DNA from: a virus | Lineage: Duplodnaviria > Caudoviricetes | IMG/VR virus record: IMGVR_UViG_3300037483_001069 | Coordinates: 1-42,027 of that record | Direction: 5' to 3' (one strand) | DNA length: 42,027 nucleotides | Shown: one piece after another, positions 1 through 42,027 of the stretch | How the letters are laid out: each line of letters starts with the position of its first letter | Numbering within the stretch: the first letter of the stretch is position 1 | The notes under the pieces: generated by a model | Told to the model about the DNA's origin: nothing | The model's input: only the letters and a program-made list of their open reading frames with translations | The model's database searches: none | Translations under genes and position numbers: made by a program

Positions 1-2
1 GC

Positions 3-113
3 TGCTACCAGCGGCTGGAGTTCTTGGTCCGCACGATCATCGACACCGACATCCAGGTCCGCTACCCGGCCGCCGTGCAGTGGATCGAGAACATCAACTG
101 GCCGAACGCCTAA
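3..113 (+). CDS. Major capsid protein, HK97 fold (3' end only; truncated by window edge)
   Basis: Frame reads CYQRLEFLVRTIIDTDIQVRYPAAVQWIENINWPNA*, resembling the F/YQ..(vR)....D..VR.P.A C-terminal pattern of HK97-type capsid proteins; lies directly upstream of head-completion genes. Confidence 0.75.
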   Translation, partial: CYQRLEFLVRTIIDTDIQVRYPAAVQWIENINWPNA

Positions 114-155
114 GCGTCGCCTGACCTCTGACCTCGACGAAAGAAGGAGCAGACC

Positions 156-620
156 ATGCAGAGCCCCACGTACGACCTCGGAGCGGTGATCGTCGAGAAG
201 TCCGGCGGCGTGGCGACCGCCGTCGCGGCCGGCACCGGCGACGCCACCGCCACCACGCCCGTCTACTACAGCCGGGTCGCCCCCCGCTACAATTCGGCGG
301 TCTTCGCCGTGGCCTGGAAGGCGGTGCTGGCCGCGACCAAGACGCTCGGTCTGATCATGCAGATCCTCGGCGCCGACGACGACCAGGGCACCAACGCGGT
401 GGTCCTCTCCGAGCTGGGGGCCGCATCGGTCGTGGTCGCCACCGGCGCCGGCGGCGGCTCGACCGAGGTCGGCATCACGCGGATCAAGGCCAGCCTCGAG
501 ACCGCCAAGCCCTACATCGGGGTGACCTTCACCCCGGACCTGTCGGCCGCCTCGCTGGACACCGCCATTCTCGGCGGCGTCCTGATCCTCGGCTCGCCCG
601 ACGTTCTGCCGGCCGCGTAG
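156..620 (+). CDS. Putative capsid decoration/cement protein
   Basis: Strong RBS (AAGGAG); 154 aa, Ala/Gly/Thr/Val-rich and beta-rich; immediately after capsid gene. Confidence 0.55.
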   Translation: MQSPTYDLGAVIVEKSGGVATAVAAGTGDATATTPVYYSRVAPRYNSAVFAVAWKAVLAATKTLGLIMQILGADDDQGTNAVVLSELGAASVVVATGAGGGSTEVGITRIKASLETAKPYIGVTFTPDLSAASLDTAILGGVLILGSPDVLPAA

Positions 621-651
621 GTAGCGACAGGCTCAAGCGAAGAGACCAGCA

Positions 652-1287
652 ATGAAACCCGCCCGCCAAGCCAAGCCGCCCCGGTGCTGTGTGACCATCA
701 CCAGCACCGCGGTGCTCGGCTACCTCCCCGGCCAGACCGTCGGGTTCGAACCCGACGCCGACGGCATCAAGCGGGCGGCGATCCTGGTCTACGGCCACCA
801 CGCCAGGCCCGCCAACGATCACAGTGCCGAGCTGATGCGGACTGCTCTGGGAAACCTCGCCGGCAGTGCCGTCACGGCCGAGCAGATGGCGGCCATTCGG
901 CAGGGCGCGCCGATCCCGCCGACGCCGGCCGCCACCGCCAACCCGGGCGCCGTGCAGCCGCACGAGCTGGCGAACCGGTTGCCGCTGCCGCCGGCCCGCC
1001 GGGGGGTGGCGCCGCGCCGCGAGCCCGCGCCGCCGCCCCCGCCGGAGGAGCCCTTCGCCGATGACGGGGCCGACGACGACGCCCCGCCGCAGCCGGACGA
1101 GCTGGGCGGAGCGGGCTGGGCGGTGGAGGAGGTCGACGGAGTGACGGCTGTGGCTGGCCGGAAGCTGCGGGCCGTCGGGCTGGGCGAGCTCGACGACCTC
1201 CACAGCGCCACGAAGTCGGCGCTCAAGGGCGCCGGCCTGACGCCGCGACAGGTCGCCGCGGTGCAGGCCTGGCAACGGGACCAATGA
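652..1287 (+). CDS. Hypothetical phage protein with Pro-rich linker and C-terminal helix-hairpin-helix-like domain
   Basis: C-term VEEVDGVTAVAGRKLRAVGLGELDDL..LKGAGLTPRQVAAV resembles HhH nucleic-acid-binding motifs; codon usage matches neighbours. Confidence 0.5.
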   Translation: MKPARQAKPPRCCVTITSTAVLGYLPGQTVGFEPDADGIKRAAILVYGHHARPANDHSAELMRTALGNLAGSAVTAEQMAAIRQGAPIPPTPAATANPGAVQPHELANRLPLPPARRGVAPRREPAPPPPPEEPFADDGADDDAPPQPDELGGAGWAVEEVDGVTAVAGRKLRAVGLGELDDLHSATKSALKGAGLTPRQVAAVQAWQRDQ

Positions 1288-1359
1288 CCTACCGCGGCGG
1301 CGCAGACCGCATGATCGGCGACGGCGACGGGGTGGAGAAGGTAGAGCGAGGAGACCGAC

Positions 1360-2019
1360 TTGACCGAGATTCAACTCATCGAGGCGCCGGCGACGACTGC
1401 GTGGATCACCGCCGCAACGGCTCGCCCGCGTCTGGGGACGGCGGCGGCCGACGACGCCACCCTCCAGCAGATCCTCGACGAGCTGTCCGACCTCGCTGAG
1501 ACCGCCATCATCGGCCGCCCGATTCAACGAGCCAAGTGGCGGGAGAAAATCCCGAGCTACGGCGGCCACTTCCTGCAACTCAGCCGCGGCCCGGTCGAGC
1601 CCGACACCCTGACGCTCGCGCTTGACGACATCGCCGTCGATGTCGACGACTTCACCGTCGAGTCCGCCGCCGCCAAGATCCACAGCGTCAACAACGGCCG
1701 CTTCTTCCTGACGGCCCCGCTGGTCGGCCGGTCCGAGCAGGTCCCCGCCGCCGGGCTGATCGAAGCGCGGTACGAAGCGATCTACTTCGCCGGCTACTAC
1801 TGCGGGTCTGCCAACCCGCCGCCGACAGGCTCCTATCCGCTGCCCCCGCGGCTCCGCGGCGCCTTGATCGAGATGGCGCGCCTCAATCCCTGGGTGAGCG
1901 GGAAGAACCCCGGATGGTCCTCCGTCCGCAAGGCCGACCGGGAGATCCGCTTCGTCGGCGACGTGGCGATGCCGGCGTCGGCGCTGCTGGTGCTGGAGCA
2001 GGAAAGGGACCGGCTGTGA
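1360..2019 (+). CDS. Head-tail connector/adaptor (HK97 gp6 / phiE125 gp8-like)
   Basis: TTG start after GAGGAG; EAPA...A.PRL....DDATLQQIL....AE...GR, L.LSRGPV, Y.AGY and LP..LRGA motifs typical of adaptors; expected position. Confidence 0.8.
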   Translation: MTEIQLIEAPATTAWITAATARPRLGTAAADDATLQQILDELSDLAETAIIGRPIQRAKWREKIPSYGGHFLQLSRGPVEPDTLTLALDDIAVDVDDFTVESAAAKIHSVNNGRFFLTAPLVGRSEQVPAAGLIEARYEAIYFAGYYCGSANPPPTGSYPLPPRLRGALIEMARLNPWVSGKNPGWSSVRKADREIRFVGDVAMPASALLVLEQERDRL

Positions 2020-2606
2020 CCGCCGCGTTTGACACCTTCTTCTCTGCCGCCGATCGCGCCATGCACGAGGCGCTCGGCCCGGTCCAGGCCGTCGCCTACC
2101 GCCACCACGGTCTGCGCGACAACACCCGCCGCTCGACGCCGACCCTGACACTGATGGAGGACGCCGCGGCCGGCGCGACCGAGCTGCTGGTCTCTGGCGT
2201 CGGGCTGGTCGGGCTGCTCCCCGCCGCGTGTGTCCTGTCGCTCGCCGGCAACGACTACGACGTGGCGGCCGATGCTCAAGCGGTCGGCAACGTCCTCACC
2301 GTTACCGTCTCGCAGGCGCTGCTCGCTGACGCGGGGGCCGGGGCCCCTGTCACCGTCGCGGCCGGGACCATCCCGCTCGAGGATGCGCTGGTCTTCTCGC
2401 CGCAGGAGCGGCAGCTCAATCCCGCCATCGCCGACCGCATCGTCTTCGGCATCTCGGTCCTGCGGCTGCCCGGCGTCGAGCTGCGCGGCGGCGACACCGT
2501 CACGCTGCCCGACGGCCGCAGCGGTGACCTGCTGGCGATGGGCAATGAGGATGCCGGCGCCTGGGACTTCTACGTCGGCGCGCCGAGCGTCGGGGTGGTG
2601 ATCTGA
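2016..2606 (+). CDS. Putative head-closure/head-tail joining protein (with an inserted beta domain)
   Basis: GTGA overlap with previous stop suggests true start 2016; position between adaptor and neck gene; C-term LRGGDTVTLPDG resembles head-closure proteins. Confidence 0.5.
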   Translation: MTAAFDTFFSAADRAMHEALGPVQAVAYRHHGLRDNTRRSTPTLTLMEDAAAGATELLVSGVGLVGLLPAACVLSLAGNDYDVAADAQAVGNVLTVTVSQALLADAGAGAPVTVAAGTIPLEDALVFSPQERQLNPAIADRIVFGISVLRLPGVELRGGDTVTLPDGRSGDLLAMGNEDAGAWDFYVGAPSVGVVI

Positions 2607-3166
2607 TGGCGACGCGCTACCGGGTGCTGGCGAAGGACTTGACCGACGAACTGCACCGCATCGTCGATCGCCGTTACGTGCCGCGTCTGGGCTCCAGACT
2701 GGTCGCGCACGTCATCACCGCGCTGGCGGTCGAGAACGTCCGGACCTCGCCGGTCGGTCGACCGCGTGCTGGCGTCGGCGCCGGCGGTGTGAAGCTGCCG
2801 CAGAGCCGCCACCCCGGCAAGCTGCGGGCGTCGTGGCGCACCAGCTCAGGCGCCCCGCGCTACGCCAACCTGGCGGACCGTCCGGTCTACCCGGTGCCGG
2901 GCGCGGATGTCTTCTTGGCCCCGTTCGAGTCGGTGACGGCGCCACGGCGCGCCTGGCTGACCAACGACGCCCACAGCCGCGACACCGGCGGTTCGATCTA
3001 CAGCTGGATCGTGGCCGTCTTGGGCCGCGTCATCAGCAGCCGCGGCAGCTGGATCGGCTCGTTGCAGGCGCCGAAGGGGACAGTGCGGCCGTCGATCACC
3101 GCCACCCTGAGCCAGGGCAGGATCATCGCGGCGCGGGCGGGCGCCGAGACGATGGCGAGGATGTGA
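2606..3166 (+). CDS. HK97 gp10-like neck/tail-completion protein
   Basis: Basic protein with TSPV...G.LRASW and S.QAPKG.VR motifs characteristic of this family; TGATG coupling. Confidence 0.75.
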   Translation: MATRYRVLAKDLTDELHRIVDRRYVPRLGSRLVAHVITALAVENVRTSPVGRPRAGVGAGGVKLPQSRHPGKLRASWRTSSGAPRYANLADRPVYPVPGADVFLAPFESVTAPRRAWLTNDAHSRDTGGSIYSWIVAVLGRVISSRGSWIGSLQAPKGTVRPSITATLSQGRIIAARAGAETMARM

Positions 3167-3180
3167 TGGGGGAGCTGTAA

Positions 3181-3711
3181 ATGGCGTCGACTACTAACGT
3201 TGTGGTGCGCCAGGCCACGATCGAGATCCCATCCTGGCTGGTGGAGTTCATGCCCGGGCGGATCACCGGTCGACGCCTGATAATGCTCTACTTCTCTGTC
3301 GCCATGGGCATCGTCGCCATCCCCAGCGTGATATGGCTCACCGGCCTCGAGGCCGTGGTGGCCGTGCTGGTCGCCTTCGCGGGCGGCGCCTCGACCACCG
3401 AACTGGTCAAGCGCTGGCTCGATCGTCGCGAGCGTCGGGTGCACTCCAGCGAGACGGTGGAAGTCCGCCTCATGGACGAGGGCGCCGCCATGCGCGCCCA
3501 GCTACTCACGGAGGCCAGGCTCTCCAGAGACCGCGAGACCGAGGCCGTCGAGCGCGCCCATCAGGCCGAGGTCTCCATCCGCGACGATCGACTCAAGTAC
3601 CTGCAGGCCCGGCTCGCCGCCTACGAGGCCACCGTGGCCGAGCTGAGACGGAGCGCGGGGGAGACCGCCCGTGACCCCTATATCGAAGACGACCACGGCC
3701 CGTACCGGTAG
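3181..3711 (+). CDS. Membrane protein, about 2 TM helices plus C-terminal coiled coil (holin-like or membrane anchor)
   Basis: Hydrophobic stretches LIMLYFSVAMGIVAIPSVIWL and LEAVVAVLVAFAGGA followed by charged heptad-like region; RBS GGGGAG. Confidence 0.55.
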   Translation: MASTTNVVVRQATIEIPSWLVEFMPGRITGRRLIMLYFSVAMGIVAIPSVIWLTGLEAVVAVLVAFAGGASTTELVKRWLDRRERRVHSSETVEVRLMDEGAAMRAQLLTEARLSRDRETEAVERAHQAEVSIRDDRLKYLQARLAAYEATVAELRRSAGETARDPYIEDDHGPYR

Positions 3712-3716
3712 CATCG

Positions 3717-6371
3717 ATGTCACGAACTTGGCAATTCGCATGGGGGATGGTGGTGGTGCTAGCAGCGGCGCCGACCGCCGCTCAGATCTCCGGCATCAGC
3801 CCGAACGCCTTCGGCTCGAAGGTCTGGCGGGAGTCGGTGGCGACAGTGGCTGCCCTGCCCGCCTGCACCAGCGGCGGCGTCGAACAGCAGCGCATCCGCA
3901 CCGTGAGGCCACCCGACGTCGACGCGGGGATCTACTACTGCCCGACCGGCGGCGGGGCATGGGTTGCGCTTGGCGGAGGTGGTGGCGGCGGCTCCACCAC
4001 CCTCGCCGGCCTCACCGACGTCGACGTCACGGGCGCCGCCCTCGGTGAGCCATTGGTGAGCGACGGCGCCGGCAACTGGGGTCCGGCCGCCGCTCCCGCC
4101 ATCCTCGAGGGTGACCCGCCGACTTCGCATGCCGAGTCGCACAAGGTCGGCGGTGACGATCCGCTGCTGGTCGAGGAGCTGGCCACCACCTGCAACACCG
4201 GAGATCTGTTCGAGGGCGCCAGCGGCCTGGTCGAATGCCTCCCCGGCCCGACGGTGACGCCGTCGGCCGGAGCGATCCCCAAGGCCGGCGTCGGTGGCAC
4301 GCTGGATGACGGCTGGCTGAGCCCCGGCATCGCTCGCGACTCCGAGGTTCCGAGCCTGGAGACCGATCCGGGTATCCCGCTGCTCAACCTCGCCAGTTAC
4401 GGGGACATCTGCGCGGCCGGTGAGTCCGCTCGTCGCGACGGCAGCGACGTCGCCAACGAGTGTTTCACCGCGAGCGTCGGCGCCCACTTCGCTCCGTCTA
4501 CGATCGCCACCGATTACGGCGTGACGGACTTTCATGCGCTCGGCGGCACGGATGCGGACACCGCTGTCGGGAAGACCTTCAGCGGGGATGCCACCGTGCT
4601 TGCGACCGCCAGCACTTCGCCCTCCGGGGAGTGTGCACAGTGGGATAGCAGCGGAAACCTGGTAGGCGCTGGCGGCGCGTGCGGTACGGGCGGCGGCGAG
4701 GCGAACACGGCCAGCAACCTCGGTGGTGGGTTGGCGAATTTCGATTCCAAGAACATCGTGGATCTTCGCTTCAATACGTTCGAGCCCGCCGACTTCGACC
4801 TCGCCTCGAACCTGCTGTCGGTCGACGGAACGAAGTGGGCGACCCGCGCTGCCGTGCCCTCCCTCGAGACCGACCCGGGCGTCCCGTTGCTCGCCCTCTC
4901 AGACCTCGGCGATCTCTGCGCTGGCAGCGAGAGCGCCCGCCGGAATGCCGGTGACACCGCCAACGAGTGCTACACCCCAAGCGCGGGAGGTGGCGCCTTC
5001 TCGGATTCCGGCGATCCCATCGTCGCCAACACGACGACGAAGGATCTTCAGCTCGGCGACGGAGCGGCCGTGGTGACCGGCAAGGTGGAGATCGGCGGGG
5101 ACGCCGACCAACCGCAGCTTGTGGTCGAGGGCTTCACTACTCAAACCGGCCCGCTCTTCCTCGTGCAGACGCACGCCGCCGGCGCCTCGCTCTTCGAGGT
5201 CGCCAACGACGGAGCGGTCACCTTCGGGGGTTCGACCAGCGTGATCCAGGGCAACGGCACCGACGATCTCGCCATCGACGCTGCCGGCCAGGCGATCACG
5301 CTGGGAGACGGCGGGACGAATGGCGTCCAGGTGACGGACGCCGGGGCGATGACGGCGATCGGAGCGGGCTCGATCACCGCCACCGCCGTGGCTCCCGACG
5401 CGATCCTGTCCTCGAGCATGGGCGACTCGGATCACGGCGACGTGAGCTGGACGGCCAACGTCGCCGCGGTCGAGAACGTCCAGTGCACGGCCTGCGTCGG
5501 CGCGGGCGAGGTGGATGACGGGGCGGCCGCCTCAACCTTCGCCCTGTTCTCCGGAGGGGCTGGGGCGGCGAGCTTCCGCGCCATCGCGGACGGCGACGTG
5601 CCAGACACCATCACGGTCGATCTCGCGACCACAGCGACGACCGCCACAACGGCGAACGCCGGAGACTCCGCCACTGCCTTTTTCGCGGCCGGGCAGATCG
5701 AGCCGGCTCGCGGCGGAACCGGAATCGACAGCAGCGGATCGACCGGCGTGCTCCGGGTCGCGGCCGGGACCTGGTCCGCCAACGCCGGGGTTTCGCACCT
5801 CGCCAGCTCGACCTCCGCGGACCTCGCCGGCGTGCTCTCGGACGAGACCGGTACCGGTGTCGCCGTCTTCGCCGCCGACCCGGCGCTCACCGGGAACCCG
5901 ACCGTGCCCACGGCCAGCGCGAACGACGACGACACGTCCGCTGCGAGCACTGCCTACGTACAGGGCGAGATCAACGGCTCTGGGGGTCGGTCGCTGACCT
6001 GCGCGAGCGGGAACTGCGATGCCGACGTGGAGCTGTACCGAGATACGAAAATTATCAACATCGACCCAACTGCGACTACTACGGACTGGTTTTTCTTCCG
6101 GACCGAGTCGGCAATCACCATCACCGGCATCGACTGCATCGTAGACGCCGCGACCTCGGTAGTCCTCACGCTCCGGGAGTGCGACGCGAACGGTGGTAGT
6201 TGTGCTGCGACGGAGGCCGCGATAACCTGCGCGACCACGAATACCACGGAGGCTGCGGGCATCGACGATGCCGTTGTCGCGGCCGGGGTGTGGATGCGGG
6301 TCCTCCGCGGTACGGTCACCGGCTCGCCGACGCAGGCAGTGTTCTCCGTCATTTTCGAGGTGGCCGACTGA
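3717..6371 (+). CDS. Tail-fibre-like protein with N-terminal Sec-type signal peptide, Cys-rich
   Basis: N-term MSRTWQFAWGMVVVLAAAPTAA|Q; fibre motifs GSTTLAGLTDV, SHAESHKVGGDD, GEANTASNLG, RGGTG, SDETGTG..VFA..P.LTGNPTVPTA...ASTAYV; 18 Cys mostly in local pairs. Confidence 0.7.
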   Translation: MSRTWQFAWGMVVVLAAAPTAAQISGISPNAFGSKVWRESVATVAALPACTSGGVEQQRIRTVRPPDVDAGIYYCPTGGGAWVALGGGGGGGSTTLAGLTDVDVTGAALGEPLVSDGAGNWGPAAAPAILEGDPPTSHAESHKVGGDDPLLVEELATTCNTGDLFEGASGLVECLPGPTVTPSAGAIPKAGVGGTLDDGWLSPGIARDSEVPSLETDPGIPLLNLASYGDICAAGESARRDGSDVANECFTASVGAHFAPSTIATDYGVTDFHALGGTDADTAVGKTFSGDATVLATASTSPSGECAQWDSSGNLVGAGGACGTGGGEANTASNLGGGLANFDSKNIVDLRFNTFEPADFDLASNLLSVDGTKWATRAAVPSLETDPGVPLLALSDLGDLCAGSESARRNAGDTANECYTPSAGGGAFSDSGDPIVANTTTKDLQLGDGAAVVTGKVEIGGDADQPQLVVEGFTTQTGPLFLVQTHAAGASLFEVANDGAVTFGGSTSVIQGNGTDDLAIDAAGQAITLGDGGTNGVQVTDAGAMTAIGAGSITATAVAPDAILSSSMGDSDHGDVSWTANVAAVENVQCTACVGAGEVDDGAAASTFALFSGGAGAASFRAIADGDVPDTITVDLATTATTATTANAGDSATAFFAAGQIEPARGGTGIDSSGSTGVLRVAAGTWSANAGVSHLASSTSADLAGVLSDETGTGVAVFAADPALTGNPTVPTASANDDDTSAASTAYVQGEINGSGGRSLTCASGNCDADVELYRDTKIINIDPTATTTDWFFFRTESAITITGIDCIVDAATSVVLTLRECDANGGSCAATEAAITCATTNTTEAAGIDDAVVAAGVWMRVLRGTVTGSPTQAVFSVIFEVAD
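4347..4976 (+). repeat. Internal duplication (about 41 aa) within the 884-aa protein
   Basis: VPSLETDPGIPLLNLASYGDICAAGESARRDGSDVANECFT (about 4347-4469) vs VPSLETDPGVPLLALSDLGDLCAGSESARRNAGDTANECYT (about 4854-4976). Confidence 0.9.
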
Positions 6372-7228
6372 TGTTCACGCGCAGAGACCTGCTCAAGGCC
6401 CTGCCTCTCAGCTTGGCGTTGCCGGCTGGCGCGCAGACGCTCCTCCGTGGCGTCTCGGTGCGGGGCACGAGGATCGGCCCACCATTCGACCCCCTGCTCA
6501 TCCCCGGCGTCACGGCCGTCTCCTACGTGGATATCGCCGACCTGGGGGCCGGCCTGGTAGCTACGTGGCCCAATCGTGGAACGCTAGGGGTAGATTTCAC
6601 GGCGTTCGCGGGGGCTGAACCTACCGTGGCGACGGCTTTTGATGGGCTTCCCGCCGTGACCTGGGATGCTGCTACCGACTGGATGAGATGCTTGGTGGAT
6701 GAGAGTCTTCTCAGGTTCCTCTACAACACTTCCTGGACCGCATCGTGGTCTATCGTCGCCGAGACCATTCCCGCCGGAGCGCTCTACTCTTGGGCCTCTG
6801 GAGGCAACACTCCCTCGCATGCCGGCCCGGCCTGCTTCCTGGGGGGCAGCTCACAGGGAGGGACATTCTCGCATCGTCACGTCTTTTTTCTGGCCAACGG
6901 CACAACCACCGCGACACTCTGCAATCCGCAGCTCACTACCCCGATTGCCCACGTCTTCCGGCTGGACTTCGATCCTGTCGGCACCCCTAAGGGAAGTGTC
7001 TACGTGGATGGGACTTTGATCCAGACTTACACCGGGGCCTTCACCCCAGCGGACGTGGCTGGACAGAACCTCGGCCTGTGGTTTGGACGGTACTATGCAG
7101 GGCCATCTGGCTACGGGATCGGTCCCTGCCGACACCACCTTCTACTCACTCCCAAGGTTTCAGCCTCAGTTGGGATTCAGCTTGACAACTGGGCTAAGTC
7201 TAGGTTCCTGGAGCCGGTGACCGTATGA
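6371..7228 (+). CDS. Tat-signal protein with probable LamG/concanavalin-A-like lectin domain
   Basis: Start at TGATG overlap gives MFTRRDLLKALPLSLALPAGA|Q (twin-arginine consensus); W.N.G...F...P......G.PAV.W and VYVDG..L.FG patterns resemble LamG-like domains. Confidence 0.65.
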   Translation: MFTRRDLLKALPLSLALPAGAQTLLRGVSVRGTRIGPPFDPLLIPGVTAVSYVDIADLGAGLVATWPNRGTLGVDFTAFAGAEPTVATAFDGLPAVTWDAATDWMRCLVDESLLRFLYNTSWTASWSIVAETIPAGALYSWASGGNTPSHAGPACFLGGSSQGGTFSHRHVFFLANGTTTATLCNPQLTTPIAHVFRLDFDPVGTPKGSVYVDGTLIQTYTGAFTPADVAGQNLGLWFGRYYAGPSGYGIGPCRHHLLLTPKVSASVGIQLDNWAKSRFLEPVTV

Positions 7229-8268
7229 GCATCAAGATCGGGACGCTCTACACGGTGCTCGACGGGGCGTTGCTCGGGCTCTACGACTACCCGAGCTTCC
7301 CACAGCTCGTGAGGGACGATGAGAACAGCCTCTTCTACCTCTTCTATGATCACCGCCAGAACCATTCTGCGACGGACTCTCCTTCAGCCGTTCGTCTCCT
7401 GAAGCGCGCCACCTCCGCAGCGGTCGGAAGCCCGTGGTCCGATCCTATCGAGATCGTCGCCGAAGACGGAGCTCCGCTCCGGGCCTTTCTCGGAGCTTCC
7501 CTGTTGGCTGCCAACGGGGATCTTCTTGTCGTCACCGGCGCTATTGATGTTGGCCCTCCATACGCGGCGGTATACACGCTTCGGAAGTCCACTGACCAGG
7601 GCGAGTCCTGGTCAACCGTCTCAACGGTTTTGGCACGGTTCACTGATCCATCACACACAACATGCCTTTTCGAGTTTGGTGGGAATCTATACTCTGCGCA
7701 GTACGCTTCAATATCACCGAATTATCAGTCCGGTCTTGTGGTCTCCGCGGACGGCGGGGTCAATTGGGCTGTATCGGATATGATCTGGAACGGCGGCACG
7801 GATTCCACTTTGCCAGAAGAACCAGTTGCCATTGTTCTTAGCGACGGATCACTGCTGGTGCTGACCCGTGATGATTCAACCCCGGCCTTTGCCGGCGAGA
7901 CCATCAGGGCTCAGCGCGTGACTGCTATTGGCGGTACGTGGCCCGTCCCCGGCTGGGTGACTCGCGGGTTGGCTCGTCCCGGCATGTGTCAGCTCTCTAA
8001 CGGAGCTATCTTGGTGGTGACCCGCAACGCTGTCACCCAGATGATGTATGGTACAACTGTCGAGCCGATGGTCTTCGCGATGAGACTCACCGCCACTGGC
8101 AAGGTGGTCCACTTCGGGAAGCCGGCATTCTTCGGACTTGCCGGTCGCGGGCAAGAGTATGGTGATGCCAAACCATACTCTGCCAACCAAGCCCTTGTTG
8201 TGTGGGCCGACGAGTCTGGCCCTGGCGGTACGTGTATGATCCGGGAGTGCTTGGTGAGGGTGAGCTGA
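7225..8268 (+). CDS. Sialidase-like/BNR (Asp-box) beta-propeller protein
   Basis: Asp-boxes KSTDQGESW and VSADGGVNW, WSDP, EP....LSDGSLLVLTR, RP....LSNG; no signal peptide. Confidence 0.75.
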   Translation: MSIKIGTLYTVLDGALLGLYDYPSFPQLVRDDENSLFYLFYDHRQNHSATDSPSAVRLLKRATSAAVGSPWSDPIEIVAEDGAPLRAFLGASLLAANGDLLVVTGAIDVGPPYAAVYTLRKSTDQGESWSTVSTVLARFTDPSHTTCLFEFGGNLYSAQYASISPNYQSGLVVSADGGVNWAVSDMIWNGGTDSTLPEEPVAIVLSDGSLLVLTRDDSTPAFAGETIRAQRVTAIGGTWPVPGWVTRGLARPGMCQLSNGAILVVTRNAVTQMMYGTTVEPMVFAMRLTATGKVVHFGKPAFFGLAGRGQEYGDAKPYSANQALVVWADESGPGGTCMIRECLVRVS

Positions 8269-8984
8269 TGACGGCGAGAGCCCTAATCCTTCTCCTCCTC
8301 CTTGCCGCGACTCCTCTTGGCGCGGCCACCCGCCTGTACTTCCCGGCTACGACCGCCGCCGGCGTGTCGCCCGCGGCGGATTCCGGATGGGAGGATGCGA
8401 CAGAGATCGAGCGCCGGGAGTTGGCGCACGTCAAGAATTCCAGCTCCATCACCATCGGGCAGGTGGTGGACATTATTGTGGACAGCGGAGATCAGGATCT
8501 CGACCGGCAGTACGTGTCGAACCCGATGAACGCCGGGATCGTCTTTACCACGGCGGTGACGACCGTAAGACTGGTCGTCATGACTCGCGAGTACGCCGCT
8601 ACCGATGATGTGACCATGTGCATCATCGGAATCCGAGTCGCGAACGAGGCGGGCACCCCACAGGCCACCCTTCTCGCCACGGCGAACTACGGGCCGGTGG
8701 CCGAGTTCGTCAACAACGTGACGCACCGGAACAAGCAGTGCGCCGATGGCGATACGGTCACGAGCACGTATACCACGGCGGCCGGCGACCGCCTCGTTGT
8801 TGAGATCAGCTACCAGACCGATGGCGCCGATACCTCGCCCCAGGCTTCGGCGAAGTGGGGCGAGAACGCGACCGACTGCGCCGAGAATGAGAGCAATACC
8901 GCGAACTGCGCCGGGTGGATTGAGTTCTCCAACACGATCACGTTTCAGGCGGCGGCCAGTCGCCGCGTAATGGTGATCCAGTGA
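8268..8984 (+). CDS. Signal-peptide-bearing beta-rich protein
   Basis: Start at TGATG overlap: MTARALILLLLLAATPLGA|ATRLYF; 4 Cys; AGDRLVVEI motif seen in phage structural beta-sandwich domains. Confidence 0.65.
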   Translation: MTARALILLLLLAATPLGAATRLYFPATTAAGVSPAADSGWEDATEIERRELAHVKNSSSITIGQVVDIIVDSGDQDLDRQYVSNPMNAGIVFTTAVTTVRLVVMTREYAATDDVTMCIIGIRVANEAGTPQATLLATANYGPVAEFVNNVTHRNKQCADGDTVTSTYTTAAGDRLVVEISYQTDGADTSPQASAKWGENATDCAENESNTANCAGWIEFSNTITFQAAASRRVMVIQ

Positions 8985-9928
8985 CCACCCAGCTTTACAT
9001 CCCGCAGACGACGACCGGCTTGGTCCTCGCCGATCTGAACGTCCGGTTGTACTCGCTCGCCGGAGTCCGACAGACCGGCGCCGAGGGCGCGTTGGCGCTC
9101 GCCCCCGCGACGGCGGGCGGGCACTACTACCTGACGGGCGTGCCGCCTAGTTGCTGGGTGATATGGGAGTATCCCGCCGGCGTCGGCTACGGCGAGCGCG
9201 TCGGCACCGCGGCCGGCGCGCCGCCGGTGGTGGTGCTGCCTTTCCGGGAGGCCGGCTTGCTGCTCGCCGACCTCGGCCCGCCGGCGTTGCTGAAGGACGG
9301 CGCCGAGCAGGGCGACGCGCTGGCACTGGCCGAGATCGGGGGCGCGGACCCGGGAGACTATGCGCTGTCGGGCTGGCCGGTGGACGAGGCCGGCTCGTGG
9401 TCGGTGATCTGGACGCGGGATGGAGAGATCGCCGGCGCGTGGTCCTGGCAGGGAATGGCAGCCGCAGCCGGCGGCGCCGACACCTCCTTTGAGGGCCGCG
9501 ACGCCGAGGACCTGGCGGCGTTCATGGACGGCTTCACGCCGACCGGCTTGGGTAGCGGCTACCTCCGGATCTTCTCTCCGGCCGAAGACGCCGGCAAGCC
9601 GCAGCCGACGACCGACCCCGACAACCCCCGCATCTTCGGGACGTGGGCTGCTGACTACACCCGCGACCACGACCCGGTGATGGAGGCGGCCAGCCCGCCG
9701 ACTCGCTACGGCCGCCTGATCGTCGTCGCCCTGATGGAGCAGTCGCCCCGGGCTGGATTCATCATCGGCGAGGATGGCCTGTTCTCGCAGTTGCGCGCCG
9801 CCGCCGCGGTCCGCGACGTGGTCGACGGCTTCCAGTTCCTGCCCCAGGCAGGCAACGGCGAGGGTCCCGACGTCCAGCCGCCGTGGGCCGTCTACTCCCT
9901 GCAAATCCCCTTCATCTCGACCGGATAG
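8981..9928 (+). CDS. Two repeated N-terminal beta domains fused to a possible tail terminator domain
   Basis: Repeat GL.LADL...GAE..ALALA...G.Y.L.G.P...W.VIW occurs twice; C-terminal about 150 aa (GRLIVVAL..., W....LQIPF) and position before tail tube genes suggest a tail terminator. Confidence 0.45.
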   Translation: MTTQLYIPQTTTGLVLADLNVRLYSLAGVRQTGAEGALALAPATAGGHYYLTGVPPSCWVIWEYPAGVGYGERVGTAAGAPPVVVLPFREAGLLLADLGPPALLKDGAEQGDALALAEIGGADPGDYALSGWPVDEAGSWSVIWTRDGEIAGAWSWQGMAAAAGGADTSFEGRDAEDLAAFMDGFTPTGLGSGYLRIFSPAEDAGKPQPTTDPDNPRIFGTWAADYTRDHDPVMEAASPPTRYGRLIVVALMEQSPRAGFIIGEDGLFSQLRAAAAVRDVVDGFQFLPQAGNGEGPDVQPPWAVYSLQIPFISTG

Positions 9929-9937
9929 GAGGCCCGC

Positions 9938-10171
9938 ATGCGACGCGCGACCTTCACCACTGACTACCCGCCCTGGACGGTCGGGACGGTCGTCACCACC
10001 GACCCCGCCGCCGAGGCGTCGGCGGCCGTCGTCGACCCCGTCCGCTTCGCCAAGCTGGTGGAGATCGGGGCGGCGGCGGAAGACGGCGCCGAAGCGCCAG
10101 AGAGCGATACCGAAACCGCACCATCGCGCAAGCGCCGCAAGCGCACCGCAAAGATGAGGAGCCACCGATGA
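9938..10171 (+). CDS. Small hypothetical protein preceding tail tube genes
   Basis: RBS AGGAGG; ATGA coupling to next gene. Confidence 0.6.
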   Translation: MRRATFTTDYPPWTVGTVVTTDPAAEASAAVVDPVRFAKLVEIGAAAEDGAEAPESDTETAPSRKRRKRTAKMRSHR

Positions 10172-10941
10172 CCGTCAAGTCAGTACTGCTCGACCGCTAC
10201 TTCACCATCGGCGGCTACCGCTTCAGCTGGGTCGCCAACCGAGTGGAGCCGAACTTCACCCGCTCGCAGGTCGACGACAGCTCCACCGAGGACCTGACAG
10301 ACGTGATCGTCAAGGGCCAGAACTCCGGGACCCTGGTGATCGCCGGCGCCGCCACGTCCTCCGCCGAGAAGCAGGCCCTCGCCGCGATCAAGGCAGAGAC
10401 CGCCTACAGTCTGATCCTCGGCCTCCGGCGCGGCGCGGCGGTAGGCGACGCTGCCCTCATCAACGACTTCCAGTTCTTCCGATTCGGCAAGACCGGGGCG
10501 CTGAACGAGCTGTCCGGCTTCGAGCTCGAGGGCCGCGCCGACACCATGCCCCGCATCGGGACGATGATGTGGCGCGACCTGCCGAGCGGGGCGGGCACCA
10601 CCGCGCCGTCCGACGGAACCGGTATCAACCTCGGCGCGATCGGCGCCGGCCAGATCGGGCGGTTCGCGCTGGCTGCGATGGCGCCGCCGGGGCTCTCCGG
10701 CACCGCCCCCACCTTCGACGTCGTGCTCGAATCCGACAGCGCCGACACCTGGGCCGGCGGCGAGATCCAGCGCGGCGCCTTCACCCAGATCGACGCCGCC
10801 CCGTTCTCGGAAGTCATCGAGATCGATGGCGACGCAACCCCGGTGACCGACGGCTGGTGGCGCCTGCGCGTTAATGCCGTCGGCGGCACCGGCTCACCCA
10901 AGGCGTACCTCTTCGCGGCCGGGGTGGTCGCGAGCAAGTAA
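10168..10941 (+). CDS. Tail tube-like protein with C-terminal accessory beta domain
   Basis: N-term IGGY.FS..AN.VE...T...VD.S....VKG.NSGTL.IAG resembles siphovirus tube proteins; position before chaperone and tape measure. Confidence 0.55.
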   Translation: MTVKSVLLDRYFTIGGYRFSWVANRVEPNFTRSQVDDSSTEDLTDVIVKGQNSGTLVIAGAATSSAEKQALAAIKAETAYSLILGLRRGAAVGDAALINDFQFFRFGKTGALNELSGFELEGRADTMPRIGTMMWRDLPSGAGTTAPSDGTGINLGAIGAGQIGRFALAAMAPPGLSGTAPTFDVVLESDSADTWAGGEIQRGAFTQIDAAPFSEVIEIDGDATPVTDGWWRLRVNAVGGTGSPKAYLFAAGVVASK

Positions 10942-10953
10942 GGAGACACGACA

Positions 10954-11409
10954 ATGACGACCAAGCGAGCCCTGACCGACAGCTACATCCTCTGGGGCGG
11001 GACCGACCGCAGCAACCAGTTCGGCAGCTTCATGCCGAACAGCGTCCGCGCGCAGATCGAGGACTCGGTCTTCGGCTCGTCGACGGACACCATCGCGCCC
11101 GGTACCTTCGCCCACGAGACCGCCGCCACCCTCCGTCCGGACGCCGACCAAGTCTTTCTCAAGGTGATGCTCAATCAGTACATCGGCGAGGCGGCGGTGG
11201 CGGTCGTGTACCAGCAGAAGGACGCCAGCGGGCCGACCGCTCCCGGCACGGCGGAGGCGAACTACCCGACGATGAGCTTCAGCGTTCAGGTGACCGAGGC
11301 GCCGCCCCTCGGCGGCGCCCGGAACACGCTGATCGAGAAGCAGGTGACGTACAAGATCGTGACGCCGATCACCTGGTACGACGGCACGACCACGATCGTC
11401 ATCGGGTAG
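10954..11409 (+). CDS. Major tail tube protein (putative)
   Basis: Strong RBS TAAGGAG; 151 aa; GGTD.S....S......IEDS.FG and NYP..S motifs of tube proteins. Confidence 0.65.
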   Translation: MTTKRALTDSYILWGGTDRSNQFGSFMPNSVRAQIEDSVFGSSTDTIAPGTFAHETAATLRPDADQVFLKVMLNQYIGEAAVAVVYQQKDASGPTAPGTAEANYPTMSFSVQVTEAPPLGGARNTLIEKQVTYKIVTPITWYDGTTTIVIG

Positions 11410-11580
11410 GGTTGGATCGCCTGCGCGCATCCGCGGGGAGCCTCGGCCCGGTCACGGGTCTCGCCGACGCCCTACTCCGCGCGCGCAGAAGTCGGTGGCC
11501 CCTGGGCGACGCTCAGGCTGAGGCTGGCCACCGGCGGCGATGCTTGAAGAGACCAACCGAGAGACCCGAAGGGAGAGACC

Positions 11581-12351
11581 ATGTTCGACCTTCAGCACTT
11601 CGGAAGGCGGGTAGACACCCGCACCGTCACCGACCCTTGGAACGGGCTCTGGACCTTCACCGTTCGCCGCGCCGGCTATCCAGCGTGGGCGGCCTGGGAG
11701 AAGAAAAGCCCAGCGGCCGAGAGTGCGGCCATCATGACCCGGGCGATGACCAAAGTGATGGCCGAAGAGCAGATCGTCAAGCCCGGCATGCGGCAGCAGA
11801 AGCACCGCCGTAAGGCGGCGCGCGCCGCCATCAACGACGAGGCGCTGGCGCGGACCATTCAGCGCGCGGTCGGCAGCCTCACGGCCGAACAGATGGAGGC
11901 CATGCAGCAGACCGAGGCGCTGAACGCCGCCAAGACCGGCTTGGCGCTCTTCGGACTGGTGGACTGGACCGTCACCGCCGGTAGGGTGGTGATGCCGTGC
12001 TCGATCGAGAACCGGTTGCGGCTGCTCGGATACGAGGGTCGGTGGTTGCGCGTCGCGGATGCCAACGACGAGACCGGAGAGGGTCATCAGTTTGTCGGGC
12101 CGGGCGAGGTGGCGACCATGATGCCGAACGCAACGGAGATCGTCTTCGACGGCGGCCCCTACAACCCAGACAGATCCGCCGTCTGGGTAGACGACCCCGA
12201 GAACTACGGCCCCGCCACCTTCGGCGACGCCGTGACGAAGTGGCTGCTGGATGAGGCAGAAGACGCCGAGGCCTTCGCCCAGCGAGAGGAGGCGACGGCC
12301 GCCGAGGGTTTAGGCGCTACGCCCTCTGGCGAGTCCGCATCAGCGGTCTGA
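11581..12351 (+). CDS. Tail assembly chaperone (lambda gpG analogue)
   Basis: Lies between tail tube and tape measure; LVDW.V....PCS.EN motif; slippery site near 3' end. Confidence 0.75.
   Translation: MFDLQHFGRRVDTRTVTDPWNGLWTFTVRRAGYPAWAAWEKKSPAAESAAIMTRAMTKVMAEEQIVKPGMRQQKHRRKAARAAINDEALARTIQRAVGSLTAEQMEAMQQTEALNAAKTGLALFGLVDWTVTAGRVVMPCSIENRLRLLGYEGRWLRVADANDETGEGHQFVGPGEVATMMPNATEIVFDGGPYNPDRSAVWVDDPENYGPATFGDAVTKWLLDEAEDAEAFAQREEATAAEGLGATPSGESASAV
12306..12312 (+). promoter_or_regulatory. Programmed -1 ribosomal frameshift site G GGT TTA
   Basis: X XXY YYZ heptamer in correct phase (gaG GGT TTA); the -1 frame is open from here to the stop at 12869. Confidence 0.85.
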
Positions 12352-12869
12352 GCCTGGAGCCCACAGCGCGGCGACGCTGGGAAGCCGAACTCGCCGCGCT
12401 GTGGTGTAGCGGTCCTGAGGGCGGGGACCAGGAAGGGGACGACGGCTGCAACTTCCGCTGGGACGGTCGGCGCTGCGGGTGGTGTACCGCGGCCGGAGAG
12501 CTGGCGCCGCTTCTCGACCCGGACGGCCGGTGCCCGCAGTGCGAACGCGAACCGCCGACGCTCTGTCCGCGCTGTGGCGTCGGCGTCCTGGAGGTGAACG
12601 TCGAGATCTTGGGCGAGCCGGCGGAGGACGAGCTGGACGCCATCACCGCGGATCTCGCCCAGATCTTCGAAGCGCACGGCCTACTCGGTCAGGATGCCGA
12701 GCGGTCGCCGTTGCTGGCCGAGCAGTTCGCCCTCTTGGACGCCTGTGGGGTGACCGAGCAGGCCGAGCGCGACCGCATCGTGAGGCTGTGGCGGGCCGTC
12801 ACGGCCGGCAAGTCCACCGGCATCAGCCGAGCACTCGAGGACCAGCGGGAAGCCGCGAAGGACCGATGA
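12306..12869 (+). CDS. Frameshifted extension of tail assembly chaperone (gpGT analogue), Cys-rich
   Basis: -1 frame reads FRRYALWRVRISG...WCSG...GCNF..RCGWC...RCPQC...LCPRCG..VNVEILGE... and is in frame with ORF 12594-12869; ends adjacent to tape measure start. Confidence 0.8.
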   Translation, partial: GFRRYALWRVRISGLSLEPTARRRWEAELAALWCSGPEGGDQEGDDGCNFRWDGRRCGWCTAAGELAPLLDPDGRCPQCEREPPTLCPRCGVGVLEVNVEILGEPAEDELDAITADLAQIFEAHGLLGQDAERSPLLAEQFALLDACGVTEQAERDRIVRLWRAVTAGKSTGISRALEDQREAAKDR

Positions 12870-15800
12870 ATGGATAGCGGTCCGGCCTTCGACGTCGCGC
12901 TGGTGCTCGACCCGGCCGGGTACGAGGCCGGGGCGAAGCGGGTCCAGAAGGCGAGCGGCACCGCCGGCGGGTCCGTCTCCAACCTGAGCCGCCACACCGA
13001 CGTCCTCAAGAAGTCCCTGGGCGCGCTCGGCATCGCGGTGTCTGGCGTCGCGCTGGTGCAGCTCGCCAGGCAGTCCGTCCAGCTCGCCGCCACCTTCGAC
13101 CAGTCACTGACGCGGATCACCACCCTGGTCGGCGTCAGCCGCGCTCAGGTGAATGCGTGGGGGCAAGACCTCCTCCGCATCGCCGTAGACGCCGGCCGGA
13201 GCCCCAACGAGCTGGCCAAGGCTCTCTACAACGTCACCTCGGCCGGGCAATCCGGGGCGGCGGCGTTGGAGATCGTGCGCTCGTCGGCCAAGGCCGCGGC
13301 CATCGGGCTGGGCGATACCGACACCGTGGCACGGGCTGTCACCGCGGCGATGAACGCCTACGGCCCGGCGGTGCTGTCGGCCGGCAAGGCCACCGACATC
13401 CTGGTCGGCATCGTCAAGACCGGGGCAGCAGAGGCCGACACCATCGCCCCGGTGCTCGGCCGCGTCGTCGGCATCGCCGCCCAGCTCGGCATCAGCTTCG
13501 AGCAGCTCGGCGCCTTCATCGCCGTCTACACCCGCCTGGGAGTCTCGGCCGAGGAATCGACGACCGCTCTCCGCGGCGTGATGACGACCCTGCTCGGCCC
13601 GACCAAGCTGCAAGAGCAGGCGCTGGCCAGCGTCGGCTTGACGATGGCGAAGCTGCGGCAGGAGATCACCGACAAGGGGCTGGCCGCCGCCCTCGCCGAC
13701 CTGGTCGCCAAGTTCTCAGGCAACGAGGACGCCCTCAATGCAGTCATCCCGAACGTCCGAGCCTTGGCCGGCATCCTCGGCACGGCCGGCTCGCAGGGTG
13801 AGGCGTTCAAGGCTGTCGCCGCCGAGATCTCCGCCGGCATCGGCAAGATCACCGACGAAGCCTTCGACCTGAACCGCGCCGACCCGGCGCAGATCTTCCG
13901 TCGCCTGTCCGCCGCCTGGGAGGCCGCCCAGATTCAGTTCGGCCGCGGCCTGCTCGGCGGACTGACCGAGGGGGCCGGAGACCTGACGCGGTGGCTGGAT
14001 GAAAATGGCGAGCGGATCGCGGCGTTCGGTCGCCAGGTCGGCGAGGTGGCGAAGAAGATCGTCGAGAACATCGACCTGATCCGCTACGCCATCATCGCTC
14101 TGATCGGTCTCAAGGTGGTCGGTTGGGCCACCGCCGCCGCCACGAGCCTCAAGGGGATCGGCTCAGGCGCCACCATCGCCTGGCTTTCCACGATCCCGCT
14201 TAACAAGGAAGGACTGGCCCTGGCGCGGACATGGGCCGGAGTCGTCGCGCTGGACGTCAAGGCCTGGGCGGTGCGCGCATCGGCCGGCCTGGGACCGCTG
14301 GTCCTCGCGATCGTCGCCGTCGGCGTCGTCATCGACCAGGTGATCGACAAGTGGAAGGCGCTGCTCCAGCAGGACATCACCCGCATCGCCCACTCGACGA
14401 ACCTCTGGGCCGGAACCCTAACGACCCTACGCGACGCGATCCGACAGGGCTACGCCACCGAGTCGCAGCTGCTGGCCATCAACCAGGGGCGGGCGAAGGT
14501 CGTGGCAGAGATCGCCAAGCTACAGGAGCGGATGCCGTTCCTGTCCGGCCGCGAGCGCGACGCCGCTGAAGACACCCTGGAGACGCACAAAAAGCAGCTC
14601 GGCATCATCGACCAGCTGTCGGGCAAGGTTCGCACCCTGCCACGGGTCTATGAAGACACGGTGACCGTCGTCGGCAACTTGAACAAGGCGATCACGAACT
14701 CGATTGGGTTGTCGAAGGAGCAAGCCGGCGCGATCGAAAAGCTGGCTCAGAAGCTCGCTGGTCAGCAGTTCATCGGCCGCGTTCGCGAGATGGCCGAGTT
14801 CTGGGGGACCGACGTCGCCGACGCCGTGGCGGCCGCGACCGTTGAGGTCGAGTTGTGGAATCAGACGCTCGATGCCGGATTCGATCCGCTGTCCGCCGCC
14901 GGCCAACGCTTCTTCGACTTCGCCGGCAAGGTCAAGCTCGCCGAGAACAACCTGCGGGCGGCGGAGCTAGCTGCCGAGGCGGTGAAGGAGGCCTCCGACA
15001 GATTGGCAGAGGCCCCTGAATTGGGGGGTCCGCTCGGCGCCGGACCGAGCGACACCATCGATTCGGCGACCCTGGATAAGCTCACCGCCCAATATCACAA
15101 GATGGTTTCTGGCTGGCGGCTGTCCACGGCCGACATGCGAAAGATCTGGGACAACTTCCTGGAGGGGGTGCAATCGGCGTTCGCCTCCGCCTTCTACGAC
15201 TTGTTCAGCGGGTCACTCAAGGGCTTCGAGGATCTCTGGAAGCGCGTCAAGGAGCTGGCGCTGCGGACGCTGTCGGAGATCGCTGCCAAGTGGGCCACGC
15301 AGACGTTCGTCACGAATGTGACGGACAGCGGCACCGACGGCACGAACAAGATCGACTATAGCAAGCTGGCCTCGGCCGCCGCGAAGGTCGCGCCGTACGC
15401 GGCCGTCGCCGCCATCGTCCTGGGAATCGGGTACGCGATGGGCTGGTGGGGCAGCAGAGGCCGGGAGGGGGTCGCTGGGGTGACCTTCGCCGGCGGCGAC
15501 ATCCTGGACGCCAGCGGCAACCGCAGTAAGAACATCGAGACCGTGATGAAGCACGTGCGGGAGGCGATCAAGGGCATCACCTCCTTCCTGAGCGACGTGG
15601 GTCTGGAGATCGAGAAGTGGGCCGAGGTCGTCGTCTCGAAGCGGAATCAGACCTACTTCATCAACGGCATCCAAATCGCCGCCGGCACCGCCGCCGAGCT
15701 GGAGGACGCCATCGCCGCCATGGCCATCCGTACGGCAACGTTCGGCGACTCGGTCTCGGCGCTAGTCCAGGCGGTCATCCGCGGCAGCTCGGCCCTCACC

Positions 15801-17876
15801 ACCGAGCAGCTCAAGGCTGAGATCGCCTTGGCGCAGCAGGTCGAGAGCTTCGGCCGGACCGAGCTGGAGCAGGCCGTCCGTTCCATCGGCACCGAGATGA
15901 ACGTGATCACGGCGGAGCTGGCGCGGCTCCTGGGCGGCGCCACCGGCGACCTCGGCCAGCTCGCCATCGCGCTGGGCAATACGGCGGCCGAGGAGATCCG
16001 GCGCTGGCAGCAAGCCTTCGACCAGATCACCGGGCGCGTCGAAACGCCCGAGGAGCAGCTCGCTAATCTCCAGGCTCAGGCCCGGGTGTTCAACGCCGAG
16101 CGCCAGCTCCGCATCGCCGACCTCCGGGCTCGCGTCCTCGACCTAGAGGCCCAACGTCAGCTCGCCGAGACTCGCGCCCGCCTCAACCTCCTCGGCCTGA
16201 CGGCGATGGTCCACATCGAGCAGGGCCGGATGAACCTGGAGCGGGCCCGCATCATCGGCCAGCGCACCGTGATCTCGGCGACCGGAGCGCTCTACGCCGC
16301 GGAGGAGCAGCTCGCCGGCGCCCACTTCTCGACCATGGACGCCATCGTCGCGACGGCGGCCACGGCACTCGACATCCAGATCGCGGCGACCAACGAGCTG
16401 ATCGCCTCGCTCCTGGCGATCCCGACCATCGACGTCGCCGGCCTCCAGCTGCCGCGCGGCGCCGGCGGCGGGGGCGGGCGCCGGCAGCAGCGCGCGGACC
16501 TCACTGACCAGCTCCAGCAGATCGTCGATGGCGCAGTGGCGGCCCTCGCCCCGCTGATCGACTCAATCCACCAGATCTCCGATCTCCAGGCCGAGATCGC
16601 CCGTCTGGGACCCGATGCCGATCTCGCCGCCCGGGCGCTGGCGGTCCTGCAACAGCAGCTCGCCGCCCAGATCCAGGACGCCTACCTGACGCTGGCCGAG
16701 CGGCTGGCGACCCTGGTCGGAGACGAGGGCGAGCTGGCCGCCCTCCAAGAGATCCGCTACGACCTCGAGCGCGCACAGCTGGCCGCGCAGGTCGCCGCGT
16801 GGGAGGTCCTGGGTCAGCTCTCCGACGAGCAGCTCGCCACCCTCAACGACCTGCTGTCGCGCCTGCCGGAAGATCTACCCGTCGCCGGCGCCTTCTCGTC
16901 CATGGCCGACGCCCTCGACGCGCTGGGGCTGGGTAGTCGGCAGGCGACCGTCCAATTCGAGCAGATGGCTCGCGCCCTCGACTACATCCGGCAGAACGGG
17001 TCGATCTCGGAGCTGGGGTCGGAGTTCGACCGCGTCATCGGCGAGGTCCGCGACCAGCTGACGCTGACCTTCGGCGACTCGCTCGTCGGCTTCCTCCAGA
17101 AGTACTACGGGGACGTCGCCGGGTTCGAGGATTTCCGCCGCGGGCTGGAGCAGGTCCGCTTTCGGCTCGAGCTGGCTCAACTGCGCGCCCAGTTCATCAT
17201 CCTCCAGGGGATGGGCGTCTTGTCCGACGAGATCATCGCCCAGTTCCGGGCGGTCTTCGACTTCGTCGACGCCAACGAGCCGGACTGGGACGCGCTAGCC
17301 AACACCTCGAACATCGCGGCCACCTCCGTCTCGAGCGTTGCCGACGGCTTCCAGCAGCTCGTCGACCGTCTCGCCCGGGCGAAGATCAGCATCCGGGAGT
17401 TCCTGGACTCGCTTGCCCGCGGCGCCGCCGGTGGGGTGACCCCGGAAGCCGGGTTGGCTGCGGCTCGCCAGCAGTTCCTGGACCTCGTCGCCCGCGCGCA
17501 GGGTGGCGACATCAACGCCATCGAGGGCGCCAGTCAGGCCGCGCAAGACTACCTGGATCTGCTCCGGCAGCAGGAGGCCAGCGGCCCGCTCTTCGTCCAG
17601 GGATTCCAGGAGGTCCAGCGCCTCCTCAATACGCTGCTCAACGTCACGACCGTCCGCGATGGCAACGTCGCGACCAATACCGCGGCCTGGCAGACCAATA
17701 CCCTGCAGACCCTGCAGAGCGGGTTCGGCGACCTCTCTCACCACGGCGGAGAGCAGGTCAGCCTCCAGCGGCAGATGGTCGGAAAGCTCGGCGAAATCGT
17801 CAACGAGCAGAAGGCGCTCGGCCTCAAGATCACCACGCTGGAAGCGCGGGCGAGAACGGTTAAGGCGGCCGCCTGA
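12870..17876 (+). CDS. Tail tape measure protein (TP901-family core)
   Basis: 1668 aa, Ala/Leu/Gln-rich helical; FDQSL......G, ELAKALYNVTSAG, A.AA.IG, TDIL..VK.G, G.SFE, TALRG motifs; central hydrophobic segments. Confidence 0.95.
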   Translation: MDSGPAFDVALVLDPAGYEAGAKRVQKASGTAGGSVSNLSRHTDVLKKSLGALGIAVSGVALVQLARQSVQLAATFDQSLTRITTLVGVSRAQVNAWGQDLLRIAVDAGRSPNELAKALYNVTSAGQSGAAALEIVRSSAKAAAIGLGDTDTVARAVTAAMNAYGPAVLSAGKATDILVGIVKTGAAEADTIAPVLGRVVGIAAQLGISFEQLGAFIAVYTRLGVSAEESTTALRGVMTTLLGPTKLQEQALASVGLTMAKLRQEITDKGLAAALADLVAKFSGNEDALNAVIPNVRALAGILGTAGSQGEAFKAVAAEISAGIGKITDEAFDLNRADPAQIFRRLSAAWEAAQIQFGRGLLGGLTEGAGDLTRWLDENGERIAAFGRQVGEVAKKIVENIDLIRYAIIALIGLKVVGWATAAATSLKGIGSGATIAWLSTIPLNKEGLALARTWAGVVALDVKAWAVRASAGLGPLVLAIVAVGVVIDQVIDKWKALLQQDITRIAHSTNLWAGTLTTLRDAIRQGYATESQLLAINQGRAKVVAEIAKLQERMPFLSGRERDAAEDTLETHKKQLGIIDQLSGKVRTLPRVYEDTVTVVGNLNKAITNSIGLSKEQAGAIEKLAQKLAGQQFIGRVREMAEFWGTDVADAVAAATVEVELWNQTLDAGFDPLSAAGQRFFDFAGKVKLAENNLRAAELAAEAVKEASDRLAEAPELGGPLGAGPSDTIDSATLDKLTAQYHKMVSGWRLSTADMRKIWDNFLEGVQSAFASAFYDLFSGSLKGFEDLWKRVKELALRTLSEIAAKWATQTFVTNVTDSGTDGTNKIDYSKLASAAAKVAPYAAVAAIVLGIGYAMGWWGSRGREGVAGVTFAGGDILDASGNRSKNIETVMKHVREAIKGITSFLSDVGLEIEKWAEVVVSKRNQTYFINGIQIAAGTAAELEDAIAAMAIRTATFGDSVSALVQAVIRGSSALTTEQLKAEIALAQQVESFGRTELEQAVRSIGTEMNVITAELARLLGGATGDLGQLAIALGNTAAEEIRRWQQAFDQITGRVETPEEQLANLQAQARVFNAERQLRIADLRARVLDLEAQRQLAETRARLNLLGLTAMVHIEQGRMNLERARIIGQRTVISATGALYAAEEQLAGAHFSTMDAIVATAATALDIQIAATNELIASLLAIPTIDVAGLQLPRGAGGGGGRRQQRADLTDQLQQIVDGAVAALAPLIDSIHQISDLQAEIARLGPDADLAARALAVLQQQLAAQIQDAYLTLAERLATLVGDEGELAALQEIRYDLERAQLAAQVAAWEVLGQLSDEQLATLNDLLSRLPEDLPVAGAFSSMADALDALGLGSRQATVQFEQMARALDYIRQNGSISELGSEFDRVIGEVRDQLTLTFGDSLVGFLQKYYGDVAGFEDFRRGLEQVRFRLELAQLRAQFIILQGMGVLSDEIIAQFRAVFDFVDANEPDWDALANTSNIAATSVSSVADGFQQLVDRLARAKISIREFLDSLARGAAGGVTPEAGLAAARQQFLDLVARAQGGDINAIEGASQAAQDYLDLLRQQEASGPLFVQGFQEVQRLLNTLLNVTTVRDGNVATNTAAWQTNTLQTLQSGFGDLSHHGGEQVSLQRQMVGKLGEIVNEQKALGLKITTLEARARTVKAAA

Positions 17877-19513
17877 TGCTCCTCGGCGACGCTCCCCTCG
17901 GGGACCGCCCCTTCGGCGACTTCGACACCACCTACTCGGAGGCGGTGGCCGATGCGCTGGAGGCGCTGCTGGCCGAACCGTGGCGGCTGCGGTCCTGGTG
18001 GCTGAGGGCCCTCCCACGGGATGGCGCCGGCGAGGTGGCCCTCGACCTATCAACCGACGGCCACAAGACCTTCCCAACCGACGCCGAAGAGATTCAGCTC
18101 CCGGAAGCGCTCGTGAAGCCCTACAGCGTCACCTTCGGTCTCCCGGCGAACCAGCTGTGGGGCATGGCGGAGATGAGCGAGGGAGCCATCGTCGTCGGCA
18201 ATCGCGGAACGCAGTCGAGCTTCAAGTGGACCTACCTCGCCGACCTGAACTGGGTAGGGCGGCAAGCCGCGGTCTACGTCGGGCCGCGCGGCGGCCGGCA
18301 GGCGCAGTTCGCCCGCGTCGCCCAGCTCATCACCCGACAGGTGCAGTGGGACCGGTCGAGCCTGTCGCTCATCGTTGACGACCACGGCTTCCTGTTCGAC
18401 CGGCAGGTCCAACCAACCCTCTATGCCGGCACCGGCGGGCTCGAGGGCGACGACTCCATCAAGGGCAGGCCGAAGCCGCTGCTCTTCGGTCGGGTGCCGC
18501 GGTTCGAGCCGGTGGTGGTCGATGGACCGAACAGGATCTATCAGCTAAACGACGGCTCCATGCAGGCGGTCGACTTCGTCCAGGACAAGGGCATTGCGTT
18601 GTCGTTCAACGCCAACGTCGCCGACATCACCGCCAGCGTCCCGCCGGCCGGGACGTACAACACCTCACTGGCCACCGGCTACATTCGCCTGGGCTCGACC
18701 CCGATCGGGACGGTGACCTGCGCGGCCCGTGGGCACGCCGGGTCGACCTACGGCTACGTCGATACAGCGGCCGGCCTGGTCAAGCTGCTGGGCGTCGTCT
18801 TCGCCGGCCTTGCTGACCCCGGCGAGCTCGACGGCGCCGCCTTCGCCGTCCTCGCCGCCTACACCGCCGTCGTCGGCCACTACACCGGCACCGAGCCGGC
18901 GACCATCCGCGACGTCGTCAACGCCGTGCTCAGCTCGACGGCATCATGGGCCTGGCTCCGGCCCGACAAGGTGTTGACCGTCGGGCGCCTCACCGATCCC
19001 GACACCACCACCCCGGAGTTCACGCTCGATTCAGCCGCCGACCAGATCAGGATCTCGCCCTGGGAGATCCAGCCGTGGGAGGTCCCGGTCTGGAGGGTGC
19101 GCGTCGGATTCAAACGCTACTGGCGGGTGATGTCCGACAGCGACTTGGCCGGCGCCGTGCCGGAAGAGACCCGCCGCGACTATGCGGAGGAGTACCGGTA
19201 CGTCACAGCCAAAGACGACGCCACGCTGGCGGACACGCCCGACGCGGCCGACATCACCATCTTGACTCAGCTGTACGCCGAGGCCGACGCCCAGGCCCTC
19301 GCCGACGCGCAGCTCGCCCTCCGCAAGGTACCGCGGCGACACTTCAAGTTCGCACCGCGCATCGGCCTGATCCAGCGCGGCATCGGGTCGGTGTTCGAGC
19401 TGGCCGACGACCACCTGCCGACGACGCCGAAGCGGTGGGTAGTGGTCGGCGTCGTCAACGAGGCCGAGACCGACGGCAACGAAGACCAGATCGTCTGGAC
19501 GTGCTTCGGGTAG
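17876..19513 (+). CDS. Tail tip/baseplate hub-like protein
   Basis: Directly after tape measure; YAGTGGLEG...KG.PKP..FG.V motif and G...LG..P.G.VT seen in prophage tail proteins. Confidence 0.75.
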   Translation: MLLGDAPLGDRPFGDFDTTYSEAVADALEALLAEPWRLRSWWLRALPRDGAGEVALDLSTDGHKTFPTDAEEIQLPEALVKPYSVTFGLPANQLWGMAEMSEGAIVVGNRGTQSSFKWTYLADLNWVGRQAAVYVGPRGGRQAQFARVAQLITRQVQWDRSSLSLIVDDHGFLFDRQVQPTLYAGTGGLEGDDSIKGRPKPLLFGRVPRFEPVVVDGPNRIYQLNDGSMQAVDFVQDKGIALSFNANVADITASVPPAGTYNTSLATGYIRLGSTPIGTVTCAARGHAGSTYGYVDTAAGLVKLLGVVFAGLADPGELDGAAFAVLAAYTAVVGHYTGTEPATIRDVVNAVLSSTASWAWLRPDKVLTVGRLTDPDTTTPEFTLDSAADQIRISPWEIQPWEVPVWRVRVGFKRYWRVMSDSDLAGAVPEETRRDYAEEYRYVTAKDDATLADTPDAADITILTQLYAEADAQALADAQLALRKVPRRHFKFAPRIGLIQRGIGSVFELADDHLPTTPKRWVVVGVVNEAETDGNEDQIVWTCFG

Positions 19514-19514
19514 G

Positions 19515-20333
19515 ATGGGGAAAGTGTACCTGCTCTCCACCATCAACACCGACCGCCTGCTGAGCCTCACCGCCAGCGAAGAAATCGCGACATTCGAGGT
19601 CGAGAACCTACAGGACCCGCTACCGACCGCGAGGTGGCGATCGACCGGTCTGACCCCCTACGTCGTCGGCCAATTCGCCGAAGCCGTGACCATCGACTTC
19701 TGGGGGGCTTGGTACGTCAACGCCCGCGCTGGCGACCAGGCCCGCCTCCGTCTCGCCAGTTCCCAAGGCGGCCTGACGGCCGCGCCAGACCTCGACACCG
19801 GCATGCTGGACGTCCAGCCCGGCACCGCCAACCTCGACGACTGGTTCGGTCCTGGTCAGCTCGGCTACGTCCACCAGCGCAGCAAGATCGCCGCCGCCGA
19901 TCAGGTCTCGGGCACCTGGTTCCGCATCGACTTCGACTTCACCGGGAATAGCGACGGCTACGTCCAGGCCGGCGCTCTCTTTCTCGCCACGATGCTGGAG
20001 CCCACCCGCGGTGCCGAGCCCGGCTGGGAGTACCGCCCAGTCAACCGCGGCATGCATGAGGTCTCCTACGCCGCCGGCGGAACTGGTCGTGGTGGCGGCG
20101 GACAGAGGCGGGACGTGGTGTTCAAGATCCGGCGCATGACCGAGGCCAACGCCTCTGGCGTGATCAATCCTCTCTTGCGCGAGCGTGCCGGCGTCCTTCC
20201 GGTCGGCATCGTGCTGGACGAGAGCGACGACTACCCCATGGATCACATGTTCTTCGGCTACCTCGATGCGCGGGCGGTGCCGAACACGTTCCTCCGCAAC
20301 TACTCCCTCGACGCGCAGATCACGGAGCCCTGA
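19515..20333 (+). CDS. Tail tip protein (distal tail-like)
   Basis: VENLQ.P....WRS, R/WFRIDF, GYVQAG.LF motifs; within tail operon. Confidence 0.65.
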   Translation: MGKVYLLSTINTDRLLSLTASEEIATFEVENLQDPLPTARWRSTGLTPYVVGQFAEAVTIDFWGAWYVNARAGDQARLRLASSQGGLTAAPDLDTGMLDVQPGTANLDDWFGPGQLGYVHQRSKIAAADQVSGTWFRIDFDFTGNSDGYVQAGALFLATMLEPTRGAEPGWEYRPVNRGMHEVSYAAGGTGRGGGGQRRDVVFKIRRMTEANASGVINPLLRERAGVLPVGIVLDESDDYPMDHMFFGYLDARAVPNTFLRNYSLDAQITEP

Positions 20334-21379
20334 TGGCCGACAGCTACCCGACCCTCTGCAAGACCACCACCAACACCACCGGCACGAACAACTACGTCCT
20401 GGCGACGGCGAACTCGGCCGGCCCGTACCAGACGCCGAAGCAGGCGAAGGTCCGGGGATCCCTCGCGGACGGCGCCATCGTCCACTACCTCTGCCGCGAC
20501 CCAGAGGTCCTCGGCGACGCCAGTTTTGAGCGCGGGCTCGGCGTCTATACCGACTCGACGAACACCGTCACGCGGCTGGCCGCTAATGTGCTGGACGGCT
20601 CGAACGGGCCCGGCGTCCTGGTGACGTGGGCGCTGACCGGCACGCGCGACTTTTATATCCTCGGCGCGGTGCCGGAGCTGCTGGTGCACACCACCGGCGA
20701 CGAGATCATCGCCGGCGCGAAGACGTTCAGCGGCCCGGTGTCGGTCGCCAAGCCATCTGGCGCGGTGGCGCTCATCGTGCAGACAGGGGATGCCTCGATC
20801 GCGGACGTGATCCTCACCAACTCGGTCACGTCGTGGTTGCTGCGCATCGCGGCGAGCGGCAACTTCCAGCTCTTCAAGACCGGCACCGGCGGGGTCGGAG
20901 CCTTCATCATCAACGCCGCGGCTCCGAACAGCGCGTTGACCATCGGGGCGGCGGAGATCACCGCTGGGGTAGCGATCAAGAACGCGAGCGGGGTGCCGTA
21001 CGAGAACTTCGCCGGTAGCGGGGCCACGGCCTTGGTGTTCTATCAAGCCGCAGCTCCGACTGGATGGACGAAGAGCACGACTAACAACGATAAAGCCCTG
21101 CGGGCGGTCAGCGGGAGCGGTGGCGTGGCCGGCGGCACGCTCGCATTGTCAAGCGCCAACGTCGGCGCTACTTCGCTCTCCATCGCTCAAATGCCTGCGC
21201 ATACCCACACCATTGACCGCACAACCAATCAAGCGGTCGGCGGGTCCGGTGCGAAGACGGCTGAAGATGCCGGCGGGTTTGCCAATGACACCGCGACCAA
21301 TAGTGCCGGATCTGGCGATACCCACACTCACTCGCTGGCCCTGGCGTACATTGACGTGATCGTGTGCAGCAAGAACTAG
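20333..21379 (+). CDS. Tail fibre protein (no signal peptide)
   Basis: ET/KTT.TTGT and E.G.G.Y N-terminal motifs, VHTTGDE.IAG.KTFS, F.QAAAPTGWTK...DKALR.VSG, LSIAQMPAHTH, Y.DVIVCSK collar/C-terminal motifs. Confidence 0.85.
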   Translation: MADSYPTLCKTTTNTTGTNNYVLATANSAGPYQTPKQAKVRGSLADGAIVHYLCRDPEVLGDASFERGLGVYTDSTNTVTRLAANVLDGSNGPGVLVTWALTGTRDFYILGAVPELLVHTTGDEIIAGAKTFSGPVSVAKPSGAVALIVQTGDASIADVILTNSVTSWLLRIAASGNFQLFKTGTGGVGAFIINAAAPNSALTIGAAEITAGVAIKNASGVPYENFAGSGATALVFYQAAAPTGWTKSTTNNDKALRAVSGSGGVAGGTLALSSANVGATSLSIAQMPAHTHTIDRTTNQAVGGSGAKTAEDAGGFANDTATNSAGSGDTHTHSLALAYIDVIVCSKN

Positions 21380-21388
21380 GAGGGTGCC

Positions 21389-21892
21389 ATGGGGAAATGC
21401 GCGATCATCGGTGCGGTTTGCCCCGAAACCGCGGACGCCGCGAAAAAGCTCTACTGCCCACACTGGGCTGACTCGATTCCGGAAGTAGAGCGCGATGGCT
21501 CCGGTCGAATCATCGCCGAGACCTACTACCGCGGCTGCTACCTCCGTCGGCAGGTGCTCTATCAACTCGCCGTGACGGTCGAAGCCGCGCATAGCTCGAA
21601 GGCGTATGCCCAGGCCCGAGAGGTCGTACTCTCGGCCGTGGCTGGTGGCGAACCGCCAGTACTGCGGGCACTTGTTGAGCTAGGGCTGCTGTCACTGGCA
21701 GGCGAGAGGCGAGGCGGGCACCTCGGGGTGCCCGCCAACGATACAGCCGGGCTACTCGGCGATGGACCGCACCAGCAGGACCAGGCGGCGGTCACCGCCG
21801 GGGGCGCGGACGCGGATCACGACGCCGCTCAGGGTGACCACCATCTCGGTGGCGATGCTGCGCGCCTTGCAGGCGAGGTCACCGATCACTAG
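21389..21892 (+). CDS. Hypothetical Cys-rich protein after tail fibre (possible fibre chaperone)
   Basis: RBS GGAGG; C..IG..C...CPHW...GC pattern; 3' part overlaps a convergent gene. Confidence 0.5.
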   Translation: MGKCAIIGAVCPETADAAKKLYCPHWADSIPEVERDGSGRIIAETYYRGCYLRRQVLYQLAVTVEAAHSSKAYAQAREVVLSAVAGGEPPVLRALVELGLLSLAGERRGGHLGVPANDTAGLLGDGPHQQDQAAVTAGGADADHDAAQGDHHLGGDAARLAGEVTDH

Positions 21893-22084
21893 GAAGGTCC
21901 CCTCGTCGGCGTTGATCTCGGCGTAGTCGAGGCCCTTGCCGTCATCGCAGGTGACGGCGGTGCCGGAGCGGACCTCGACCGAGCGGACCTTGACGATGGC
22001 CGCGAATCCGACCTCGGCATCCGCCGCCGGGGCGGCGAGCAAGGCGAGGACGATGGCGACGATGATGCGGGTCTTCGTGATCAT
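21752..22084 (-). CDS. Small exported hypothetical protein
   Basis: RBS AAGGAGG; signal peptide MITKTRIIVAIVLALLAAPAADA; 2 Cys. Confidence 0.6.
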   Translation of the reverse strand: MITKTRIIVAIVLALLAAPAADAEVGFAAIVKVRSVEVRSGTAVTCDDGKGLDYAEINADEGTFLVIGDLACKARSIATEMVVTLSGVVIRVRAPGGDRRLVLLVRSIAE

Positions 22085-22350
22085 GATTTCCTCCTTGGTT
22101 GGTCGATCAATCCCGGATTCCTCGAGGCAACATCAACGGCGTCGCGGATTCCTTGCAGGTAGGCCGAAGCAAGCAGATCCAGGACGTCCATGTTGATCCC
22201 GTGGCCCAGCCGGTTGTCACGGGTCCATCGGAGCTGGGCCTGCGCCCACATGACGAGTAGCGGTTGAAGCCGTTGGCGTCCCACCTGCATCGCCGCCTCT
22301 TCCTCCGGGCTCGACGGGTGAAAGCTGGCGAGCGGTTTCTGCCTGGCCAT
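22081..22350 (-). CDS. Hypothetical protein (MARQKPLASF...)
   Basis: RBS GGAGG before ATG 22350; coupled to neighbours. Confidence 0.55.
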   Translation of the reverse strand: MARQKPLASFHPSSPEEEAAMQVGRQRLQPLLVMWAQAQLRWTRDNRLGHGINMDVLDLLASAYLQGIRDAVDVASRNPGLIDQPRRKS

Positions 22351-22550
22351 TACACCGCCTCCCACTTCCCCGACAGCCCCAGCTCGAGTCCATGTAGGCA
22401 CGCCTCGATGGCCGACCCGTACGGCCCCAGCTCCGGCCCCTCGGCGATGATGTACCACGCCTCGGGCTCGCGCTCCTGTGGCGGCAGCGACAGATAGGCA
22501 CCACCCGGGCAATCAGCGGCGCGCTCGGCGCGGTCAGTGGCGGTCGTCAC
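22350..22550 (-). CDS. Hypothetical protein
   Basis: GTGA-coupled start; WY...GP..GPYGS..EA motif common in small phage proteins. Confidence 0.5.
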   Translation of the reverse strand: MTTATDRAERAADCPGGAYLSLPPQEREPEAWYIIAEGPELGPYGSAIEACLHGLELGLSGKWEAV

Positions 22551-22738
22551 GGCGTCGCCCGCCGCCGCGGAGCGGCCTGCTTGGGGATCGTCTTGACCGC
22601 CCGCTCCCCGTAACGAGCGACCAGGTGGGCCAAAAATTCCGGCGCGTGCGTATCGACACGGCCGGCGAGGTCGGTGATTGCGGCCTTGGTCTCGGGGTAG
22701 ACCCGGACTTTGTCGGTGGCGCGGCGCACGTCGCTCAT
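22547..22738 (-). CDS. Small putative ribbon-helix-helix-like DNA-binding protein
   Basis: 63 aa; KVRVYPETKAAITDLA beta-alpha-alpha pattern; coupled on both sides. Confidence 0.4.
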   Translation of the reverse strand: MSDVRRATDKVRVYPETKAAITDLAGRVDTHAPEFLAHLVARYGERAVKTIPKQAAPRRRATP

Positions 22739-22983
22739 CGGGGCGCCTCGAGGATCGCCTGGGCTTTGTTGGTGAGCAGGCCGGCCGCGACCGCCTCCAC
22801 GATGGCGAACATCGCGATGCGGTCCGTGGCGCTCTTGGTGTCCGCGAAATCAACGCCCAGACGGAGACAGCCACGGAGCCATCCGGAGAGGTAGTCGAGC
22901 GCGTGGCAGCGCTGTCCGGTCGAGCCGTACAGCAGCTCCTGGGCCGCTTGCGCCAGCGGGACGGCAGTGACCGGCAGGCTCAC
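22735..22983 (-). CDS. Hypothetical protein
   Basis: GTGA-coupled start (VSLPVTAV...), ATGA-coupled stop. Confidence 0.5.
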   Translation of the reverse strand: MSLPVTAVPLAQAAQELLYGSTGQRCHALDYLSGWLRGCLRLGVDFADTKSATDRIAMFAIVEAVAAGLLTNKAQAILEAPR

Positions 22984-23195
22984 GGGGCCACCTCGGCGAG
23001 TTTGGCCGCGTTGCGCAAGGCCTCCGCGCGCTGAGCCGGGGTAGCGGCATCCCAGTCCCGGAGCATTCCGCGGATGACCTCGCAGCTCTCGGCGTCGGCC
23101 ATTGACTGCGCCTTCCCGCCGTGGCGCTCGGCGTATGCGCGGGCGCGGCGCTCGGTGATCCCGAACATCCGCTGGAGGAAGGCGAGGGCGATCAT
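22980..23195 (-). CDS. Hypothetical protein
   Basis: RBS GAGGAGG; coupled chain of small ORFs. Confidence 0.55.
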   Translation of the reverse strand: MIALAFLQRMFGITERRARAYAERHGGKAQSMADAESCEVIRGMLRDWDAATPAQRAEALRNAAKLAEVAP

Positions 23196-23425
23196 GCTTC
23201 CTCCTCATCAGCGTTCCCTCGCAGTCCGACCGCTGCGAGCTTCTCTCGCCACTCCTGCGTCGTCATAGGGACCCCCTTCTGGTGCGTTCCAACCACGACC
23301 ACGACGAACTCCTGACCGGGCGGCGGTGAGTAGTCTACCCAGAGGCGCCGCATCTTGCCGTCCTCGCCTTCGTTGTCGTAGTGGGCGCGAAAGGTCCGGA
23401 GACGCTGCGGTCCGAGGACGCTCAC
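23192..23425 (-). CDS. Hypothetical protein
   Basis: GTGA/ATGA coupling to both neighbours. Confidence 0.5.
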   Translation of the reverse strand: MSVLGPQRLRTFRAHYDNEGEDGKMRRLWVDYSPPPGQEFVVVVVGTHQKGVPMTTQEWREKLAAVGLRGNADEEEA

Positions 23426-23643
23426 TCGATGGGTTCCGTCTTGTGAATTGCCAACATGGCGTCGAGGAGCTTCTTGAGTTGCGAGACCGATCCCCAGTCT
23501 ACGACGATGTGCCTTTCCTCTTGGGAGAGGATGAGCGACCCGCCCGCGTCGATCGACGCGGAGATGGGCGCGTTGGGCAAGTCTTCGTTGCCGGTTTCTT
23601 GGTGCAGCAGGTGGGCGTGGTTGAACAACCGCTCGATCGTCAT
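23422..23643 (-). CDS. Hypothetical protein, first gene of small leftward operon (MTIERLFNH...)
   Basis: RBS AAGGGAGG before ATG at 23643; promoter immediately upstream. Confidence 0.55.
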   Translation of the reverse strand: MTIERLFNHAHLLHQETGNEDLPNAPISASIDAGGSLILSQEERHIVVDWGSVSQLKKLLDAMLAIHKTEPIE

Positions 23644-23667
23644 CGGTTCGTCCCTCCCTTTCTGGCT

Positions 23668-23696
23668 ACGGTACCCCGCGCGGTGCCCCGTGTCAA
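23668..23696 (-). promoter_or_regulatory. Sigma70-type promoter TTGACA-N17-TACCGT
   Basis: Perfect -35, 17-bp spacer, TAnnnT -10, about 25 bp upstream of the first leftward ATG. Confidence 0.65.
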
Positions 23697-23767
23697 GGGG
23701 GTGGCCGCCGAGTTTACAAATCTGTAACACGGCCATCGGATAGACTGCCGACGAGGAGGGACCGGCA

Positions 23768-24322
23768 ATGCAAACCGTCTACGTCCAGCGGGAAGGATGG
23801 GGGGCCGACGACAAGCTCCCCCGGCTCGGCCACCTGGTGGCGCCGGAGAAGCGGACGGAGGTCTTCGTCCACCACACCGTCACTCTGGATTCCGACAGCA
23901 CCCCCAACGAGTGGGAGACCTGGACTGAGATCGCGGCCAAGATGCGCTTCCTCCAGACCTGCCGGCCCGATCTGGGCCTCGACGTGCCGTACACGGCTGT
24001 CGCCTTCTGTACGCCTGACCGCCTGGTGGTCTGTGAGGGCCGCGGGCTCTACCGCACCGGCGCTCACACCCCCGACCACAACACCAGCGCCCTTGGGGTC
24101 GCCTTCGCCGGCGACTTCGAAGCCAAGCCGGCGCCGGCGAACCTCGACTGGCGGTTGATCGAGCTGGGGCAGTGGCTCGGTGGTCTGCGGGACTTCGGCT
24201 TCCCCGCCCTCGGCACCTCCCGTCCCAGCCCCGATCGGATCGCGTGGGGTCACCGCGAGCAAAGGGCCACGGCCTGCCCCGGCAAGCTCCTCTGGGAGCG
24301 GCTGCCGCTGATCCAGTTCTAG
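23768..24322 (+). CDS. N-acetylmuramoyl-L-alanine amidase (PGRP/T7 lysozyme-like endolysin)
   Basis: REGWGA, VFVHHT, DVPY, EGRG..GAHT..HN...LGVAFAGDF, GHRE..ATACPG zinc-amidase motifs; RBS GAGGAGG. Confidence 0.92.
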   Translation: MQTVYVQREGWGADDKLPRLGHLVAPEKRTEVFVHHTVTLDSDSTPNEWETWTEIAAKMRFLQTCRPDLGLDVPYTAVAFCTPDRLVVCEGRGLYRTGAHTPDHNTSALGVAFAGDFEAKPAPANLDWRLIELGQWLGGLRDFGFPALGTSRPSPDRIAWGHREQRATACPGKLLWERLPLIQF

Positions 24323-24452
24323 GGCCTGGCGCGAAGTCCCTGACCACCGATTTGCTGCCAGGCTGCTGGGCGCCTCGTCGCGCGTCCTGCGCTGTCGGTG
24401 TCGCCAGAGCCCTACCCCACGCACTCGGCGCGTGGCGCGATTGTGGGGCCTC

Positions 24453-24704
24453 CTACGGGCTCAGCTCTCTTGACGGATCTTCCGGCGCCACCAAGCCCAG
24501 CAGCCGCGCCCACGCCGCGTCGACCCGGACGAAGTCGGCAAGCGGCGCCAACGGCTTGTCCGGCGGCCAGAAGAGCCGCACGCCGTCGGGATCGCGGCGC
24601 TGTCGGAGACGAGGAACGGTCCCGGTGGCTGCCGTATCGTGGCGCTCCCGTCGACGGCGCCAGCGGTTCGCCTGTGCCGGGCTCATCCGACCGGGTGCGA
24701 TCAC
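24453..24704 (-). CDS. Hypothetical protein
   Basis: GTGA-coupled to HNH gene; weak support otherwise. Confidence 0.35.
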   Translation of the reverse strand: MIAPGRMSPAQANRWRRRRERHDTAATGTVPRLRQRRDPDGVRLFWPPDKPLAPLADFVRVDAAWARLLGLVAPEDPSRELSP

Positions 24705-24997
24705 TCGAACCTCCCGCGCGCATCCCGCGGCTGTTCGTTGGCGTGCCGACGGTTGTGCTCGGCGCCGTCTGGGTAGTGCCTGAGCTTGGCGAGTCGGTCG
24801 TCGTCGAGGTCGCCGCGGTGGTCGACGTGCTCGGAGGCCTGGAGCGGCCGGCCCAGCTTCTCCGCCACCCGCAGCCTGGAGCGCCACTGCTGGCCGGCTT
24901 GGTTGGCGAGGGGGTGAGCGCGGCCCAGGTAGACGCGGACTCGGCCGCGGACGTCTTTGGCCTGGCGGGGGTACTGCTTGCCGCGGCCGAGCTTCAT
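24701..24997 (-). CDS. HNH endonuclease-like protein (degenerate motif)
   Basis: HP.A...RL.VAEKLGRPL...EHVDH..D..D.RL.KL...EHNRRH matches phage HNH layout but with Asn to Asp/Lys changes. Confidence 0.65.
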   Translation of the reverse strand: MKLGRGKQYPRQAKDVRGRVRVYLGRAHPLANQAGQQWRSRLRVAEKLGRPLQASEHVDHRGDLDDDRLAKLRHYPDGAEHNRRHANEQPRDARGRFE

Positions 24998-25926
24998 CGC
25001 GGAAACTCCTTCCGCGCCCACAGTCGGTCCGGGATGCGCCCCTGCTCGCCGGGCCTGAAGGCGCCATCCTGCTTGACAAACAGCGGCACACCGGCAGTAT
25101 CGCATTGCTCGGCGACGCTTTCCAACCAGGCAAGATCGAAGGGGCGGCGGTTGGGGCCGGACTCACCGCCGATGACGAGCCAGTTGAGGAACCTTCCGTC
25201 CTGGGCTGCCGTCCAGACGCACGGATCGCAGTCACCGCAGCCACCGCCGGACGCGGCCCATCCGAAAGTACATTGCCTCATCCACCGTGCGAACCGCACC
25301 GCCTCAAGCGCCGGCTCGTAGCTCACGAACCGCACGACGGCGGGGCATTCGAGCAGGAACGGAATCCGTTCATCGGCTCGCTGCTGATCCTCGGCGCTGG
25401 TGCCGAGCCAGACGTTCGGGAGGGCCCACCCGTGATTGGGAGCCATGAACTCTGGCAACTCCATCGCGATGCCGGCCGAGATTACGCAGAAATCAGCCTC
25501 GCCCCGCGGAAGCCCCAGCGCGATCGTTCTCCGCGTTGCCCAGTCGAACCACTTACTCGCCCGCTCCGGATGCTTCGTCAAGATCTGAAACGTGTGCTGC
25601 GGGCAGGCCGCCATTACCCCGAAGACTGCGGCGATGACCTCGTTGGAAAGCGCCGGATGGAAGAGATCCGAGAGCGAGTTGACGAAGATCATCCGCGGCT
25701 TGCGCCAGCGCAGCGGCCGGTCGAGCATGGACGGGATCAGCTCGACCTTGCGAGTCCACCGCGGCCCCGCCGGAGTCTGCTCGGCGAAGCCCTCGCCCCA
25801 TGTCCCGGAGTGCCGGGCGGTGAGCGCCTCCGCGTAGCAGTTGACGCAGCCGGGAGATACACGGGTGCAGCCGCGGACAGGATTCCACGTCGCGTCCGTC
25901 CAACCGATGCCGGTCCGTTCGGCCAT
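24994..25926 (-). CDS. Phage Gp37/Gp68 family (DUF5131) radical-SAM-like protein
   Basis: T.I.WTDATWNPVRGCTRVSPGCVNCYAE, IFVNSLSDLFH, PQHTFQILTK, NVWLGTS.EDQ, RFVSYEP.L, W..IGGESGP, FVKQ. Confidence 0.95.
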   Translation of the reverse strand: MAERTGIGWTDATWNPVRGCTRVSPGCVNCYAEALTARHSGTWGEGFAEQTPAGPRWTRKVELIPSMLDRPLRWRKPRMIFVNSLSDLFHPALSNEVIAAVFGVMAACPQHTFQILTKHPERASKWFDWATRRTIALGLPRGEADFCVISAGIAMELPEFMAPNHGWALPNVWLGTSAEDQQRADERIPFLLECPAVVRFVSYEPALEAVRFARWMRQCTFGWAASGGGCGDCDPCVWTAAQDGRFLNWLVIGGESGPNRRPFDLAWLESVAEQCDTAGVPLFVKQDGAFRPGEQGRIPDRLWARKEFPR

Positions 25927-26100
25927 CTACCGCCCCCTCTCCCGTCTCCGCACTCGAAGCGGAGCCAGCTCGACGATCGCCGACCAGACGAGCGCGGCGA
26001 GGGTAAGAACCACGCCGGCGAAGACCGGAAAGGCGTCGACGGCGAAGACTCCGGCGGCCGTCCCGGCCAGTGCCGGCGTCAACAGGGCGGCGTACCTCAC
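25927..26100 (-). CDS. Small membrane protein
   Basis: GTGA-coupled; 57 aa, two hydrophobic segments and a basic tail. Confidence 0.5.
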   Translation of the reverse strand: MRYAALLTPALAGTAAGVFAVDAFPVFAGVVLTLAALVWSAIVELAPLRVRRRERGR

Positions 26101-27884
26101 TTCGCGGCCTTCTTCCTCGGGGCGGGCTTGGTCTTCTTCGCCTTCTTTTTGGACGCCTTCTTGAGCGTGCCGTCGGCCTTCAGACCCGCCCAGCTCTTCG
26201 GCTCCGGCAGTTCTTCGTCGGCGGCGGTCCGGATCGGAGCGAGATCGAGCTTGACCAGCTCGGCGACCGCCCTCAGCTCCGCGAACTGCGCGGCGGTATC
26301 CGCGCCAGGCCAGTAGCGGCAGCGAGAGGTGAGCACTTGTAGGAACGACGCCCATAGGCCGATGACGAGCGACAGGTTGAGCGGCCCCTCGGTGGCGAGC
26401 ACGGAGTAGGCCTCGAAGATCCCCCACGCCGCGGTCACCGGCCACTTCTTCCGCGCCTTCAGCGTCGCGACGACGTCCTCGGAGAGGCCGGGAAGGCATC
26501 CCCATGCAGTCGTTTCCTGTCTCTCGTTGGGCGGCGCGAGATCGGAGAACTGCCGAAGGTCGAGCGGCGGGCACCAGTTGACGCTTTCGTACCTGTGCTT
26601 CGTGCCGTAGGCGAGGGCGAGCGCCGCCATCGTCGCGATGGTGGGCAAGCTCTCCGACGGTACGTCTCCCAGCGCCAGGAGGCTGCGCTCTACGGCGAGC
26701 TTGTCGCGGCGGATCTGGAGCTGCTTGCGCCGCTCGGCCAGCGCCTTGACGACGCCGTCGCCGCGGCCGGAGCGGCTGCCGCCCTTGCTCGGCTTTTTGG
26801 CCCACCCGGTCTGGCCTTCGCGGTCGCCGCCGACGTAGACGACCGGCATGGCCCCTGGCGCGCCGGGCTTGGCGGCTGGCCACCTGTCGTAGCTCTGGAG
26901 AAGAGCGCCCTTCCGATAGCTCGGCGGCTTCTCGTTGTGGCTGTAGTGGCCCTCGTCGATCAGTATCAGGTCCTCGCCGTGCTCTTCCTTGGCGGCCGCG
27001 ATTACCGCGGTGGTGTGCGCCTCGAGCTTTCGGTCCCAGCACTTGGGGTCGCAGCAGTTTCCGAGATCATCGCCCTTGGCCGGTTGCATCTCGTCGAAGA
27101 GCAGCGGTGCGGCCCCGGTCCGCTTCGGGCAGGCGATGCAGGACCCGGCGGCCGGCACCAGGTCGGCGTCGTCTTTCTTCCACGGCGCCTTGGCCAACGA
27201 CCGCAGTACCAAGCGGTCGATGGTCTCCGAGAGGCGCGCGATGGTCGGCAGCGCGTACCCGCGATCGAAGAGCCAGTGCGTCTCCTGCAGGACCTGGTCT
27301 TGGGACGCGACCGGTAGCCGGGCCACGACCTCCAGGTGGCCGGCCCCCAGCAAGCGGTACAATTTCTTCGGGTCGGCGATCGCCTTCTGCCACTTCGCGC
27401 CCAGCTTAGTCAGCTGGGCGCAGCGGCTCACCCAGGCCGGACTCCGGCCGGTCTCTCTGGCGACCTCCTCCACACCCCACCCGACCCGGCCGAGGAGCAG
27501 CTCGATCGAGGCCGCCTCTTCGAGCGGGGCGAGGTCCTTCCTCTGCAAGTTCTCGACGGCGGTCAAGGTGACCGCCTGATCGTCGGTGAGCTGCCGCACG
27601 ATCGCCGGGATCTCGAGCAGCCCTGCCGCGGCCGCGGCGCGCTTCCTCCGCTCGCCGGCGACGAGCTCGTAGCGCTCGCCGGTCGGTCGCACGACGATCG
27701 GCTCGATCACGCCGACCGCGCCGATCGACGCGGCCAACGACAGGTCCTCCGCGTCGGGTTGCCGGCTGAAGTGCCGCCGCTGCCATGGCGACGGGTCGAT
27801 CAGAAACAGCGGGATGGACCGGAACGCTTCCTGATCGACCACCAGCGACGTCGCTTCCGCCTGCTCCTTCTTGGCTCTCGTCAT
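26097..27884 (-). CDS. ParB/RepB/Spo0J-family protein with long C-terminal extension
   Basis: IDPSP.Q.R..F, LAASI..VGVIEPIVVR, YELVAGERR.RAA, ENLQRKDL.PLEEA, HTH; GSC..CPKRT...C.D..CW motif. Confidence 0.9.
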   Translation of the reverse strand: MTRAKKEQAEATSLVVDQEAFRSIPLFLIDPSPWQRRHFSRQPDAEDLSLAASIGAVGVIEPIVVRPTGERYELVAGERRKRAAAAAGLLEIPAIVRQLTDDQAVTLTAVENLQRKDLAPLEEAASIELLLGRVGWGVEEVARETGRSPAWVSRCAQLTKLGAKWQKAIADPKKLYRLLGAGHLEVVARLPVASQDQVLQETHWLFDRGYALPTIARLSETIDRLVLRSLAKAPWKKDDADLVPAAGSCIACPKRTGAAPLLFDEMQPAKGDDLGNCCDPKCWDRKLEAHTTAVIAAAKEEHGEDLILIDEGHYSHNEKPPSYRKGALLQSYDRWPAAKPGAPGAMPVVYVGGDREGQTGWAKKPSKGGSRSGRGDGVVKALAERRKQLQIRRDKLAVERSLLALGDVPSESLPTIATMAALALAYGTKHRYESVNWCPPLDLRQFSDLAPPNERQETTAWGCLPGLSEDVVATLKARKKWPVTAAWGIFEAYSVLATEGPLNLSLVIGLWASFLQVLTSRCRYWPGADTAAQFAELRAVAELVKLDLAPIRTAADEELPEPKSWAGLKADGTLKKASKKKAKKTKPAPRKKAAK

Positions 27885-27905
27885 CGTCGTCTCCTCTCTG
27901 GGGGG

Positions 27906-29675
27906 TTATCGAAGCTCCTCGCTCAGCCGCACCGAGCTGCCGGTCGTGTCCACCAGGCCTCTGGCGCGGAGTCGCTGCAGGTAGGTGTCGCGGCTCGACC
28001 GCTTGTAGCCGGTCGCCGCGTCGATCTCGTCGCGCTGGATCTCGTCGGCGGCGGCCACGGCGCGCAGCACGGCCTCCTCGCCGGCGGGTAGCTTGCCGCC
28101 GAGCCAGTAGGCCAGAAGCTCCGGGCCCTCCGGTAACGGCTCGTAGTCGCTGCCCAGCGCGGCGAGTCCGGCCGCGGTCGAGAAAAAAGCGCCGCCATTC
28201 TGCCGCACCAGCTCGCGCGAGCGGAGCCGCTGGAGGTAGGTGTCGCGACTGCTGCGCTTGTAGGCGGTGGCGACCAGCAGGAACTCGCGGGATGCCCCGT
28301 GCGGCCGCTGTGCGACGGCCGCCAGGATCCTGCGCTCGCCGACAGAGAGATCACCGCCGGCGTCGCGGGTCGCTGCGGCCGGCGGTGGTTGGCGCGACTG
28401 CTCGCGCGACGGGACCATCGGCGGCGCTGCGACCGGGCGGCGCCCGGGCGATCCGGGCGGCTTGCGCGGTAACGGGGAGGCGGCCGCGCGAACGGCTTCC
28501 CGGGCGACGTCCGCCGCTTCCTCGGCCAGCGCTATCAGGACCCGCGATCCATCGCCGATCTTCTGAACGAGCGCGGCGAGACGTTGGGGCGGCAGCGCCA
28601 GCATGGCGATTCGGACGTTCCGATCCTCGACCGCTGCCTCGAGCTCGTCGACCCGTCGCCGTAGTTCTGCGGCGGCCCCCCCCTCTCCGTCCACCTCGGA
28701 GCGCCGCACCCCTGCGGCGGCGAGCTTCTGCTCGGCGTCCCGAAGTCGGCGCCTCAGCTCGGCGGGGTCGCTTTCCTTGGCGCGCTCGACGGCATCCTCC
28801 ATCTTGCTACGCAGCGCTTCGAGGTCGACGTCGGCCAACGTCGCCGTCGGCCGGGTGCTCGCGCGGCCGACAACCGGGGTCCCGCCGGAGTCGAACGTCT
28901 TCCGGCGGTCGAACTGCACGCGCGCGGTCAAGCCCAGCCACTGTGGGCTCCAGACCCAGGCCTCGCCATCGGCCAGCTCCGGCAAGGAGTCGACCAGGTC
29001 GACGGCGCCGGCGTGAGCGCGCACCCAGCCGAGGATGGCCTTGCGGTCGAGTGGTGCCGTCGTGCGCAGCACGATCAATGCCTCGGCCATGTCCAGTACG
29101 TCCTTGTTGACCGCCGCCGAGCGCTGGCTGATGATCGTTGCCCCGACGCCGCGGAAGCGCCCGCGCTTGACCAGCCGCTGCCAGGCGCCGAGACACCGGG
29201 GCAGCTCGCCCCGCTCGCTGGGCCGCTGCGGTAGGTAGTCGTCGGCCTCCTCGAGGAAGAGGTGGAGTGGGTCGCGGTTCCGCCTGAGGAGCGAATCGGC
29301 GAAGTCCGCCAGAAACCTGAACTGGTGCTGGCGGGTATCGAACTCGCTGACGTCCAGGACGCACGTCAGCCGCCGCTCGGCCACCATCTCGGCGATCAAG
29401 CGGCCGGCGGTAGGTTCGAGCGGAAGGTCGCCATGGAGCCCGCCGAAGATCGGCACCGACAAGCCGGCCCCGTCGCCGGCGGCGTTGGAGCGGACACCGT
29501 ACCAGTCGCCCTTGGGGTCGATGGCCACCCAGGGGATACCGGCCGCCTGCATGACCTCGGCGGTGCGGACCGCGGCGTTGCTTTTCCCGGCGCCGCTCAT
29601 CGCCAGAATCGCCATCCGGCGGGTGGCAGCGTCGAGAGGAAGGGAGAGACCGGGGCCGAGCTGGAGGGTCTTCAC
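27906..29675 (-). CDS. HerA/DUF87-like P-loop ATPase with two C-terminal winged-helix repeats
   Basis: Walker A AMSGAGKS, IDPKGDW, Walker B LFLEEAD, GR.RG....ISQR.A...KDVL; coiled coil; duplicated T.YKRSSRDTYLQRLR.R.LV. Confidence 0.85.
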   Translation of the reverse strand: MKTLQLGPGLSLPLDAATRRMAILAMSGAGKSNAAVRTAEVMQAAGIPWVAIDPKGDWYGVRSNAAGDGAGLSVPIFGGLHGDLPLEPTAGRLIAEMVAERRLTCVLDVSEFDTRQHQFRFLADFADSLLRRNRDPLHLFLEEADDYLPQRPSERGELPRCLGAWQRLVKRGRFRGVGATIISQRSAAVNKDVLDMAEALIVLRTTAPLDRKAILGWVRAHAGAVDLVDSLPELADGEAWVWSPQWLGLTARVQFDRRKTFDSGGTPVVGRASTRPTATLADVDLEALRSKMEDAVERAKESDPAELRRRLRDAEQKLAAAGVRRSEVDGEGGAAAELRRRVDELEAAVEDRNVRIAMLALPPQRLAALVQKIGDGSRVLIALAEEAADVAREAVRAAASPLPRKPPGSPGRRPVAAPPMVPSREQSRQPPPAAATRDAGGDLSVGERRILAAVAQRPHGASREFLLVATAYKRSSRDTYLQRLRSRELVRQNGGAFFSTAAGLAALGSDYEPLPEGPELLAYWLGGKLPAGEEAVLRAVAAADEIQRDEIDAATGYKRSSRDTYLQRLRARGLVDTTGSSVRLSEELR

Positions 29676-30160
29676 CGGCCGGTCCCAAGAAGCCCCACCG
29701 GTTGCCAGATCAACACCCGCACCACCGCCCCTGACCGTCCGCCGGCCTCGTGGTAGAACTTCCTGATTCGCCCGTCCACAACCAGCGCATCGTCTCGGAG
29801 AAAGCCGCACTGCACCATCGCGTCCAGGATGGCCTTGTCGGCGTTGTCGCGGTCGGGCTTGGCGAGGTAGAGCACCAGCTCATCGGGAACGTCTCGGCTC
29901 CGTCCGCCGTAGATCTCCCGCGTCCGCTTGTTGAAGGTCTTCGGCCGCGGAAAAAAGAGGTCCAAGTCCACCGCCACCGGCCCCTCGAGCGGAGCTGATG
30001 GGCGGTGCGGGGTCAGCGCGGCGACCACGATCGCCTTCCACCCGTCCGCCGTACCAGGATCGTAGACGCCGTGCAAGAACTTCGACGACCTCGCCCGCGG
30101 CTGACCCTTGGGGATGCCGTCGATGCGGACCTCGCAGAGCAAGCGAAAGGCGAAGGTCAT
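29672..30160 (-). CDS. rusA: RusA-family Holliday junction resolvase
   Basis: G.PKGQPRAR, YDP, GPVAV.L..FFPRPK, KPD.DN..KAILDA, DDA.VV motifs. Confidence 0.9.
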   Translation of the reverse strand: MTFAFRLLCEVRIDGIPKGQPRARSSKFLHGVYDPGTADGWKAIVVAALTPHRPSAPLEGPVAVDLDLFFPRPKTFNKRTREIYGGRSRDVPDELVLYLAKPDRDNADKAILDAMVQCGFLRDDALVVDGRIRKFYHEAGGRSGAVVRVLIWQPVGLLGTGR

Positions 30161-30534
30161 GCGCTGTCCGGTTCGCCGAAGCCGAGGATTTTGCGGAGCA
30201 CATCCCGTGCCGCCGGCGTCAGGGCCTGGCCGATGTAGCACCACTGCATGTCCACCGACGCCGGCCGTGGCGTGCCGTCGTCTCCCCACAGCCCTGGCCC
30301 CTTCGCCAGCCCGTCGAAAAAGGCGGCTTGCTGGTCGGATCCCCAGCCGGCGAAGAGCATGCCCATGGCAACCGGGTCGCGCTCAAGTTTGGCGATGGCG
30401 TACGCCACGTCGAGAGCGCGGAGCGATCGGGCGCGCTCTGACTCGAACACACCGAGCAGACGGCGCGCCATCGTCGAGAAGATGCGCTCGCGGTCCTGGC
30501 TGGCCGCGAGCGCCTTGCGGTTGAAGAGGTCCAC
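30157..30534 (-). CDS. Hypothetical protein
   Basis: 3' end of long ORF has protein-like composition (LFAGW.SDQQAAFF...MQWCYI); ATGA-coupled to rusA; start uncertain. Confidence 0.5.
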   Translation of the reverse strand: MDLFNRKALAASQDRERIFSTMARRLLGVFESERARSLRALDVAYAIAKLERDPVAMGMLFAGWGSDQQAAFFDGLAKGPGLWGDDGTPRPASVDMQWCYIGQALTPAARDVLRKILGFGEPDSA

Positions 30535-30542
30535 CGGGGCCT

Positions 30543-31139
30543 CTACCCGGTGGCCGCGACCGGTTTCGGAGACGGAACTGCCTTCGGACCGCTCGCCTTC
30601 GGATCGTCGTCGAATAGGTTCAGATTCGGGTCGCGGGTGAGGATCGCGCGACCGAACGCGGCGATGTCGGCGAGGTAGCAGCCGTGCCTCTCGACCACCT
30701 CCCGAAACTCTTCCAGGTCGTGCTTGACAATGCGCCAGCGAAGGGCGCCATGGCCGTCGATCGCCTGCTCGATGCCGTCGGCCCCCATGGAGGGGGCGAG
30801 GTGGCAGAGCTCGTGATGGACCAGCGCCGACCGCTGCGCCTTGTTGAACGTCCGCCAGTACGCCTGGTTCAGGATAACGATCGCGTCCAGCCCGTGCAGC
30901 TGGCGCTCCAGCTCGGTCGTCTTCTTCATCCGGCCGAGGACAATTCTGCCGTCCCGGTCGGGCTTCCTTCCGATCATCCATGCGGCGCCCACGTGGGCAT
31001 CCGCCAAATCCTTCTTGTACTTCTTGATCGTCGCGGCGACCAGGTCGTGGATCTCGGCGCCTTCCTTGGTATCCTGGGTGATCAGATCGTAGGTCTTCTT
31101 CGGCGGCAACTTCGCGCGCTTCCCGCTCTTCTTCGCCAT
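30543..31139 (-). CDS. Putative phage metallopeptidase
   Basis: LG...K, D..VILN...W......ALVHHELCH, HD.EEF..VV.RHG motifs. Confidence 0.85.
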   Translation of the reverse strand: MAKKSGKRAKLPPKKTYDLITQDTKEGAEIHDLVAATIKKYKKDLADAHVGAAWMIGRKPDRDGRIVLGRMKKTTELERQLHGLDAIVILNQAYWRTFNKAQRSALVHHELCHLAPSMGADGIEQAIDGHGALRWRIVKHDLEEFREVVERHGCYLADIAAFGRAILTRDPNLNLFDDDPKASGPKAVPSPKPVAATG

Positions 31140-31282
31140 TGGTTTCCGTCCTGCCTTTCTGCCCCGCGGGGCCGGTCGGTGGTGTGCTACCATCAGCGGC
31201 GACGGCTTCCGCCGTCTGTCGTCTCACCGCGGGCCGCCCGGTCATCCCGGGTTGGGCGGCCCGCACCTCCCCCTCGCAGCGC

Positions 31283-31480
31283 TCAGCCGGCAATCCGCCA
31301 GACCCGCGTCCGGCGGTCCTGCCAGTCGGGCACCACCAGCCCTTCGTCTCGCAGCCCGGCGAGATGCTGGCGGATGTTCTGGGAGGTACTGCCCACCGCC
31401 TGCACCAGGGCCGACACCGTAGCTCCCGACCTCGGGCGCCTGCGGAGGTAGGCGAGGATCTTGTTTCGCATGCTTGCCAC
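31283..31480 (-). CDS. Small winged-helix HTH transcription regulator
   Basis: ILAYL......TVSALVQAVG.TSQNIRQHLAGLRDEGLV; RBS AAGGAG; divergent from the recombination operon. Confidence 0.8.
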   Translation of the reverse strand: MASMRNKILAYLRRRPRSGATVSALVQAVGSTSQNIRQHLAGLRDEGLVVPDWQDRRTRVWRIAG

Positions 31481-31523
31481 TCCTTTCTGGTTGTGGTATA
31501 CAGTATCCGAGCGGCGGAGTCAA
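31474..31523. promoter_or_regulatory. Overlapping divergent promoters (putative early control region)
   Basis: + strand TTGCCA-N17-(TG.)TATACA; - strand TTGACT-N17-TATACC; AT-rich island between divergent genes. Confidence 0.45.
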
Positions 31524-31557
31524 GCGCCGGAGACCGACCACAGAAACGGAGGCGACC

Positions 31558-32880
31558 ATGATGAAGCGTGAACGGGAGGCGGATCAGGATGGCGCTGTGC
31601 CGACGACTGGCAACGGCGGTGGCATGAAGATTGTCGGGGCGACCATCCAGGACTTCAAGCGGATCGAGGTGGTCGAGATCCTCCCCGGCGATGGACCGGT
31701 GGAGGTGTCTGGCCGCAACGAGCAGGGCAAGTCGAGCATCTTGGACGCCATCGAGTCGGCTCTCGGCGGCAAACGCCGCCAGCCAGAGAAGCCGATCCGG
31801 CGTGGCGCGGAGTCCGCGCGAGTTGTTCTGACTCTTGACGGCGTGATCGTCGAGCGGGTCTGGACGGAGAAGACGGATCGGCTGGTGGTGAAGAACGCCG
31901 ACGGCTACTTCGCCAGCGAGCCGCAGCGCCGCCTCGATGAGCTGGTCGGCGGGCTGGCCTTCGATCCACTCGCCTTCATGGCGGAGAAGCCCGGCGACCA
32001 GCGCGCTACGTTGCTCCGCCTGGTTGGCGTCGACCTCGACGCCATCGAGATGCGGCGGCGCGCCGTCTACGAGGAGAGGACGGAGGACGGGCGCGAGTTG
32101 CGCCACGCGAAGGAGCGATTGCTGGCCGCTCCAGAGCCCTCCGCTGGCACGCCGGAGGAGGAGGTAGACAGCCGCGCCATCTCGGCTGAACTGTTCGCCG
32201 CCCACCGACGGCACGCCGAGGCTCACGACGCCGAGCGCGCCGTCGGGCTCGCCGGCAAGCGACTTGGGGAAGCCGCCGCGAAGATCGAGCGGATGAAGGC
32301 CGATCTGAGCGCGGCGCAGCAGGCCATGAAGGAGGTGAGGGTCGCCGGCATGGCCGCAGCCGTCGCTGAGACAAAAGCCAAGGCCGACCTTCCCGACCTC
32401 GACAAAATCCAAGTGCGGTTGGATGGTATCGAGCAGACCAACCGCGCCGTGCGGCAACGACAGGAGCGCTGGGCGCTGGCGGAAATGGTCGACTCCTGCC
32501 AGGCGCGCTGGGATGCGAAGACCCGCGATCTGGAGGCGATCGACCTGGAGAAGGCACAGGCGCTCTTCCGGGCGACGATGCCGGTCGAGGGCCTGGCCGT
32601 CACTGATGACGGCTTGATGTTCGAGGGTCTGCCGCTGTCGCAGGCGTCGCTCTCGCGGCGCGTGCGGATCTGCACTAAGATCTCGGCCGCCCTCAATCCC
32701 AAGCTGCGGATCGCGCTGATCCGCAACGGAAACGACCTCGACCGCGAGACGCTGGCCGCCTTTTACGCCGAGTGCGCGGCGGCCGGAGTGCAGCCCTGGG
32801 TCGAGCGCATCGATCCGACTACGCCCGGCGCGCTCATTATCGAGGCGGGCCGCGTGGCGGCGAAGCGGGGGGACCGGTGA
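31558..32880 (+). CDS. SbcC/RecN-like coiled-coil ABC-type ATPase
   Basis: IQDFKRI, GRNEQGKSSILDAI Walker A, FDPLAF, long coiled coil, PL.QAS signature; degenerate Walker B (LIRNGNDLD). Start 31558 (GGAGG) or 31624. Confidence 0.85.
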   Translation: MMKREREADQDGAVPTTGNGGGMKIVGATIQDFKRIEVVEILPGDGPVEVSGRNEQGKSSILDAIESALGGKRRQPEKPIRRGAESARVVLTLDGVIVERVWTEKTDRLVVKNADGYFASEPQRRLDELVGGLAFDPLAFMAEKPGDQRATLLRLVGVDLDAIEMRRRAVYEERTEDGRELRHAKERLLAAPEPSAGTPEEEVDSRAISAELFAAHRRHAEAHDAERAVGLAGKRLGEAAAKIERMKADLSAAQQAMKEVRVAGMAAAVAETKAKADLPDLDKIQVRLDGIEQTNRAVRQRQERWALAEMVDSCQARWDAKTRDLEAIDLEKAQALFRATMPVEGLAVTDDGLMFEGLPLSQASLSRRVRICTKISAALNPKLRIALIRNGNDLDRETLAAFYAECAAAGVQPWVERIDPTTPGALIIEAGRVAAKRGDR

Positions 32881-33158
32881 GCGCGGGCGACCGGGTGGAC
32901 GATGCGATCGACTTCGACGCCCCGCTCACCGCCGAAGAGGAGCTGGGCGTCGCCAGCCTCCGCGCGTGGGAGGCGCTCATCCAGGCGGAGACCGCGGAGG
33001 GGCACCGCGAAGAGGTCCAAGCGATCCGCGATCTGATGGCCGTCTGCGCGTTCGGTGGCGCCCGCGACGCCCTCCGCGCACTGGAGCCGCTGGCGGCGCC
33101 GATCCGGGAGGCACTCAAGGACGTGGACGTGCCGCCGGCGGCGGGGGAACCGTCATGA
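32877..33158 (+). CDS. Hypothetical protein
   Basis: GTGA-coupled start, helical composition. Confidence 0.45.
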   Translation: MSAGDRVDDAIDFDAPLTAEEELGVASLRAWEALIQAETAEGHREEVQAIRDLMAVCAFGGARDALRALEPLAAPIREALKDVDVPPAAGEPS

Positions 33159-33222
33159 TCAGGCGAGATTTCGAGCCGACGTGGACCGCGCATGAAGTAC
33201 TCGGAACCAAAAGGAGCGCGCG

Positions 33223-33467
33223 ATGACAAGGGCGACTGAGTGCGACTGTTGCGGCAACCTCGTCAAGCTACTCGATGCCATCTCGGTCGAGGTTCTACTC
33301 CCGACGAAGATTGAGCCGGACGGCGACACGACCAGCGAGAGCGCGTGGGAATTCCATCTCTGCCGGACCTACTACTCGGTCAGCCATCAGCTCTCCTCCG
33401 TCCATTCGATCGGAAAGTCGCGTCCGGACGGCGGCGTTCGCGGCCGTGCTGTCGGCGGCGTGTCTCG
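33223..33467 (+). CDS. Small Cys-containing hypothetical protein (3' boundary unclear; runs in frame into the exonuclease body)
   Basis: RBS AAGGAG; ECDCCG...HLC motif of small zinc-binding phage proteins. Confidence 0.4.
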
Positions 33468-34053
33468 GTGGTCTTCGACGTCGAAACCGGCGGGCTCGAC
33501 AAGACCCGCCACCCGATTCATCCAGCTGGCGGCTATGGCCTGCGAGCTACCCGACTGGCACGAGGTCGGCACCTTCGAGGCCAAGGTCCAGTTCGATCCG
33601 GCCCTGTGCGAGGCCTCCGCCCTGGAGAAGAACTCCTATTCGGCCGGGGCGTGGGAGACTGCGATCCCGTGGCCACTCGCGGCGATCAACTTCTCCGGAT
33701 TCCTACGCGAACACGCCACCGTCGCGCGGGTCAGCGCTCGCACCGGGCGCTCCTACTCCGTCGCCCTTGGCTGCGCACACAACGCCGAGTTCGACTTCGG
33801 CTTCGTCGCCGAGGGCTTCAAGCGGCTGAACCTCTTCCTGCCGATGGCGTTCGGCCCGCTCTGCACCTTGGCGCTGGCGCGCTGGGTTACGATGCAGTCG
33901 AGAAACCCTCCGCGCGATCACCGGCTTGAGACGCTGTGCGACTGGCTGGGTATCGAGCACGACCAGGCACATGACGCGCTTGGCGACGTGCGGGCGACGA
34001 CGAAGCTCGCGGCGGCGCTGTCCAAGCACGTCATCGCCGGAGGCTTGCCGTGA
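33468..34053 (+). pseudogene. DEDDh (DnaQ-like) 3'-5' exonuclease with a frameshift near 33516-33518
   Basis: ExoI VVFDVETGGLD..RHPI is in a different frame from IQLAA...AHNAEFDFGF (ExoII) and AHDALGDV (ExoIII); removing one base in ATTCATC restores HPIIQLAA. Confidence 0.8.
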
Positions 34054-34337
34054 AACAGTCGGCCATCTCGCCCAACCAGCTGCTGCAAGAGCTGGCGTTC
34101 GTCCTCGCCAACGACCCAGGCAAGATCAAGGTCGCCGACGCCCGCGCGCTACTACTCGACTCGGCCCGGGCCGGCGGCGGTCCAGCGAGGATTGTTCTCG
34201 CCGTTGATGACGAGACGGTGAAGTCCCTCCGCGGCCCGCCGGACAAGGCCCGCTGGCGCGTCGCCTTGGTGGCGATCAATGTCGAGGCGATCCGGCGGCG
34301 AGAGAGCCGAATCGTGCTACCGGGGGAGCGGCGCTGA
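34050..34337 (+). CDS. Hypothetical protein
   Basis: GTGA/TGATG coupling on both sides. Confidence 0.55.
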   Translation: MKQSAISPNQLLQELAFVLANDPGKIKVADARALLLDSARAGGGPARIVLAVDDETVKSLRGPPDKARWRVALVAINVEAIRRRESRIVLPGERR

Positions 34338-35596
34338 TGGCCTGGCACTCGACGACGCTGTCCTTCGCGAGCCGCCACTGCCCGCGCGCCCTGGACTACC
34401 GGCTCGCTGGCGAGCCCTACGACCGGACGCCCTACCTCGTCGGCGTCGCCGCCCATGCGGTCCTGCAAGCCCTTGGCGAGGCGGCCCGCGAGCGCGGACC
34501 GATGGTGCCGTCGGAGGACTCGGAGGTTGCGGTCAAGGCTTGCGGCGACCTCATCGCCAGCGGCCGGATCTTCGAGGGCGAGCAGGAGCCGCCATTGCCC
34601 AGCGAGGCTGTCTGGCTCGGTTGCGAGATCGCGCTCGGCTATCTCAGGCTGTCGGAGCCGCCGAGCGGTCGCTGCAAGTACGAGATCGGCTTGGGGGTGG
34701 ACCGCGACTGGAAGCCCTGCGCCTACCGCGACGCCTGGCTGGGGGGCATCATCGACGTGCTGGGCGAGGACTTCGACGAAGAGGTCGGCGGGCGGGTCCT
34801 GCTGGTCAAGGACTGGAAGACTGCTTGGCGCGCCGGCTCCGAGGACACCTACATCTTGCAGCGGCGGATCCATGCGCTCGTGGCTTGGGCTCACGCCGAC
34901 CGCTCGGCGTACGCCGGACTGGCTACCGAGGTGGTCAATCTCCGCACCGGCAAGAACTATCGCGAGACGATCGCTGTCGGCGACGCCGAGGGCGAACACC
35001 GACTGGCGACGTGGCGGGCGGCGATCGAGACCGAGATCCGCGCCCGCGAACAGCAGGTCGGCGAGGATGGCCAGCGGCCGGTCGCCCCCGGCGCCTACTG
35101 CGCCGGCTGTCCCTACCTATTCCGCTGTGCCGATGGGCGGGCGGCCATGATGGCGACCGTCACGCTTGATGATCCGACGCGGATGGCGACCACCTTCGCC
35201 GCCCTCGACGCTGCCCACCGGCACCTTCGGCCACTGGTGCAGCGCGCCACCGGCGAAGCCCCCATCCCCGTCGCCGGCGGCATCGTCGGCTATCAGCCCA
35301 CCGAGCAGCGCAAGCTCAAAGCCGGCGCGGTAGAGGCCCTGTGGCAGACGTGGACCGGCGGGCGCAAGGATCTCGACGCCGACGCCATGCGGTCGGTAGC
35401 GATCCGGCTACTGACCGTCGTCGGCCTGTCGCCGACACAGGCTGACACGGCGCTCCGCAAGGTGGAGAAGAGCAAGGCCGAGCGCGCGACGTGGCGCGAC
35501 AAGTGGACGGCGCCGGTGGTCAAGCGGCGATTCGGCGTCCACAGGTTGACAGGCGAAGATGATGACGCCGACGGCTCCGACGATGCGATAGACTGA
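34337..35596 (+). CDS. PD-(D/E)XK nuclease (RecB/AddB/Cas4-like, Fe-S type)
   Basis: N-term CPR, G.AAH..L, E, GGIIDVL, VKDWKT, Q...Y/H, C-term PG.YC..CPY...C. Confidence 0.85.
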   Translation: MAWHSTTLSFASRHCPRALDYRLAGEPYDRTPYLVGVAAHAVLQALGEAARERGPMVPSEDSEVAVKACGDLIASGRIFEGEQEPPLPSEAVWLGCEIALGYLRLSEPPSGRCKYEIGLGVDRDWKPCAYRDAWLGGIIDVLGEDFDEEVGGRVLLVKDWKTAWRAGSEDTYILQRRIHALVAWAHADRSAYAGLATEVVNLRTGKNYRETIAVGDAEGEHRLATWRAAIETEIRAREQQVGEDGQRPVAPGAYCAGCPYLFRCADGRAAMMATVTLDDPTRMATTFAALDAAHRHLRPLVQRATGEAPIPVAGGIVGYQPTEQRKLKAGAVEALWQTWTGGRKDLDADAMRSVAIRLLTVVGLSPTQADTALRKVEKSKAERATWRDKWTAPVVKRRFGVHRLTGEDDDADGSDDAID

Positions 35597-35599
35597 CGC

Positions 35600-35694
35600 G
35601 CCGGGGTGGCTTCGGCCGAAGCCCGACCCCAAGTCGCTGGCGGCCCGTTCCCAAAGGCGAGCCCCGGCTTTCAACGAACGACCGGAACGGGAGG
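35600..35694 (+). other. Structured intergenic element (candidate cis-regulatory RNA)
   Basis: GCCGGGG/CCCCGGC closing stem, internal hairpins, and CCCGTTCC complementary to GGAACGGG overlapping the downstream SD. Confidence 0.45.
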
Positions 35695-35701
35695 ATAAAA
35701 A

Positions 35702-35818
35702 ATGGAACACGGCGGCGGCGACTGCCCACGATCCGAGATTGACCGCCTCGACCCCATCGAAAAGCGGCTGGCCGCGCAGGTCGCCGCCATCCTCAGCATC
35801 GCCAAGAAGCTGCCGTGA
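35702..35818 (+). CDS. 38-aa small protein MEHGGGDCPRSEIDRLDPIEKRLAAQVAAILSIAKKLP
   Basis: RBS GGGAGGA; GTGA-coupled to next gene. Confidence 0.45.
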   Translation: MEHGGGDCPRSEIDRLDPIEKRLAAQVAAILSIAKKLP

Positions 35819-37110
35819 TCGCCGAACCCGCCGGCATCGCCGGCGTCCGCCCCGTCGATCCGGTCGCCGTATCGCTCACCGTCGGCGTGCGATCCGCCGC
35901 CGGCCAGCCGGTCGGCAACGACAGCTTCCACCTCATGTCCGCCGGGACCGAGAAGAAGGACTACCCCGGTCGCGGCGGCAAGACCTGGAAGGCGCACACC
36001 AGGTCGCCCCACCCCTCCTTCGCCGCGCTGCACGCGCGGATCGCCGACGGCGAGAACCTGACCGTCATCCGCGGGCAGCTGGTCCACGCGCGGATGGAGG
36101 ACTGCTTCGCGTGGTATAGGGCGGCGCAGAAGCTCCCTGGTAAGTGGCCCGGCCACCCCGACGAAGTTCCGTCCTGCCGCGGCGACGGCCGCACCGCCAT
36201 CCGCTACTACGGCGAGGCGGGCAAGCTTGACGACTTCCGGTCGATCGTCTGCCCGAACCGGGCGTGCGAGTTCGCGGAGATCTGCAAGCCGAAGGGCAAG
36301 CTGTTGTTCATGTTGCGCTGGCCGAAGCATGACCACCCGGCCCTGCTCTGTAAGTGGGCGACGCAGAGCTGGCGCAACATCAAGGGCGTGCTCGGATTGT
36401 TCGAGCTGGTCTTCGGCACCGAGTACGTGGTGTCGGACCCGCAGCCCGGCGAGCCCGTCCGGGCTGGCATGGTCCAGGCTTTCGGGCTGCAGCCGGAGGA
36501 CGTGTCCCTGGTAGGGCTGCCATTCCAGCTGACCCTCGGCCGAGGGACGCGGCCAAGCAAGGGCGCCAGCTTCCCGCTGGTCGCGATCTCCCCCGACGGA
36601 GACCTGGGCGCATGGCTGGAATTCCAGACGCAGCGGGCGCGGATGCTCCAGGGCGGTGGTGACCGAATCGCCCTACCGACCGCCACCATCGCAGACGACC
36701 GGCCGGCAGAGCCTGGAGACTTCGGGGCGATCTCGGTGCCGGTGGTCGAGGACCTCGTCGAGGGAGAGGAAGTCGGAGCGGAGGGCGGCCCCCGGCCGCA
36801 GGCCGCGACGCCGGCCGCCGCAGAGCCGCCACTTTCCGCGGTTGGCCCATCCTCCGCCCAGCGCCTCGACGAGATGGGAGACGAACGTCGCACCGACGCC
36901 GAGATGGAGCGCCTCGACGGTGCCCGCAAGCTGACCTCCATCAGTCGTCGCGCCGTCCAGAAAGAGTCCGTCCGGCGCTTCGGGGTCATTCCTCGCTTCC
37001 TCGGGCTTCAGCAGCTCGCCACGCTGGTCTCCTGGCTCGATGCCGGCGGGGTGGACCCGCCAGAGCAGCCCGCGTCCGAGCCGACACAAGCCGGGCTGTT
37101 TGGGGGTTGA
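35815..37110 (+). CDS. Gp3-like / recombination-directionality-factor-like protein
   Basis: G.R...G.P...D.F, CRGDG..A, C....C....CKP.G.L.F.L, W.TQSW.N, L.GLPF.L.L motifs recalled for the phiBT1/phiC31 gp3-like family. Confidence 0.6.
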   Translation: MIAEPAGIAGVRPVDPVAVSLTVGVRSAAGQPVGNDSFHLMSAGTEKKDYPGRGGKTWKAHTRSPHPSFAALHARIADGENLTVIRGQLVHARMEDCFAWYRAAQKLPGKWPGHPDEVPSCRGDGRTAIRYYGEAGKLDDFRSIVCPNRACEFAEICKPKGKLLFMLRWPKHDHPALLCKWATQSWRNIKGVLGLFELVFGTEYVVSDPQPGEPVRAGMVQAFGLQPEDVSLVGLPFQLTLGRGTRPSKGASFPLVAISPDGDLGAWLEFQTQRARMLQGGGDRIALPTATIADDRPAEPGDFGAISVPVVEDLVEGEEVGAEGGPRPQAATPAAAEPPLSAVGPSSAQRLDEMGDERRTDAEMERLDGARKLTSISRRAVQKESVRRFGVIPRFLGLQQLATLVSWLDAGGVDPPEQPASEPTQAGLFGG

Positions 37111-37136
37111 CGGGCCGATCGATCATGGTGTAGATT
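37107..37136 (+). promoter_or_regulatory. Promoter TTGACG-N18-TAGATT, probably giving leaderless mRNA
   Basis: -10 ends 7 nt before ATG 37144 and no SD is present. Confidence 0.55.
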
Positions 37137-37143
37137 CCGGTCT

Positions 37144-37383
37144 ATGACACGAGCGAGGGTTCTAGCCGCCGCGCTGGCGAAGTGCGGTGGCGTCCAGACG
37201 ATCCTGGCAAAGAGGCTCGGCGTCAATCCCCGGGTTCTGTCGCGGTGGCTCGGCGGCGGTCCCGGTCCGGGTCGTCGCTACCTCGTCCCGCTGGCAGAGA
37301 TCGCCGGCGTCGACCCCGTGGACGTTCTGGAGGTGGACATCCTGGCTGGGGCGAGGGGTTGGCGCGGCATGAGGGCGCAATGA
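37144..37383 (+). CDS. XRE-family HTH regulator (Cro-like)
   Basis: Q..LAKRLGV....LSRW..G...P......LA...GV pattern; 79 aa; precedes replication initiator. Confidence 0.85.
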   Translation: MTRARVLAAALAKCGGVQTILAKRLGVNPRVLSRWLGGGPGPGRRYLVPLAEIAGVDPVDVLEVDILAGARGWRGMRAQ

Positions 37384-38354
37384 AGGGCGGCCACATCCCG
37401 GTCCACATTCAGCGGTGGTCGCCAGCCGACTACCAGACTGACCCCTACGTGAAGCTGCTCCTCCGCCGTCAGGACTACGAAACTCTGACGTTCTACCGGC
37501 AGTTCATCGACATCAGCTTCCTGCAGGGCGGCGATCTGCCGGCCGACATCGAGCTGTTGGCCGCTGCCGTAGACATGCCGGAAGAGGCGGTCTCCCGCGC
37601 CCTCGAGCGGTGCCTCAACCGACTGGTCTTCGTCGACGGCGATCGGCTGTATCAACTCCGAGTCCGCCGCGAGATTCGCAAGGAGCTGGAGTTCCGGGAC
37701 GGCCAGGGACAATCCGGCTACCGCGGCGGCAAGGCCAGCGGCGCAGCCCGCCGCGCGAAGGCTCAGCGAAGGCTCAGTGAAGGCTCAGTGAAGGCTAGCC
37801 TTCAAGGCCACAACCAAGGCGATGATGGCGACGAATCGAAGGCTCGTCCGAAGGCTACATTGAAGGCTCATCGAAGCCCGCCGGCGCCTACGCCGGCGCC
37901 TACGCCTTCTCCCTCCCCTACTGCTGCACCTCCCTCTCAAACAGCATCATCCGTGGCGTCTCCCCCCCTCGACGGAGCCGCCGCCGAAGACGTCGCCGGC
38001 GATGATGCTGCCGGCGCGGATGCCGGAGTGGGACAAGGCCCAGAAGCGAAGACCGAACTGCTGCGGGTCTTTGCCGAGATGCTGAATAGCAGACCGACGG
38101 CCGGTGACGGAGCGGTCGCAGTCGAGCTGGCACGGGAGGGCGTCTCGCCAAAGATTCTTCGCGCGGCGATGGTCCTAGCCCTTGGCCGAACGGCCGGCAA
38201 CGGTTCCGCTTCCCCCCGCAGCCTCGCCTACTTCCGCCCCGTGATCGAGGAGCTGCTGGCCGACCCGAACGCCGACGGACGCTACCTCGACTACGTGATC
38301 ACTACCCAGGGCCGGATCTCGGCGGCTCGTCGAGCCGTCCGACGCGGCTCGTGA
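37380..38354 (+). CDS. Phage replication initiator (YdaU/DUF1376-like)
   Basis: ATGA-coupled start MKGGHIP; W.PADY.TD, Y...ID..F...G.LP.D...LA, LYQ.RV..E, G.RGGKAS, central low-complexity repeat region, P.SLAYF C-terminus. Confidence 0.8.
   Translation: MKGGHIPVHIQRWSPADYQTDPYVKLLLRRQDYETLTFYRQFIDISFLQGGDLPADIELLAAAVDMPEEAVSRALERCLNRLVFVDGDRLYQLRVRREIRKELEFRDGQGQSGYRGGKASGAARRAKAQRRLSEGSVKASLQGHNQGDDGDESKARPKATLKAHRSPPAPTPAPTPSPSPTAAPPSQTASSVASPPLDGAAAEDVAGDDAAGADAGVGQGPEAKTELLRVFAEMLNSRPTAGDGAVAVELAREGVSPKILRAAMVLALGRTAGNGSASPRSLAYFRPVIEELLADPNADGRYLDYVITTQGRISAARRAVRRGS
37757..37879 (+). repeat. Iteron array (GAAGGCT core), putative replication origin
   Basis: GAAGGCT at 37757, 37768, 37779, 37790 (11-bp period), then 37838, 37850, 37862 (12-bp period) plus degenerate GAAGCCC at 37873, all inside the initiator gene. 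Confidence 0.8.
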
Positions 38355-38428
38355 GAAAACGTTGCGCTATTGTTTGACACCACTAATCCCCGACCTCGGC
38401 CTGACGCGGGGCGGAAAGGAGAGACGCG

Positions 38429-39274
38429 ATGAAGACCAGGAGCACTCGGAGGGTAGCACTCGCGGCCGCCACGCTGGTGGCACTGCTCGCCGTCGGCCAG
38501 CCGGCACACGCCGGACTCGGGAAGTACCTCGGGAACCTCAGCCGGGCGGCGATGGGTCGCAGTGGGGGCCCGACCCTCGACGGCTTCGCCGCCTCGCCAC
38601 CGCTCGGCGCGGTGGAGGCCGGATGCGCGGAGGTCGTGTTCGTGACGACCGTCGGTGGCGATCCCTCGAGGCCGTCGCTGATGGCGCGGTTCTGTGGGGA
38701 GAGCGGCGTGGTAGGGAACAAGATTCAGCAAGGCTCGCGGATGAAGCTCAGGAAGTACGAGCTGATCGCCGGTGACGGCCTACCGGTTGCACTCGTTGCC
38801 CAGAAGGCGGCTGGCGGGTGGAAGGCCAGCTGGTCGAAGGGCGACAGCGACCTGCTGCTCGCGAAGGGTTACTTGGTACTCGGCGCGGCATTGAGTCGCG
38901 ACCCCGAGACCTACAGAAGGGTTTTCGATCAACTTCCAGGGCAGGAGGCGCTGCTCCAACGCCAGCTCGGCATGATCAACGCCGCCGCCGAACCGAGTAG
39001 CGGCGCGATCGGCTCGGCCTTCGGTGCGATCGTCTCGCAATCGGCCACCGGACCCGGCGACCGGGAATCATCCGTACCGGGACCCGTAGTCGCTCCGCCG
39101 GCGCCGGCACCGCAAGCGGACCCGGCCTGCACGCTGACCTTGCGCGCCCTCGACCTCCAGCTCACACGACTCCAGCAGCTGGTCAAAGGTGGCGCTCCGT
39201 TGCCTGTCATCGCCGGCGACCTCGATCTCTGCCGGCAGACGGCGGCGGCGTTTCTTGGGGCCCCACCGAAGTGA
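38429..39274 (+). CDS. Exported hypothetical protein
   Basis: RBS AAGGAG; signal peptide MKTRSTRRVALAAATLVALLAVGQPAHA; 4 Cys. Confidence 0.7.
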   Translation: MKTRSTRRVALAAATLVALLAVGQPAHAGLGKYLGNLSRAAMGRSGGPTLDGFAASPPLGAVEAGCAEVVFVTTVGGDPSRPSLMARFCGESGVVGNKIQQGSRMKLRKYELIAGDGLPVALVAQKAAGGWKASWSKGDSDLLLAKGYLVLGAALSRDPETYRRVFDQLPGQEALLQRQLGMINAAAEPSSGAIGSAFGAIVSQSATGPGDRESSVPGPVVAPPAPAPQADPACTLTLRALDLQLTRLQQLVKGGAPLPVIAGDLDLCRQTAAAFLGAPPK

Positions 39275-39386
39275 CGCGCACACGCCATCGCGATCTGAAC
39301 AGACGGAAACCGTTCTTCGGGTAGTAGACTGACCACAAACCGCCGTTCCTCGCCGAGAGCGACAACGGCCAAAAGGAGGAAAACCG

Positions 39387-39809
39387 ATGAAGCTGCACCG
39401 CACCGCTCTCGCGTTCCTCGCCGCCGTCATCTCGGCCGGGCTGACGGCCTGCCCCAAGCCGGAGACGAAGGTCTATCTGCAGAACCCGACCGACCCCGGC
39501 CTGCCCACCTGCACTGCGCCAACGACCAACAACGCCGCGGTCATTGCGCAAGCCCCGGGCAGTTGCTCCGCGGCCGGCCCCTGCATCGCCAACTACTCCG
39601 TCAGCAGCAGCGCGGCCAAGCGGACCGCCTGGAGTTTCCCCGGGGCGCAGCCCTCGGAGGCGGAGTCCTTCAGCGGCGTGATCGCCTACAAGGCTCCCGG
39701 CATCTACGTCTGGAGCAACATCCTCTGCACCTCGACGGCGGCAGACGACCCCATGAACGCCTGCTGTCGCCAGACCACGAACACGGTCACGTTTGTCGAG
39801 GGCGGGTAG
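39387..39809 (+). CDS. Lipoprotein with PKD/Ig-like domain
   Basis: RBS AAGGAG; lipobox LTA|C; WSFPGAQP and Y.APG.Y PKD-like motifs; Cys-rich. Confidence 0.75.
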   Translation: MKLHRTALAFLAAVISAGLTACPKPETKVYLQNPTDPGLPTCTAPTTNNAAVIAQAPGSCSAAGPCIANYSVSSSAAKRTAWSFPGAQPSEAESFSGVIAYKAPGIYVWSNILCTSTAADDPMNACCRQTTNTVTFVEGG

Positions 39810-39825
39810 GCCTCGCTCGGTGGAC

Positions 39826-39867
39826 GCCCCGGCCGTGCTTCAAACTCTTGGCCGGGGCCTCTTTTTT
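39826..39867 (+). terminator. Rho-independent terminator
   Basis: GCCCCGGCC / GGCCGGGGC stem followed by CTCTTTTTT, just after lipoprotein stop. Confidence 0.7.
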
Positions 39868-39949
39868 GGATTCGAGCGGGGGATGCTAGACGGCCTGTGG
39901 TATCCTCCTGTCCGCATGAAGATCACCACAGTCGCGAGCTTGGACTGAC

Positions 39950-40429
39950 ATGTTCGACGACCTCTCCAACGCCCAGAAGGCGATGCTCGTCTCGGGCGTG
40001 CTTCTCGCCTACATCGGACCGGTGGTGGCGGACTGGATGAAGCGCTACGCCTGGCTGCGCGAGCGGGCGGTCACGGTCAACTTCCTGGTGACGGCCACTG
40101 CGTTCCTGATCCCGTGGGCCATCGCAACCGGCGGCGACCTCAGCACGCTGCTCGACTACGTCCTTCTCGGCTCCGGCGTCGCCGGCATGACCGGAGCCGC
40201 CGAGAACATGAAGCGCACCAGCGCCACCAACCGACTGCTGACCGAGGGCCAACGGATCGCCGCTGCCCTGCCGCCGCTGTCGCCGGAGCACGCGGCCATC
40301 CCGCCGGCCGCGCTCGGCGACCCGGCCTACCTGCGGCGACTGCTGGCCGTCGCGGAGGGGCGGGCGAGCGCCACCGCCGCCATCGATCAGCCGCCGGCGG
40401 CCGCCGACGCCACCGAGGGCCCGAAATGA
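39950..40429 (+). CDS. Membrane protein (holin-like, 2-3 TM)
   Basis: Hydrophobic segments MLVSGVLLAYIGPVV, VNFLVTATAFLIPWAI, YVLLGSGVAGMTG; short size. Confidence 0.5.
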   Translation: MFDDLSNAQKAMLVSGVLLAYIGPVVADWMKRYAWLRERAVTVNFLVTATAFLIPWAIATGGDLSTLLDYVLLGSGVAGMTGAAENMKRTSATNRLLTEGQRIAAALPPLSPEHAAIPPAALGDPAYLRRLLAVAEGRASATAAIDQPPAAADATEGPK

Positions 40430-40929
40430 TCACCCTGCTCACGCTTGCCGCCGTCTACCTCGTGGGGCTCTTGGTGTACGATGCCCAGCCATTCAACGGC
40501 CTGATCGTCGCGGCCGTAGTCGTGCCGCACGTGATCGAGGAGCGGGCGCTCGGCTTCCGCGGCTGGATCAACGCCCTGGTGTCGGGCAACGGCTACAACC
40601 GCTACCGCCCGATCGGGAGTTTGGAGGCCGCGTTTCAGGGCATCGCCCTGCTGGTCGCCCTGCCGTGTCTCGCCCATCTCGGCGGCGCGTGGCTCGCTGG
40701 CGCCATCGGCTTCATGGCTGCCGACCTCGCTCAGCACGTCGGGATTGCCTTCCGCCCGCCGGGCGAGGCAAGCCCCGGCCAGATCACGGCGGGGCTGCTC
40801 TACGGGCCGGTCTGCTGGCACTTCCACGACGCGGCCTTCGATCACCCCGTTGCCGCCGGCGTCGGCGCGCTGGCGCTGGGGCTCAATCTCGCGCTCGCCT
40901 TCGCCAGAGCACGGCGGATAGCGTGGTAG
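40426..40929 (+). CDS. HXXEE-domain integral membrane protein
   Basis: PHVIEE motif, N/D...H (DLAQH), SPG.ITA.LL..P motif; multiple TM segments. Confidence 0.75.
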   Translation: MITLLTLAAVYLVGLLVYDAQPFNGLIVAAVVVPHVIEERALGFRGWINALVSGNGYNRYRPIGSLEAAFQGIALLVALPCLAHLGGAWLAGAIGFMAADLAQHVGIAFRPPGEASPGQITAGLLYGPVCWHFHDAAFDHPVAAGVGALALGLNLALAFARARRIAW

Positions 40930-40940
40930 GCTCCGGTCAT

Positions 40941-41016
40941 CGCGCGTAGGGGAGAGGCCGTCCCCGCCTGGCTCACTCCCAGGAGATCGCGGGTTCGAAT
41001 CCCGCCGCCGCAACCA
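40941..41016 (+). tRNA. Atypical tRNA or pseudo-tRNA, anticodon CAC on an initiator-tRNA-like body
   Basis: D stem GGGG/CCCC, anticodon stem CCTGG/CCAGG with loop CTCACTC, T arm GCGGG-TTCGAAT-CCCGC, encoded ACCA end; acceptor 5' strand one base short. Confidence 0.7.
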
Positions 41017-41021
41017 CCCCC

Positions 41022-41057
41022 TTGACAGCTGGCCCGCAATCGTCTACGCTGTAGACG
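41022..41057 (+). promoter_or_regulatory. Promoter TTGACA-N17-TACGCT with overlapping inverted repeat CGTCTAC-GCT-GTAGACG (putative operator)
   Basis: Read directly from sequence: -35 at 41022, -10 at 41045, palindrome 41041-41057. Confidence 0.65.
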
Positions 41058-41184
41058 GATGGATGAGACGGGCAACCGCAGTACCCACCTAGAATCCACC
41101 CTTGACCGCTCCGGGTCGTCGGCCAGGCCCGTCTCATCCGCTGGTCTTCGGCCGGTGACTCGGGGCGGCAAGATGGGGGGGGCG

Positions 41185-41505
41185 ATGACCACCGAATCGA
41201 CCTACTCGGTCGCCGAGATCAGCTGCGACCACTGCCGCGGCGGCGTCAGCGACATCGTCCGCGGCGATCAGGTACTCTGCCGGGACGTGCCGTGCGACTA
41301 CTGCCGGGACGGCGTCGAGGCGTATGCCATCATGTTCAACGGCGAGATCGACCTGGTCGTCGTCGAGCTGCGCGCTCGCGCCTTCGCCCGCGCCGACGCC
41401 GACGAGCTGGCGGCCGCGCTCAACCTCATCAACGACGCGGCGATGGCGGCCTACGTGGCCGCGCACTACGAACGGCACGGCGAGCTGCCGGCGGTGGTGA
41501 CGTGA
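41185..41505 (+). CDS. Small zinc-finger-like hypothetical protein
   Basis: CDHC..G......PCDYC..G motifs; G-rich SD before ATG 41185. Confidence 0.55.
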   Translation: MTTESTYSVAEISCDHCRGGVSDIVRGDQVLCRDVPCDYCRDGVEAYAIMFNGEIDLVVVELRARAFARADADELAAALNLINDAAMAAYVAAHYERHGELPAVVT

Positions 41506-41765
41506 CCTCCTTCTCCTACACCGACGCCGTGACCAGGATCGGCGAGGGTCGCACCACGCAGGCCAGGAAGCGGCTGCTCGTTGCCGAAGCGCTCGCGGCT
41601 GCCGGGGTCACGGGCGTCGGTCTCCAGCGGTCGATGGCCGAGGAAGCCGCCGGCGACGTTGTCGCTCCCGAGCGATTCATGCTCACCGGCTACGGCGAGA
41701 TCGCGAGCCGACTCGGCGCCGCGACGGCAGCGGTGCGGCGTGCAGTGGCGGAGGGGCGGCGATGA
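41502..41765 (+). CDS. Hypothetical protein
   Basis: GTGA/ATGA coupling. Confidence 0.5.
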   Translation: MTSFSYTDAVTRIGEGRTTQARKRLLVAEALAAAGVTGVGLQRSMAEEAAGDVVAPERFMLTGYGEIASRLGAATAAVRRAVAEGRR

Positions 41766-42027
41766 GGCTCCTCTTCCACCTCCGCTGCGGCGACGTCCTC
41801 GCCGCCCAGCCCGAGATCCGCCGGTGCAAGTGCGGCCAGACCTCCATCCGGGTCGACGGCGCCGTCGTCGAGCTGACCGGCGATGAGGCGGAAGTCATCG
41901 CCGTCCCGGACGTCGACCTGATCGCCGGCTACGAACGCTGGACCGACCAGGGCGGCGAGCACCCGGCGTTGGTGCGGGCGTTCCTGCTCGCCCACAACTG
42001 CCTCGACGTTCCGGCGGTCGAAGAAGG
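41762..42027 (+). CDS. Hypothetical zinc-ribbon protein (partial, runs off window)
   Basis: MRLLFHLRCGDVL...RRCKCG..SI.VDG; RBS GGAGG; open to window end. Confidence 0.55.
   Translation, partial: MRLLFHLRCGDVLAAQPEIRRCKCGQTSIRVDGAVVELTGDEAEVIAVPDVDLIAGYERWTDQGGEHPALVRAFLLAHNCLDVPAVEE

Follow-up and report, generated by a model that had tools for sequence, protein, structure and literature searches.

A predicted exported fibre with candidate plug-in adhesins encoded in the structural operon of a tailed phage

The window analysed here, a 42,027-nucleotide stretch of DNA from an uncultured tailed phage, carries a run of six genes (A to F), and the products of B, C and E are, on balance, probably secreted accessory parts for host recognition, in the form of a periplasm-matured fibre with plug-in adhesins that is loaded onto the particle at lysis. 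To our knowledge, tailed-phage particles are held to assemble entirely in the cytoplasm, with leaderless fibres. Annotators treat prophage genes for signal-peptide proteins as lysis or lysogenic-conversion genes. If periplasmic maturation and joining at lysis are true, many signal-peptide phage genes would encode receptor-binding proteins, virion completion would include an extracytoplasmic step, and host oxidative folding, together with other envelope modifications, would be usable by phages.

The six genes are packed on the + strand: A (3181-3711, 176 aa), B (3717-6371, 884 aa), C (6371-7228, 285 aa), D (7225-8268, 347 aa), E (8268-8984, 238 aa) and F (8981-9928, 315 aa). As an earlier note on this DNA had described, they are mostly coupled, four of the five internal junctions overlapping (TGATG, ATGA, TGATG and GTGA) and only A and B being separated, by a 5-nt gap. 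Public contigs span neck-A-B, B-C-D and D-E, with run X1 perhaps being the source sample itself; no public contig was found to bridge E-F. The tail gene expected downstream is present, at 10168..10941 (+), and encodes a major tail protein (phrog_9522, E 1e-9). The labels “gp10-like” for the neck gene and “terminator-like” for F found no profile or PDB-sequence match and are based on position. Searches of Pfam, PHROGs and NCBIfam gave no match over the cut-off for A, B, C, E or F, sequence searches of the PDB had no significant match for B, the E profile, F or the neck gene, and the present virus record, which is 56% complete, contains no match to PF04883, PF13554, PF05135, PF13385 or PF00589. 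The description of the cassette as export-signal-bearing stands for B, C and E but not for A, D and F, which are rejected as exported proteins because none has a cleavable leader; “fibre-like” fits only B, whereas C and E each consist of one globular, lectin-like domain. A has the two internal transmembrane helices (about residues 32-72) and C-terminal coiled coil previously claimed for it, is likely, by inference, a holin/antiholin-type membrane protein, and probably stands outside the exported set. D is indeed a sialidase-like BNR/Asp-box propeller, with two Asp boxes and a BNR_2 match above cut-off (E 2e-8), and matches the neuraminidase of PDB 3H6J (E 7e-4), where, of the catalytic residues, a Glu and an Arg align, with only residues 25-246 covered. 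F contains the expected repeat domain, an N-terminal duplication (residues 7-79 and 86-164, 34.5% identity), while its C-terminal half lies at the tail-terminator position; no homologue of F was found among 7,995 scored candidates, and its role as a candidate virion-side anchor is speculative.

Leaders were called with our own heuristic, and by it the Sec-type leaders on B and E and the Tat-type leader on C that had been noticed earlier are again predicted. B and E each have a basic n-region, a hydrophobic core and small residues at -3/-1, the features sought, and the leader of B (3717..3782, +) is predicted to be cleaved after residue 22, between T-A-A and Q. C was compared with the Tat consensus and has its twin-arginine motif (TRRDLLK), weakly hydrophobic core and AxA site, with cleavage predicted after residue 21, between A-G-A and Q. 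For B and E, leaders are also conserved in homologues: by the same heuristic a leader-like start occurs in 95/118 B homologues versus 45 of 5,900 internal control windows (0.8%), and in 33 of 69 members of the E family, where it precedes the same mature start as in leaderless forms. This conservation, the controls and the leader-cysteine correlation given below speak strongly for the predicted export of B and E. Folding of B, C and E outside the cytoplasm is likely, since leaders are carried by them, as by most relatives of B. It is highly improbable that these are ordinary cytoplasmic neck fibres whose leaders reflect a wrong choice of start or are vestigial. One public gene call does start B at Met11, by which the n-region is lost, and the leader of B contains a single basic residue; on viral contigs, E-domain proteins mostly lack leaders (leader-like starts in 12/148 anchors), as do the only two homologues of C (30-35% identity), among which the C leader has no conserved counterpart. 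However, in C and E the start is coupled to the preceding gene's stop, and both the excess of leaders among B homologues over controls and the leader-cysteine link in the E family argue against such an artefact. P0116, the closest N-terminal homologue of B, bears a full leader ahead of the same mature start.

B is a mosaic fibre of 884 aa, with 18 Cys that can be read as nine local pairs. Its internal repeat (4347..4979, +) relates residues 211-252 to 380-421 (28/42 identical), each copy with a Cys pair 17 apart, and an even Cys count is found in 71 of the 95 leader-bearing B homologues (p 1.5e-6). The C-terminal jelly-roll tip domain (CTD; 6030..6371, +) is a candidate docking hub; Cys807/838 are present in 30/31 homologues and Cys822 and Cys829 in 23 and 25/31, respectively. 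The CTD model (pLDDT 89) resembles the C-termini of phage fibres in BFVD, as well as the long tail fibre tip of phage 7-7-1, cement, turret and XepA/YomS domains, with Z-scores (9.2-9.4) only slightly over the common range. An Atlas search with the whole of B, for which the model was poor, gave matches under 0.9, and neither B nor the 56 B homologues searched showed a known virion-anchor domain. Among cultured phages, no match was found to B, its CTD, D, P0188 or P0121. By its tip fold, its place in the structural operon and its relatives in the fibre slot, B is likely a tailed-phage fibre, likely trimeric, which departs from the usual leaderless fibre built in the cytoplasm.

C and E may be the adhesins of this fibre. 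C has a ConA/LamG-like lectin domain, and the short strand at its N-terminus is degenerate, whereas its leaderless homologue P0190 has a clear alternating hydrophobic-Gly strand there. E is a galactose-binding-domain-like (CBM-like) jelly roll with Cys pairs 118/158 and 204/214 and, at its C-terminus, an RR-hydrophobic strand, RRVMVIQ (8961..8981, +), as candidate docking peptide. Its family (n=69) comprises 33 leader-bearing, 32 leaderless and 4 unclassed members; the leader sites have Ala at -1 in 31/33 and Gln at +1 in 19/33, and the tree holds eight changes between leader-bearing and leaderless forms, at least three of them forced by well-supported branches. The two Cys pairs occur in 19 and 21 of 32 leader-bearing homologues versus 0/32 leaderless ones, and an RR-type tail in 11/32 versus 0/32, comparisons for which Fisher p-values overstate independence because kin share labels. 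Export for oxidative folding, as suggested earlier, fits the finding of Cys pairs only with leaders, but it cannot be the sole reason, because 10/32 leader-bearing homologues have neither pair (the E homologue of genome G001 has no Cys at all). Virion disulfides also occur in ordinary phages, according to the available portions of two reports (PMC12796354, PMC13576161), and disulfides alone were rejected as proof of export. Instead of serving periplasmic maturation ahead of lysis, the same leaders could hold the fibres at the inner membrane or slow down folding, with tails collecting fibres at the membrane; we regard this as improbable. The membrane protein A is encoded directly ahead of B and some leader-bearing members lack Cys, as such tethering would allow, but the conserved small residues at -3/-1 end exactly at the start of the leaderless forms and Cys pairs occur only with leaders, because of which cleavage and oxidation outside the cytoplasm fit better. 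The E domain is further found with a Tat-type leader in one homologue (locus L130), and PHROGs matches among 62 members were few and weak.

The relatives of B occupy the fibre slot of other phages. Of 13 CTD loci, 11 belong to phage records or to gene blocks of phage type, usually with tail genes on one side and lysis genes on the other, and in the complete genome G001 the CTD gene is the only fibre candidate seen. The neck position of the module looks incidental, as judged from gene order, because relatives mostly place it between tail and lysis genes; a neck-specific function of the cassette was rejected because of their use of this tail-end slot. Small transmembrane proteins come after the module in relatives, and locus searches based on one protein, either the tail tube or E, found nothing. 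Eight of 14 CTD genes are followed by a gene whose product has a short RR-hydrophobic strand at its C-terminus; the other six have no such tail downstream, one of them cut by the contig end. Among 1,767 proteins only 12 have an RR-type tail, a pattern that was defined after the neighbours had been seen, and 8 of these 12 are encoded within three genes downstream of a CTD gene.

In the proposed model, the genes are translationally coupled within the structural operon, as is seen in the sequence; B and E would be exported via Sec and C via Tat, and Gln would often stand at +1 once signal peptidase has cut. Cys pairs would then form disulfides outside the cytoplasm, as their exclusive co-occurrence with leaders suggests. 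E, via its RRVMVIQ strand, and possibly C, via its N-terminal strand, would dock on the tip of B, a step proposed because of gene linkage and by analogy with the head spike of RcGTA. In that spike (Rcc01079 base, Rcc01080 fibre), as far as the available parts of the sources describe it, a sugar-binding protein docks on a jelly-roll oligomer by a short terminal hydrophobic-Gly strand, of the kind with which P0190 starts, and the base is pentameric, sits on capsid vertices and has no export described (PMC7296036, PMC10218006), whereas in B the jelly roll is the last domain of a long fibre. The CTD is of the same fold class as the spike base, but Rcc01079 was absent among the CTD matches listed, NF048002 had no match on B, and the NCBIfam spike models had none on B or C. 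The tip itself matches the jelly-roll end of gp015 of Agrobacterium phage 7-7-1 (PDB 9RKV), with Z 9.4, rmsd 2.5, 103 aligned residues and 9% identity; gp015 is a trimeric fibre, as B likely is, but, unlike B, has its N-terminus in the baseplate, a beta-helical shaft and, in the available text, no leader described (PMC12796354). The appendage would join the cytoplasm-built virion upon cell lysis, through attachment of B to a leaderless virion protein, here possibly and speculatively the duplicated domain of F, and would bind capsule or EPS sugars that the leaderless D perhaps trims, as the folds suggest. P22 and T4 provide precedents for late addition; a literature search on the addition of tailspikes in vitro had no result.

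The earlier note had left two options, virion loading and display on the infected cell, and of these loading is favoured and display less supported, because of the fibre-slot relatives, the leaderless homologues of C and E, which are ordinary phage proteins of accessory type, the scarcity of anchors, and structural proteins of Cellulophaga phage phi10:1 (NC_021802) annotated by MS/MS. In that phage, all four such proteins of the consecutive genes gp091-gp094, which lie in the fibre slot, carry Sec-type leaders followed by Gln, as against 0/4 others tested (gp083, gp087, gp088 and gp090); the structural status is the MS/MS annotation of the record, where leaders go unmentioned, and unlike the present module these proteins have no homology to the CTD or E and only 0-2 Cys each. 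It is less likely, though a reading of some weight, that B, C and E are exported and never reach the virion, acting at the surface of the infected or lysogenic cell as released or loosely displayed adhesins, receptor-masking decoys or matrix-modifying proteins. Copies do occur in cellular contexts: CTD loci L171 and L173, like the E homologues of L095 and L105 among several, lie amid cellular-looking genes, and archaeal FN3 surface proteins carry the E domain; a terminase search of four MAGs matched in one but not in the one with a baseplate gene, and is therefore uninformative on L171 and L173. The low GC3 of C and D (0.71 and 0.66, the lowest; F 0.90, core genes 0.85-0.96) suggests recent cargo, and the phage has a separate fibre in the usual position (20333..21379, +; BppL_N, E 1e-5, just under the cut-off), which is without a leader, as had been stated. 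In addition, Bdellovibrio MAT fibres combine, like B, a signal peptide with a mosaic, phage-like trimeric fibre and variable tips on cells, although they are cellular, have in common a domain of 130 aa that follows the leader, and often carry an S74 chaperone, in the parts of the account available (PMC10769870), whereas B has no S74 match and is encoded in a virus record with tail genes. Q-rule proteins of Porphyromonas gingivalis phages also have Sec leaders exposing Gln at +1, and are, in the accessible part of that report, neither assigned a function nor called fibres but proposed to change the outer membrane (PMC10367356). Against an existence off the virion stand the tight coupling to structural genes, with 0 sigma-70-type promoter sites in 2400-11600 by a consensus that may not be the host's, and G001, with its sole fibre candidate. 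Tyrosine integrase was found in only 2/9 carrier records (1/5 near-complete ones), and anchors are almost absent, with 3 TM-like and 3 lipobox cases among the 95 leader-bearing B homologues and 0/33 in leader-bearing E homologues. Terminator-like sites in the cassette region are at chance level. Lysogenic-conversion morons of the lom/bor/cor type have their own promoter and terminator and a membrane anchor. B, C and E have no lipobox or membrane segment, the two anchor types looked for, and in this they differ from such morons.

Beyond this locus, it is possible, though we hold it somewhat short of an even chance, that tailed phages of several morphotypes have a second, extracytoplasmic assembly line, by which fibres exported through Sec and Tat and stabilised by disulfides, with a common jelly-roll socket into which exchangeable adhesins plug by a terminal strand of seven residues, would be loaded on finished virions during lysis and would serve some phages as sole receptor-binding fibre. 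No description of such an exported fibre with plug-in adhesins was found in the literature. The locus offers a handle in its conserved tip domain, seven-residue partner tail and domain family with natural twins that have or lack a leader, all of which small recombinant proteins would suffice to test, and with the cultured phi10:1 the general claim can already be tested. A leaderless relative of E is also encoded in Streptomyces phage Wakanda (NC_070785), where gp27, annotated as hypothetical, carries the E domain (29% identity over 96%) and lies between capsid and head-tail adaptor genes, within the head-neck block, but differs from E in having one Cys and another C-terminal tail.

The present data favour, with moderate confidence, a model in which the leader-bearing fibre module of this phage forms an appendage of the virion. 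The six genes described in the earlier note exist at 3181-9928 (+ strand), with stop/start overlap at four of the five internal junctions. Public-run contigs (run X1 being possibly the source sample) bridge neck-A-B, B-C-D and D-E, and none bridges E-F; the cassette region is present in two sediment-metagenome runs. The proposal that the cassette encodes exported proteins held for B (3717-6371, 884 aa), C (6371-7228, 285 aa) and E (8268-8984, 238 aa) and failed for A (3181-3711), D (7225-8268, 347 aa) and F (8981-9928, 315 aa), leaders being called here and below by our own n/h/c-region heuristic. A does possess two internal TM helices and a coiled coil, and D is indeed a BNR propeller, similar to the PDB 3H6J neuraminidase, while the labels "gp10" for the neck gene and "terminator" for F were confirmed by no profile searched. 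Profile matches place the major tail protein at 10168-10941 and the tape measure protein at 12870-17876 of the linear, 42,027-base record, which is estimated to be 56% complete. GC3 is 0.87 in A, 0.84 in B, 0.71 in C, 0.66 in D, 0.82 in E and 0.90 in F, the core structural genes lying at 0.85-0.96; on these values C and D look like recent additions, and F looks like a core gene. In the head-closure position, the gene at 2016-2606 seems by eye to contain a beta-rich insertion, which is a further possible site of attachment. Two named homologues of B come from Acidobacteria MAGs, a hint only as to the host.

That the leaders are an artefact appears very improbable. One public gene call starts B at Met11, which counsels caution, but the closest N-terminal homologue of B carries a full leader ahead of an identical mature start. 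Conservation among homologues, on which the earlier note had staked its proposal, is borne out for B: with residues 600-884 as query and the best 7,991 candidates scored, 118 homologues of B were found, 95 of them leader-like by the heuristic, as against 45 of 5,900 internal control windows; several of those without a call seem partial or mis-started. An A-x-A-type cleavage site followed by Q is present in 58 of the 95, and the cysteine number is even in 71 of the 95 (p 1.5e-6) and in 15 of the 23 without a call. C has a clear Tat-type motif; just two homologues of it turned up among 1.84 billion representatives, and neither has a leader. The E family (69 proteins, E included, aligned on a conserved T-R-L-Y-F start) comprises 33 members with a hydrophobic leader of 12-45 residues ending at the motif and 32 that start at it, the 4 unclassifiable members being excluded from the comparison. 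Ala occupies -1 in 31/33 leader-bearing members and Gln +1 in 19/33. With E itself excluded, Cys118/158 occurs in 19/32 leader-bearing versus 0/32 leaderless members and Cys204/214 in 21/32 versus 0/32, counts that are inflated by kinship; a lone cysteine was seen once for each pair, in a member without a leader. On the family tree the leader label switches 8 times (7-8 in bootstrap trees), and at least 3 of the switches are forced. Disulfides alone were rejected as proof of export because the particles of phage 7-7-1, Milano and Q-beta contain them.

B is a mosaic rich in Gly, Ala and Thr; part of its sequence is repeated internally, and its 18 cysteines can be read as nine local pairs. Its last 113 residues, the tip, are predicted to form a small jelly roll (pLDDT 89). 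The BFVD matches of the tip are C-terminal regions of phage fibres of the Mtd_N and collagen types. Its PDB matches (Z 9.2-9.4, modestly over common values at most) are phage cement, turret and XepA/YomS domains, together with the end of the 7-7-1 long tail fibre, which PMC12796354 describes as trimeric, with a triple jelly roll at its tip. C is ConA/LamG-like in its Atlas model (TM about 0.7-0.76). The model of E (pLDDT 95) is a jelly roll of the galactose-binding-domain-like type; its nearest structural match is the C-terminal domain of CocE/PepX (Z 11.6, rmsd 2.7, 149 aligned), with CBMs next. On viral contigs the E domain usually stands, without a leader, at the N-terminus of long-stalked proteins (12/148 anchors leader-like), and the cultured Streptomyces phage Wakanda encodes a leaderless form, gp27, in its head-neck block.

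The tip domain of B was found at 13 loci (L164 and L165 are near copies, and L161 is the contig of L020); nine of the genes are leader-like by the heuristic, and in the remaining four inspection reveals a hydrophobic leader. Eleven loci lie within phage records or phage-type blocks, near T7-like fibre anchors, SU10 portal or adaptor, Gp80, baseplate J or amidases. Since most of them occupy a place between the tail genes and the lysis genes, the neck-cassette-tube arrangement singled out in the window is not general. G001, a complete genome with direct terminal repeats, reads terminase, portal, adaptor, neck, tube, tape measure, 786-aa and 149-aa proteins, B relative (leader-bearing, 40 Cys), E relative (leader-bearing, no Cys), endolysin; among genes of at least 90 aa over 40,000 of its 40,459 bases no second fibre candidate was seen, though the 786-aa protein could be a receptor binder. 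A tyrosine integrase occurs in 2/9 carrier records and was not found in the window's 56%-complete record. At L003 (7799-10642) there is a leaderless counterpart of the pair, in which a tip-like domain (E 2e-8) immediately precedes an E homologue without a leader; the domain is probably the end of a long leaderless fibre, cut off by a frameshift. L130 (756-5135) has six consecutive genes with leader-like starts, one of which encodes an E homologue that has one cysteine and a leader of the twin-arginine type.

Counted for a place on the virion are the operon coupling, with no detectable promoter, the relatives in the fibre slot, G001, the scarcity of membrane anchors, and leaderless twins within phage structural blocks. 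That the leaders serve membrane tethering is improbable. In Cellulophaga phage phi10:1, all four of gp091-094, annotated by MS/MS proteomics, have a Sec-type leader followed by Gln, as against 0/4 other MS/MS-annotated proteins tested, although gp091-094 have no homology to B or E. Export to the cell surface or medium, with no place on the virion, is a less probable alternative, to which point cellular-context copies of the module, archaeal surface proteins carrying the E domain, Bdellovibrio MAT fibres (PMC10769870) and the Q-rule proteins of P. gingivalis phages as interpreted there (PMC10367356). At L171 (7562-11609) and L173 (7107-10731) a B-tip protein, collagen-rich at L171, and a partner stand amid cellular-looking genes of Binatia and Omnitrophota MAGs, possibly as domesticated copies. 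At L105 (969-3914) and L095 (1828-4887) the E domain is N-terminal on leader-bearing FN3-type proteins, one of which also has a membrane segment at its C-terminus; the surrounding genes look cellular and archaeal.

The termini of the module's proteins may indicate how its parts dock. A C-terminal RR-hydrophobic strand like RRVMVIQ of E occurs in 12 of 1,767 distinct proteins of at least 100 aa in the collected loci; in eight of these the gene follows a B-tip gene by at most three positions, which is 8/14 strong tip genes, window included, the pattern having been defined after those neighbours had been seen. Two partial checks were made: at L086, a locus found via E, a tip-like gene with a leader precedes one for another leader-bearing protein whose tail is similar, and the RR tail occurs in 11/32 leader-bearing versus 0/32 leaderless E homologues. 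Proteins P0002-P0069 bear on their common domain three interchangeable tail types (RR-hydrophobic, 11; LGVG-type, 6; GxxRGR-type, 4), suggesting different sockets. P0190, a homologue of C, has at its N-terminus a strand of alternating hydrophobic and Gly residues, in the place taken in C by a leader plus strand; such a strand docks the RcGTA head fibre on a jelly-roll base, according to PMC7296036 and PMC10218006. On these patterns, a socket-and-plug design is a candidate means of docking adhesins on the B tip.

The model would have B and E exported via Sec and C via Tat, then cleaved; disulfides would form in the periplasm, B would trimerize, and partners may dock by the tail strand. The appendage, which may bind sugars, would be loaded onto the virion at lysis; P22 tailspikes and T4 fibres are likewise added late. 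More speculatively, F could be the virion anchor, D could travel with C or join from the cytoplasm, and A might be a holin-type protein. The component parts are of known kinds, and no description of the export route was found in the texts searched, which cover few subscription journals: full-text searches judged by title and abstract start returned no account of exported tailed-phage fibres, a matter on which SignalP tables in supplements may bear.

Other genes of the window may be recorded here. A predicted lipoprotein (39387-39809; lipobox at Cys21-22, six further cysteines, no family match) is flanked by a leader-bearing gene (38429-39274) and a hydrophobic, holin-like gene (39950-40429). 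An amidase endolysin (23768-24322, + strand; phrog_1493, E 2e-9) stands alone within a - strand block, far from any holin-like gene. Just past the ordinary fibre, on the opposite strand, is a 110-aa leader-bearing protein with two cysteines (21752-22084, - strand), and at 26097-29675 (- strand) a ParB-domain protein (595 aa) adjoins a HerA-like ATPase.
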